A stretch of 64,000 nt of DNA from Klebsormidium nitens. Its lineage: Eukaryota > Plantae > Klebsormidiophyceae. Positions 1-64,000 of the stretch are shown one piece after another. The position numbers and the translations under genes are program-made. Within the stretch, counting starts at the first letter, position 1. Each line of letters opens with the position of its first letter. The stretch lies in contig DF237270.1 of the NCBI GenBank assembly GCA_000708835.1, positions 39,004 through 103,003 on the forward strand, in the 5' to 3' direction. Below the pieces are notes generated by a model. The model was not told the origin of the DNA. It made no database searches and saw only the letters and a list, made by a program, of their open reading frames with translations.

Positions 1-520
1 AGCTTTGCTGAAGCGTCTCAGGAGGCGTTACGGAGAAGGGTACGAACAGCTATGAAGGCGGAACGAGCTTCGAATCTCGAGGAAACGCTGCGAGGGAAGG
101 TTTCCGCAAGCACCTGCAACGATCGGGTCCTTCGTCCTTTGTGGACGAAGAACATTCTTGCGGTGCAAAGCGTCAGCTTAAGTGCTGGACACATGGTCAC
201 AAACAATGAAAGAAGAACATCTCAAACGTTTTGTGCTCCCCTCCTGCCATTACTAAGTCAAATGGTGCGGTCTTTCACCGCACCTACCAGATACTCATAC
301 TGCTTCATAAAGTGCAAAACTTGCCGAGCAAACCCCCAGGATACAAGCTGGAAGAATCCTCTAGTAGATACATTGCAGAGAGAAAGAAGACCGGGTCACA
401 CCAGCCTGTCTCATTTGCGAAGCTCGGAAAACCCTGTGGAAAAGCTGGAAGATTTTGTGACAGCCAAAAGACGATATAGCCGGGAAAAGAAACCCAAAAA
501 GCTGAAACACTCTAGCTCAC

Positions 521-3500
521 CCGTGGTGCTCGCCTCGGCCAGCACGCGCACCGGGCGGTACTTGTAGTCGGTATAGTACTGGGATATCCACACAAACAGG
601 TACGCGGTGATAATGCCCACGAGCCCGCACAGCGCAAAATGCAGCCACGCCGAGGGGGCAGCTTCCGAGTACAGAAGCCAGCGGGTGGACCCCCCGAAAG
701 CGAGGACGGCCAGAAAGAGCGTGAGCGAGTAGCCGCGCTGGAGAACTAGCATGGGGTCCTCGACGGGGCTCTTGGAGGACGGGTCGCGCGTGCCCTTGAT
801 GGAAAGGATGCCGATTGCGGAGACGACTAAGTCGAAGGTGTGGACGACGAGCGGGAAGAGGATGAAACCTGAGGCGTCTGGAGGAAGAGAGAGAGAGGGT
901 TAGCTCTCCGGAGAAGGGGTTTTGGCGGTTTTGCGAGATGTGGTGTGAAGTTTGCGGGTGATCCGGTGTTCGACAAAATGCACAGGACGATGTAAATCAC
1001 AAGAAGAAAGAATCTCAAGCGAGTTTAGAGTGCGAGTGTCTTCGCACTCGCTTTCTTTTCACCCAAAAACTGCATTGCCTCAGCGAATCGAATTATGCCA
1101 TGACCTTCGGGGTGTCGCTCTGGGGACATTTGACAGGGTAAAGAACGGAAGAACGGGACATTGAGTCAACCACAACATTTGGTTGTCGACTTACATCCGA
1201 GAAGCTTAGCAAACCGTTCCGAGCATAACCGCTTGGAATCCTCGGATCGAGCAACCTTTGCGGCGGCTCTTGTTCCCAAGAAAAGTGGTTGAACATTCTC
1301 TATCGAATAAAGCACTTCAGGCTGCCTAACATTGGATGAGAACAAGCGTTTTGAATATCTGCACTCGTGTGCTTATCTTCCTGAAGCAAGGCAGATCTCA
1401 ATTGAAGAAAGCGACTTTTTCCAATCAAGGGCCATTGACGTTCTCTAACACGGTAGGGTCTACCGACCTGCAATCTTGCACTTTTTGGCCATAGTCCCTC
1501 CCAGTATCATCGCACTGATGATCTCCGCCGCTATGCTCTCGAACAAGTCCGCTCCTCTCGCTGCGCAATCGCCCACGTTGTCCCCAACCTGTAGAATAGG
1601 ACCAGCGCTTAGAACTTCAGAAACTGGTGAACACACCTAATCAGATGATTCAACAACTTGAACTTCTGCTGAGGCGGCGTTTGCAATTCCTATCTGCGCG
1701 CATTTTGAAAGCGTCATCCTCAAAGTCGCTGAATTGGCCAATAATGTGAGGTCAATCGACAATGTTATGAGGGCGTCGTAAACCCTATAATTCTGCGGCG
1801 ACCACTGGGCCCGTATGCCAATCTTCGACGTCGCTAAACGTGGTCCCACATGAGTGAGTCCTCAACCAGATTAGAGCAGGATCGACTGCGCAGGGACCAC
1901 GGCGGGACCACATGGTCAAACGCCTTCTCCAAGAAAACGATGGCATCCGTTTACTCGCGATTTGGAGGTGAGACCGCTGACGAATTTCATTTTACTAGCC
2001 ATACTGAACATTCAGTATGGTAGAAAACGAGGCGTCTGAAGATCTGGCGTCAGGGGACCAGCTTGTGCTGAAGCGCACAGAATCGACCCATAGTAATAAA
2101 TCTGGCAAAGGCTGAATCCGGGCTGGAGGTCACTAGAAAAATCAAAGCAGAACAAAGTAATGAGATGAAGGGTGGCACCAGATCTGCGATGACAGCCGGG
2201 TTTCTGGGGTCGTCCTCGGGGATCCCCTGCTCGACCTTGCCGACCAGGTCAGCGCCGACGTCAGCGGCCTTGGTGTAAATGCCCCCGCCCAGCTGGGCGA
2301 AGAGCGCCACGAAGGAGGCGCCGAAACCGTACCCCACCAGCAGCAGAGGCACTGGAACAGAAACATAACGGGTGTCACAAAGGTTTGAACGACTTCAGAA
2401 TCCAGGGAAAGAGTCCGGGTGCGAGTCTAGATATATTTGGGTTTCAGAGTCCATCACAACTAGTATGTGTTCCACTGGATAAAGCCCCGACTCGACGGCG
2501 TCCCAGGTAACGAGTCTTTTGAAAATTAAAATCCTTGGCATCCAAAAGAGGATTCAAGAACTTCGCTTCGCTCAAAAGTGCTGAGTCATGTTTTCGCGTT
2601 TTTCAAAAGCCAATGTCGCCAAGGTCCAATATTCCGACCACCATCCGTGTGCGCTACTCATAGGACAGTTCAACAACAATCGCAGGGGGTCTTTCAGGAA
2701 CGAATCGTGGCGGCAAGATTCCAGAACGGAACCTGACGCGTCGCAAGGTCGTCCTGGATCACAACCGTGGCAACATTTCCGCAGGAATGGGAAGGTAATA
2801 CAGCGCTTCACCGTCTTCCATGTACAAAACGTTAAATCCCCGGACGTCAAAATAGGCGAAAATTCATTCCGGAACGGAACAAAGGCGGAACTTTGGCCAG
2901 CACGGAACCATAAGGCAGCGCTCACCGTCTTCCATGTACATGGAGTTGAGGCCCCGAACGTCGAAGTAGACGAAGGCGGCTGAGTACAGGATGCTGATCC
3001 CCAGTACGGTCATGCCCACCACAATCAGCGCCGAGAAGCCCCCGGCCCGCAGCGCAATCTGAGGGGGTGACGTGAGTGGTGAGGTGTAAGTGTGAATCTA
3101 ATGTTCAACTGATGGCTGGTTCCGTCAGGGACCCAACAGAACGAAACCCGACCAGAGGGCTCGATATCAGAGTACCGTACTGCTTTCCGATTAAGGCAAG
3201 GATCTGGCCTGCCGATGGGTTAAATTGATTATTCAAGCGCAATAATGGTCGATACGGTTCTTTTTAGCAGGTAACGTTGGGTCTGCCCAGTTTCTCAAAC
3301 ATTTCAAGATTCATTATATGCCGTTGAAGGGCCGAAGTTGAAAGCAGTACGGTATAAGGTCGAGCCTTGATTTCCCAAAAAGCTGCACGCATTCCGTCAC
3401 ATAATGGAACCGCGTCAACGGCGATAATGCGAAATGAAACGCGGCACGTTGTTTGGAGCAACAAGGATACGAACCTGCAGCGCCTCCCGTGCGGACCTCC

Positions 3501-5678
3501 GGGCCGCGCCCGCGACGCGCACGTTCGCACGCACCGAGACCCACATCCCGACGTAGCCCGCGATCGCGGAGCATACGGCGCCCAGCAGGAAGGAGAAGCA
3601 CGTGATAAAGGCCAGTGTTGACCTGAAAGGACAGAGGATCGGGTTAGGGTAACCCGAAGGAGTCGAGAAATTGGGTTTGGTGGACCGGAGGGAGTGAGGA
3701 AACGGGTTTTCTTTGGTCTGGGCAGTTTGAGTAAAGTTTGACTGAGCTCAATGAGTGAAGGATCGCGTTTGGTTAGGGGGTGACCTTCAACTCGTTTAGG
3801 AACTGGGGACCAGCCATCTGTGTCGGGAGTCAACATCTCCAGGATATGAGAGAGGCCAGTAGATTGAGATGCTGACAGAACCTCACGGCCCGGAAACTGT
3901 GTCACAGAAGGGTTGAGGAATCATTTCAGTGGAATTCAAACCAAAAACGACGAAAAGAGACGATGACGGTGGTTTTTCATGACGGCCTTCTACGAACAGG
4001 GACAACTAATACTTCGAATCAACTTTAAATGAACGTACTTTTCTTAATGGTTTGTAAGCTCACCGCTGCAGCCCAGCAGCTTCCTGCTCGGGTGTCGTTT
4101 TTCTAAACAGGTAGATCACCACGATCGCCACCGCCAGGAACACGGACATACGTCCAATCGCCCCGTACTGCGTCCGGAAGAAGCCCTCGGCGCCGTCCCG
4201 AATCGCATCGGAGATCTGCAAATGCGGCAAACGATGTGTTTGAGATAACACGAGGATCTCCCAGATTCCCACCGGAGCTGCTAGGGTGACGTGTGAAGGG
4301 GTGAGTTTTTAGGGAACGTCAGCTGGCTGGTCATAGAGGCAACGAAGGGTATCTGTCGACAGCTCACCTACAGAGCCTTCCAAAAAGTGGCTGCGAAAAT
4401 TGACTTCTCTTTCCCTTGTAAACAGCTAACGATCAGCCTTCTGAGATCCAGCAATTCTATAGATAGCATCTGGCACACCTCAATCATCTCGGGGGTTCCC
4501 TCATCCTTGGCAAGCACCCACTCGCAAAGCAAAGTAGGATGCAAGGAGCCCACTGAGCATGCAGCTAGTTGGGAAGAGGTATGATCGAAAACAGACTTTA
4601 CAAGAGTAGCAATCTCGCAGAGATGTAACCGGCCCACCTCAATCGTTTTGGGGGTCTCTCGTCCTCCGCAAATACTCTAAGCGAAAATTCGTAGGCAAGG
4701 AGCCCACTGATTATGCAGCTAGGTTGGAAGAGCTACGAATGACAATAGAGTATCCAAGAGTAGCAAACCCGCAGAGGTGCAACTGGCCCACCTCAATCAT
4801 CTCGGGGGGTCCCTCGTCCTTTGCGAGCACCCATTGCGCGAGGTAGCACGCAAAGAGCAGGCTGAGCACGCACGTGATAAGGACGAAGACGATGATGCCC
4901 GACGTCTTGCTGCCGATGTACAGCATGCCAAAGCACGACACGAGGGCCAGCGAGTAGTACAGCCGGCGGTCGACGCTCAAGAGCACCCGCAGCAGCTGCA
5001 GACGGATTAGTGAACTTGACCATTTGTTGTTCAATCCAAGCGAGTTCTATGGGGGTGTGTTTTGTGAGGATTTCTGCGCCCCAATGAAGTACTCGACTGT
5101 CGGAGTGGAGTTCCTAAAGTTTGGCATGGTCAGCAAGGTCAGGTTGTTGTTGGATCCAAGAGAGTTCTATGGGGGTGTGTTCTGACGGTTCCTGCGCACC
5201 AATGGTATACTCAACGTCGGAGACGAGTTCCTAAAGCTTGGCATGGCCAGCCAGGTCAAGAAGTGGTGGGGGTATTATCCAATCTGCTCTTGACCGACAG
5301 GTGTTCATCTTCGCAATGCATGACAGCACTTTGAGCTTTGCGACGCTGTAGTTGTTGATCTTCTTTCCTGAAGTGGGCAAAGAGTACAAAGGCAGCTCCC
5401 GGCCCCCGCGCCCTACATTATGCATCCTGTATGCTTGCCTTGCTAAACCCTGGGCATAGGACACATTGAGGTACTGCCTAAAGTAGTCAGAACATGCCAG
5501 TTTGTTGAACATTCAAAAGTAGTAGTGCTTTCCTAGGCGCAATGCCAAGTTGTGACAACTGGACCAAGCGGGTTGCTTCTCTACTCACCCAGAAGTTGAC
5601 CGGCTTTTTGGCAGAGTATATCTTCTTTGAGCGCGCCCCCGACTCAAGGTCGGACTTCCCCGTCGGGTCGTCCTCCAT
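521..5678 (-). CDS. AVP2: Type II (Golgi-type, AVP2/VHP2-like) H+-translocating pyrophosphatase; 5' part only, gene continues beyond the left edge
   Basis: Exons with GT-AG sites and consistent phases: 5678-5589, 4995-4792, 4215-4064, 3622-3475, 3058-2926, 2352-2179, 1588-1468, 877-521. Motifs: [84 protein letters not shown]. The start Met is uncertain because the frame is open upstream to an acceptor at 5764. Confidence 0.95.
2700..2975. repeat. Degenerate tandem duplication (~115 bp) of a PPase exon 3' end plus donor site
   Basis: cagcgcttcaccgtcttccatgtaca (2801) echoes cagcgctcaccgtcttccatgtaca (2917), which spans the real donor at 2925. Confidence 0.75.
4430..4830. repeat. Three degenerate ~150 bp copies of the PPase exon 2 end plus donor
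   Basis: The intronic copy near 4485-4525 still translates as [15 protein letters not shown] versus the real [15 protein letters not shown]. Another copy lies near 4635-4680. Both retain GT after ATTGAG. Confidence 0.85.
5020..5270. repeat. Intronic tandem duplication, ~120 bp x2
   Basis: tccaag(c/a)gagttctatgggggtgtgtt...gagttcctaaag(t/c)ttggcatgg occurs twice, at ~5035 and ~5155. Confidence 0.8.
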
Positions 5679-6849
5679 GTCGGAGTTGGCCGCCGACGAG
5701 CGCCCCGACGCCAGGCGCCGCGAAACGGGGAGAAGTTCTGCTCCCGACGCCAGCGAGAGCTCGCTGTCAAGACCCAGAATTGTTATGCTTACTTTTGGTA
5801 TAATGTGGTTACAAAGGTGTCTGACTTAGAATGAGGCTTCAGTGAATTGGACAGTGAAGGAACCGAAGGGGAAGAAGCGAATGGGGTGACCACCTCGGGG
5901 CTTACTACTCTAACCTTTCCCTTATCCTTATGGAATTGGGCTGGCTATGCCGAGCCATAAACTGCTCGGCAGTAAGCAAGTAGCATTGCTCTTTTTCTCG
6001 TCAGCTAGTTTTAAAAACTAGCGCATTGAACCAGCTAAAGTCTCCACCTCTGAGCTGTTCGACATTTGTGCCCTTTTCTTTGCATCTGCAGGGAAGCGCA
6101 AATGGCACTTTGTGTCTTCCATCTGGCCGTCGGGGGATAGTAATCTCTAAGACATCCCTTGCTTACTTAAGGCCAGATTGACGTGGCAGTCGCTTGGTTG
6201 AATTGGAGTGAATCTTGGTCTGCCAATTGCATCAGATTTTGGTCTCCCAGGAAGCTGTCTGTAAAGGCTACCATCTTGTTAGCATTCTGCTCGAGACGGT
6301 CTGGTTCTCATGGTTATAGGTAGTGTTAAAAGCTCCTAGAACCATCTTGAAACCCCAGAATCAGACATGATTTGATGGGCCGCTGTCTGAATGAAGTACG
6401 CTTGTCAAACAATTGCCTGTGGTCTCGACGCCACCATAGTTAATAGATGTTCTGAAAGCTTTGCTCCTTTGTGGTTGAAGCGGACTTTCTTTGCATTGAC
6501 TGATTTCACGATCATAAAAACATGGAGACAAGTGAAAGAACCCAATGTGGAATTTGAGAATTGTATTGCTGCTGTGCCTCCAGAATGAAAAAGAATCTAT
6601 ACGGGATTGTTTAAAAGTGATGAAGAAGGTCACCTTAGTTGCCGCAAAAACTGTATCCCTTGTCTTTCAATTCCTGCTTTCTATCTTAAACCACCTACAT
6701 TGATCCTGAACAGGGCGACTAATGATGTGCGATCCCCCAGCAACTTGCAGCAATGCATACTTCCCAAACCCTGAACATCTTCAACAGATATTGCATCCTA
6801 CATTTCTAGCTCCAGCAGCTGTATGAGAGAAGGGAAGAATGCGCTGCTC

Positions 6850-8920
6850 TACTTACCTGGTGGGCCTCGAAAGGGATGCCTGAAACCCCTGGGTAGACTG
6901 TGATTGGGCCAGGGTGACCGGTGTCAAAACTCAAATCTATAAAGTCACTACTTGACCGAGCTGCAGCTGGAATAGGATCAATCAGTCCTAGAATGGGCCT
7001 TTAGAAATCTATTCAGGTCGCGGTCGAGCAGAATTGAGAACCCCAAAATATACTCCCTTACTTTTGCTGTTTTCCTACTACAAAGCGAGACCGATCAGGT
7101 TGCAGATCATGTCACAACTCCTTGGAAACATCCTCCAAAACAGGTTGCTGCAACCCGTCTCTCGTTATCCTAGACTCGGATGGGCGCCATTGCACCTTTC
7201 TTCCTGTTCGAACTTTTGGAAGCATGATGCAGGCCGTGAATTGCGGTTGGTCAGGCCAGAAACTGAGAAAGAAGCTAGCCATGTACCTACATGTGACAAG
7301 CTCTGATTGGTTGCTTGTCTGCATTCTGCAGAAACTATCGACGGTTCGATGAACAGAGTATATGTTACTTTCGGTGATCGACGGTTATAAAAGCCAATGT
7401 TGATGGCCACTCCTGTAACTATGTAATTATGGAGCGTATTACGGTACCCAATCTAGTTTTGAAGAGAAAGTGAAGCCTGAAGGCTGAAGGATGCAAGTTT
7501 GCCTTGCTATTAGTTGAGCACTGCACAGATTGTCTGCTGACGCTCTGGCAGTGGGGGGTTCTGAGGAGACGCCAAGTCTGTGCACCTGAGTGTTGCTGGT
7601 AAAGGTGCAGTTCAAGGGCATGCACGGAAACCCAGCTTGGCATCAAAGCTTAGGGAGAACGCTGCGGTGGTGCTGATGCGCAGGCGGCGTTGAATCAAGC
7701 TCCAGATCATTCAAGGGTTCTGATTCTGGAACGAGCGTTCCATCCTTGAAGGTAAAGTGGTGACTGTGTGATGTGAAATGTAAAAGGGGTTTAGCATTTA
7801 CCATCTCATGTTATATCCAGCAATAGATGCATTGCTTGTCAGAAACGGGTGTTGCTGAACTCTGTTTTTGAAACATCAATGATAAAGTAGCAAACTCGTT
7901 CAAGTGACGCTTTCCGAAGAAGCAATGCATTGGTGGTAATCTGGATGTGCAATGAGTGCAGTTACATCCAATGAGTGCGTTTGTCATGATGGTCATATTC
8001 CAATTTCCGGATCCAGATTGCTCTTGGTGGTGCTTCTTAAGAAGTAGTCCTGTTATTTTGCCCTAGCTTCCAATCGCGGATGGTAGCATAGGCTGTTCTC
8101 GAATAACCCAGCTAAGCTCATGAGTTCTTGCTGATGCTGGTGGTTTTGACTCGGTTGTCCTGTACTGTTTTCTCTCTGTTTCTCGTCTTTGTGAAGTATG
8201 CTTCAATCGTTCTACTAAATGATTGCGACCGGCATAAGAAAAGCTTGGACATTATACTATCAAGCATGATGTATACACTGTCTCTCACTCACACAGGGGT
8301 GCCATCTGCTGCTAGTTGCTAGCAGATGAAGTTCAAATTACCTCTCACCTCAAAGACAAGTTTACCAGGGTTTTTTGACGTTGACCGTGTCAGTGTTGGT
8401 GTGGTGATTGCCCTGCCTCTGGTCGGTCTACGTTCACCCGTACACTGCTCAACGTACGACTCTGATTGCAGGCCATGTATCAGCCAGAAGCGCCCCACTT
8501 AGACGGGCAGCCCGGTGGTCCAGTCAATGCACTCTCGGTGAGTGTAACCAAGGCAATGCGTGTCAGGTTCTCTGGCGAGGATAGAGTGTGGTCCAAGGCA
8601 GATTTTGCGGGAACCAAGTCTTTAGTGGTACCAATGGATTGGAAGGCGGTACTGGCTTTGTATCCCATTGCCCGCTGATTACTCTCAACAACGGGAAGTT
8701 GTCTACTGTTACTGTATTGAGGTCAGTACTGGCTGCGTACCTTAATGTTGCTCTCAACGTTCAACATTACATAAGATCTGTGTCTCTGTATTTGGCAAGG
8801 ATGTTGGGCCGCTTGTTGCTTAGGGGCTCGTTCACAAGGAGCTCTTTGTGTAGCCGCTCCAGCAAGTTGTGTACTCCGAATTTGCCAGTGGTTGACGCAA
8901 CGAGAGGTTGGTGAGAAGGC
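6850..8920 (-). pseudogene. Possible degraded multi-exon gene of unknown family
   Basis: Protein-like fragments bounded by plausible splice sites (NVESNIK|gtacgc near 8740; GYNMRW|gtaaat near 7800 joining YMASFFLSFWPDQPQF near 7290; a strong CAG|GTAAGT at ~6856), interrupted by stops and frameshifts. No family recognised. Confidence 0.2.
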
Positions 8921-9090
8921 TGCAGCAAGGTTAAGGGCACGCAAGCCATCTTAGACGACTTTGCCACATACAGGCCAGCAACAAATCACTGCCACCAGAC
9001 AACTCGCAACAAGAAAACTATCGTTCCAAACCACTTAAACATAGTGCTTCATCGCTAACCCGTCGTCCCAACATACTTCTGTAGGGTGGC

Positions 9091-12000
9091 ATGACTGGGG
9101 GTACAGATCCCGCCCCTTCCCACTTGGGGCCGCAACCCCCGGCAAAGCCATCCCCTCAAGCAGACGGCAGAAAGTGGCCTCCCTATGAGAGGAGGGGCCG
9201 GGAAGAGGAACCGCCAGGGCCCCGCCTTTGGGTGGGGAATTTGTCCCCAAGCGTCACCGAGAAGGAGTTAATGGATCGCTTTGGCCCGTGAGTCCCAGCC
9301 CTGTCTGTCTTTTCTGCTTTGTATCAATGGTTCTTGTTTTTCATGGGTTTTCGTTAAGTCATCAATGCTTTGCCTCAGTGTTCCGTCTAGATCCTGACTT
9401 TCTTGTCGAGGCTGCAGCAACAAACGAAAAACGAAGACAATAGCTTCTGACTGGTCGTTTTTGGAAGAACTTCCCCAAATAATCTTACACTCCACCCACC
9501 TCGTCTATCTTGGTTAATATTATCCCTGTCGTTTAGCTTGATACCGCAATGAATCTTCTGCTGGTGGTTCTAGCCATCCAACAGCAGGCTCGTCTCATCT
9601 GCTCCTACACTTGTCGATCTCTACTTTGCTCTTCACAGCCCGATTTTCTGAACGACACTTTAAGCCAAATGTGCACAGATTGTTTCCTTTTTGACGATCT
9701 AATGTGTTGCATGAGATTTGCTGACCTTCAATGGCCAGTGGCTGACTCTCTTCGTATCCGCTTTCTGTAGGTTCGGGCCTCTGGACAGCGTCTTTGCGCA
9801 CAAGGAGCGCAACTTTGCATACGTCCAGTTTCGTGAAACCCAGGATGCCGAGGCGGCCAAGAACGCCATGAACGGAGCCAGCTTGTATGGGCAGGCGATT
9901 CGTATCGAGTACGCAAAGTCGGTGAGTGAAAACTGTCCGCAATCAAACTTCAATCTCGGAGTTGCTTCAAGCTTTGTATGCCTCTTGTGATTGCTACACA
10001 ATCGCCAAAGGCAGCAGTGTTTTGGGCAGTCAATTTCTTTGCCAGCAATTTCCCTTTGTATTGTTGGGTCGATGAATCGGAGCATTCCCCCACCATTCCA
10101 ACAATCCTTATAATATCGTGCCACTCTCCAGACTGGTGTAATTTTCTTTTACAACAAACGAAGCACTCGTCTATTCCTGAACTTTTTTACCCTTGGTGGT
10201 ACAGGATCCCAATCGGGGCGCGCCCCATCACCGGCCGCCTGCCCGGGAGCCGTATCTCGACAGAGCGCCACCACCGCGGGGTCCCAGACGTCCAGAGGTG
10301 ACTTGTCTTTTCTTCGTGTCCTATTTCTTGTTGGCTGCTGTTACGTCATTCTCACCTGGTTTGTGCACTGCCAAGGTTGCATGTCAACCTTAGGAAGCGA
10401 CGATCCGTTCGAGGAGCTTGCCGTCGCCCGACATGCTTGCAGGGGTATGGCGAGAGCCTGCGGTATTCTAGCTCAAGTGCGTCTTGGCCGTTTTAAACCT
10501 GTCCGGAACATTCCACAGCTGACTTGGTTGTTTCCCTGCTCTGTCGCTCAGGCCTTTGGCACTGGGCGCGAAGGAAACGATCGCCTAACCTGAAGTCAGT
10601 CCCTCGTCTTCCCCTGGTGTAGATTGAGCGCCGCCCCATTGGCAATCAGGGGATCCTTAACCAGATTCTTCCACTTCCCCAGCAAATTAACCTAGAAGTA
10701 AAGTCTTTTTCGTTATGCAGCTCGGGCGCGACCCCGACGACCTGAACGAGCCGAGCCCGTGCCTCTGGATCGGTTTCCCGCCCGACGCCGACATCGACGA
10801 GATGGTGCTGCGCGGCATCTTCGGGCGGCTCGGAGAGATCGACAAGGTTCGGTCGTTCCCGAATCGGCCGTACGCTTTCGTGCAGTTCTTTGACACGGCC
10901 ACGGCGATGCGCGCTCGCGAGCAGGTGGGCCGTCTTTCTCTATCTGTGCTCTATTTTTTGTTCTGTCTGCAAGAGTGTCAGACACAGGAGACACCCGACT
11001 GCAGAACTGCCGGAACTGTTGCACAGCCACCTCTCCGTGCTTACAATTGCGTGTCGATATGTTTAGCTATATCAGCTTCTAGAGAATCACTAGAGGCCTG
11101 AGAAAAGCTACAAATGCTTCAAAAATCAGAGACGCTCACTACAGGAAATTCTTTCCAGATTGTCGACGGGCATGAGGAATTGTGCCAACATAATCAGACT
11201 TTCCCGCAGCTGAGCGCTGAAAGTCGATCCCTGACGTGGACGGAAACGACGATTTCAAGATACTTCCGTTGGCTGAAGACATCGTTTTATGCAGGTGCGC
11301 AAGTATCCAAGCAAGCTGAACGACCCACGTGTCAGCATCCGCTTCAGCAAGCAAGTGATCGGGGAGAAGCACCGGGGCAACGACACAGGATACCGGTGAG
11401 AAACAGCGCTCGGTTTGCTCTCGCACCTGCGGATTGGATTCATCGATAAGCCAGTGATAAGGAGCAGGTCAACCGTCCTTGCACGAGAGTCAGCTATTGA
11501 AAGCAGCCGCGTTCGTGTCTCTGAGCCGCGTTTCTACGCTTGGGAAACGGGCAAATTTGTTTCTATGGAATAACTCGAGGTTACCCTTAGACGGGCTGCT
11601 TCGCCAGTCGTCTTGAGGTAAAACTTAGATAGCATCTGTCGGTTGGTTTTGAAACTGACCGAAACGGTACCTTCTAGAGCCATGCCACCAGCGTCCAATG
11701 CTTTACCCCCTCCCATCTTTCCAACTAGATTTAGACGGCTTTGATCCATCTCCATACTCTTACCCTTTCTTACCTTCGCGCAGCCGACCTCGGGAGTACG
11801 ACTCTGCCGCTTCCGATCCATACTACCCCGACCCGCTCTCCCCCAACAAGCGGGCCCGCACCGGCGGTCCCTACGACAGCGCTCCTGCAGACTATGGCTA
11901 CGGAGCGCCCCCACCGGGGCCTTCCCCCGGGCAACCAGGAGCACCCCCCGGATTTGGCGCCCCGGCCGCTTATGGGGCTTTGGAAGCGCCCGGTTATGCC

Positions 12001-14429
12001 CCCGCCGGGCCGATCATTTGGCACGGGACGCTCGCCAAGTCGGGGACGACCGTGTGCAAGGCGCGGTGCTTTGCGATTGGAAAGGCGCCCGAGGTTCTGA
12101 TGTGAGTGCATCTTTTCTCCGTCGCAGGGTGCTCTTAGTTTGTCGGTCGTTTAGGCGAAAGTTGCTCTGTTCTGAAGGCCCCAGTAGGTAAGAGATTGTC
12201 AAAGGTTTGCTAATATCATTTCCTGTGCTCTTTATGATGAAGGCAATCGGTCCAATTCAGAGTCCTGCGTATCCAAGCTTTTCGACACCAGTGCAAGGAA
12301 ACCAAAGTATTACTGGTGTGTCCTTGCTCCTGAGACGGTGGATTTCCTTGTCGTCAAGCACACGTCTCTTTCCCAAAGAAACATCCACAACTCTCCCTCA
12401 ACTGAACCTTTTTCCCGCGCCCTCACAGCCCCGAGACCGTCAACTGCACTGCGCGCACCGACCTCGACACCCTGGCCCGCCACGTTTACACCATCGCCGA
12501 CTACAACGTCGTCTGCTTCGAGCCGGAGACCGCCGAAGACCAGCCTCCGTACCACGACTTCCTGCGTTACCTGGGCGACAAGCGGCGCGCGGGCGTCGCA
12601 AAGTGGGGGGACGGCGGCGCGACGCTGTTCCTGGTCCCGCCGTCCGACTTCTTGACGGACGTCCTGAAGGTGCCGGGTGCGGACCGACTGCTGGGGGTGG
12701 TGATGACGTTCCGGTCGACGCAGTTTGCGCCCCCGCTGCAGGTGAGAAGCTTCTTCTGATTGCGAGCCTTATCAGTCGAGAAAGTGTCGGATGTCTTACA
12801 GAACGACCAGCTCCTGTGCTGAGAACTCCTGAAGTTGCCATCCTGATGGCACCCCGTTTGCATCTGCGTTGCTCGCCGATTGATGCAACTGTGCGTCATA
12901 GGTTCTGGATCACATGTTTCGAGGTTCGAAGGTACAACCAGTTCTTGGAGGAGCTATACGCATGTTTGCGATACGCCCGAACATTCGTCACTGTTCGACA
13001 TTCAAACCGGCAACCTTTCCAAAAGCTCGTTCCATCCATCCAAGATGCGATTGGGACCGCCCATCCAGAGGAAAAGGCTGGGTTTTTGGGTTTCAGGGTT
13101 TTAGGGTTTTAGGGTTTTAGGGCCTATATCTCACCTTCCAATCGCTTATGCTACTCCAACGTTTTCTTCTCTGCAGGCTCCCCTCCCCCCCCAGCCTCCT
13201 CCAGGTCCCCCCCCCCTCCCGACGCCACAGGACCACCAGCCCCCCCGGGCCCACCCCCACCTCACGCCCAGCCTGCTTATGCGGCCCAGCCCGCTTACCC
13301 CCCCTCCCCCCAGGCCGTCCTTCCGCCCCCCCGGTGCAAAGTCAGGGGGCTGCCCCCGCAAACCCCCTAGCAGGGGTCAACCCTGAAGTGCTCCAGGCGT
13401 TGAGCGCTCTCATCCCCCAGATTCAGTCTCAGGGAGGGGTGCAGGCGGGAAATCCGCTGCTGGGGCTGCTTAGCGCGGCCCTTGCCGGAGGGGGTGCGGC
13501 GGCGGCGAGGGGGTATGGACAATCGCCTGGGACAACCTCTCCTGGTGAGTAGAGGCGGCATCTCTGCGTGTGTTGAATGGGAAGTTCAGATTGAGGAAAG
13601 TCTTCTTTTGTGATTGAGGTTTGGCTTGTGCACCGCAGAGACTTGAGGATCGCAATCTGGTGATGAAGACGTTCTCATGAATGTCGAGTCAATAGCTACA
13701 GAGCATGGCCCGAATGGTTTAAGCACTTGTCTCTAGGAAGAAGCAAGAGGAGCCTTCTACTTTGCTTCGTACAGAACTTCAAAAACCCATAGACCTTTGA
13801 TGAGTACTCTCTTGGCGACACCGATTCGACCTGCGCAGTGTAACTGAAAACTCTATATTGGTGTTACAGGTCCTGCCCCTCCGAGCGGTCCCCGGCCACC
13901 CCCGGGGCAGCCCCCCTATGCTGGAGCACAGATTGGCAGCCAGCCCGGTACAGCCCAACCAGGGTATCAGGCCAGCGCTCCGGCGCGTCCGGCTAGCGAC
14001 GGAACCTATTCCCAGCAGCAGGGAGCGTATTCTCACCAGCCTGAGCAGTACGCTGCGCAGCAGTGGGGGGGTGCAGCGCAGTCAGGAAGCCAGCCCCCCC
14101 AGCAGACGGAACTGCCGACCGATCAGCTAGCCCAACTTACGGCCTATCTTGGGGGCAGTCAGCCAGCCGGGGGCCAAGTTACATCGCAGCAGCAGCCAGC
14201 CCCGGGTGCGGGTGTGAATACGGCCTCTCCAGGGTACGGCAGAGGACAGCAGCCAGGAGAGTGGAATGCTAGACCGGCGCAGCCGGCCGTCCCGGCCCCG
14301 CAGCAGGGGGGTGCCGCACAGGGGCAAGCGGAGGGGTGGGCGCAGGAGGAGAAGCAGTTCGAGCAGCAGCTGCAGCAGGCGTTCCTGCTGTTGCAGCAGA
14401 TCCAGCAGCAACAAGGTCCAGAAAGCTAG
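9091..14429 (+). CDS. FPA: FPA-like Spen-family RNA-binding protein (RRMs, SPOC, Q/P-rich C-terminus)
   Basis: Exons 9091-9287, 9771-9921, 10205-10297, 10721-10924, [linker exon unresolved], ~11784-12101, 12429-12741, 13177-13544, 13870-14429. RRM motifs RLWVGNL/NFAYVQF and CLWIGFP/YAFVQF; SPOC IIWHGTLAKSG...FLRYLGDKRRAGVAK...LFLVPPSDFL; C-terminal QAFLLLQQIQQ. Exon 13177-13544 needs two single-C insertions in C7 runs to stay in frame. Confidence 0.9.
13083..13122. repeat. Interstitial telomere-like tract, 5 octamers
   Basis: TTTTTGGG, TTTCAGGG, then (TTTTAGGG)3 at 13099-13122, inside an FPA intron. Confidence 0.85.
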
Positions 14430-16481
14430 GGGGCGTTTGGCGTCAAGTGTTAGCAAGGTGAGCCGTTCTCTCCAAGCCTCTCGCTTCTCAACTGAATGGC
14501 GCTCTCTGTTCTGTTCTGTGGGAACTCTTCCCGCTTTTGGCGCACGTACATCAGAAGACGGATTTCTGCTGCGCGTTCGTTTGCAAATCGATACGGTAAC
14601 TCTTATTGCGAACAGCAAACGCAAAATGCCTTTCGTACATCTACTTCGATCTCTCCGCGGTCGTTGTCGAATGCACCAAGTATGATGGATTGCTCGGCTG
14701 CGCTCCTAGCCCGTATGCACGCAATCTGCAGCGCTAAGACCGCTACGCTATAATGTCATTTCGCGGATGCAAAGTACCTTGTGTTCTGCATCGTGGCCTA
14801 ACTCACCCCACAGGAGGTTTTGTGCTTTCTGAACTGGTCATGGTGCATCACCAGACAAGAAGGTCTCTTTAGCATGTTCCTTCCCTGCTGAAACTCCGCT
14901 TTTTGATTGTGCACAAAGCGAAGTGATAGCAAGAAGTCGAAAGGATTGTGAAGGGCCATAATTCTGCACAAATTGCTACGTAGCTCACACGCTTTCATGC
15001 GGCACTTCTTCTGGTATGCAGCCCCCAAAGCGATCGCAAGAGATTGGCGATATACCTGCACATATGCACGAAGTTTAGGTCAGATTCGAGCAGGCGACAA
15101 GGGCAACAGCTTGCGGATCCGCAATCTAGGCTGATAAAATGAATAAGTACGCATCATGTGCCTGTCAGAAGCGAGTCAAGACTTCTGCATCGTGCATGCG
15201 CTTAGCTAGTTACATTTCGTCTTACCTAAGGAGCTGCAAATGAGGGTGCTCCGAAGCTCGAAATTGTTGTGGTTGCATCATCATCAACTTCTGCAATCAG
15301 GTCATTGTAACATCATTGCGAGACCGTATGCGACACTCAATCTGAGCGGATCATTAGCAACTTCATGGAGCTTACAATGCTTTCATTGATTCCTCGTTGT
15401 TAAAATGTAATTGACATGGCTGCGCTCAACGTAGTAAATTGGTTGATTGTGACCTCTCCAGAATTTTCTTTGTCCAAGATTGAATCTGTACATCCCCCGT
15501 TCCTATTCTAGGTTGTGGTTTGGAAAGATGGTTCTTGTCGTCGGATTGGCATAGGCTTTTTACGAGTACAAGTACATAGAGCGCGTCGTACATGTCGATG
15601 AGTCATTGAAAATCGTTCTATTGACAAGACATGCAAGATGAAGAGCTAGCCTAGGTGCGTGTAGGATCAGGCAGGCTGAGACTCACTGCATCACTCACTT
15701 AGATATGTGATTCGAGCATGTGCTCAGAAAAACTCTCTAGTGAGCCTAGTTGACTTTTTAAGGAGAAGTCGGAGGTGTGAGCGAGCAGTGGCAATACAAG
15801 TGCACACATGTGAAAGCCTCTTAGGCTATGAGCTTCGCTTTTCACACCGGCCGCGCTGGCAGAAGATTGTCCTCTCGAATTTTACGTCAATCTAACACCG
15901 TGGTCCATAACCGAATAGGATGCATGATGCCGCAGCCACTGTATGGCAAACCAGCTAGTCAAACATACTAGGTTACTATAGGTTTGTTTGCTTGCGAGCG
16001 AGGCATATCGAGAGATGATAAGGCTCCACTCTAGCTGCATGCATCTTTATACAACCGTCTATCATTCATTTAAGCAAATAGCTTAGTAAGTGACTTTCTC
16101 AATTACTTAAAGGTCGTCGGCGTCGATTATACTTGTGTCGATCCAATCTCAGCTATGACGTACCACAGTGTCCACATCTGCATGACACATCAACACTTTT
16201 GCGTAAGAAACCTTCCTATTCATTGCCAGGGATGTACGGCTTTAACTACTTAACCGAGTCGTGAAAACGATCGACCGTCCCGGTACTAAGACTCAAAATG
16301 AAAGCACGAAACCTTATCCATTAAAAGATTACCAGACAAATGCTTACGAAATCACTCGCTGGCGTTTGCAGTTCTTTTCTTGTCGTAGATTGGCAATGTC
16401 CGACTGGTCTGTCGAAAGGAGATTGTTTGGATACGTCTAGGCCAGTAAGCTTACACCAGATTGCAACAGACGACGCAGAAA

Positions 16482-19400
16482 TCAACAGGTTCCTACAATT
16501 GGATCTAGGGAATCGAAATCTACTGGAACCACCACGTCGACCGCCCCTCCATCCCGAGTGAGAAGAGCAACTTCATTCTCCAAGGCACTTGTCTTAACTT
16601 CCGGGTCGTAAATCTCAGCAAAAAGGAGTGGAACGAATCGGAGGCCGGAGTGGGGGGACAGGTTACTGGAAAGTGCCCGATACAGTTCCTGCACATCAGA
16701 AGCTTCTCCTTAATTTAACTTGGCTTGCTCAAATGTGAATGCAACGTGGACCAATCACACGTGTTGGAGGCACTTCCAACAGAGATGTGGTTTAGCGCCC
16801 AATACTTGAGAGACTCGACTGACAACGACCTGGTGACCGAATGTTTACCGAAATCGGACAACGCAAATGAGTCGACAAGCTGGGCTAAATGCTTAAGGTC
16901 AGGATTGCCACTGCACAGGGTTATATTAAGCCTTCCGCTCAGCAAAACTTCGACCGAAGTTGCAAGATCCCTCTTTTATGCGGACCGATGCAAACCAAGA
17001 CCCAGTTTGGTTCGTCAAATTGATGGTGGCTTCACCTTGTCGCGCATTCTGCCCGTTGGAGTTGTTAACAGTGGGTCCCCTGCCAGCAGGCGCGCCCGCA
17101 AATTGATGGCGCGATGTGCCAGATTCAAGACGTCCTGTCATAGTTCAAGAATTGAGGGTCTTGAGAGGTCGGTAAAGCAGGTGGAAGGACGGATCACTGA
17201 ATTGGGAGTCTGGAACGCAGGCCCACAGAGGTTCTTGCAAGAGCTCATGGTCACTTCTTTTTGTTCACGATCAGGCACCTGGGCCCATGGCGCAGAAAGA
17301 AGCCATTTCGGAGTTCGGGCTTCATGCAAAATTATCACTATTCCAGTTGCCAAGCGGTTACTATCAACAAAGCATGACATGACTAACATGACCCATGCTT
17401 CTTGTCTCCACAATTGGGGTCGAAATGTACCATGTACCAAGGAGCCTTCGATGACAAGATTTTTCCTCGAATATTTATTGGCAACAAAATTTAGTTGCAA
17501 AGCTGAGAGGCCATGCATGCTTTGAGTGACCAACTTACTGAAAAAACGACTAGCACTTCTGCGTCTACAGCAATCACACCCGATGCTTTTGAAAGACAAA
17601 AGAGGCTGATAATTTATCAGGCTAGGAGAATAAGATCACAATCCCAACCGATCAGCACATACTCACTTCTAGCGATCAGCACATACTCACTTCTAGCGAT
17701 CAGCACATACTCACTTCTCGAATCGCATGTATCTTTCTCTCTCCCACGACGATGGCCTTCCTTCCGTCCTCGAACCCAATAAGGGCCACTGCGTCGAATT
17801 CCAGTTGTGGATAAAGACGTTTGCCATGCCTCCATGTTGGCAAATGTACCCGGTGCGCCACAGGCATCGGCAGCCCTTGAGCTGCGACCAAACGGTGCAA
17901 AAGTCTCGTCAAGGCCGGGGGACGGGTGGGGTTAGCTTGGTGGTTAGGGTGGGTTACGAGTTAGGGAGTTTAGTTTCTCTGTGCCCGGTAGAACGAGCTT
18001 ATTATCTATTCGTAAGGTATATCTGGTCTGAGCTCTTTGAGGAGAAGATGCGCGATTCTTTTACATTTGCATCAGGAGCAATATTTTGGGTTGGTGTGAA
18101 CGTAGAGCTAGCTATTTATAGTAATGAGACTTACCCAAAGTGCTAGACCCCTTGTCAAGCTGCCCCCCCGGCAGGCAGGGTGCGGTGCCTTCCATCGGGT
18201 CAAAGTCTAAGAATGCCGCTCCTGCGGTGTTGATGAGGCTGAGGAATGCCTAAATGAAAAGAATTGTGAAGTTGAGTTGAGACATTGACCAAGGGAAGCG
18301 GAGATTCAAACCGGGGCCTGCCAATGAAGCAAGGGCAACTACGTTGACAAAGGTTGAGGAGAGAGAAGCTGAGAGCATGTTGGAAAGAAGGGTTTTGGCA
18401 AGGCAAGTCGACCTACAGATTCATCGCGAGTAAGGTTTTCGGACGAGACAGCAAGACTGCGGTCGACTGATGGTCTCGACACTGAATGAGAAAGCTGAAA
18501 GGCGCGCAAAACTGCTTATGACCTCTCAACCAAGGCAGACAAGAGACGCCTGTAAAAATGGTCTCGAGCGGGCAGTGCGACCTGTTTGCATCCTAGTGCC
18601 AGGTCTGTGTATGACTGGCAAGCCTATTAGCTAGGTAATCAGAAACCTGTCCATTGAGGTTTTTTCCCACGTTTCGATTAATGTCTCGAGGACTTCGCAA
18701 TCAACACAAGCTTTGTTCAGCCTTCTGCTTGTGAAACTAGATCTAGTCATGACTAGATCATATGCTCAAGGTTGGGTGTTTATGTTGAACCTCTCCCATT
18801 GTCAGGACCTGAATGCTTTCAAGACCGCACTGGAGCATCTCAATTCGGGCAAAGATGATGGCCTGAAAAAGATAGTAAGGGAGTCGGCTAGTCCCATCAG
18901 CCTCATGCCAGACTTCTCTGGAAGCCCTTTCTTCAAAATGCTTCCGAACTGGATGATCTAGCAAATAAAAGTTGAAGGTCATTGTTGGCAGGTTCCTACC
19001 TGGTTCATAACCGTCTCACTGTCTTGATGTTGATCTTGTTCAAGATGTCTGCGCAGCTTCTCGTATCGACTCACACTCTCATCAGTGGTATACCGTTCAC
19101 CGTTTTTGAGGTCCCAGAACTTGGTCACAAAGACTTTCTCCTCCTCTTCAGTGCTCCCAAGAAGGATGAGGTACTGGCTGTGGCTGATTAGTTTGTCCAG
19201 CCCCTCCTGCCCAAACACCGTCACCGACTTCTCCATGTTTTCCGCCTGCACCAGTGTGATGTTCTTGGGCTGGTTGATAGCAGTTTCCAATCTGGAGCCA
19301 AGGACCTCGCTATCGAGAAAGTGCGCCCACTCTGAAGGTTTCATCTTTACAAACCCTCTCGCTCCCAGAATTTTTAGGTTCTCAAAGGCTGCACTCGCTT

Positions 19401-20490
19401 CGTCCACGACGTTGGCAAACTCGTCGTCAGTCATCGCAGAGTGGACGCGATGAAAAGAGCGCACGTCGAGCTCTGCAGGAGGAAAAGGACACACTGTAAT
19501 GGGTGTCCCAACACTCTGCCACCCTTGAACAACCCAAGCAAGAAAGCCACCTTCTAACCTGCACTTGCTCCTATCAGTTCTCACTTTCAATAACAGCACC
19601 ACATAGTCAATCTGCTTGTGGCCCTAAGGACAATATGCTTCCAAGGGCAAAGCAGAAGCTGACAGTCATCTTGGCATTGAATACTGCTTCTACTTCCCTT
19701 GCTTGGATTGTAGAGAGGTGCTTGCAAAGAGCTTGTTCGAAAATCAGGGCACTTCAAGCACCTGAGCGCCCCTCCTTAGTCTCCTGACTCTCTTTTTAAA
19801 ACTTGCAAGCCTACTGACATATGGTTCACTGTTTGCGTCCAGGGCACGTTTATTTGAGAACTCAGCAGGAATTTGCTCCACATTGACTTTGAGGTTTTTC
19901 AGTGAACCTTTGAAACCAATTCAACATGAAGGCGTGCGAAAACAAAGCCCAGAAACTGCACATACAAGATTTGGAAAAAAAGGTGGAGGTTTTGCAAGAA
20001 ACTTACTACGAAGAAGCCCCTCAATGAAGCAAAATGCCCGCATTATAACTCTGGGCTCAAGACCCCAGTGCTCCATATCGCTGGCGGTCAGCGTATGCAT
20101 CGAGAATCCGGTGATCCCTGCTTTCATCACTTGAGACTTCAACTTGGAGTCTCCAGTTTTTGCTGCGAGGTATTCTCCAATTTCCTCGCTACTCCACAAT
20201 GCTGGGTCAGAATTGTCTGGGTCTGGTGGTGGGGACACGGACCCTGCTGACTTGCAAACGCCCTTGGGAGCTCCTCCTAATTTCTGAAAACTTGCTGGGG
20301 TGTACTGTGATGTAAAAACTGTTGATTGGTGGAAATTGCTTTGCAGGATTTGAGGATGTGCCGAAATCAGCCTCTTTGGCAACAAAGGGCGCGCACTAGT
20401 AGCTGGCCTTTGCGGCTGGCAAGTAGCTCCGGTTGCATTGAGCCTTCCTAGAGCCTCCGTGTGCAGAGACATTACAATTGCAGCAGCCAT
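16482..20490 (-). CDS. Uncharacterised protein: transit-peptide-like N-terminus, SAM domain, ubiquitin-like/beta-grasp segment, PD-(D/E)XK nuclease-like domain
   Basis: Exons 20490-20007, 19472-19020, 18957-(end unresolved), 17881-17715, 17134-17036, 16688-16482; all resolved junctions are phase-compatible GT-AG. SAM: WSSEEIGEYL...GITGFSMHTLTASDMEHWGL. Ubl-like: ITLVQAENMEKSVTVFGQEGLDKLI...VTKFWDLKNGERY. Nuclease: KHFEERA, LEFDAVAL...IVVGERK, DVLNLAHR, FVPLLFAE. Confidence 0.7.
17650..17718. repeat. 24-bp tandem repeat (~2.9 copies) triplicating a splice donor
   Basis: Unit gatcagcacatactcacttctagc. On the minus strand each copy reads AGAA|GTGAGT, giving donors at 17714, 17690 and 17666. Confidence 0.95.
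18740..18759. repeat. Perfect 20-bp palindrome
   Basis: gatctagtcatgactagatc equals its own reverse complement. Confidence 0.9.
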
Positions 20491-21415
20491 TGCCACCCCC
20501 CTCTGGAATGGTGGCGATGTTTTCAGGCCAACTGCAAAGCCTCTAGCAAGCCTGAGGCTGTAGTAGGCTAGGCTCTAGCTAAGCGGCTAGCTTAAATAGC
20601 TCCACTGCATGCCAGTTTCAGTACCTACTCTAGAACTTGAAGCAGTCTGGCATCGACTAAGTTGCGAGGGTTGCGAATCGTTAAGACGTTTGCTGGCCGT
20701 CCGATTGACCCTTTGCCATCCCGCCTACGGCTCGTACCGAGTCCTACGGCAAACTGCAAATCAAGCAGAAGTTAATCTCAATTCGTAAAGAATCTGATGC
20801 ATGATACATATGTAGTCAGATAGTGAAGATAGTAAGAGACATACTACATAAGATTGAGCTTTTGGTGTCTGGACTTCACGGACTGCTTCAGTTCTGCTTC
20901 GACTGCTTGCATGTCTGAGCTGTCTATTCAGGATTCGGAGGCGGTACCAATTCCAATTAAGCTCAATGGCCGCGAGGCGCGAGCGCCTCTGCGCAAGCCA
21001 TTCTTGCACCATGAATCATGAAGGAAAAGTCTTCCGGATCCGCCAGATTAAAGTAGTGAGGTCTGCTGAATAACCATTGCAAGGGGTGCCCAGCTGTCGC
21101 GCTGTATCTCAACGGAGTAGTCGGAGGCAAGATAAGATTTTTACCGGCGCGCAGCAGAGTCGTGAATGCAGAGAAAGAGTGAGTCACCTGAAATTCAAAC
21201 AACGTGGACACTCAAATTGGCGTGCTGGCGCTTTTGCTAGTGAGTCTAAGGGCGCTACAGGGCCTTGTCCCTATAGTAAAAGCAGCGCAGACTCATGACA
21301 TGGAAGCTAGGAGCGGAAGTCCTTTTGGTGCGCTAAGCTCAGCTTTGATTCTCGTCGCGACTTACTGAGGGGGGCGTTTGGCCAGGGGCACGTTTACCCC
21401 CCTGCAGGAGCAGCT

Positions 21416-24400
21416 ATGGCGTACCAGCCACCTGGATTGCCGCCATACAACGGCCCTTCACATTATGGCGATCCGCCCGATGTACCAAATGCGATGCAGG
21501 GGCCCTATTCTCCCCAAGCTGGTTTTTCTCACCCATCCGGGCTACACAGACAGATGGGTTACCAGTCCGCCCCGAGCGCTAACCCAGCCCCCAACCCGGG
21601 TTACAATTACCGAGGGGAGGGGAGTTACCCTCAGCATATCCAACCAACGTCCCCCCAGTTCGGAGCCTCGCAGGGTAGTACTTATTTTGGAGCAAACCGC
21701 CAGCCTTACCAGCAGAATTACCAGCAAACTTTCCAACCTAGGGAGCATCAAGTTCCAGATTACCAGTCACCCCATGCGTGGAACGGCCCATCTCAGCCGT
21801 CCAGTCCTTCCTACCTGCAATCTCAGCCGTCAGTTTCGCCCTACCTGCATTCCCAGCCGTCGATCGCAGCCCCCGACTACAGCCACCCATTTGCGGTCAA
21901 CCTTAACCCCCTGTTTGGAAACGGTCACTCAGCAGGGGTAATGCAGACGCCAGCGAGCCCGCGGCTCAACCCGCTTTACGCTTCCCCTGACCAACAGACC
22001 TTGGTAACCCCTGGTCAGTTCTTCCTTAACCAGTCCCAAACCCCCTTCTTAACCCAGTCCCAAAACCTGGGCCGGCAGCAGACGCTTCCACCCGCTCTAA
22101 CCCGGCCATCGACAGGGGTGCTCCCGAGTTACCTCGGGTCCAGAACGGGGTTGGTTCGTAACCCGCGGGGTAACCAGATGGGGATCGAGCTCGGGCGCGT
22201 CGGATCTGCTGACATGGCGAAATCGACGGTCATGATGCAGCTGCTGGCGGCGCATCACGAATCGCTCGGGCAGAGGGACGCGGTCAGTGCACGGCACGAG
22301 GAACTAGAGCGGCGGCATTACGAGCTCATGAAAGCGCAGGCGAGGCTCGAGGTGGAGCGGGAGGGGGGTGGTTCGCCCAGGCGAAACAGGGGGGGGAGCG
22401 GGAAGAGCCGGAACAGGAAGGATCTGGGAGTGATAGGGTGCTGCATAAGATTGAAACGATGGTCGAGGGACTGCATAAAAGGATAGAGGAGCACAACAAG
22501 ATTTTGACTCGGTCGGAGAAGGGGTCTGCAGAGGAGAAGCAGAGAAAGGACTGGGAGGAGGTGGCAAAACACGAAGAGAGGTGAAAAGGATTCTGTCTTC
22601 GAGAACCGCGCTAGAAAGGGAGTCTGTTTTGTGAGCTGGGTTCTTTCAGGTCGAGAAGCGGTGCTTGGTGTCGACTCGATTGTGTGTGAGGTGAAGTCTA
22701 AAGCCAATGTACAAAATTTGATTGTTGCCGTTCATTACTCTTCAGTAGAGTGACAATTTTGGGGATATGGAGAAATGCGCTTTGTTCCATGCAAAGCTCC
22801 GTCTGATTCTTCCATGTCCTGACAACGGACTATAGTACACGTGCATCAGAAAGGGTGGAAGGCCATAGACTTACGAACGCAGTATTGAAACAAGGAAGGT
22901 TCTCCCAGGATCATGGTCCAGTCATTGGACGGTCTCAGGTATCACCTAAACCTGGTTCTTGAGCACTCCCCTCTCAGGCTCTCGGCTCCGGAGCAACAGT
23001 TTCAACATTACAAAGTGGGCCCTGATTGACGAACCCGTATTTTTAGCGGAAAAAAGGTTGAAGGGCATAGAACTGATTTCGAGTGTACAAGATACAGAAG
23101 AGTCCCCTTTAAGGAGCATTGTTTGATCTTCATGTCGAACCGCCCCATCTTGACTCCTTAAGCCTTCCCTTTCAGGCTCTCGGTTCTGGAGCAACGGCTA
23201 GCGACAGCTCTGCCTGGCCCCCCCCAGTCGTCATCTCACCCGAGCTCTTCCCGCCAAGAACCGGCGACGATTCACCACCGGCCGCAACAGTCCAATGAAT
23301 CTCCCAACTATACCACACCAAAGCTCCCACTAACTGACAGCCCAAAACCAATAAGCGACACGAGATTGAGCCAACCTCACGAACCCCGAACACTGCCCTT
23401 GGATAGAAGCCCACCCCACGAGGGGGGTCCAGAGAACCTCAGGACCGAGCCCCTTGAAAATGGAGCCGGAGTCAGCTCACACGGGAACGGTGCGAATGAA
23501 GATCCCGCCCCCCGAGAGATTCTCGGGGGGCTGGTTATCGCTCCGGGGGGGTGCCGGGAAGCGCAGGACGAGGGGTATGCTGCCCTGTATTACGTGTACA
23601 TGGCGTTTCTGCTTGGACTTGCGGCGTACTGTATGGTATTCGCTGGGGCTCTCAAAGGAGGTGAGGCCCACCGAATTGACCTCTTGCCGGACTTGATAGA
23701 CGCCTTTTGTTTCTGACGACGGCGTGTTTCATCCGTTGGGCGTACTTTTGGATGCCTTGTTCGGTTCTATTGTGATGCTTCGCGGCTGTGAAATGGAAGC
23801 AATACTGGAGGCAGAGGGAAGAAAGTTCAGTTGAATAAGGCAAACGTTTCGGAAGTGTGATTCCTTTAGACCTAGCAGTGATGGCACTTTGCATCCTTAC
23901 ATAGCATCATTCTGCCCTCATGAAGGACCACCACTTCAGAGAGTTGCTTCGCTCTCCCAACGAAACGACTTACAATACAAGCAAGCTTTACGGTTGACGA
24001 AGATTCACAGCAACGCCCACATTCTGGGATACTTTGGCATCCCGCAAAATCATCGTACCAGTGCCGGCTCAGAAACCCCGAGGCGATTATTTCCGTTTCC
24101 GCCATCACAATGATTCCTTTTCCGCCGTCATCCAGCGGATTCCGGTCACCCGGGGGCCTGGTACCGTGAGGCGGGGTACATGCTCGCGAGCGCCGCCGGG
24201 GAGGCCCTGCTTCTGGTCGCGTTTCTGCTCGCGCTCGCGCGCGCGTTCCACGGCGCTGTCGTCATGGTGGTCGTCATCGTGCCGTCGCTGCTGAGCGCCC
24301 TCGGCGCGGGGGTGCTGCTGAGCAGGCGTAAGCAACGGTCAATTTCGACGGCAAAATAGTAGTCAAAAGCACAGAACGTTGAGAACTGGTAGAAGGGAAG

Positions 24401-27400
24401 AGAAAAGAAAGGTCCGCCAACAGGAGCCGGCAATGGGTTGTTTCAGAGCTTCTCGCTCCGTTTTACTCGAAGAGCACACATTAGCATTTGAACTCCGTCT
24501 CCTCCACAATTTTTGTCTATCCGGAAGCGATTCATTAAAGCCCAGCAAAGCGAGATCGAAAAGAAACCGACCCAGGCCCAAACCGCGAACGTCCTTGCTT
24601 CGTGAAACTGGGGACCAGATGCTTCACCTCGATATGTATCACAAATGCGCAGGCAGGACGAAAGCGGGGACCAAACGGGGTGGCCAGATGTCCCGTCTCC
24701 GGTATGTCTGACTTGCTTGTGTTTGCGAAAGCTCGAACTTGTGTGGTTAGATATTTGCCCCAGTCAAAAAGGCCTCCAAATCACGGTAGCATTCAAAACA
24801 GTTCACGAAGGCGATTAGACGAAACCGTCGATACCTTGCCCTTATTCAACGGGTATATGACTAAGGTTCATGAGGTTCTTGAAAGGTTCAATTGTCTTGC
24901 AGAAATGTGGGTGCCCGGAGGACTGATGTGCGGCGTCCTTTTGGCGACCTTGCTGGGCATCTTCCTGGCGCGAAAAGGCCTTTCCTTCGCCGGCGCCACC
25001 TCCGGGGTCGCCTTCGACGCGATGCGCGAGCGGTGGGGGACAGTCATCTTCTGCATCTTTACGGCCATTCTACAGGTGCGAAAAAGAAGCATTCATGGTA
25101 TTCTCATAGTTCTGTTCAGTACCCTTCTTTCCTTGCGGAGGTTTTCCTTGACCGTCTTTTGTCGTGGAATCTCGTTTGTGACGGCATATACAGCGGAACA
25201 CGGGAGCTTTTTAGGGTTGGAATTCCGCCTCCGCGTAAGTCAATGCTAATTAACGACGTTCTTTGTTATTGACTCCTGGCACGAACAAACCTCGTGAGCT
25301 CGCTAGAAACCACTTTTTGTTCCTAACAGATTGCCCTTGACAGCGGGGACTAGGAAATCAATTGCTCACACGGAGCTTCTTTCTCATAATCTGAAGCGGA
25401 CTCCCGTTTATCGCCTTCAGGGTGTCGCCACCCTTTGCCTTCTCATCGAGGTGGTCATCTGCGTGCGGGGCCTTGGCTGGGCTGCGACCATCCCCTACAT
25501 CATGGGCTACCTTTGGACTCTCTCGGTCGCCGCAAACAACGTCCATTTTGTAGTGGGCGGCTCCGTAGCTGCTTGGTGCTCCGCCGAACCCCTCGTAAGC
25601 CTCGCTCAGCCGACGCGCGACCGCGAGCGCGACGCGGCGGGCCGCGTCGCTCCTGGGTCACCACAGCAAAGCCGGAGGTTTAGAGATCCCGCGGGTTCCG
25701 GCCAAACCCAGTCTGGTTTAGCGGTGGTTATCGGAGCCAATGTCGGCGCCAAACCCGAAGGCGAAGCGCCGCGAGTTCAGGGGTGGGTGGAAGCGAAGGG
25801 TTTGGAGGTTTCGGCCGCGCGGCCGCGTCGCAAGGTGGCGGGCACGCCGTCGTTCGTGAAGTGGGCGATCACGAAGTCGGCCGGGAGCGTCTGCGGTGGC
25901 GTCATCGTTGACGTCAGCGTGTGGCTGGTCGACTGGGCGGTGTACATCCTCGGGTAAGAACCTAGTGGCCGACATCTCTTTTCAAAGTCTAGTTATTCTC
26001 ACTCTCTTCTGCGTATTTTTCGCATCGTCAGAAGCCCCTTCGATTTCCAATGGTAGGTTCTAGGGAAGGGAGTGAATCAGCCGCTTGTATGTGGCTGCTT
26101 TGACCCAATCTGGTTACGCACTACCAGCGTTAAAATCAGGGTCCTAAAACGGGCGAAAATGGGCGAATTTGCGAATTTAGGTAAGCGTTTTTGCGGATGT
26201 CCCAGTAAGCCAAAAGCCGGCTCAAATTCGTATGCGAAAAGGAGAAGGACAGCATTCTTTCTGCTTTGCTCGAGTGCAAACAGGACAGTTGTCTGAAATC
26301 GTTGGAGTGAGCCTGCAAAGACACAGGAGGCCGCAATTTTAGCATCTCTTAAAAGGATGAATTTCTTTGCCTTGCAGCTTTTTGTGCTGTTGTTGCACGT
26401 TCTGCTGCGGCGACAGCTCCGCTTTCCACATGCGCGACTGGGCAAAGGAACGGAGCAACAGGTTCGGGCTAGTGCGGTGCGGGATGAGGGGCACGACTTA
26501 CGTCCAGTCAAGCAAGGACGCGTGGCGGTTTGTCAAGGCATCTGCATCTCGTGAGTACCTTGACAGGCTTATCTCGCCAACCATATTCCGCATGGAAACC
26601 AGGCCTCCGAACCTGATTAAAGATTTCGCACGGCTTTGGTAGGAATAAGTGGACGGATTAGTCTCGAAGTTTTGACGAGAGACTAGACTGGACTTCCGAA
26701 GCGTTTCTCTCGTGGTTCTGATTACCTGCAGCACTTCTAAACTATGGGAACTCTCGCTCTTGCGAGCGTGGTCGAGAATTTTGAAACGGCAATGACAATC
26801 TTTTGCCGAAAGGGTAACCCACTTGATGTTCTTAAACACGTGCTAGCATACCATCCTTGTCCACCTTCTACCTTCCAGACGCCATGGCCGATGGTGACGT
26901 CATGCACCACGTGGTGTTCCTGGGCTCCCTGTTCGGCGCGCTGCTCCCCGGGTGTCTCACCGCGCTCTGGGCTAGGAGCAACCACGGGGGGGACAACGAG
27001 CTGGTCATCTTTGCATTTATAGCAGGGTTCCTGGTGAGCACATGAACTAGAGACGGTCGGTTGATGAACGGAGGCCTTTTCAGCAATTTCCGAAGAATGG
27101 TATACATTGCCCAATAATTTAGTATGCGAGGAAGTTGACTTACTGAGGGCAGTTTAAGACGTGTTTAAAAACAAACATGAATCCAGACTCTATAATGTTC
27201 CACCACATAGATGTTTGGGTACAAAACAGAGTCGTCCAGTTTGTATCATGTAGCGAACAGAAGAGTCACAGCGACATTTCATCCCCTGTCCTCTCTAGAT
27301 TTCAAAGGGCAAGTGACGATCATGCAGAATTTTGTTCCCACTTGTAAGGAAACTCAAACTTTCGGGATAATGCCACGTTTCAGTGCTAAAAGACCTCATT

Positions 27401-30127
27401 ACTTTGTGATTACAGCTGGGATACGCTATCGTCCAACCGTTGTTCCACGCGCTGTCCTCCGCCGCGGCCGCCATTCTCCTGTGCGCCATGGAAGATCCGC
27501 TGCAACTGGAGCGGAACCGGAATCCGCTCTGCGCAGAGCTGAAAGCCGCCTGGTCCAAAACTTGGGGCCGCACTCCGTGGGACGACCTCATACTGAGCAC
27601 GCGCGTCGCGGCCGCGTCGCGCGAGTCGGGCGCTATCGCAAATCCTTGGGCGGTCACCGAGATCTGGGGCGCGGAACACGTGGCGCAAGGAGAGGGCGTA
27701 CACGTGGCGCCCAGAGAGGGGAGCGATGACGGCAGTCCGCATCCGGGATCGCGACCAGGGATGGTTCGTGATAATCAAAAGCTCGTGGTTTACGAGCCGG
27801 CAATCTTCCCTGCCCACCCGCCCGCTTATCCGGAACCGCCGGAGTCATTCCGAGTTTCTCAGTCGCAACTAGGATCGGGGTCTTTTACCGGGCAACCGGG
27901 GAAGCACAGCGAAGATTCGACCAAACATGACCAAGGCCAAGTAGAAGAACCGAGCTTTTCGAAGGCGGCTCACAGTCCTTCTAAGCAGGAGGTGGAAAGC
28001 AGGGGCCCTACAAACGGATCGAACCCAATCCGGCCGGATGCCGCTAACCAGAACGGTCCTGGTCAGAATAGCAGTCCAGCGGAAGGAACGGTCGCCTACG
28101 GAAGCGGACGACCAAAGGGTTCTGGCAGTGGCGAGGACATCTTGGCCCGAACGATCGGCAAGATCAAAGGGGTTGGCTTCGAAGAAGAGGACATCAAATG
28201 GGTGAAGGGGGGCATGGATAACGGCGGGCAACTGCCCACGGAAAACTTGACCGGAATGCCGGAACAACAAGTTGGAAAAGCACCGGAAAGACACGTGAGC
28301 GGGGCAGAGAGTCTTATGTCGAGAACAAGCGCAAAGGAGGGCGAAGAGAAGGGGAGTACGCCACAAAAGGCAGAAGCATACGGAAGCGCAGAGCGGAACG
28401 GAACGCGAGGACCGGTGCCGAGCGGGACGGCTGCGGCCAGCGTTCCGTCCGGGGCCCGCGCAACGGAAAAGTCTGAACCGCAAGAAGCGAAAGTGAAGGG
28501 AACGACTGGAGGGACCGTTCAGGGACCCCAATCTGTTAGCAGTTTTGGGGCCAGCGTTCCGTCAGGGGCCAGCGGAACGGAAAAGCTTGAATCGCGAAGA
28601 GCGGAAGCCAAGGGAACGACGAGGGGGACCGTTCAGGGACCCCAATCTGGTGAGAACTCTGGGGCCAGCATTCCGTCAGGGGCAAGCGCAACGGAAAAGC
28701 TTGAGACGCGAGGAGCGGAAGCGAAGGCGGCGACTGGGGGGACCGTTCGAGGACCGCAGACTGACAGGACAGCTGTAGGCAGCGTTCCGTCAGGCGCAAG
28801 CGCAGCGGAAAGGTCTGGACCGCGAGGAGCGGAAGCCAAGGGAACGACGAGGGAGACCGTTCAGGGACCCCAATTTGTTGGGACCTCTGGGGCCAGCGCA
28901 ACGGAAATGTCCGGGACGCCAGGAGCGGAAGCGAAGGGAGCGACCGCAGGAAACGTTCGGGGACCCCAGACTGACAGGACAGCTGGAGGCAGCGTTCCGT
29001 CAGGCGGAAGCACAACGGAAAAGTCTGAAACGCGAGGAGCGGAAGCAAAAGGAGCGACCGCGGGATCAGTTCGGGGACCGAACAGTGACAGCAAACTGCC
29101 GCTCGTAATTGACGGGAACGTGAGAGGAACAGCAGGGACGGGCGGGCAATCTGGGACGGAACCGAGCAGAATTGCAAGATCTGGACCGGAAAGGGGTGAA
29201 AAGACCGGAAAAGGGGTTTCGTCTGTGATGGATGCGGAGGGAAGTAGGACGGCGCAAAAGGGTGGCACAGCGGCAGTGCGCGAAGTTGACAGTAGAAGCG
29301 GGAGCGGAGCCCAGACCGGATTTCAGACCGGGAGCGGAACAACTAGCAGCGGCGGAACTTCCGAGAGCAAGGGTAACCAGGGGGAAGGGCCTTCGAGCGT
29401 CAGCGGGAAGGAAGGGGCGAAGAGCGCTGGAAATGTGAAGGCTGGCTCAAGGGAAAACGAGCCAGAACGGAACTCTGGGAAGGAAAGCGGAAGCGGAAAG
29501 TCTGGTGTGGCCGAAGCTGCACCAGTTGCGAGGGCAGGAACCGGGGGGTCAAGTTTCAAGGTGAAAGACGCGCTCAAAGACGAGAGTGCGCGGGAAGACA
29601 AGGGCAACGGTGGGGGCGTTGACCAAAGTCGAAAGCCGGGGAGCGGATCAGCGGATACCGTTCCTTCCGCCGGAATGAATCAGCCCATCCTTGGGACAGG
29701 GCCTAAGAGCGCGGAAAACGGAAAAGCAGGACTCCCTGGCGTCCAACCAACCGTAACGGAAGCATTGAAGGAGGGCTCGATTTCCAAAAAGATCGACGAT
29801 TCCAATCCAAACGGCAAGCCGAGTCTGCAAAAGGGCTCTAGCAAAGTCGAAGAGTCGCCGCGTAAGAATCTGCCGGACGTAAGCAAGGTGGAGAAAGTAA
29901 CGGGTCTTGGCAAGGAGGACGAGGTGCCACGTGGCAAGCTGGCGGGGCAAAAGGACGAAGTGACGCCCCAGGGGACACGTGTCAAGCTGGCAGACCTGCA
30001 GCCGGTCCGGCCCAAAGGCGTTCCGCTGGAGGGCGGTTCCGTCCAAGGCGCTTTGCAGCCGGAAAAGGATGCGGCTCCGTTGAAGGCTGGGCCGAAGGAC
30101 GATGTTCCACGTAATAATGCGAAGTAG
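21416..30127 (+). CDS. Choline transporter-like (CTL/SLC44/PNS1 family) membrane protein with very long N- and C-terminal low-complexity extensions (~1860 aa)
   Basis: Exons 21416-22580 (one G missing in a G6 or G8 run near 22363-22396), 23176-23660, 24136-24327, 24903-25075, 25421-25953, 26378-26550, 26879-27033, 27416-30127, all phase-compatible. CTL hallmarks: YLWTLSVAANNVHFVVGGSVAAW, KWAITKSAGSVCGG, NRFGLVRCGMRGTTYVQSSKDAW, SSAAAAILLCAMEDP. Confidence 0.85.
22965..23197. repeat. Echo of the CTL exon 2 acceptor
   Basis: ccctctcag|gctctcggctccggagcaac (~22969) duplicates the real ccctttcag|gctctcggttctggagcaac (23167-23195). Confidence 0.8.
28435..29080 (+). repeat. Coding tandem repeat, 114 bp (38 aa) x ~5.5
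   Basis: cagc(g/a)ttccgtc recurs at 28438, 28552, 28666, 28780 and 28990, with one internally deleted copy between. Consensus ASVPSGASATEKSETRGAEAKGTTGGTVQGPQ. Confidence 0.95.
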
Positions 30128-31606
30128 ATTGTATAGGCGATACGAAAGTTGTACGTCGAAGATACAAGCGTGGGTTTTTCTCGTTCTCCGAAGTGGATAA
30201 TAACGAAGCATACGTGAAGTCGGTGTGTGTCGTGACACATCGACATGTCAGGCTCGATTAGCAACAAACCTGTGTAAAGGTATGGGCGTAAGGGTTAGCA
30301 ACAACTGAGGGACGATGAGTTCGAGCCTTAATTCCGTCAATAAGCGGACTGCATCTAGCCACTGGATGCTCAAAGGATGCTCTTAGGTCACTGATTCAAC
30401 GACTTGCTCTCGCTTCTAGTTTCTGTCAGAGGCGGGACGAGGAGAATGGTCACCATTCTCCACGGTGGTCTTAGGACCCTGGTAGTACCCTTCCGGTTCT
30501 CGTACCATATATGCTCTAAGCAGGCTGAAGACAAAAAAAAGTGAGGATAACCAATTGCCGGTAGACGTTGTAATTGGATATAGCCGCGCGGCCGGCCTGA
30601 TGCCAGCATTTAAAAGCATCAAGTAGGACAGGCCTGCTAGTGCAAGTCGCCGGACGTGCAATCTCGTTGCGGCGCAGTTTGTTGAGGATCGGATGCAACT
30701 TACTTCATATTGATGCCCCCCCTAGTCTAACTGCAAAGGCTTTCGATCTGGAATCCACCTCTGATCGTGCTCTATATTCTGCCGGCTCTCAGGCCACCAC
30801 AAGCTGGTTAGCGACCTCGACCAGCGACCATCATTAAAGTGTGATTCCAGTTATATATCGACAGCTGCGCATAGCCTCATGCACGTACATGGGCCGCAGG
30901 CCGCCTGCCTAATGATGCAGGACATCTTTTCCGGATCCCTCAATATGACTTGAGATCGAGTATCACGAGTGATTTAGGCATGCCGCGATGAGATGAGCAG
31001 ATGCCTCGCCGTACTGTCCCGGAGTCCGTATTGCAAGATATAGAACCCGGGGATCCGATGAAAAATGATCGGTGTTTGATCTATTCGTGTTGATCTTCTG
31101 GTGCATGCTACCGCTGATGCAGCACATGATGCTTTATGGCCCTCATTTACTATGCACGCCGGGAGTTTGCCGGATATATATGGGCATTCATCAGTAGACA
31201 GTGCAATTAACGTTTTTGCTACTTTCAATCGGGATACTCTACAAAAGATGCGCCTAGTGGAAGCAGCATATCCGTGGCCTCTTTCTGTGTCTGGTCATGA
31301 TTGTTGAATCATGACGGGCGGCAACGCTAGCCTGCGCCTTTCGAGTCTTTCGCACATACATACATCTCACTTCATTCTTCGCAAGAGGTGCACAGATGAC
31401 GAATTCCAAAATTTTGTTGAACTTGAAGCTTGACAGCCACAATACAATGAGCTGAAGTCCAACGTCTGCTTGTGTTTCTTCTTACAGTCAGCTTATCAGT
31501 GCGTCCGACAACCTGCTAAGGCAGAGAGTAGAGATCAGAATGCATGCCTATCCTGACATTGCGCCCCCTAGGAAAACCTTTTACACCTCAGAATGGTCTA
31601 GCAAAC

Positions 31607-31705
31607 TCTGCAACTACTGCGTTGTTGCCACTCGTTAGCTCATCAACCTGTAGGTCAGAATCTGCAACTACTGCATTATTGCCACTCGTTAGCTCATCAA
31701 ACTGT
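31607..31705. repeat. 54-bp tandem duplication at the stop codon/3' UTR of lectin 1
   Basis: tctgcaactactgc...gccactcgttagctcatcaa at 31607 and 31661. Confidence 0.9.
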
Positions 31706-32670
31706 GGTTAGCGCACCGGTTGAGTTGCTGGAACCAATGGCCAACCAGCGGGCCTTCACCCCTGACACCTTGGTATCCATCCAGGTAAAGAATTCAACGT
31801 CGAAATCGGTGGTTGTTACGTTCTTCACCTCCACCTGCATTCTGATGGCGCCAGTAATGTAGAAGTCGAGATAGTTGATCGAGGCGTGCACGATAGGGGG
31901 CTTGCTGAAGGGCGTCGCGAATGTGACCTTGACGGTGCTCACGCGGTTGCCATTTGGCGTGCCCCGATCAATGAGTGGTGCCCCTGCGGTGGCATCCCCT
32001 TCCTCCACGTGCAGCCCAGAAAAAGCTGCAAGGGATTGCGAGTGGGGATGTGTGAGCAACGTCCTGCAGAGTGGTGGTTTGACAATTCCTTCTCTAGAGG
32101 AGCATCCTGACAATCCTTGACAAACAGATCATCAAAGCCGTGTAAGACCTGGAAGAGTACAGCATCAAAAGCGGTCTAGATCTGGAGGATTACGGCGTAG
32201 AAAGCAATCGAGAGCTAAACATATCGGCATCAAAGCAATCTAGATCTGGAAAGATGTGACAAGCCTAAAGAAGCTACTGGTATCAGGTGCCCAAACACAT
32301 GTCTCGATGAGGCAGAGTACTTCATCCCGGGCCGCGCGTTCTTGGCAGTTAAGAACACTCTCATATATCGAAGCTCTCTACAGAAGGGCTTACTGATCAT
32401 AACAGTTGGCAATATTGCTTGTGCCCAAGAGGCTTATGCTATTGTAGTCTGCGTGCTCCACCGCAATTGTCTTGATCAGCTTCTCTTCAATTGCAGGGAG
32501 GTTCCATGCTACAATTTCCGAAAGGCACCGCACGATTTTCAGAAGCTCTGATCTCTACTCACTACCCCTTGGATGGTACTATTTTTCAACTCCCAAAAAA
32601 GTACGAAATAAAAAAAGCAATTTTGCTCACCGATATCCTCCTGCTGGAGAGCATTGAAAGACGCAGCCAT
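31697..32670 (-). CDS. H-type lectin domain protein 1 (~122 aa)
   Basis: Exon 1 32670-32631 (MAASFNALQQEDI, phase 1 GTGAG donor); exon 2 32025-31697. Motif VTFATPFSKPPIVHASINYLDF...RMQVEVKNVTTTDFDVEFFTWMDTKVSGVKARWLAIG. Confidence 0.85.
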
Positions 32671-33759
32671 CTTGATGTCGTTGAGCGGCGGACCGGTCTT
32701 GGTAGAAAGTGGGAGTGTTGAGCGGATGTTGACTGGAGCTTGCAAAGAGGCGCACCTCGTGGAACGAAAGAAGAAGGGCGATGTGGGCAAGCCTTTGTAC
32801 TGTGAGCTGAGCAATGCAATGCTGTCAAAAGGTTCTCAAGAAGTGAGGCAAAGACCAGTTTTTTCAGGGATACGCTATGGGGAACCAAGCGATCTGAGGT
32901 GATCGATCGCAATATATATGACGTGGGCGATTGGAAGTGGCTTTCTGGCACGCGTCCTTTCCTGTATGACGACGTCTTCCCTTTCTTTCCGATCCATGAA
33001 ATCTCGATACCACGCCTGAGACCGAGTCGACCGATTCACCACATTAGCCGACCCATAATTTCACACCACCTCGCTTTGAACCCTTATTTTCTCCAGAAAG
33101 TCGATTTCAACCAGCCCTCAGAGCAACTGTATTTACAGCTCGGGTAGGGGTTTAACAAGCCCAAGGACGTTGATTTTGGCCGGTGTGAAAAGGGACTGCC
33201 ACTACGTTGAACGTCGATCACTTGATTTGCACGTTTCCAAGTTCCCTGCATCATTCAAGGTGCGTACTGGACGTAGGTACTACCATACCTACTAGGTAGT
33301 GGCCAATTATGTTTATTGACTACTGACTTCTACCCATTGAGTACTAACTAGGTACTGACCCCGCCGGTAAACGATGCGGGTATAGCCTAAGCCTTTATAC
33401 CTACCGGGCCCGTACCTACTGTCCGGCGTGATACCGGTACGTGCGTGTGTCCGCGTGAGAACTGTTAAATATTCCTTCGCTGTCTCACGAGTCACGAGCT
33501 GCTCCGCTAGTTTCCGTGGATAGAGTACGTACAGTGTACACGGTATGGGTAGTAGGTACTCATATCTCTTTGATCCGTGCAGATCGTGTACAAAAAAGCG
33601 GTCGGACATTCACCGATTCTTTCGGTGCTAATCATTGGCAAACCATATACACCTTCTCTGTATACATGCTGTACCTCACTCTCTCGGATTTATTCCGTAC
33701 AACTAAATGGCCAAGGATTGTTTGGGTCCCGAACCGGGGCCGCTGTGGGGTGTTAAATA

Positions 33760-33884
33760 CAGCTTCCCCCGAGCAACCTGCCAGTTTTAGTGTCATCTAA
33801 ATCAGACTAATTTCGCTGAGCTACAGACTGACTAAGTTTCACAAAAATTTCCACTAAAACTGGCAGGTTGGTCGGAAGAAGCTG
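33760..33884. mobile_element. 125-bp MITE-like element, Tc1/mariner (Stowaway)-type
   Basis: 33-bp terminal inverted repeats matching at 30/33 (cagcttc...caacctgccagttttagtg), with TA at both flanks (33758-59, 33885-86). Confidence 0.75.
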
Positions 33885-34207
33885 TAGAACGTTCAAGTTT
33901 CGACTAATACCTACCGACGTACGAACTAGTACCACTACCTGTAACCTAGGTAGTGGCCCAAGTAACTACATGGTACCAAGCTGTACGTGTGAAGTGCGGA
34001 ATGTGATCATAATACACATCACATTGACGGGCTGTCCGCCTGAGGGCAAGACACCGCATGGATCGAATCAGCACGGTAGTGACGCCGCACGCGCCAGTGA
34101 TCGTCTGTTCATTGTTGATCATCAGATAACGGCAAGTGTTATATACAAAATCAAAGCAGTAGTCACGGTAGCTAGGAGCGTACCGTTATTCAGGCAAGCA
34201 GCTCGAA

Positions 34208-34239
34208 CTACCTACTACCTACTACCTACTACCTACCTA
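34208..34239. repeat. (ACTACCT)4 microsatellite
   Basis: Read directly: actacct x4 followed by acct. Confidence 0.9.
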
Positions 34240-34616
34240 TTATGCTCTATGAAGTTGCTGGTCGTATTGAACCGTTTCCTTGATTACACGGATCCTGGAT
34301 CCCCCATGGGCGTTACTTAGTATAGGTAGGTACTTTCCGCTCCGTCCAGTGATACTACTACTAGCAACGGCTGCCCCGCATTTTTGACTCCGTGACAGAG
34401 CCTTCTGCAATATTGAGCCTGCTTCGATCAGGCTTTTGAAGTCCCACATTTAAGCCAGATACTGAACCTTTGTATGGCCTTCATTTCCACATTCTCAACT
34501 GCAAACATCTTGTTTAAAGCTTCTTCCGAGCTGTCCTTCGTTACCCAGGTTACCATCTTCTCTCCTTCGCAACTCTCCGACCCCCCCGGTGCCGCCCGCG
34601 TTCTTCCACTGACACC

Positions 34617-36082
34617 ATGGGTAGCTTCGTGGACCAGCAGCAGCAGGCCGTCGGTGAGTGGTGTTAAGGGCTGTTCGTAGATCGCACTGGTACCTGTGAT
34701 CGCTTTGGTTGCGTACCCGGTGGTCAGCTCATAAGCGAAAGTGCCACGCTTTTGGCGCGCGGGACTCAAGGGTGTTTTATCAGTACAGCAGTTGCCACTT
34801 ATATTGAGTCAACAGTTGAGTGCTCTGCCTTCAAGTTGTTTGCTACTGAAGATTAGGAATGTCGCTACCCCAAAGCTGTGTCTGGAATCCGAAGGTTTAG
34901 TGCCTCAGCTTGGCAGCAGCTCTGAATTTGTGGTCCAAGTCCTTGTCATCATATAGGCCGTTGTAAGGCTTTTATAAATACTCAATTTGATGGCAATATT
35001 AGTGTGTTGGTTAGAGAGCATCCCCTACATGCACACAGATCTGATTCATGTTTCCAGTGGAAAGATCTGCTTCCTACCACTGCGATCGAACTGATATACT
35101 CGAGTTCTCCTTTGGGCAGGCGTTGCCTGAAAGTAGTGCCATTCAGTTTTTGGGTCAACACGAAGCTCCTCACTCAGCACTCAAGCTAAATGCCTGAAAG
35201 TTCTGAGCTTCTTACCCGTTCGACTTGGTTGGCCTAAGATGTACTGAGCGATCCTGATCTTGGGGAAGATATGACTGATGGTTTGGGCGCATAGTCTATC
35301 CGTTCTTCAGCGTCATAAAAATATAAGTGCTCAACATTTTTTATGGGCTGTCAGATCTAGTTGATGGTCGTTGTGACTACTGGCGGGAATCAGTCCTCGA
35401 GCTCCCAGAAAACAGTTTGTGTTAATAATGCGGCCGCGTGAGAAGCTTGAAGAGAAGGGTTTGAAAAGCTTGCATTGACCTTGAGAAGCCTGAGATGCTT
35501 CGATTGAGAGATCTGGAAAGCTCGAGGTGAAGAAGTTTTCAGCGCTTGAAGCGAGAGGTTTACAAAGCTTGATTAACTCCGAAGAGCGCAGGGCCTGGCG
35601 TCGATTCACGACCTGTACTGAAAATGCTCTGCCTCTCCACAAGCTGACACGTGTCCTTCTCCGGCAGCCTAGCCCTGAAGCACTCTATCAACGGCCTGTG
35701 ATGAAAACGCCCAGAACCTCCATTAAGTCCCCCACAAGCTGACACGTGTCCTTCTCCCGCAGCTCTGAAGCTGGGTCTGCCGCCGGTCAACGGCCTGTAC
35801 GTGGAGCAAGGCATGGCGACCGCGAACCAGACAGTTCTGTCCGGCACGGCGGCCGTCCGGGACGGCGCCGTCAAGGTGTCGTTCAAGAAGGCGTTCAACG
35901 CGCCGCCGGTGGTTAACGCTAACCTCAAGTTCATTGACTTCGGGGTTACGACCAACGTGCGCGCGGACGTCTGGGTCACGGACGTCACGAAGACCGACTT
36001 CATGTGCCACTTCCAGACCTGGTCAAACTCGTTGTGCTACGGCCTTCAGGCCAACTGGCTGGCCATTGGGTCCAGCGACTAG
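34617..36082 (+). CDS. H-type lectin domain protein 2 (~118 aa)
   Basis: Exon 1 34617-34653 (MGSFVDQQQQAV, phase 1 GTGAGT donor); exon 2 35763-36082. Motif VSFKKAFNAPPVVNANLKFIDF...RADVWVTDVTKTDFMCHFQTWSNS...WLAIGSS. Same exon layout as lectin 1. Confidence 0.85.
35636..35800. repeat. Echo of the lectin 2 acceptor (~105 bp x2)
   Basis: cacaagctgacacgtgtccttctcc(g/c)gcag followed by a degenerate exon start (ctgaagc...tcaacggcctgt), at ~35638 and ~35733. Confidence 0.85.
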
Positions 36083-38145
36083 AGCGGGGAGAGGTCTGTT
36101 GGATTCTCTTGATTGCTGACGACTCCGTTGTCAAAGAGGTTCATCAAGCTGGTTTGATAGCCGACTGTTTAGATGAGCTCGGTTAGTTTGCGAGGGTGGG
36201 TAGGCCGTTTTTGAGAGCTGAGCGAGCGTCGACAAGGATAATATCGTAAAGCTCGTACTGGCCTGCGGGGCAAGTCAGTGTTCGATGGTGCGATAACACC
36301 TGGACTTGTTGCGCGATTCTGATTGACTCGTAGAGGACGAACTCCGATCTGTTCACTGGATCAAAGCAAACAATTTTGGGAACAGTACTTCCGCGTTAAT
36401 TTTATGAAGCGGTCAAGTGCGTTCGTTTCAATCAGCAGTGTGCTTGTGTCCGCGAAAATGTATGTCACAATTGTCTCGCGCGGTCGCGACTTCATGTCTT
36501 CATGTGTGTGAGCAACCGAAAATGGTTGATTCATCACGACATCGTTCATCATGCAATGTACTGGCAGCCGCCCATCCCTTCGCTGATTTAGTAGAATCCA
36601 AAAGAGATAACTGAAACGGTTGTCCTGCACCAGATCGAAGCTAGAAACTGGCGCGTCGCTGCAAAGGTTCTTAAATCCGGCCGCCCAGATACGAGTCCAG
36701 ACGGAAACTCTGGGCTCCGTTCTGGCGACTGATCAAAGTTCGTTTACTATAATTATATCTATTTTATCATTGTGGGGGAAAAACAGAATATAAATTCTGA
36801 ACCTCAGGGGTTTAGGATTTGTGACGTCAGACTGCTGACGTCGACGGAAACTCTCCAAATACCTAGTCGCAGTCGGTCTGCGCCGAACTCCCCGAATTGT
36901 TACCAAGTTGTAAACTCTTCTAAAGTCAAAGATCCCTGGCCGTGCGGTTCGACCCGAATTGTGCACTGCAGACGGACTCATCATCGCAAAAGGCCCGACT
37001 CGAGGGCCCATGCCGGCAAGGACCGTCGTTGACTTTGTCATTCCGTGTAGCGGTTCCGGTAGCGGAACAGTTACCTTCGGAGCGTGAGCGGCTAGCCAGC
37101 TATCAGCTGATCGCTCAGCTGTCAGAGGGGCTGAGACACCAATACAAACAGCGCAGATTGTCCATATTGCCATGGCACACTGGTATACCATGGCTAACGT
37201 TCGAAGTCCAAGAATCAGGTTTAAGTCCCGTACGTCCTATCTCTTAGAGGGTTATAAGGCCAAGAGACGGGGACCGAGTTTCTGTCCTTTTAAAGTGGTT
37301 GTGGATTTGACGTGCATTGCATAGGTATAACGGAACCGTACATATGGTTGCATGCATTTCGTTTCTTCGAAGGCTGAGGGTGCCAGCCCATGTGTACATG
37401 TACGCATATGTCCGGTCGCTGTACATGCGAGGAGCTGATGACAATCAGCGCAAAGCACTTTCCGAAACCCGGGTGCAATGAACCAATTCAACTCATGTTT
37501 TGCCGTTGTGACATGATCGTGGTCAGAACCCACCCCTCCTTAACAATGATAATAGACAGACCCGTTTGGGAGTCGGATAACATAAAAGAACATTTTGATT
37601 GGGGAAGACCCTTGCGAAGTATAATGGCTAAGGCCGGGCCATGCATTTCGTGGCCATGCATTTCGTATTACACATCAAAAGGAACTTGTGAAGCTTGGAG
37701 AGTTCCCTTCTGTCGAAGGAAAAAACGACGAAGACGGCAATTATGCTTTCATTGCCTAAGCGACTCAGACTCCTTAGTGTACATGAACGGAAAGCAAACA
37801 TCCGAAGATGCAAGGGCACCTTTACTGTCGGCATCCGACGCCCTTTCTCACCTAGGCGGCCCTCAAGGCTTTTGTGGGACACGTGGTGCAAACCCCCAAT
37901 TCCCGGCCGTCCCTACACCTTTTGCTTATCCTCGAGGCCAACCGCTTCCGTCCTGTCGCTCAATTTACGACTACACTGCCTAACCCCAGTAGCAGCTTGA
38001 CCCCTCGTTATTGCCGGTTAACCCAACGGTGTCGGCCTAACCAAACTCCACACCACGGCCTCCCAAACCGGCAGCAGCCCCACGGCCGGCCGGCAGTCTA
38101 TGAAACTTGGCGAGGGGACTAGTTCCCCCCTAAACGGGCTTCCGC

Positions 38146-41100
38146 TCACGAGTCCTCCTCCTGCCGTTGCCGCATCATCTCCTTGTAGTTGTACCGCCGC
38201 CGCGTCTCTGACTGCCGCTGCATCAGCTGCCAGTGCTCCTTGAGGTCCTTGCAACGCGGCACTGGGCACGGGTTCTGCTTGCACAACCGGGAGTGCATCT
38301 GCGACGCGAGAAGAACGAGGGGCGTCAGCAATCACGTCAGCGAGCAAGAGCTAAATCAGTCGTCAGAAAGCTCACTTTTCCAGATCCTTGGCAGCCCAAA
38401 CAAACCAGGAAGCGCTCAACAATCGAGAGAGTAGCATCACGTTTCTGCTCCTTAATGAGACCTGTCCAGCAACAAATTGTTGTCTGAGCAGGGACGCCAA
38501 TCAGTTGGCAGCAGAAGCTCGGAATCTCCGAAATGCAGCCCCCAATGTCGCAGACTTTTAATTACTTCAAAGAAGCAAAAAGTGCCATCAAATACCATCT
38601 GACCAGAGCTTATGATTCGGGTGCAAATATAAGCGAGAGGCCACGTTTTAACACAGCCGGAGGTCTTCATTTAGGGTCATGGCCAAACAGGTGTACTTTG
38701 GGCGACGTCCCAGCCCACATAACCATGCCCATGCAAAGTCCTCATTGAAACCACCCAGCCTTGACAAAACCCCTCGTCCTGAACGGATTCCACCCACCGA
38801 CAAGTACCTTACTCCAATCAGACTCCTGAGCAAAGAGTAGTATTCCGCCCCAAACCCTCACCTTGAGCAGCACCCACATGCCGCGGCAGTTATGTGCGCG
38901 GGCCTTAAGACACCAAAAAACCCCGAAACCCCAAAGCCATTAACCCTCACCTTGAGCAGCATCCACAGTCAGCGGCAATGCGCGCACCTCCCCAGTCCCT
39001 AAAGCCCAAGAACTCACAAACTCAGAAAACCTGAAGCCCTAGACCCCTCACCTTGAGCAGCATCCACATGCGGCGGCAGTGCGCGCACCCCCCCGGCGCC
39101 TTCTTCTCGCACTGCATCCCGTGGCGGAAGAGCAGCCGGATGGTGAGGCACTTGGGGTAGCTGCACGACCGCAGCGGCGCCTTGCAATCCGACGCGTGGA
39201 GGAGGAGGTCCATCCACTTGCGCAGCGCCACCATGCGCTGCTCGCGCGCAAACAGGTTCTGCCCCGACCGCTCCTCCGCGGTCGGGTGCGGGGTCATCGG
39301 GTGCGGGTGCTTGTGGCCCACCTCCATGCAGTTGCTGCACGGGGGGGACAAGGAATGTGAGATGGGGCCGTATGTGAGCATGAGGCCGGTAATGACGAGC
39401 TTCTAGTGTGGTAAGGGATCAGCGGGTGCCGATGGTTGTGAGCTAAGGAAAAAAGAAGTCTTTGCCGGATCTAGCGGCCGGCTGAAACACAGCCCCATCA
39501 TCGACGTCTTTACTGACAATATCGAGATCTCAGTTCCACGAAATGGTCCCCTTCTGGCAGTCCCTGTGCTTGCTCTCAGTGGCTCCAACATGACAGCTCG
39601 TTGGACGAACTAAACGGAGTGGGGGTCTAGCCCTCAACCACTCACCTTCAATTCTTACAGACCACACACGCTGTGGCAGAAACGGTCTGGTTCCGTTTCA
39701 GACCGCGGAACAAGCGCAATCATAGGGAGAGCCACAAAAGGCCAACCCATCAAGAACAGTTCGCTCAAATTTTAGCACCTTAACATGACAGGTGAAGGAG
39801 ATATATCAGCACAAGAACGCAATGCCACCAAGCATAACCAGCCATGTTTGTGGCACTACCGCTACGCAAAAGCAGAACCCGGTCACCCACCTGCAGATGT
39901 CGAAGTCTGGGCAGACCTCGCAGCGGTAGCCGCGCCCGGCCTCGATGTCCTTCTGGCACACGTTGCAGCTCGACACGAACGCGGGCGCCGACGGGTTGTG
40001 CAGGTGGTAGAGCACCATCATGGACGAGTGCTTGGCGCGCCGCAACGTGTCGTACTGGTAGTGGTTGCCCTGGCACAGGCTCAGGAACGCCTGCCGCGTG
40101 TCGAAAAACTCGCTCTCCGCCTCCGCGTCGGGGTCGCGTGTGTCGGTCGGCACGCCCGCCACCGGCTGCAGTAAGAGAGAAAAGGTTCGTAGGTTCAGTC
40201 TTTTCCTTTTTGATATGCTGATATAGTACATTGGGGGTTTCAGGCTGAGGAACGTCTGCCGCGTTGCCAACAAAACCGTTCTCCGCCTCCCCGTCGGGGT
40301 CCCTCGTGTCCGTCGGCACGCCCGCCACCGGCTGCAGTAAGAAAGCCAAGGGTCACCCGTTTAGGTCTTTGCGGTATGCTGAGACAGTACATCGTGGGTT
40401 TTGGCTCAAGAACGCCTGCCGCATTAAACAGAAAAAGACTCTCCGCCTCCACGTCAGGGTCGCGCGTGTCGGTCGGCACTTCAGCCACCGGCTGCAATAC
40501 AAGTGTCCAAGATTCAGGTCCTTTCATTGCCAGAATGCTGGTATAGTGGGTTGCAAATGTTAGGCTCAGAAACGCCTGCTGCATATCGAAGAACTCGCTC
40601 TCTGCCTTTGTTTGGGTCGCACGTGTCGGTCGGAACGCCCACCACCGGCTGCAATAAACTTGTCAGAATTTGAGTCTTTCGGGATTTCGGATGCTGCACC
40701 ATTTCCCTGAATATCAGGCTCAGGAACGCCTGCCGCATGTCAGAAAAGTCGCTCTCCGCCTCCGCACTGAAGTCGCGTGTGTCAGTCGGCACGCCCGCTA
40801 CCGACTGCGATGAGAAGGCAGAAATATTGTTGGGGGTTAAGGCATTTTCGGGGTGCTTTTGGGGAGGGGAGATTGTGAGCTTCATTAGAGCAACTGCGGG
40901 TGTCACTTGATCTCGACTGCAACGAAGAAAGCCAAGTAATAAGTCGGGTCGCATCTGCCTACACGTCGATAGAGATTGCCGGACGCAATTTCAAAAGTCC
41001 AAACGCAACTCGAGAAGGATTTGCAGAATGCTTCACGTGCGCAACCAGTCTCTGGGGTGCCGGACGCAGGACGTGCTTGATTATGGTCCTGGTTTAGACC

Positions 41101-44100
41101 CCCAGTATCACATAGGTCCCCTTCCAATTCAACCAACCCGAACGGAAGTCGGAAGTAGCAGCCAACAATACCTCAACCCGCAAGCTAACCCTACTCCCTC
41201 GCGAGCGCCTGAGCACTTCATCCTAACGCAAACCCCCGCCACACTCACGCAAGAAGGTGTACTTCTTCGTACCCCTCCTGACCAGAGGAAACCCTAGGAC
41301 AAAAGACCAAGAAGACGTCGAACTTGCTTTGTCTCACTAAGCGCTTTCATGCCAAACCAGAACGCAAAAGGAACCCGGCGCACCTGCGCGAAGAAGGTGT
41401 GCTTCTCCGGGTCCCCGAGCGGGTGCCGCTGCTCCATGGGCCGCGCGTTCTCAGCGGCGTGACACGTGTCGCACAGCCGGAAGTCGCAGTTCTTGCCGCG
41501 GCAGCTCCACCGGTTCCCGAACATGATGAAGTCGCGGCAGTGGCTGCACGTCGGGTGCATGTGCACCATGATGAAGTCCTCCTTCATCGGCCCGATCGCC
41601 TCGCCCAGCTGCAAAAACAAGGTTGAAGGGTTAGCATTGCCTAACGGAAAAGAAGGTTGGAATGTGCTCACATAACCGTGAACGAGACGACATAAGACGC
41701 CCGTGAGCGGAGTCATTATCAATTGTTTCATCAGCTTCCGCAGCTGTGAGGAAGAGACCGCGGTTGCAAGTCTCTATAACATGTGAGGACTCAAGTATGA
41801 CATGCCGAAATGCTCGAACAACGGACCAGGAGCCACAAACCAGGAACGCGATACTGTCATGTTCTATGTTGGTTTGCCCAGCTGCAACGGAGCACAGCAG
41901 AATTGTATGAAAACTCCGCAGCTCTCAAGGATGGAAACTGCATATCGTTCCAAGCGACCAGACAACTGTAGTAGGGGCACGCCTGCCAATATACTCTCCT
42001 CATTGAAAGGCCAGAAAGCAATTTCGCGAGTTTTGCGCCACATTGACCAAACGGGTAGAGCAACAATTTGAAAAACTTGATCTGCAGATCTACACACCTT
42101 TCGATCTACAAACCTTTCAAACAGCCGAAAAAACCTGCCGGCGTTCATAAGACCCTTTCACGGTGAGACCCATACGCTTTAAGCTCGTTGCTGTTATAAA
42201 ATCCCTGCGAATGTTTTGACAGTGCTGACAAGGTGACCTGGGAAGTCAAAGTCAATTTCCATACCGATGGCGTTCAACTCCCTGACGCAAAAAACACTTA
42301 GAACTCTGAGCGGCTGCAGTTTCTCATCGCCTCTCCTTATTGTTCTTCCGCCCTTGCAAGACGAACATCCAACAGACAAACTCATATTGAAGTGACCAAA
42401 AAGGCAGATCTTTTTGTTGGGGTACCTTGATTGGCAACTCCAAATACGTCAATTGGGTAAAACAACGAGTACCACAACAGACACATGTGTGGATCGGAAA
42501 CAGTGTCACAATCGAATCTACATTTGAGAGATTTTCTTGAACAAGTAGGAGGTCAAGCAAGTTTTGCCTGAGCAGGAAGTCAGACTGCAGACAATGTACA
42601 GGTGTGTCAAGTCAGATTTCGCAGGCTTTCACCAAATTGGGCTCCAAATTTCAGGCGCAACAACCTGCACAAAGATTCACTTAGAGATGAACCAAAACAA
42701 ATGCTAATGCAACCACAGCAACAATATACCTCGAGGACGTAAAAGTTCGGGATAGGGCCTATCATCAGGGCCACAGAAATTCAAGGACAAAGTCTGTAGC
42801 AACCTTGATGCGTTGCCGAAATCGCAGCAGGACCCGCCTTGTGCCTTGCATGCATTAGACTCCGACCAGCAATTGCATGACCGGATGGAAGCTTGCCAGA
42901 AAGGCTCTTCCTCCAAAGCAGATAACTCCAAGGAACAAGCAGAATATTGGCTTGCCTCTTTTACGCAGTAAAATATGCGGACTATTGTTTTCGTGTCAAC
43001 CGCGTTTTTGCGACGCTGTACGACACGGCTCTGCGGAAGATAAGGGAGCCGAGTCTGCCGCTGTTTTCAGTTGCGCGCAGTTCGATACGAAAACGTACGC
43101 AAAAACCCGAAAAAGGTCCAGGCCTCAAAAGCCACCGAGCCCAGACTGCCCCGCGCGCCTTCGTGGAATGTTGCTACGAATCGAACGCGGGCGCGAGTGT
43201 GCCGACGCGCAGAAACGTAACATTGTAACGCTTGACCTCGATTTCTCCGAACAGGTTGAATAAAGGCCTGCCACGTTGCATGCCGAAGGCTGTGAAGCTG
43301 CCACGTTTCGGTTCGTACCTCGGTTGAGCACCTGACACTGTGGCGTACCCCGGTCGTCGCTCCAACAAATCAAAATTAAAATCACCCTTATATGCGATGG
43401 ACTCATTCAGTATTGCTGCTTTGGTTTTGCAAGGATGGGGGAAAGTGTCCGGAGGGAAGAGTGACTGGTAATCCGGTACGTACTGCAACTGTTCAGCCCA
43501 CAGGACGATGTACGGACTCCCGTGTACCGCGTGTGCCCGCTCGCGCACAGACTTCAGCACTCGCTTTGGCACGGCGAAAATTCACAGTAGATAATCAGAG
43601 CAACGCCACACGATGCCACGGTGTGCACTTTTAAATTTCTGCCCGGAATCGCCCAACAAAAGAGGCAAGCCCCCGCCGCCCTTCCGGGCGGTCTACCATG
43701 TATTTTCTGGCAATCGAACCAGCGGAGCTGGCACGGACCAACCACGGCTGAACATGAAACACTCCCCTTTTCGTACATTGTATCAAGACCGCACCTTCGC
43801 CTCAAAGAACTGTGGCTAGAATTTAAGAGCGTGTAGCTTGCGCAATTGCAAGTCTGCTAAGATAGCTTGGCGCTTGACCAGAAATTTCTGCCAGCAGACG
43901 CAAGTTCAAAGACAGGAGACATTCCTCTTGGCAGTCAGGGAGCGGTACCTTCCTTGAGCTTTGCTTCATCTCGGCTCCTAAAGTAAACTTCACTGATTGG
44001 CGCGGTCATGCCAGCAATTGCGAATAATGTCACTGCGAGCGCCCATTCTAGTAACAGGCACAACAAATCGGCGCCTCTAAAAGAAAGGCCGACAAGAGAA

Positions 44101-47100
44101 TCAAGATGTTCAACCCGGCTTGCCGATATTGGCCACGTACTTTGCTCCAAAAGGTCGATACGACATCAGACCCCTGATGTCGAAACGAAAGGGCGCGAGC
44201 TATCGCCACTAGGCATCTCGCTTTATACTCGTGGACACTGAATATAGTAGGGTCCGATTGCAAAGCTACTGAGAGGGGTGTACTGAAGCTGCCGGAGTGT
44301 TATCAACGGTCTGAAGACAACAGTTCCCGAGTTCTGACAATCAATCTGAAGTAAAAGCAGAAGTAGAATAGCACTTGCAGTCAAACGGGCAGGAAACCGA
44401 AGCCAACGAAAACGGTAAAGGGCGTCATCGCCGACTGAGACCGAGCAACCGACCTTTTGCATGAGCATCTGGTCCCGGGTTGCGTTGGTGGGCAGCTCCA
44501 TCATGAGCGGCACCTTGCCCTTGCCCTTGACGGCCGCCTTGCCCTTCTTCTTCACCGTCTTGCCCCGGTTCCGAATCGCCTCCTCCACCTCCGCCTCCAT
44601 CTGCACAGGTCAGAGAGGCTCTTAGTTCTCAGACTTCCCAGGTTGGTAGAGAAACATTCGCATGTCTCTACTTGGTTATCAAACGACTTCCACCAGGTTG
44701 AAACCAAGAAAGTAATTCGTCCGATCCATCGTCTACAGACCAAGTAATCACGATAATGTAAGTAATCATGATAATGGGTGTCATCAACGCGGCAAATCAT
44801 GGTTGAATAAGCCGAAAATGAAGCTTCCCATCACAAGCTAGCGACCAAGTAACCATAATGAACAGCGGTCTCGCAGCGCGGCTAACCATCCTCGTCAACT
44901 CTTCAAAGAAATGCCCACGTGCTGGAGCCTAAATCAATCCTAAGCAGCATACAACGTGACACTATACAGCCAGAGACCAATTTCGTTCCAACTACGAACC
45001 AAGAATCTCAGTCGACCGTTAACCGGGGGCCGAACCCACCTGCTGGATCATGTCCTCCGCCGCGCCCGGCCAGTAGTCCCCGTCATAGTACGGCAGCCCT
45101 AACCACTTTCCTAACAATCCCGTATAACCATAAACCCAGATCCAAACCCACCTGCTGGATCATGTCCTCCGCCGCGCCCGGCCAGTAGTCCCCGTCGAAG
45201 TACGGGAGCAGCGCCGCCGTGACGGGCACCCGCGACTCCTCCCCTTTCATGAAGAACATGTCAAACATGTTGGTCGTCTCCACGACAATCCCCTCGCGCG
45301 ACGCCTTGCGCAGCATGCTGAGGTACCATTCCCGCAGCTTGTCGCTCTTCGGCGTCTTCTGGATCTCCGGGTGGCAGTAGAGGATGTAGTCCTCGCCCTT
45401 GAGGGGCGGGCACGCCCAGATGTAGACGGAGTTGAAGCCGCGCAGCTTGGTGTACTCCAGGTAGCCGATCTGCAACGAATTGTGCATACGACAGCGTTCG
45501 AAAAAGCAACGGAAAGCCAGGACGCACAGGGAGGCAAAACAAAACCCGAGGTGACGGAAAGGGTGCACCAAAGCGGCTTGAGAACGCTGAAAGGGAATTT
45601 AAAACGGCTCAACGACGAAAATCCGGACGAGGCTAGAAGGTACGGAAAATGGCTACACTGCAATCGGTCGAAGTCGTGCCACCAGCTAGAGTGATGCACA
45701 GAAGCCCGACCAAAGCTTTTGCTAGACCCCGCTGCAGAGCTGAGGCTCAACAAGCAGATTACGCCGAACTTTTCAAGCTAAACTCTTTGTACAAACAGGT
45801 GTCTACTCGCAAATGTGACAGATGTCAAGACTAACCCGTCTGAGGAGAAGCCCTCTAGTCCGCCAGAGGAAAAACCCAAGTTTGGCTTTCAAAAGAGAGC
45901 AGCTTTGAACAGAGACCCCTGCCTACACGAAACTTCATACACCTAAACGGCCCACCTTCAGAAACCTCTACCTCAGTAGAACGTACTTGGTATGCACACT
46001 GCATCCAAAAGCGAACCACAACTTTCAAGCGTCCACACCAACGTAGCAACAAAATGGCGCTCTGATCCGGCTTACCAGGATCTCGTGGTAGACGAATGTC
46101 CGGAGGGCTTCCCCAGTGACCGTCTTGACCTCTGGCCGGAAGTACTTGACCGAGTCGAGGTAGGAGAGGTACATGCGCCGCGTGTTGGGCTTCTCGGCGT
46201 CGGTGCCGAACTCCTGGGTGTACATGCCGAACAGCAGGATTTCTACGCCCTCAATCTTCTGGAAGAGCAGGACAACCTGCGGAGAAGGGGACAGGAATTC
46301 AGCATTCCTGTTTTCTGGATGTAAGTCAATGTATCTCAAGGTTAAGGGAGTATATTCAGGTCGAGCGGAAAGGTTAAGAAGCAGCAGACAGAGAGTGAGC
46401 GCGACGGGAAAGCCTAAGCATGATGGATGTTTTCCTTTCTCGAACATGTCGAAGACAAGAAGATGCTGCCACGCCCCTTGACCTTCGAGACAAAGAGAAC
46501 CAGCTTTAAGGAGGGGACAAAGCGTTTCTGATCTAGCCACAACAGAACAAGGTGAAGCCGGCCTCCAATCTCAAGTTACTGGAGGAGGGGGTGAGAATCC
46601 AAGAGACGGATGGACAGACGCACACTACCATACCTGTATATAATTTCGGCACCTTCGACGCAAAATAGTTAATTATGAAAACTTTTATTCATTTCAGCAG
46701 GCTCGACGTTACCTGCTAAAACAACCATTATCGAACCATCATCGCCTCGGGGATAATTTCTGAAAATTTCAGCCGGCCAAATCATTATTTATTCGTCGCC
46801 GAAATCAAATACAGGTACGGTACCATGGTACGGAGGTTTGAAAAGGCTATCTCCGTGCTTCGAAAAGGAGACAGGAAGCAGGCCACAAAAACTCACTTTT
46901 GACTTGTAGGGGAACTCGCTCGCGTAGTTCTCGGCCTGGAACAGCTCCGCGAACTTGGACTTCACCTCCAGCTTCTTGTCAACGCTTGACACTACCCGTA
47001 CTACCAGGCCGTCGGCAGTAATCACCTGCAGCCCGGCGTCAAAGGATGAGTATCAGACTCTTCAGAAGACCCGAAGCTGCAAAGAGACTCAATTAACGAA

Positions 47101-50100
47101 CCCCTTCCCTAAAGCACAGCCCCCCTAATGCCTCCGCGCCAAAATTACAATACAGGTCATCAAGAATGTGATTACGACCCGGGTCGACGAAAATCAAAGC
47201 CAGGGTCCGAACGAGGGTAAGCTCCGCCATATGAATCCAACTCCAGCGGATACGAGCCTTCAGGTCCGGACCAAATAAACGGAAACAGGTCATCCGACGA
47301 CAAACTCAATGCTCAGGCGGCTTTTCCTCGCTCGCCCTCGCGAGACTTGAAGCCGGTGTTGCATCTCGAAGACCCAAATAAGTGCAAACAAGTCACCCAG
47401 GCACAAACACCGATCGATCCCCAAGTAGGGTAAGGCTTACAATCAGTAAGCTTACCAGCCAGGGACGGGTGTGGTTAGTTGGTTTAAGGCTGGTACAAGT
47501 GCGGACAAATGATTGTGGGGGTTTCCAGCCGCCTCTCCCTGCTCCGTGCCCGCAAACATTGATGCAATATCGATAAAGTCCCAGAACCCCGTGCTGAGAA
47601 CACCCGCAAACATTGCAGCAGGGTCGTTGAAGCCCCAGAAGCCGAGCCAACAAAAAACAGGCCAGCCAAGCACACCCACCTGCTCCTAGCCGCTTCTCCT
47701 TGGCCCGCGCCCACGAACATTGCAGTCGAATTGATGAAAGCCCCAGAACCCAAATCGACGAAAACAGGTCAGCCAAGCTAACCCACCTGCTCTAACCGCT
47801 TCCCCTCGGCCCGCGCCCGCTCTGTGCGCTCCTGCCCGAGGCGCCTCTGGAGGCGCTCCTCCAGGAAGTTGCTCAGGTGCGTCTTGGGCAGGTCTTTCGC
47901 CATGAGCACCGCCGAGGGGGGCAGCGGCGCGCGGGTGCCCTCGACGAGACCGCTGAGGAGGCACTCGGGACACGTGTACTCGGTGTCGACGCTCTCATTG
48001 CGGCGGCCGTTGAAGAGCGCGCAGATCTGGTGGTTCCACTTGTTGCAGCGGTCGCACTGGACCCACTGGAAGAGAAGGACCGGACGAAGAAATGAGTCAG
48101 AAAGCGGTGCTTTAAAGGTTAAGATGCTCTTCTAGCATCGACTTTGCTAAAGGCTATGCAAAAGTCGGGCGAACAGGAGAACGGGAAATGGGACCACATA
48201 TCAGGCTAGGGCTTGCGAGGAAAATCCTTCATGGCGTCTCGCCAAAAACCTCGACAGTGAGACAAACAGAAAGCTGCGGCCGATCGTTCAAAAGGCCCAG
48301 AATCTTTCACGGGCACACAACAGGACTACGAGGAAATGCTCCCCTTCTCGTGATGCCAAGGATGCACTTCAACTTCTGCCGAGCTCGGATTCCGTATCCG
48401 ACCGGAAATAGGAAAGACAACACAGCTCAGCTCCACAGACAAACCCAACCAAACCCCCCCGCTCACCGCCTCCTCGACCTCCTCGTCGTTCTTCTTCTTT
48501 TCTAGCTTGGCCTTGGGGAACTGGTGCCCCTCGATGTCGACCGTGTCCCCCCGCTGGTCCGCAAAGCACTGCGTGCACACCACGTGCTTCGTGTCGGTGC
48601 CCGCCATCACAAAGTGGTACACTCCGTTGCGCTTGATGCGCGCGCCGCATGGCGTGCAGTACAGCGGGGGCGGCTCGAACGAGAGCCGGACGAGCCCGCA
48701 CAGCTGGCAGGCGTCCTCGGGCAGGTTGTGCGGGTCCACCCGGGGGACGAGCGCCGCCTGGCCTTTGCCCTTCTGGGGGGGCGGTTGCTGCAGCGGGAGC
48801 TTCACAAAGGTTAGAACTTGGTTCATTCATGAAGATCAGAGTCTGAGGAAACAGCTGTCTCAATTCTCTCTGATGTAAGCGGTTAATTCAAGGATGAGCA
48901 CAACCTGGCCTTTGCCCTTCTGAGGGGGCGGTTGCTGCATGGGAAGTTAGCAAAGGTCAGAAAATACACCAAAACCCCAACTTACATTTCCCGTATTCCA
49001 AGAAGTGGACTCAAGGAGGAGGACGACCCTGCCCTTTGCACAAGGAAAGTCGGTATGATTCTCAAAAAAGCACCACGTGAACTTCCCTCCCACCATCTGT
49101 GAAATGATGCATGAGATGATCGTGATCAAGCACCTTGCTGACGAAGCAACCTTTAAAGATGAGTTCGCAACATTTAGGAGACCTGTTACGGCGCCGGAGA
49201 GTATTTGCACGGAGACTGACGACTCGAACACAAATCAAATCCGCCGTCGTGTTCCCTATGAGAGTGGTGTCTTCGAGAGTCGAGAGCTACTCCAGAAAAA
49301 ACGTGACTCTTCGAAATGAGAGTCGGATCTGGTGAGGGCAAAGTTTTTATCCCTTCCGCCCTTTCTTGGCAGTAACCGGCTAATTCCCTTGAAAACGGCA
49401 TATGCATCTCTACCAGGCCCCTCAATAAATTTCGAACTCGGCTGTTCCTGGACGGCTTACGAAGCTGACCCACCCACATTCGTGCGAATCATTGGAAAGG
49501 CCCGAAAAGCTGACCCACCTGGTAGATCCAGGACCGCAGCGACCGTATGTGCTGCTTGATCTCGAAAGCCGTGAACAGTTCCGTCAGGGACGTCCCCTGG
49601 ACCTTCGGCTTGCCGCCCTTCGCCTGACTTCCCCCCGCTCCATCCTGCGCCGCATGGGGCACCACTGCCCCGTGAACGTTCCCCCTGTTCGGGTCAACAA
49701 CAACCATCTTACCCCCCTGCTCCGCGCCCATGTCCCCCGACCCCCCCCGGTGCGCATACGCCCCGGGGACCTCGTTTTTCACACCCGCTACAAGCTCTTG
49801 TTTCGTTACGGGTGCTCGCCCGGCTACCCCCGCACTGCCCGGCTCGAACTTCATCGCCCCGGGGTCCGGTTTCAGGCCCCCTTCCGCTTTCACGGGGTAC
49901 CCCTGGCTGGCCGCGTCCTCCGCTTTCACCAGCGGATTCGCCCCTTGCGACGCCCCGGGGGGGCCCTCTATCCTCTGCCGTTTCGCCCCCCCCTGGAGCT
50001 CCTCGGCCTGGCGCGCGGCCGCTTCCATCAGCACCTGCTTCTGCTGATGTAAGATCTCGCGCACCGGCTGACAGACGGGGCAGCGCTGGTCGCGGCACGA

Positions 50101-53100
50101 CGTGTTGTGCTTGACGAGCGTCTTGCTGGGCATGCAGCGCGAGTCGAACTTGCAGTCCACGTCCTGGCACTGGCAGATGTGCGCCCACAGCTGCTTCGCC
50201 TGGCAGAGGGGGAAGAAACGATGGTCAGGAGTGGGTAAAACTTGAAACGAGAGTCTTAGACTATGCACGATAATTGAGTGAACGACTTTTACTCTTACTC
50301 TCTTCACGAGGAGACATAGAACATGTACAATCAAGAGGTCGTTGTAACGAGCCATGACTCGTCCACACTGTCTGCAATATGACTTCCCCTATCCGACCCT
50401 GGATTTGAAATCAAGATCCGACTTCCAAGATGGCTCCTAGAACGGCCTGGCTTAAAGAACGCGTCAAGAGAGGGTTCCGGAAAGCAACAGGCAGGGCCAC
50501 GACTCACAGCTTCAATCACAGTCTAAGCCAAAAGGGACATATCATTGACAAGGGCCCAAGGATTCTTCACAATCCTCTTTACCTGGTGGCAGTGTGCAAC
50601 GGCCGTACACGTCCCCTCCGGCGCAGTACACTTGCTCACGTGCCTCAACAGCAGCAGCCACCGCTGTTGCTTCTGATACTGCTTCTGTCGCATCAGCACG
50701 TCCATAGCCGGCCTTCCGTCCCCACCCACCGGCATGCCCCCCTGCTGCGGAGTGCCCGGTAAACGCCCCCCGGGGGTCGGCGGCGACCCCATGCCCGACT
50801 CAGCGTGCATCAGGGGGGCCCCGTTGGCTGGGCCAGCCGCCCCCCCTTGTTGAGTGGCGGCAATTCGCAAGGCGGCCTGCTGCTGCATCTGCTGCGCTGC
50901 GAGCTTCTCGTTTTGGGCGCTGTGCTGGAGGTTCAACTGAGCCAGCTCGCGCGCGTGTTGTTGTTGGAGGTCGGAAGATCCGTTGGCGGGGAAGGGGGCG
51001 GAGGATTGAGAGGCTTGGGGGGAGAGGAGGCCGTTGAGCTGAGGGTTTGGCGGGGGCAGGCCTGGAAACAAGAAGGTAAACAACTGTCAGACAACAGGAA
51101 CAAACAGGTAGGTAAGTGATGAACCAAGGCATCTGAGTCAAATCGTACTCACAACAAAAAACCAGAAGTCCTGACTTACTTGACATTTCTGCAAGAAAGA
51201 TGAACAGATTCAAAAAGTTGCGGCATTTGGGCTGTTCACCGGCCTTTGTCTTTACTCACAGTGGATTCATACCTTGAATCTCAAACAGGCACATGCGAAA
51301 CCCATCAGAATTGGACACCTGTGCACTGCTTGCATCAAAGTTGGGCCCTATGTGAGAGATGTAACAGAAAAGGGGTGGGAAGAAGGGCATGGTGTGTATT
51401 ATAGTAAACCTCAAAAGCCTAAAGAAACCCTACTTGTGATAAGAGGCAAGCAACGAACGTCCTTTGTTTGTCCGCATAACATCAGAAGTTCATGTTTACT
51501 AAGCACTGATTATCCAAACCTTCAAAACCCTAAACTTCATCAGCCAATGATGACAACTATAAGAAAACAACACATGACAAAACTCATGATCTCCGATTCA
51601 CAACGAAAAGAAGTTTGGTCAAACAAGACCTTGAATCAGTCTGACATAAGCAACGCACCTGTCATGGCAACGCCCGGAGCTCCCCCTTGCCTTGCCTGCC
51701 CTCCGAACCCCATCGAAGCTCCATTGACTCCTTGCATGACAGCCCCCTCCGTAACCCCGTTCACCATGTGATTCCCCACAAGCGGAGTCTTCCCATCAGG
51801 GCCCACGCCGTTTGGGGCTTTCATCAGGGTGCTCTGTGCAGTGTTGCTAGCGCTAGAGAAGAGGCCATTCGCCTGGGCGGCCCCACTGGAAGAGCTGCTA
51901 TGGCCCGGGGTTCCAGGGGTTTGCGAACCGCTCTGAGCGCGGGCTCCGGACTTGGGGACGTGCATCTTCTTTGCAACGTCCTGGAGGCGCACCTCGAGCG
52001 TGCTCACATCGATGTAGTCCGCCTACATCCGAGATACATTTGTGTGAGCGCAATTCGGGGGAGTTCTCATTTTTGGAGAACAGGGATAAGACTCCAAAGG
52101 TGAAGTGTAAAAAGTCCCGAGGAGAGGGGATGTACAAGGGGGAAGGAATCGAGCGTCAAGTAAGAAGAATCTGTTTCAGTGCAGGGTCTTTTAGTATCAC
52201 GCAAGGAAGGGGCAACCAACGCGTGATGTATGTCAACGAACGCTAGGCCTTACTAATTGTTGAAAGATGTGAAGCACTTGGCATTGACGAACCTTCATAA
52301 ACAGAGAGAAACAAGGAGACACCAGGTCTGTGCTGATCTTTGCTTACAACAACCTGACGTCAGACTTCCAACCGAAGAAGTGGGTCATGGTGAGACTTAA
52401 TACAGAAGGCGGACACAGGCTTCTTGGAACAATAAACATCTATGAACTGAAAGTCTGGTGGAGTCGTATGCATTCAGCAGGGATGAAGATGCAAGAGTGC
52501 GAATGAATAGCAGTACTTACCTTGGTGGGAGCATTCCTGTAAAGAGCCTCCTCCAATCTCCGCACAAAGTCTGGAAATTTGATAGCCCATTCTGGAGGAA
52601 AGTTTGGCCTCTTCTTCTTGAACAGATTATAACTGCAGCAGAAGAGTTACAATCATTCAGAAACCTGAGGTTCACCAGAGTTCACCAAAGTTTAACAGAG
52701 TCATCATTCAACAAGATCAGAGTTTGGATTGCGGGCCACCTCAGAAACCTTCAAGAGTAGTAATGCTGACTCCCTGCGTTCTTCCAGAAGAACACAAGCT
52801 TCCCTGCACCAATCTCTGAGTAGGGCACAAGCAACATAATGTTCTGGGATGAAGTAACCAACGTACTGTGACGCAGAACACATTTACATGAGACAGCATT
52901 CTACAAACAGACTTGAGTGTAGAACCATCCTCGAAGGAGAGCTAGTACACTCAGAAATCTACCATGATAGAACCCTAGAAACAACCCTGGTACCCAGTTG
53001 CCTGCCAACTGTTGCAGAAACATCAGCTAATAATCTGGACAGCTGCCTGCAATACATCGTTATCCCACACAAAGAAAGCGACTGGAGGAACAACCTTGAA

Positions 53101-53741
53101 GAAACAGGATTCCAAACAGTAACTTGTTGACAGGTGTTGGGAACAGGCTGCAACCGAAGTCAACCACACGAGACAATTGGACTCCTTCCAGCTGAAGCTA
53201 TGAACTGTCTCTGAAAACTGCGATGCTTTCTAAGAATGCTTGACGTTTGCTGCAGCCCTGCAACCTTGTCATAGCATTGAAGAATAATCAAGGTGCAATC
53301 GACAACCTACACAAACCATCTAAGCTTTCACCCGCATGGGTCTAATGTTGTGCCAAGACCCAGTCACTGACTACTAGATAACACAACTCAGGGTGAGCTC
53401 CAGAGTAGATGCCATCTGCATGACTGCAGGATGCGACAACCTACTAAACTGATAACCAAAAGTCTCTTTGAGGTTGTGTGATCTCAATCAAGTTGATAGC
53501 TAGGCTAGGTGCAAGCTTAACCCAAGTGGGTATGCCTCTCCCTGACACCTCCAGCGCCTCGCCAGATAGGATTTCCAAACAGGATCATTCAGCAGGATCT
53601 GTGAAGGGTTACCCACATGTGTTCAATGAGGACCTGCCGGTCAGGAGTGTCGGCGTCGCTCTGCCATGAGTTCTTCCCCGCTGCTGGCTCTGCCCTCTGA
53701 GGGGCAGCCGGCCTGGGGCCTGGGATTGGTGAGAGCAACAT
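38146..53741 (-). CDS. HAC1: CBP/p300-type histone acetyltransferase (KIX-like N-terminus, TAZ, PHD, KAT11 HAT, ZZ, ZZ, TAZ), ~1363 aa
   Basis: 15 phase-compatible exons: 53741-53617, 52632-52521, 52022-51659, 51061-50583, 50199-49519, 48787-48467, 48065-47787, 47025-46897, 46276-46076, 45469-45152, 44600-44454, 41608-41384, 40165-39891, 39334-39052, 38298-38146. Motifs: [94 protein letters not shown]. Confidence 0.96.
38850..39075. repeat. Three copies of the HAC1 exon 14 end plus donor
   Basis: ccctcaccttgagcagca(t/c)ccaca with intact GTGAGG donors at 39051 (real), 38950 and 38861. Confidence 0.9.
40080..40830. repeat. Five ~160-bp copies of the HAC1 exon 13 acceptor plus first ~75 nt of the exon
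   Basis: YAG acceptors at 40166 (real), 40332, 40492, 40649 and 40805; each copy translates as a variant of [18 protein letters not shown]. Confidence 0.95.
45025..45205. repeat. Recent 112-bp duplication of the HAC1 exon 10 end plus donor
   Basis: 46 nt identical (cctgctggatcatgtcctccgccgcgcccggccagtagtccccgtc); donors at 45151 (real) and 45039. Confidence 0.95.
46628..46820. mobile_element. ~190-bp MITE-like element in a HAC1 intron
   Basis: Terminal inverted repeats match at 20/23 (ccatacctgtatataatttcggc vs ccgtacctgtatttgatttcggc), TA at both flanks (46626-27, 46821-22), AT-rich interior. Confidence 0.65.
47455..47825. repeat. 2-3 copies (~107 bp) of the HAC1 exon 7 end plus donor
   Basis: cccacctgctc...ccgctt...ggcccgcgccc with donors at 47786 (real) and 47679; a more decayed copy near 47520-47570. 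Confidence 0.8.
48750..48960. repeat. Echo of the HAC1 exon 6 acceptor (147-bp spacing)
   Basis: cctggcctttgcccttctg(g/a)gggggcggttgctgca at ~48757 and ~48904. Confidence 0.9.
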
Positions 53742-54725
53742 CCTTGGCCCCTATTCCAACAGCTGGTCGCCAAGGTACGCACAGACTGGCAAACCTACCC
53801 TCGCAACACACAAACCTGTGCCTGGGTACCTATTACTGCAGGGCCTAGTCATAAATGCTCGAGATGCGCATGGCTGTGTGCCCCTTGTAAGTCCTCAGCC
53901 GAGAAAGGTGATGCCTCACACACCCTGACAAGGGCAAGGAACTGTCTGTCTGACGCGTTCAAACCCGTTCCCTTCTCCTCTTACTGCTCACAAGGAAGGG
54001 CCTGATCCAAGGGCAAACAACAACCACGAAACAGGGTCCAATATCACGTGAACAACCTCATGCTTCATCAACCCTAGCACATGCCAGCAGCCCCGGCAGC
54101 CATAGCCAAGGCCTTCCTCGCGAAGCAGGAAACCCTGTTCAAGGTTTTCCGCGCGCAAGTGAATCCGCGACCCAGATTCCAACGGTTACATGTGCAATTG
54201 CTGCTGATTCTGACAGTGATGTAAACGGGGCACAACAAAACACCCGGCCTCAAGCCCCGGGTGAATTTATATTCTGATTTGCGCTGTGCCGTTGTGTTAC
54301 CGAGTGGGTTTTCAGGTCGGGGGTTTTGCATTCACACCATAGCTTTCAGGCCTCTTCCTCGTGGAAATGTGCACAGGTCGATCGTCTTTTCGCGGAATTC
54401 CTGCGGAACGGTTTCGCTCAGGGGACTGCTCAACACAGCTGAGTTTGACACCTGAGGAGGAGGAAGAAGAAGTTTGAAGTAGTCAACACAGCTCTTCGAG
54501 CTCCTTCAAACGTCTCCCGCATTTCCACCCTGCGTCTTCAGCATCTGCAACGATCGTTTATCTGCAACGACTGTCCATGTATACGCGCCAGCCTATCATA
54601 GGACTAGTGTTAGGGGCCCAGGCCCCTGGCAGGGGGCCTCCTGCATTTGGCTGCTTTGGCCAGCATTGACAAGCGCTGATCGAATCGACCTGTCGCACAA
54701 TATCGTAGCCAGTTCCCGAGGAGCC
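53742..54725. promoter_or_regulatory. Probable compact bidirectional promoter and 5' UTRs between HAC1 and CLB1
   Basis: Start codons diverge 984 bp apart. A minus-strand CAG|GT at 54451 and an acceptor near 53837 suggest a HAC1 5' UTR intron. No transcription start is directly visible. Confidence 0.35.
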
Positions 54726-57700
54726 ATGGGGTTCTTCTTCTCGTTCTTCCTTGGTGTCAGCATTGGAGTGGTCATTATGTTTGGCCTTGCATTTTGTGCC
54801 CGCAAGAGGAGCGTCTCCAGAATGCAGAGGGTGAGGCGCGATGTCTGATGGACTTGTGCGCTTGCAACCCTTCTGAATGAGAGGGGCCTGGATCAGGATC
54901 TTGCGGTCGTGTCACAATTCTGCAGCATTGCAAAACTTCTATAGTGATATTTTCGTTTGGAAGAATACTTCTCCCCTTTTGGCTGATGTGAGGTAGGCCT
55001 CTTGTTGGCAATGAAAGAACATGACAAGGCTGCCGTGTGCTCACCCTAGGAAATCCTTGTAGCGGATCAGGCAATGCACCCTTTTGTCCCCAGCTGAAGC
55101 CCATATCCGTACGCTAGCAACCCCCGACTTGCAAATTGTGGCGCCGGTACACACTGATCCACCGAGTTTGCGACAAGTACATCAGCTGGTTTTCATCTTG
55201 ATGTTTCAAAGTCCTACCCCAAGAGTGTAGACCTGATCGCACCAGCGATCACATATCACTTTCCTTGTCTGCTACATTTGGAACAGTTTCACTAAAACGT
55301 ACATCATTGTACAATGTTGCAGGCTGTGGAGATTGCCAGTCTGGCGGCTATTGACATTGCGGGGCTTAAGAAACTGTGCGGGGAGAAGGATGTGCCATCG
55401 TGGATCAACTTCCCAGAGTTCGAGCGGGTGAGTGTGTGTGAGAGTTAACGTCCCGAAGCAGAGCATGGCAGGGTCTAGGGGCAATGGTCAGATAGTTTGC
55501 ATCTTTGTAGATTCTTGTTTACGCCTATTGAATCTTTGTGAAGGTAGTCGTTGATGTCATCACGCTTTCATTGGATGATTGTAAAGTTGTGGTGGTGCGA
55601 CCAACAATCAATGGTCGCAGCGGGTGCGTCTGCATATGCCGCTCTATCATGGTCCGACCTCAGCAGTCGCAAGCAAGTTGGGCGAAGTGTGGCTGGCACT
55701 TCCTACCTTGTCCGTCAGATTGCTAAGCTTCGCAAAAGCTGACTACCAGTCTGCGACTGTATGCTGCGGTCCTCCTTCAAAAGCCTGGTCATGATGATCC
55801 AGAACGGTCAGTGGACCCTGGGGCCTACTTGACTGACTGCTTCACTAACTGAGCCCTTCTATCTCTGAAGTCAACTCCTTTTACCATCTGGACAACGGAC
55901 AAATATGTCCACAAAGCTTAGACCATCTTTTTCTCTCCTCACCGGCCATGTGGCTCAACAAGATGCTCCACGAGACGCCATGTACGTTGACAAGGCCGCC
56001 TTCATTTTCTCAAGTGAATATGTACTTAACAGAGCTCTAAGTTCCTCCCTGTGAAGCATCCCCCTCCCTCTGCTCACAGGTCGTACGTCGTGCTTCAAGT
56101 CATCATGAAAAAAGAAACAGTGTTGCAATGTCCAAGCCTGCAATCTCTCGGCAAAACACATCTCAACTCATGAGGCCACTTTGTGTCGTGGAGGTTCAAG
56201 ACGGAGACCCAAGCAGTTCTGTTAACATCCCTTTCCTTCATCTCGCAGGTCGTTTGGCTTAACAAGGAACTTAAGGAGTTGTGGCCATACGTGAGCAAGG
56301 CCGCGTCAGCAGTTATCAAGGCGTCAGTTGAGCCCATCCTGGCGCAGTACCGCCCCCCCCTCATCTCGAGCCTGCTCTTCACCAAGCTCACCCTGGGCAC
56401 CACGGCCCCCCAGATCGCAGGTGAGAGTGTACTGCCACTTCTTGCAGTCAGTGGGGGTGAGCATTTGTGAGGATTGCCATGTGTCAAAGAGCACTGTGTT
56501 TTATGGACAGTCTGGTCACGAGGCCAGGTCACGTACAACCGTGTCCCGATTGAGGTGATCTGGCCGATTATTGAGGTGACTTGGCCAATGCTTAGGCCGA
56601 GTGCAGTCGGGGTAACTTTCTCGGTCAACTTCCGCAACATGATACAGGTCGGGCACGAATATCATCGTTGATGGGAGAAGGATGATCTTTGCAGACGGGT
56701 CATTGCTGGGACACGGTCTCCATGAAAGATGATTCTGGTTGTACAATTGTCTCTTCAGACACGCAAAGGACACTCAAATCACCAGAACTACTCACGTCCA
56801 CTGTTTTCGTTCATGTATGCTATTTCCAACAACTTCATCTCTCCAGGGGTAAGGATCAAGTCGAAGAAAGGGGAGGAGGTCGTTCTGGAGCTTGACTTCA
56901 AGTGGGGTACGTATTCGCTTCCTCGAGTCTCCAGACCATTCGCCAACGTGTCTCGCCGTAGTTTGATCTGCTTTGCTCCCGCTCAACCGGTGGACTGCTC
57001 TTCCTCTGCATCGTTCAAAGACGGTTGACTTCAGGATGTTTCCGACAGTGAGACGCAGTCCAGGTGCTAAGAATTTTCTCTTATGGGGTTTGCAATCTGA
57101 AAAATTGTACGTGTAGAAGTTGTACGCTTAGACAGTTTATCTCTGTTACCCTGTTCGCACAAAGGTCTGGCCGTATGAAAGTCTCGTACAATCTAGTTTC
57201 GTGCGAAACACGATTCTCTCGGAGATCACTTTGGACACGTTTGCCGACTCTTCAGTATCACCCCTCGATGACCCCGTGAAGGCGAGCTTGCTTGTTTCGG
57301 GAAAACAAACTGGAGACCAAGTCAACACCTCTCTTCAAGGGCAGCCTTCAAGTGTTGCAGCAACGGTGGGTATTGCAGGATTATTTTGCCACAAAATCTG
57401 GGAAACTGACTGGATCTCGCTGGCCGTCCGATGGTGCAGGTGGCAACCCGAGCGTGATCCTGGGCATCAAGACGTTCACGGGCGTGTCCCTGCCCGTGCA
57501 AGTCAAGGACCTCCAGGTCTTTGCGCTCGTGCGCATCTCCTTCTCCAAGTTCACGGGGGAGGCCTTCCCCTGCTTCGGAGCCATGCTCGTCTCGCTCTCG
57601 CAGCGGGTGAGAGATCATCTTTGCGCTCGTTCCTCCTTTGTTGGCCCTTCCTTCAAGTGTTGCTCCGTCTTTCTTTCTCCTCGTTTCTTTCAGACAAAAC

Positions 57701-60700
57701 AGAGGCTGTCTCGGACCATCACCTTATGCCTGTTTCGGAGCCACGCTTGTCTCGCTCTCTGAACAAGTGAGGGTCCCTCGTTCTGTCCTTCCCTCCTCAG
57801 TTGTGTCCCCTTTTCCACTCATCCGTTCGAGGCATAATGGGCAAAGGATCCGTTGCTTTCATGTGTGCCTCATCCTGGCCCTTGCTTTCCATTCTTGTCC
57901 ACGGATGATTGCGCTGCTCCCCGTCAACACTGCTTGAGAAAAAGAGCTTTGAACTGACGTTCGCGCTTCGTGCAGCCTACGATCAACTACACTCTCAAGG
58001 CGGTGGGCGGGAACCTGGGCGCAATCCCCGGGATCCAAGGGATGATCAAGGTGGGAGAGCGCTCCTGTGATTCAATATTGTGTTTCCTTCCGTGTCGTAA
58101 GTTAAGACACTCTCGGCAAGCCTGACGTGTGGCCCAGAGGCCGGCGATGGAACTGGAGCGATCGCCCTGGCGCAAACCATGCGCAGAACGACTAAACTGG
58201 TTCCAGGTTACTTCCGGCAGTTCGACGAAGGTTGGCAATCAGACCAAGAAGACCAGTCTCGTTACAACGGAAGTCTGAAGTTTGAGAAATTTGCTCGCTT
58301 TCAAGAAGCTCCGAGCTGGATTGGAGCGGGAGATGGCCCCTCAAGTGGCGGTTTTTCTCACACCGGCGATGCTGCCCGATCTCCTCCTCAGGCTCGTAAC
58401 TTGCGGCCTGTGAAAAATGAGCCTTGTTGTGCTTTGTTTGCAGGATATCATCGTGAACGCCGTGGAAGATTCGTTGCTGTGGCCACGCCGGTAAGGGCCT
58501 CGTCTTTGGAATCCCACGGCTTTGTGTATCGTAACCAGAAAGGCAGTATTGAGCACTAACCCGATATGACGGGTCACTACTCAAGCTTGATTGATTTCTA
58601 AAACAATCTGCACCGTAATCAAGCCGCTACTAAAGCGAAACAGGCTTCACCGCGCTTGGTTACTCTTTGATGGAAGTTGGACTCTGCAAACACTTGACAG
58701 ATGTCTTTCTTGGTAAAAGTACGGTCGTGGTGCTTGTCCTGCTCGGCGCTTGCGCCGAACTGGAGCTCCGTCCAGTCGCAAGCTGACTAAAAGACACAGG
58801 CTTCACCGAGGTTGGTTATCTCCAAGCGGAAAGGGACTAGCACACAATCTCGTCAGATCAACCAACTTTATCTCCTGAGTCGGAAGCAGGATCGTGGTGC
58901 CCATTTTGCTGGATGACGACTGCGAGGTGGAGCTTCCCTGTGGCCCGTGGAGCCTCCGAAGTAGCTGAACAGGCTTGACCAACATGCATCATTGTCGAAC
59001 GGAAAGAAAAGTTGAACCAACATTCCGGCCGTTGATCCAACCAGTCGTGTTCTTTCTGGACACAGGATCGTGGTGCCCATTCTACCTGGTGACTACCGCG
59101 ACTTGGAGCTCCGCCCGGTGGGGAAGCTGACGGTGGCACTCGTCAAAGCGGAGGGGCTGCGCAATACAGTCACGATGGGCACCAGCGACCCGCTAGCGAT
59201 TGCGTGGGTGCGCCCACTGTTCAAGAACCAGACGCGCAAGGTCAACAACACGCTCACCCCGGTGAGGCCTCTACTCGTTTTCTCCCAGATTAAGTCCTGA
59301 AGCCTGCGGCCCTCGGCTTGTGGAACCGCAGGGACGTAAAGTTGCATTGTCTCCGCTTTCGTTGACTCCGGTGTCCGAGCAAGGTTCCAATTTGTAAGAG
59401 ACTGTGATGCGTCAAGTATGTTCGACCGATTCAGGACCTTCGAGCTCAGTGCTTAGTGCGACAACTCTAGCGCCTGATAAGCATTTCGCAGTCAACTTCT
59501 TAGCGCTACCCATTTCAACCCACTGTCCGCCTCAGCTTGATCCGAGTCACCTGTCCAACTGAATGCTGATTCGCTTTGAAACAGTTCACAGCAAATCTTG
59601 TTTTACGTGCAGGTCTGGGACGAGAGCTTTGACATGGACGTGGAAGACCCCGAGTTGCAAAAGCTGTGCATTAAGGTGAGAGGCCCTTTGAGTTCCATCC
59701 TCAGAGAAGGCGTCCCGAGACCCACGATTCTGGCGAATTGGAGGCATAGACGCCACGTCCTTGGTCGCCATGACTGCTGCAGGTTTCCCGTCCTTGCAGC
59801 TATGCGCGCCATTGAACCTGCTCGCTCACTGCAGCAAGATTGGAGTTGCAAAATTCTTCTTTTGAGCGCCTGCACTCTGTTTATCATTCTTTCTAAAGGT
59901 CACCCGTGCCGGCGGTTTATTTGCCAGAAGTAGGAGCTCTAAACAACTCTGAATATATTTATGAAACATTCGAATTTGTTTCTCAAAACGTAATCACCCG
60001 TTGCATAAGACACGTGGGGGACATTAGAGACCTTAGAGGCCGCTATCGTGAAAGCACTCTGATTGAAACTGCTAATTTATGTAACTAGCCGGACACAACA
60101 ATGCCAACGAGCTCTTGCTAAGAATTGACTCTTACAGAAGATCTAAAAGGAATTCCCAACTTGACAAAAAGGGGAGGTAGGTGAAGTCCGTCTGGGCTTG
60201 GCAGATGCATCACATGCTAGGGCCAACAGCACCGACATCTCCCGAGACGAGAACAGACAAAGTGAACTGCTCCGTACACAAACTTTCGGAATCTCCCCTT
60301 ATGCGTGTCAGGTGCTGGGCTGTGACATGCTGGGCCTGACAGCACCAACTTCTGGCGAGATGAGACACTCGTAGCAAGTCGGGACATGGTCAAAATCTCG
60401 AATGAGAGATTGAGTTTGTACGTAAACCCTCGTCACAGTTGGTGGACTACGACATGCTGGGCCTGACTGCCGCCCCCTTTTGCGAGAAAATGAAGTCCAG
60501 CAGTCGGAGAATGGTCAGCGTGAAACACGCCGGACAAATGCATTTTCACGCTAACACTTAGTGTCAGGTAGTTAATTACGACCGGCCGCCACCTTTTGCG
60601 AGAAAATAGGACTCTTGTCAGTCAGAAAATGGTCAGTGAAAAGCACTCTGAAGAAAAGAAACGCATCTTAACACCAAGAATCTGGTGTCAGGTGGTGGAC

Positions 60701-63006
60701 TATGACATGCTGGGCTTGACGGCCGCCACCAAGATGGGCAGTGCCACGGTGGAGTTCCACGCGCTCCCGCCCGACACGCCCACCGAGTACTGGCTGGACC
60801 TGCTGGACGAAGACGACGAGAAGAAGGTCGGGCAGTCCAAGAAGGACCTCGGCAGGATACACGTCAAGGTAAGGGGCGCCGTCTCTGAACCGTACATTGC
60901 GGTCTTGAGAAACTGGAGAAGTGTTCATCTCGCGGTTTGACCTCTGGCTGATCATTTTTGTTTGCTGAGGAACCGCCATCATTTGTCTTAGAGGACTTTC
61001 TTTGCGGCCTTCTAGATTGAGGTTTCCTTAGTGTGTTCTTGCTTGTTGTCCCATCGCTTTCCTCTTCTGTTCGTTCGTGTTCCTTGTTTTGCAGATTCAT
61101 GCCTCCCTTTACGTTCTCTTTCTTGTTCCCTGCTGGCGCCATCGAGGGCAGCTTTTGACCACCAGATCCGTAAAAGCAGATCCGCCTCTTCCTGACCAAG
61201 TCTGACCCGGCTGACGTCACTCCCGTGCAGCTGACGTGGCACGTGTACACCAAGGAGGAGCAGCAGGCCGCCATGGAAAAGATTGCGGCGGCCGCCGAGG
61301 CGCGCAAGCAGCAGGGCTCCGGCGGCGTCGTAGGGGGAGCCGTGGATATGGTCGGAGACGCCGCGGGGGCGGGGGCCAAAGTGAGTGGGCATGGCATCCA
61401 TATGTTGCCGTTACTAAATGAACTCTGGGTCCGCTCACGTTTTCAAGAGCTTCTGGTTTGAGTTTGTCAGTCGAACGCCCAGTAATCGTTTTCATGTACT
61501 TCGTTGATCGCTTTGAGATTCAGTGTCGGCATGGTCGGCGACGCCGCAGGGGCAGGGGCCAAATTAAGTGCGCTTGGCATCCACCCATGCCGTTAATTGA
61601 TTGACTCCTTGGTTTGTGGCCAAGTGCTTCTAGTTTGGGTTTGTCAGTTGAATGCCCAGTAATCGTTCTCTTCTGCTGTACTTCGTTGATCGACTTGATC
61701 AATTTAAGCATTGTCGGCGACGCTGCAGGGGCAGGGGCCAGACTGAGTGCGCTTGGCATCCACCCATGTCGTCGGATAAAAAGACCGTTGGTCCTCTGTT
61801 ACGTATTTTAAGTGCATCTGGTTTGGTTTTGGCAGTTGAGTGCCCGAACTCGTTCTCTTTTGCTGTTTTCATTGATTGCCTTGAAATTCAAACTAGGCAT
61901 GGTCGGCAATGCTGCGGGGGCGGGGGCAATAGTAAGTGCGCTCGGCGTCCCCCATTTGACAAGTCCGTGGTCCGTGTCTTTCGCTTGTATGCGTTTCCAG
62001 TTTGGTCCAGTTGTTTTTGTTGTTCTTGCTGTACTTTGTTGGCCTCGAGAGCCAATCTAGGCATGGTGGACGGCGGCGCAGGGCCGCAGGCAAAGTGAGT
62101 ACGCCCGCCATTATTCCTCCCTTCCTGATCAGATTGAGAAATTTAGGAGTGACACTAAGGAGGCGGAGCCAAGCGAGTAGCGCTCGGCAACTCGGTCAAG
62201 GGTATTCGTAGTGATAAGGTGAAGTCACAGCCATCTTGAGATGCTCTCCGTCAAATGCGGGACACCACTTTGAGGCGCCAGCTCATCAGCAGGCCGCCTC
62301 GAAAGCAGATCTTTTCTATTTGGAACGTCAACCTCCATATCTCCTCACCGAGCTTCACCAACGAAGCTTTTCCGGTGATATCTGGCCGGGTACCATTTGC
62401 TAATTTTAAACTGACCGCTTTTGTGCGGTCAGCTCATTGACAATGGCGCAGGTTGGGCGAAAACTCAGGAAAACCTTGACCTTGTCTCAAAGTTTTACAA
62501 CCGTGAGGTCAATCCCGCTCAAAGGAAAAGCTTCTCCGAAGACCTGTACCTGAACCCACTTTCTAGTGAATCGCGTCTGTTTGGCAGCTCATTGACAGTG
62601 ACGCCAAGCCGGCAGGCGGCCCCGCCTGCTCTTTCAGACGTTTCCCAGACCGCCTTGTGACGGAGTTGATTTTCTCGAACTTCTGCCTTGACCCATCTCA
62701 CAGTCCAACGGCGTTTCTCTTCCGACCCATTTACTAACCTAACCGCGTTTCTCCTCCGACCCATTTACTAACCTAACCACGTTTCTCTTCCAGCTCATCG
62801 GCAGCGGCGCCAAGCTGGCGGGCAGCATGGGCAAGAGCGTTCTTTCCGGCGTTGGCTCCGGCCTCGGTGGTTCCGGGCGGTTCCGCTTCCGGAAGAGCAT
62901 GGAAGGATCCCCTAAGGAGGAGCGGAAAGTGAACGGCGATGCAGCGCTGGGGCTGACGCCGCGTTCTTCACCGGGGTCGTCGCTTCGTCGGCAGTCGGCC
63001 GCTTAG
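54726..63006 (+). CDS. CLB1: Synaptotagmin-like ER-plasma membrane tether, CLB1/SYT7 type (TM, SMP, single C2, coiled coil, Gly-rich tail)
   Basis: 12 phase-compatible exons: 54726-54830, 55323-55427, 56249-56420, 56847-56906, 57440-57606, 57976-58050, 58444-58490, 59066-59261, 59613-59675, 60692-60868, 61231-61380, 62794-63006. Motifs: PSWINFPEFERVVWLNKELKELWPY, KLTLGTTAPQI, LPVQVKDLQVF, DLELRPVGKLTV, KEEQQAAME. Confidence 0.92.
57575..57830. repeat. Echo of the CLB1 exon 5 end plus donor (~165 bp)
   Basis: ggagccatgctcgtctcgctctcgcagcgg|gtgag is echoed as ggagccacgcttgtctcgctctctgaacaa|gtgag near 57740-57770. Confidence 0.8.
58625..59120. repeat. Three copies (~170 bp) of the CLB1 exon 8 acceptor region
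   Basis: cag|gatcgtggtgcccatt at 59065 (real) and 58889; a decayed copy near 58725; caggcttcaccg...ttggtta repeated at ~58641 and ~58797. Confidence 0.8.
60290..60740. repeat. Four copies (~127 bp) of the CLB1 exon 10 acceptor region
   Basis: AG acceptors at 60311, 60438, 60567 and 60691 (real), each followed by a variant of gtggtggactatgacatgctgggc. Confidence 0.9.
61340..62110. repeat. Five copies (~180 bp) of the CLB1 exon 11 end plus donor
   Basis: Variants of atggtcggcgacgccgcgggggcgggggccaaa followed by GTGAGT (61381, real), TTAAGT (61564), CTGAGT (61743), GTAAGT (61932), GTGAGT (62095). Confidence 0.95.
62700..62793. repeat. 36-bp tandem repeat duplicating the branch point and pyrimidine tract of the last CLB1 intron
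   Basis: cgtttctc(t/c)tccgacccatttactaacctaacc x2 plus a partial copy ending in the real cag at 62793. Confidence 0.9.
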
Positions 63007-64000
63007 TTCGGCTGACCGTGTTGGAAAGTTGTGTTGAAGTTCATAGTCTTTGATGAAAAAAGAAGTCATGTCTTCAAGAAGCGGTCATGGGGCTTTCGAT
63101 TGCCGCAACTTTCGAGCGTCCACCATCTGAAGCGGCTTCGACTGGAACTCCGAACGTCAAAAGGGTGGAAAGGGGTTTGAACACGGGTTGCTGAACCTCC
63201 GGTTCGTAACTTGAAATCGATTATGCAAGGTAGCGGGCATGTGGACGGACAAGTGCGTCCTTGAAAGTGGAGGCCGCCGCACAAGGGAGACGTTGAAGCG
63301 CATCCTCCCACGCACCGTCAGTCGGTCAAATTGAAGTCCTAAGTCCTGGTTGTATATGACGTCGTTTGTGTCCGTCTAAGCTTTATTCTTTCGCCTTGTT
63401 GAGAATCTGTGGAACCTAATAACATTGTTTCTGTCTGGCGTCTGTAGACGAATCCTAAGGAGGAAGGTACCTTTTAAGCGTTGCAGTTATAGCTCTGACA
63501 AGTTGAAGCAGATTAGAGTACAACCACAGCTGACAGAGTCTTAGGTAACATTCTTTCGTTCACCCCGACTAACGAGATGAGAACAGTAATTTCTTTCATG
63601 ATGTAATAGACTCTTGGTCTTTTTGCCTCACACCGTTCGATGATGTTAGATCCCCACTAAAGGGTCGAGTTAAAATACTCGATGGAGTGACTCTGACGGT
63701 GGCAGCAAGTGATGCAAGCTCTTACACTGCATTGTGCAATATGTCGACGGTAGTGACAGACGGCTACTGAGCGTCAATCATTTCACACGCGTTGAATCGT
63801 GAGACAAGGCGCACCGGCTTGCACCGATTAAGGCCGGTCGACGATGCAATATACAAACGTACAATCTAGCTAGTTTGCTAAAGCCGCCGGCGCCGACCGG
63901 CCCCTACTTTAATTAAGATCATGGCCTTCAACATGGCCCGCATGTGGGCAGATCCTCGATCATGTGCTCGCCTAGCTTGCATTCAGCTGTACCCGGTGTC

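Follow-up and report, generated by a model that had tools for sequence, protein, structure and literature searches.

The gene KFL_003210090 of Klebsormidium nitens is a six-exon, transcribed, and spliced protein-coding gene. Its product consists of a leader of ~95 residues, a SAM domain, a family-specific domain of ~160 residues, a variable linker, and a C-terminal alpha/beta domain of ~150 residues, for which a restriction-endonuclease-like fold is probable on the evidence of structure-based searches. The reading that we favor, and to which we give about an even chance of being right, is that of an organelle-imported, SAM-assembled PD-(D/E)xK nuclease with an accessory function. If true, the product would display the restriction-endonuclease fold in a new eukaryotic architecture (transit-peptide-like leader, SAM domain, orphan domain, and Mrr/NERD-like nuclease). 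Its host is a streptophyte alga near the origin of land plants, and the gene would then offer a way into lineage-specific surveillance of nucleic acids, possibly within organelles. If the fold assignment fails, KFL_003210090 is simply a fast-evolving orphan gene.

Gene structure and transcripts

KFL_003210090 lies on the minus strand of the window (the whole 64-kb stretch of DNA analyzed). A preliminary description of this DNA had joined apparently unrelated open reading frame fragments into one spliced gene, and transcript contigs from 4 runs in 4 studies bear this out. They contain five exon joints, each bounded by GT..AG (CT..AC on the plus strand), and contigs of 1835 and 1852 nt each cover all six exons, including those that encode the SAM domain and the nuclease-like motif. 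The joined exons give one 514-codon open frame from the ATG at 20490 to the stop at 16484-16482, exactly the start and end originally proposed.

Exon 1 (20007 to 20587) provides codons 1 to 161, which encode the leader and the bulk of the SAM domain. Transcript contigs extend to 20583-20587 at one end and run uninterrupted to 20007. The 97-nt 5′ UTR in this exon contains no ATG, and an in-frame stop lies upstream of the ATG at 20490. The joint across intron 1 (20006 to 19473; 534 nt, GT..AG) was found in 3 runs. Translation of exon 2 (19000 to 19472) yields the middle domain, residues 162 to 319, which includes the DLKNGERY segment and has a conserved helix, DESVSRYEKLRRHLE, at its C-terminal end. 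Intron 2 (18250 to 18999; 750 nt) is likewise supported by a joint in 3 runs. The preliminary description had placed an exon carrying an "FEE helix" near 18957; this position falls inside intron 2 and in no transcript contig, and the FEE derives from an intronic open reading frame (18758 to 18982) that carries HFEER. The real exon 3 (18135 to 18249; 115 nt) had been overlooked. It encodes residues 320 to 357, a poorly conserved linker, and its joints on both sides, found in 3 to 4 runs, resolve the gap from 18957 to 17881 at the exon 3-exon 4 junction.

Intron 3 (17882 to 18134; 253 nt), whose joint is present in transcript contigs, is missing from the syntenic orthologue and from every paralogue locus. 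Exon 4 (17715 to 17881), as translated, encodes residues 358 to 413, with a conserved GxPMPVxxRxHL..W motif, D387, and E405-R-K407. The joint across intron 4 (17135 to 17714; 580 nt) was also recovered in transcript contigs; the first 24 nt of this intron, donor site included, are present as three tandem repeats (17720-17649). Exon 5 (17036 to 17134; joints in 4 runs) encodes residues 414 to 446, the helix that follows ExK (DVLNLAHRAINLRARLLAGDPLLTTPT), and this segment is conserved in the paralogue. After intron 5 (16689 to 17035; 347 nt; joint in transcript contigs), exon 6 (16268 to 16688) encodes residues 447 to 514 (RFVPLLFAE...GGAVDVVVP) and contains the stop codon and the 3′ UTR. Its coding segment has 53 to 64% identity in loci L001 and L002, the latter being the syntenic orthologue in a sister species.

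Exons 2 to 6 of the public model are identical to the transcripts, and its start is 121 residues too late, so that the spliced product is identical to GAQ86933.1 from residue 122 on. Both K. nitens family members are misannotated: their models begin within the SAM domain, and public databases therefore hide the true architecture. A literature search for the gene identifiers found no mention of them. The codon usage of the gene had been described as lacking a strong GC3 bias seen in its neighbors; the contrast is weak, with a GC3 of 0.56 in KFL_003210090 versus 0.46 to 0.75 in other long open reading frames of the window.

Domains of the predicted product

The N-terminal leader (20206 to 20490; residues 1 to 95, MAAAIVMSL...) is rich in Ser, Thr, Ala, and Pro (41 of 95 residues) and, as noted previously, nearly free of acidic residues. 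It has one Glu and three Asp; every Asp lies after residue 89, leaving Glu12 as the sole acidic residue before position 90. Its length falls within the 50 to 100 residues described for chloroplast transit peptides, and it shares their MA start, their richness in hydroxylated residues and Ala, and their near-lack of acidic residues. The leader thus looks like a transit peptide, and its composition is the basis for suggesting plastid targeting. It is 52% identical to that of the L002 orthologue, and paralogue B has a leader of similar length (MAAASVSF...) with few acidic residues ahead of its SAM domain. Since both paralogues carry such low-acid MAAA... leaders of ~95 residues, a transit peptide fits better than a random disordered region. 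The leader would be cleaved upon organelle import, with the plastid a more likely destination than the mitochondrion.

The SAM domain (20007 to 20205; residues ~96 to 162, W99...GITG...WGLEP...IEGLL) has its last residues in exon 2, and W99 is encoded at 20196-20194, as first reported. A 73-residue piece scanned alone matched Pfam SAM_2 (PF07647) with an E value of 1.8e-4; its score of 22.1 bits exceeds the cut-off of 20.5, while longer pieces scored 19.3 to 19.7 bits, just under that threshold. Five loci show conservation of the SAM region, whose dN/dS (0.19) is the lowest in the gene; SAM_2 matched 2 of 5 family members at an E value of ≤0.1, and a search of PDB with the family profile found no SAM chain. 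We regard the SAM assignment, made from sequence, as marginal but credible. Self-association of this domain would bring the nuclease domains together.

Homology and structure searches with the rest of the protein used as queries P0001, which corresponds to residues 122 to 514, and the exon sequences. The middle domain encoded by exon 2 had no match in Pfam, PDB, PHROGs, NCBIfam, or PADLOC, and only 6 true matches among 1.84 billion representatives. A word search with it returned nothing under a length filter that left out full-length relatives. The preliminary description had seen a ubiquitin-like, beta-grasp segment here, which gained no sequence or structure support: there was no beta-grasp match in Pfam or PDB, and an ESM Atlas search with residues 42 to 198 of P0001 gave no usable feature match and heterogeneous structure rows with TM values of <0.4. 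A beta-beta-alpha-beta-beta pattern does occur in the low-confidence AlphaFold2 model of P0001. The middle domain may select the substrate or regulate cutting.

The nuclease-like motif of the C-terminal domain, D-x17-E-x-K, lies in exon 4 and comprises D387 (17795-17793) and E405-R-K407 (17741-17733); the coordinates given earlier for E-F-D (17801-17793) and E-R-K were exact. Paralogue B (47% identity over 376 residues) has EVD...EAK as the counterpart, L003 (lineage C) has ELD...EGK, and L002 has E-G-T in place of ExK. In alignment A5, all sequences share D and E, and 3 of the 4 have K. In an ESM Atlas feature search with P0001 and P0008, all clusters that bore a family assignment were PD-(D/E)xK families (DUF8196, NERD, Hjc, and Mrr_cat). 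In a structure search with the Atlas models, 128 to 166 residues on the C-terminal side aligned to DUF8196, DUF3782, NERD, and Mrr_cat clusters, with TM values by target of 0.5 to 0.74. The Atlas scores of 0.77 to 0.84 lie in the range that the tool labels "a lead only," and the mean pLDDT of the ESM models was 0.54 and 0.48.

AlphaFold2 gave a pLDDT of 36.6 for the C-terminal domain (7-row alignment) and 40.6 for P0001 (13 rows). Both low-confidence models place D387 near the start of a strand and ExK just past the next strand, with a long helix coming after it; searches with these models by Foldseek against PDB and in ESM Atlas returned noise. The segments around D387 and E405-R-K407 are, on these models, candidates for the beta2 and beta3 strands of a PD-(D/E)xK core. 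The candidate first helix is set apart from the strands by the poorly conserved linker of ~40 residues, an arrangement unusual for this fold. No match of the domain to a nuclease family was found in Pfam, PDB (phmmer and profile), PHROGs, NCBIfam, or PADLOC, and a comparison of the family profile with E. coli Mrr by hhalign gave a probability of 0.4%. The earlier nuclease proposal is supported in its motif, conserved in paralogues and accompanied by structural leads, and finds no sequence or profile family match. We propose that the domain has an Mrr/NERD-type PD-(D/E)xK fold and would cut nucleic acid with D387, E405, and K407 binding a divalent metal.

Family range, evolution, and competing explanations

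In a search of 1.84 billion proteins, the family occurred only in Klebsormidium-type contigs. The statement in the preliminary description that no characterized streptophyte protein with this architecture was known agrees with our protein searches, which found none. Pattern scans of metagenome, prokaryotic-genome, and viral contigs revealed no relatives, tblastn against plasmids and phages gave chance matches or none, and a word search with the C-terminal region and profile recovered KFL_003210090 and, beyond it, only exon pieces of L001 and L002. The dN of KFL_003210090 is 0.27, versus 0.05 to 0.10 for five flanking genes compared between the same two genomes, and the family's rate of evolution is three to five times that of its neighbors. 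The exon 3 linker has the highest dN/dS in the gene (0.64). The L002 orthologue, with two apparent frameshifts, at about 7172 and about 7896-7901 of that locus, in addition to its E-G-T, looks decayed. Confinement to Klebsormidium, fast evolution, and decay in a sister species together point to an accessory role, which would lie in surveillance, defense, or conflict rather than in housekeeping.

The same features would suit a cytosolic or nuclear protein with these domains that serves as a conflict or immune effector. Its SAM-driven assembly would activate the nuclease against invading or selfish DNA or RNA, and the leader would be a disordered region. Restriction to one lineage, rapid divergence, the damaged L002 copy, and the patchy distribution of several paralogue lineages among Klebsormidium samples are all in keeping with such an effector. 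Retention of the low-acid leader in both paralogues argues against it, however, as do the lack of a PADLOC match and of any evident partner sensor gene adjoining KFL_003210090. We consider this explanation improbable, although it is the strongest of the alternatives.

Next in rank, and likewise improbable, is an inactive C-terminal domain, either of another alpha/beta fold or a degenerate PD-(D/E)xK domain that binds nucleic acid or protein, with a noncatalytic motif. The D-x(n)-E-x-K pattern is short, L002 has lost its K, the AlphaFold2 models are unusable, and homology to known nuclease families is lacking at the sequence and profile levels. Against this, D and E do not vary, and all three copies that lack frameshifts retain K; the copy without K is itself frameshifted, which fits decay rather than tolerance of K loss. 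Moreover, two paralogues that are 47% identical independently retrieved the same ESM Atlas fold families.

A narrower version of the favored nuclease reading would make the protein a Klebsormidium-specific, SAM-assembled plastid or mitochondrial nuclease that constitutes a restriction-like surveillance or conflict system under birth-and-death evolution, the last suggested by paralogue turnover and decay in the sister species. We know of no such organelle-resident restriction-like system characterized in the plant lineage, and we hold this version to be doubtful, below both preceding alternatives. Derivation from a domesticated or still selfish mobile element, for instance as the nuclease partner of a SAM-bearing transposon family, is very unlikely: the 30-kb scaffold of paralogue B does carry, 4 kb away from it, a 1534-residue gene with a Herpes_ori_bp match, but the KFL_003210090 locus is collinear with L002 over ~16 kb of ordinary genes, has no substantial flanking terminal inverted or direct repeats, and has no second copy in the window, and the K. 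nitens protein set contains two paralogues only.

Comparison with known systems

The preliminary description had likened the product to Crinkler (CRN/CR) effectors. It resembles them in being modular, with a putative restriction-endonuclease-like C-terminal domain, and in belonging to a fast-evolving family, but no feature that we examined favored the analogy: a reading of the 514 residues revealed no LxLFLAK-type motif or secretion signal, the N terminus of the paralogue is not hydrophobic, a ubiquitin-like header is without evidence here, and the host is a free-living alga. Organellar RAP-domain/FASTK-type proteins combine a transit peptide with a PD-(D/E)xK-like RNA-processing module. KFL_003210090 is similarly nucleus encoded, with a transit-peptide-like leader and a small putative restriction-like C-terminal module, but it has no Pfam RAP match and no helical-repeat tract and carries a SAM domain instead.

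In SARM1, a SAM oligomer scaffolds an enzymatic domain that is activated by assembly. By analogy, the SAM domain of KFL_003210090 precedes a putative enzymatic effector domain, and the same logic of activation by assembly is proposed for it; its effector is nuclease-like rather than TIR, it lacks ARM repeats, and it has a single SAM domain instead of a tandem pair.

A further comparison is with nucleases of the Mrr/NERD/Hjc/DUF8196 type (PF04471, PF08378, PF01870, and PF26618). KFL_003210090 differs from these in having no detectable sequence or profile similarity to them, in being eukaryotic and intron containing, in its fused SAM domain and long leader, and in its variable linker of ~40 residues before the strands. 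It is like them in the usual spacing of D...(E)xK, in the placement of this motif on two successive predicted strands ahead of a long helix, in a domain size of ~150 residues, and in the ESM Atlas feature and structure neighbors of both paralogues. In type IV restriction enzymes, the accessory domain is N-terminal and the catalytic domain C-terminal, and KFL_003210090 also places its accessory part at the N terminus and its putative catalytic domain at the C terminus.

Transcript structure of the gene

Contigs from four public runs, each belonging to a different study, were compared with window positions 15800-21300; the runs are transcriptomes by the tool's guess (34-42 million letters each, with no more than 46% of the words sampled from the locus). 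Five joints were seen, each bounded by GT..AG on the minus strand, and single contigs crossed all five (X1, 1835 nt; X9, 1852 nt). After the tool's cut offsets were applied, the minus-strand exons of KFL_003210090 lay at 20587-20007, 19472-19000, 18249-18135, 17881-17715, 17134-17036, and 16688-16268 (exons 1 to 6). Joined, they form a single 514-codon open frame from the ATG at 20490 to the stop at 16484-16482. Because the 97-nt transcript leader has a stop in frame and lacks any further ATG, M1 is the first AUG. Low-depth contigs run on below 16268 (window 15960-16382), and the 3′ UTR may reach ~15960.

The start, stop, W99 (a Trp of the SAM domain), E-F-D, and E-R-K coordinates of the preliminary description agreed exactly with this model. 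In essence that description was correct, save for one false and one missed exon, and its interpretation is partly supported. The false exon, its "FEE helix," comes from an ORF at 18758-18982 within intron 2 and is present in no transcript; the missed one, the real exon 3, settles the junction that it had left for transcripts to fix.

Intron 3 (17882-18134, 253 nt, GT..AG) is absent from the syntenic orthologue L002, where exons 3 and 4 are contiguous (9049-9303), and likewise from paralogue loci L001, L003, and L006; a recent gain in the K. nitens copy is the simplest reading. About 35-40 nt within it (17915-17956) are common to unrelated transcript contigs. The 24-nt unit starting with the intron 4 5′ splice site (GTGAGTATG...) occurs in three tandem copies (window 17649-17720); splicing in every transcript contig is from the first donor, and the other two would add an in-frame TGA. 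A 268-codon open frame on the plus strand (16719-17522) lies antisense to exon 5 and introns 4 and 5. It is probably non-coding, though long for chance; it had no Pfam match, and conservation of the introns does not extend to L002.

Predicted domains and proposed function

Our preferred reading, to which we give an even chance as a whole, is that the protein would assemble through its SAM domain, cut as a Mrr/NERD-like metal-dependent endonuclease through its C-terminal domain, recognize its target by a family-specific domain, probably be imported into an organelle, and serve a dispensable role in surveillance or conflict.

Residues 1 to 95 contain 12 A, 11 S, 11 P, 7 T, 8 basic residues, and one Glu, and the three Asp all lie beyond position 89. 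This composition fits a chloroplast transit peptide and suggests import into the plastid. A similar MAAASVSF... leader precedes the SAM domain of paralogue B in L006 (K. nitens) and L001 (a metagenomic relative), and this stretch is likewise absent from its public model. The rival explanation at this point is an identical enzyme working in the cytosol or nucleus, and it is the leader that speaks for the organelle.

The SAM domain claimed earlier stands: Pfam SAM_2 scored 19.3-19.7 bits on long pieces and 22.1 bits (E=1.8e-4) on a 73-residue piece alone (cut-off, 20.5), a W...G(I/L)xG...WG(L)... pattern is conserved in five loci, and constraint within the gene is strongest here (dN/dS 0.19). 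Since a family profile retrieved no SAM structures from the PDB, we regard the assignment as credible but marginal.

A beta-grasp-like segment of the middle domain (residues 162-319) had been read as ubiquitin-like. The domain had no match in any library searched and no usable lead in the Atlas, and neither a ubiquitin-like header nor the Crinkler analogy was upheld. A low-confidence model gave a helical part and, after it, a beta-beta-alpha-beta-beta unit, which is compatible with a beta-grasp and no evidence for one.

In the C-terminal domain, the nuclease-like motif noticed earlier held up. A four-lineage alignment conserves GxP..V..RxHL..W, then D387, then E405; three of the four lineages also have K407. 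Sequence methods gave no support for PD-(D/E)xK membership, and two AlphaFold2 runs (pLDDT 36.6 and 40.6) yielded models whose fold searches returned noise. In the ESM Atlas, all families named among the listed feature neighbours of P0001 (the public model of this protein) and, separately, of P0008 (its paralogue) were PD-(D/E)xK (DUF8196, NERD, Hjc, and Mrr_cat). The Atlas's own models matched clusters of DUF8196, DUF3782, NERD, and Mrr_cat along 128-166 residues that end in the C-terminal domain, with TM by target of 0.5-0.74, scores that the tool grades as leads. On this evidence, all of it from the Atlas, the domain probably has the PD-(D/E)xK fold. That it is an active nuclease is a prediction we hold at slightly less than even, and a non-catalytic domain is the rival to the endonuclease reading.

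Relatives, surroundings, and evolution

When the exon 2 domain was used to query 1.84 billion representatives exhaustively with HMMER, seven sequences matched. The window's own protein is P0001 (GAQ86933.1, KFL_003210090, "hypothetical protein," Klebsormidium nitens), which is identical to residues 122-514 of the 514-residue model; exons 2 to 6 agree, and the public start falls inside the SAM domain. P0002 clusters with P0008 (K. nitens paralogue KFL_008310010), which is 47% identical to the window protein over 376 residues. P0003 to P0006 are exon-sized pieces from contigs of Logan and JGI. The match to P0007, a bacterial repeat protein, was rejected as spurious. Two more lineages, L003 and L004/L005, share 47-53% identity with the window gene. 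Nothing beyond exon fragments of these loci came from word searches, profile searches, or pattern scans of metagenomic, prokaryotic, and viral contigs, and the family appears confined to Klebsormidium-type algae as far as these collections show.

At L006 (DF237780.1, 4600-9171 and 13214-14171), the public model of KFL_008310010 likewise begins inside the SAM domain, with the leader and the first half of that domain open in frame upstream. A Herpes_ori_bp (PF02399) match was found in a gene of 1534 residues that lies 4 kb downstream of the paralogue.

Derivation from a mobile element is the weakest rival, as the gene is not part of such an element at this site: the genes beside it are ordinary ones (encoding an RRM protein, a choline-transporter-like protein, and, transcribed divergently, a P/Q-rich protein), no meaningful flanking repeats were found around it, and no second copy was found within the window. 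Farther along, an 895-codon ORF (27440-30127, plus strand) lies within a strongly purine-skewed stretch of that strand (AT skew 0.43 and GC skew 0.20-0.26 at 28001-30000).

The Logan contig L002 (SRR23617307) and window 11705-27500 are collinear, so that L002 holds the orthologue of a related species. Five flanking ORFs showed 83-91% amino acid identity between window and L002 (dN 0.05-0.10, dS 0.30-0.45, dN/dS 0.11-0.30), a comparison that leaves out a sixth ORF (12207-13112; dN/dS 1.5), which may be non-coding in that frame. The gene itself showed 50-64% in most aligned pieces (dN 0.27, dS 0.75, dN/dS 0.36). The L002 copy (6824-10245) has frame-shifting indels at ~7172 and ~7896-7901 (exon 1 gained 1 nt and exon 2 lost a net 4 nt) and E-G-T where others carry ExK. 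Because of these two frame shifts and the replaced ExK, it is probably a pseudogene, unless the indels are assembly errors. Paralogue B and its 95%-identical relative gave a dN/dS of 0.50. Judged from these sequence comparisons, the evolutionary pattern is that of an accessory, fast-turning-over family, unlike that of a core organelle maintenance factor.
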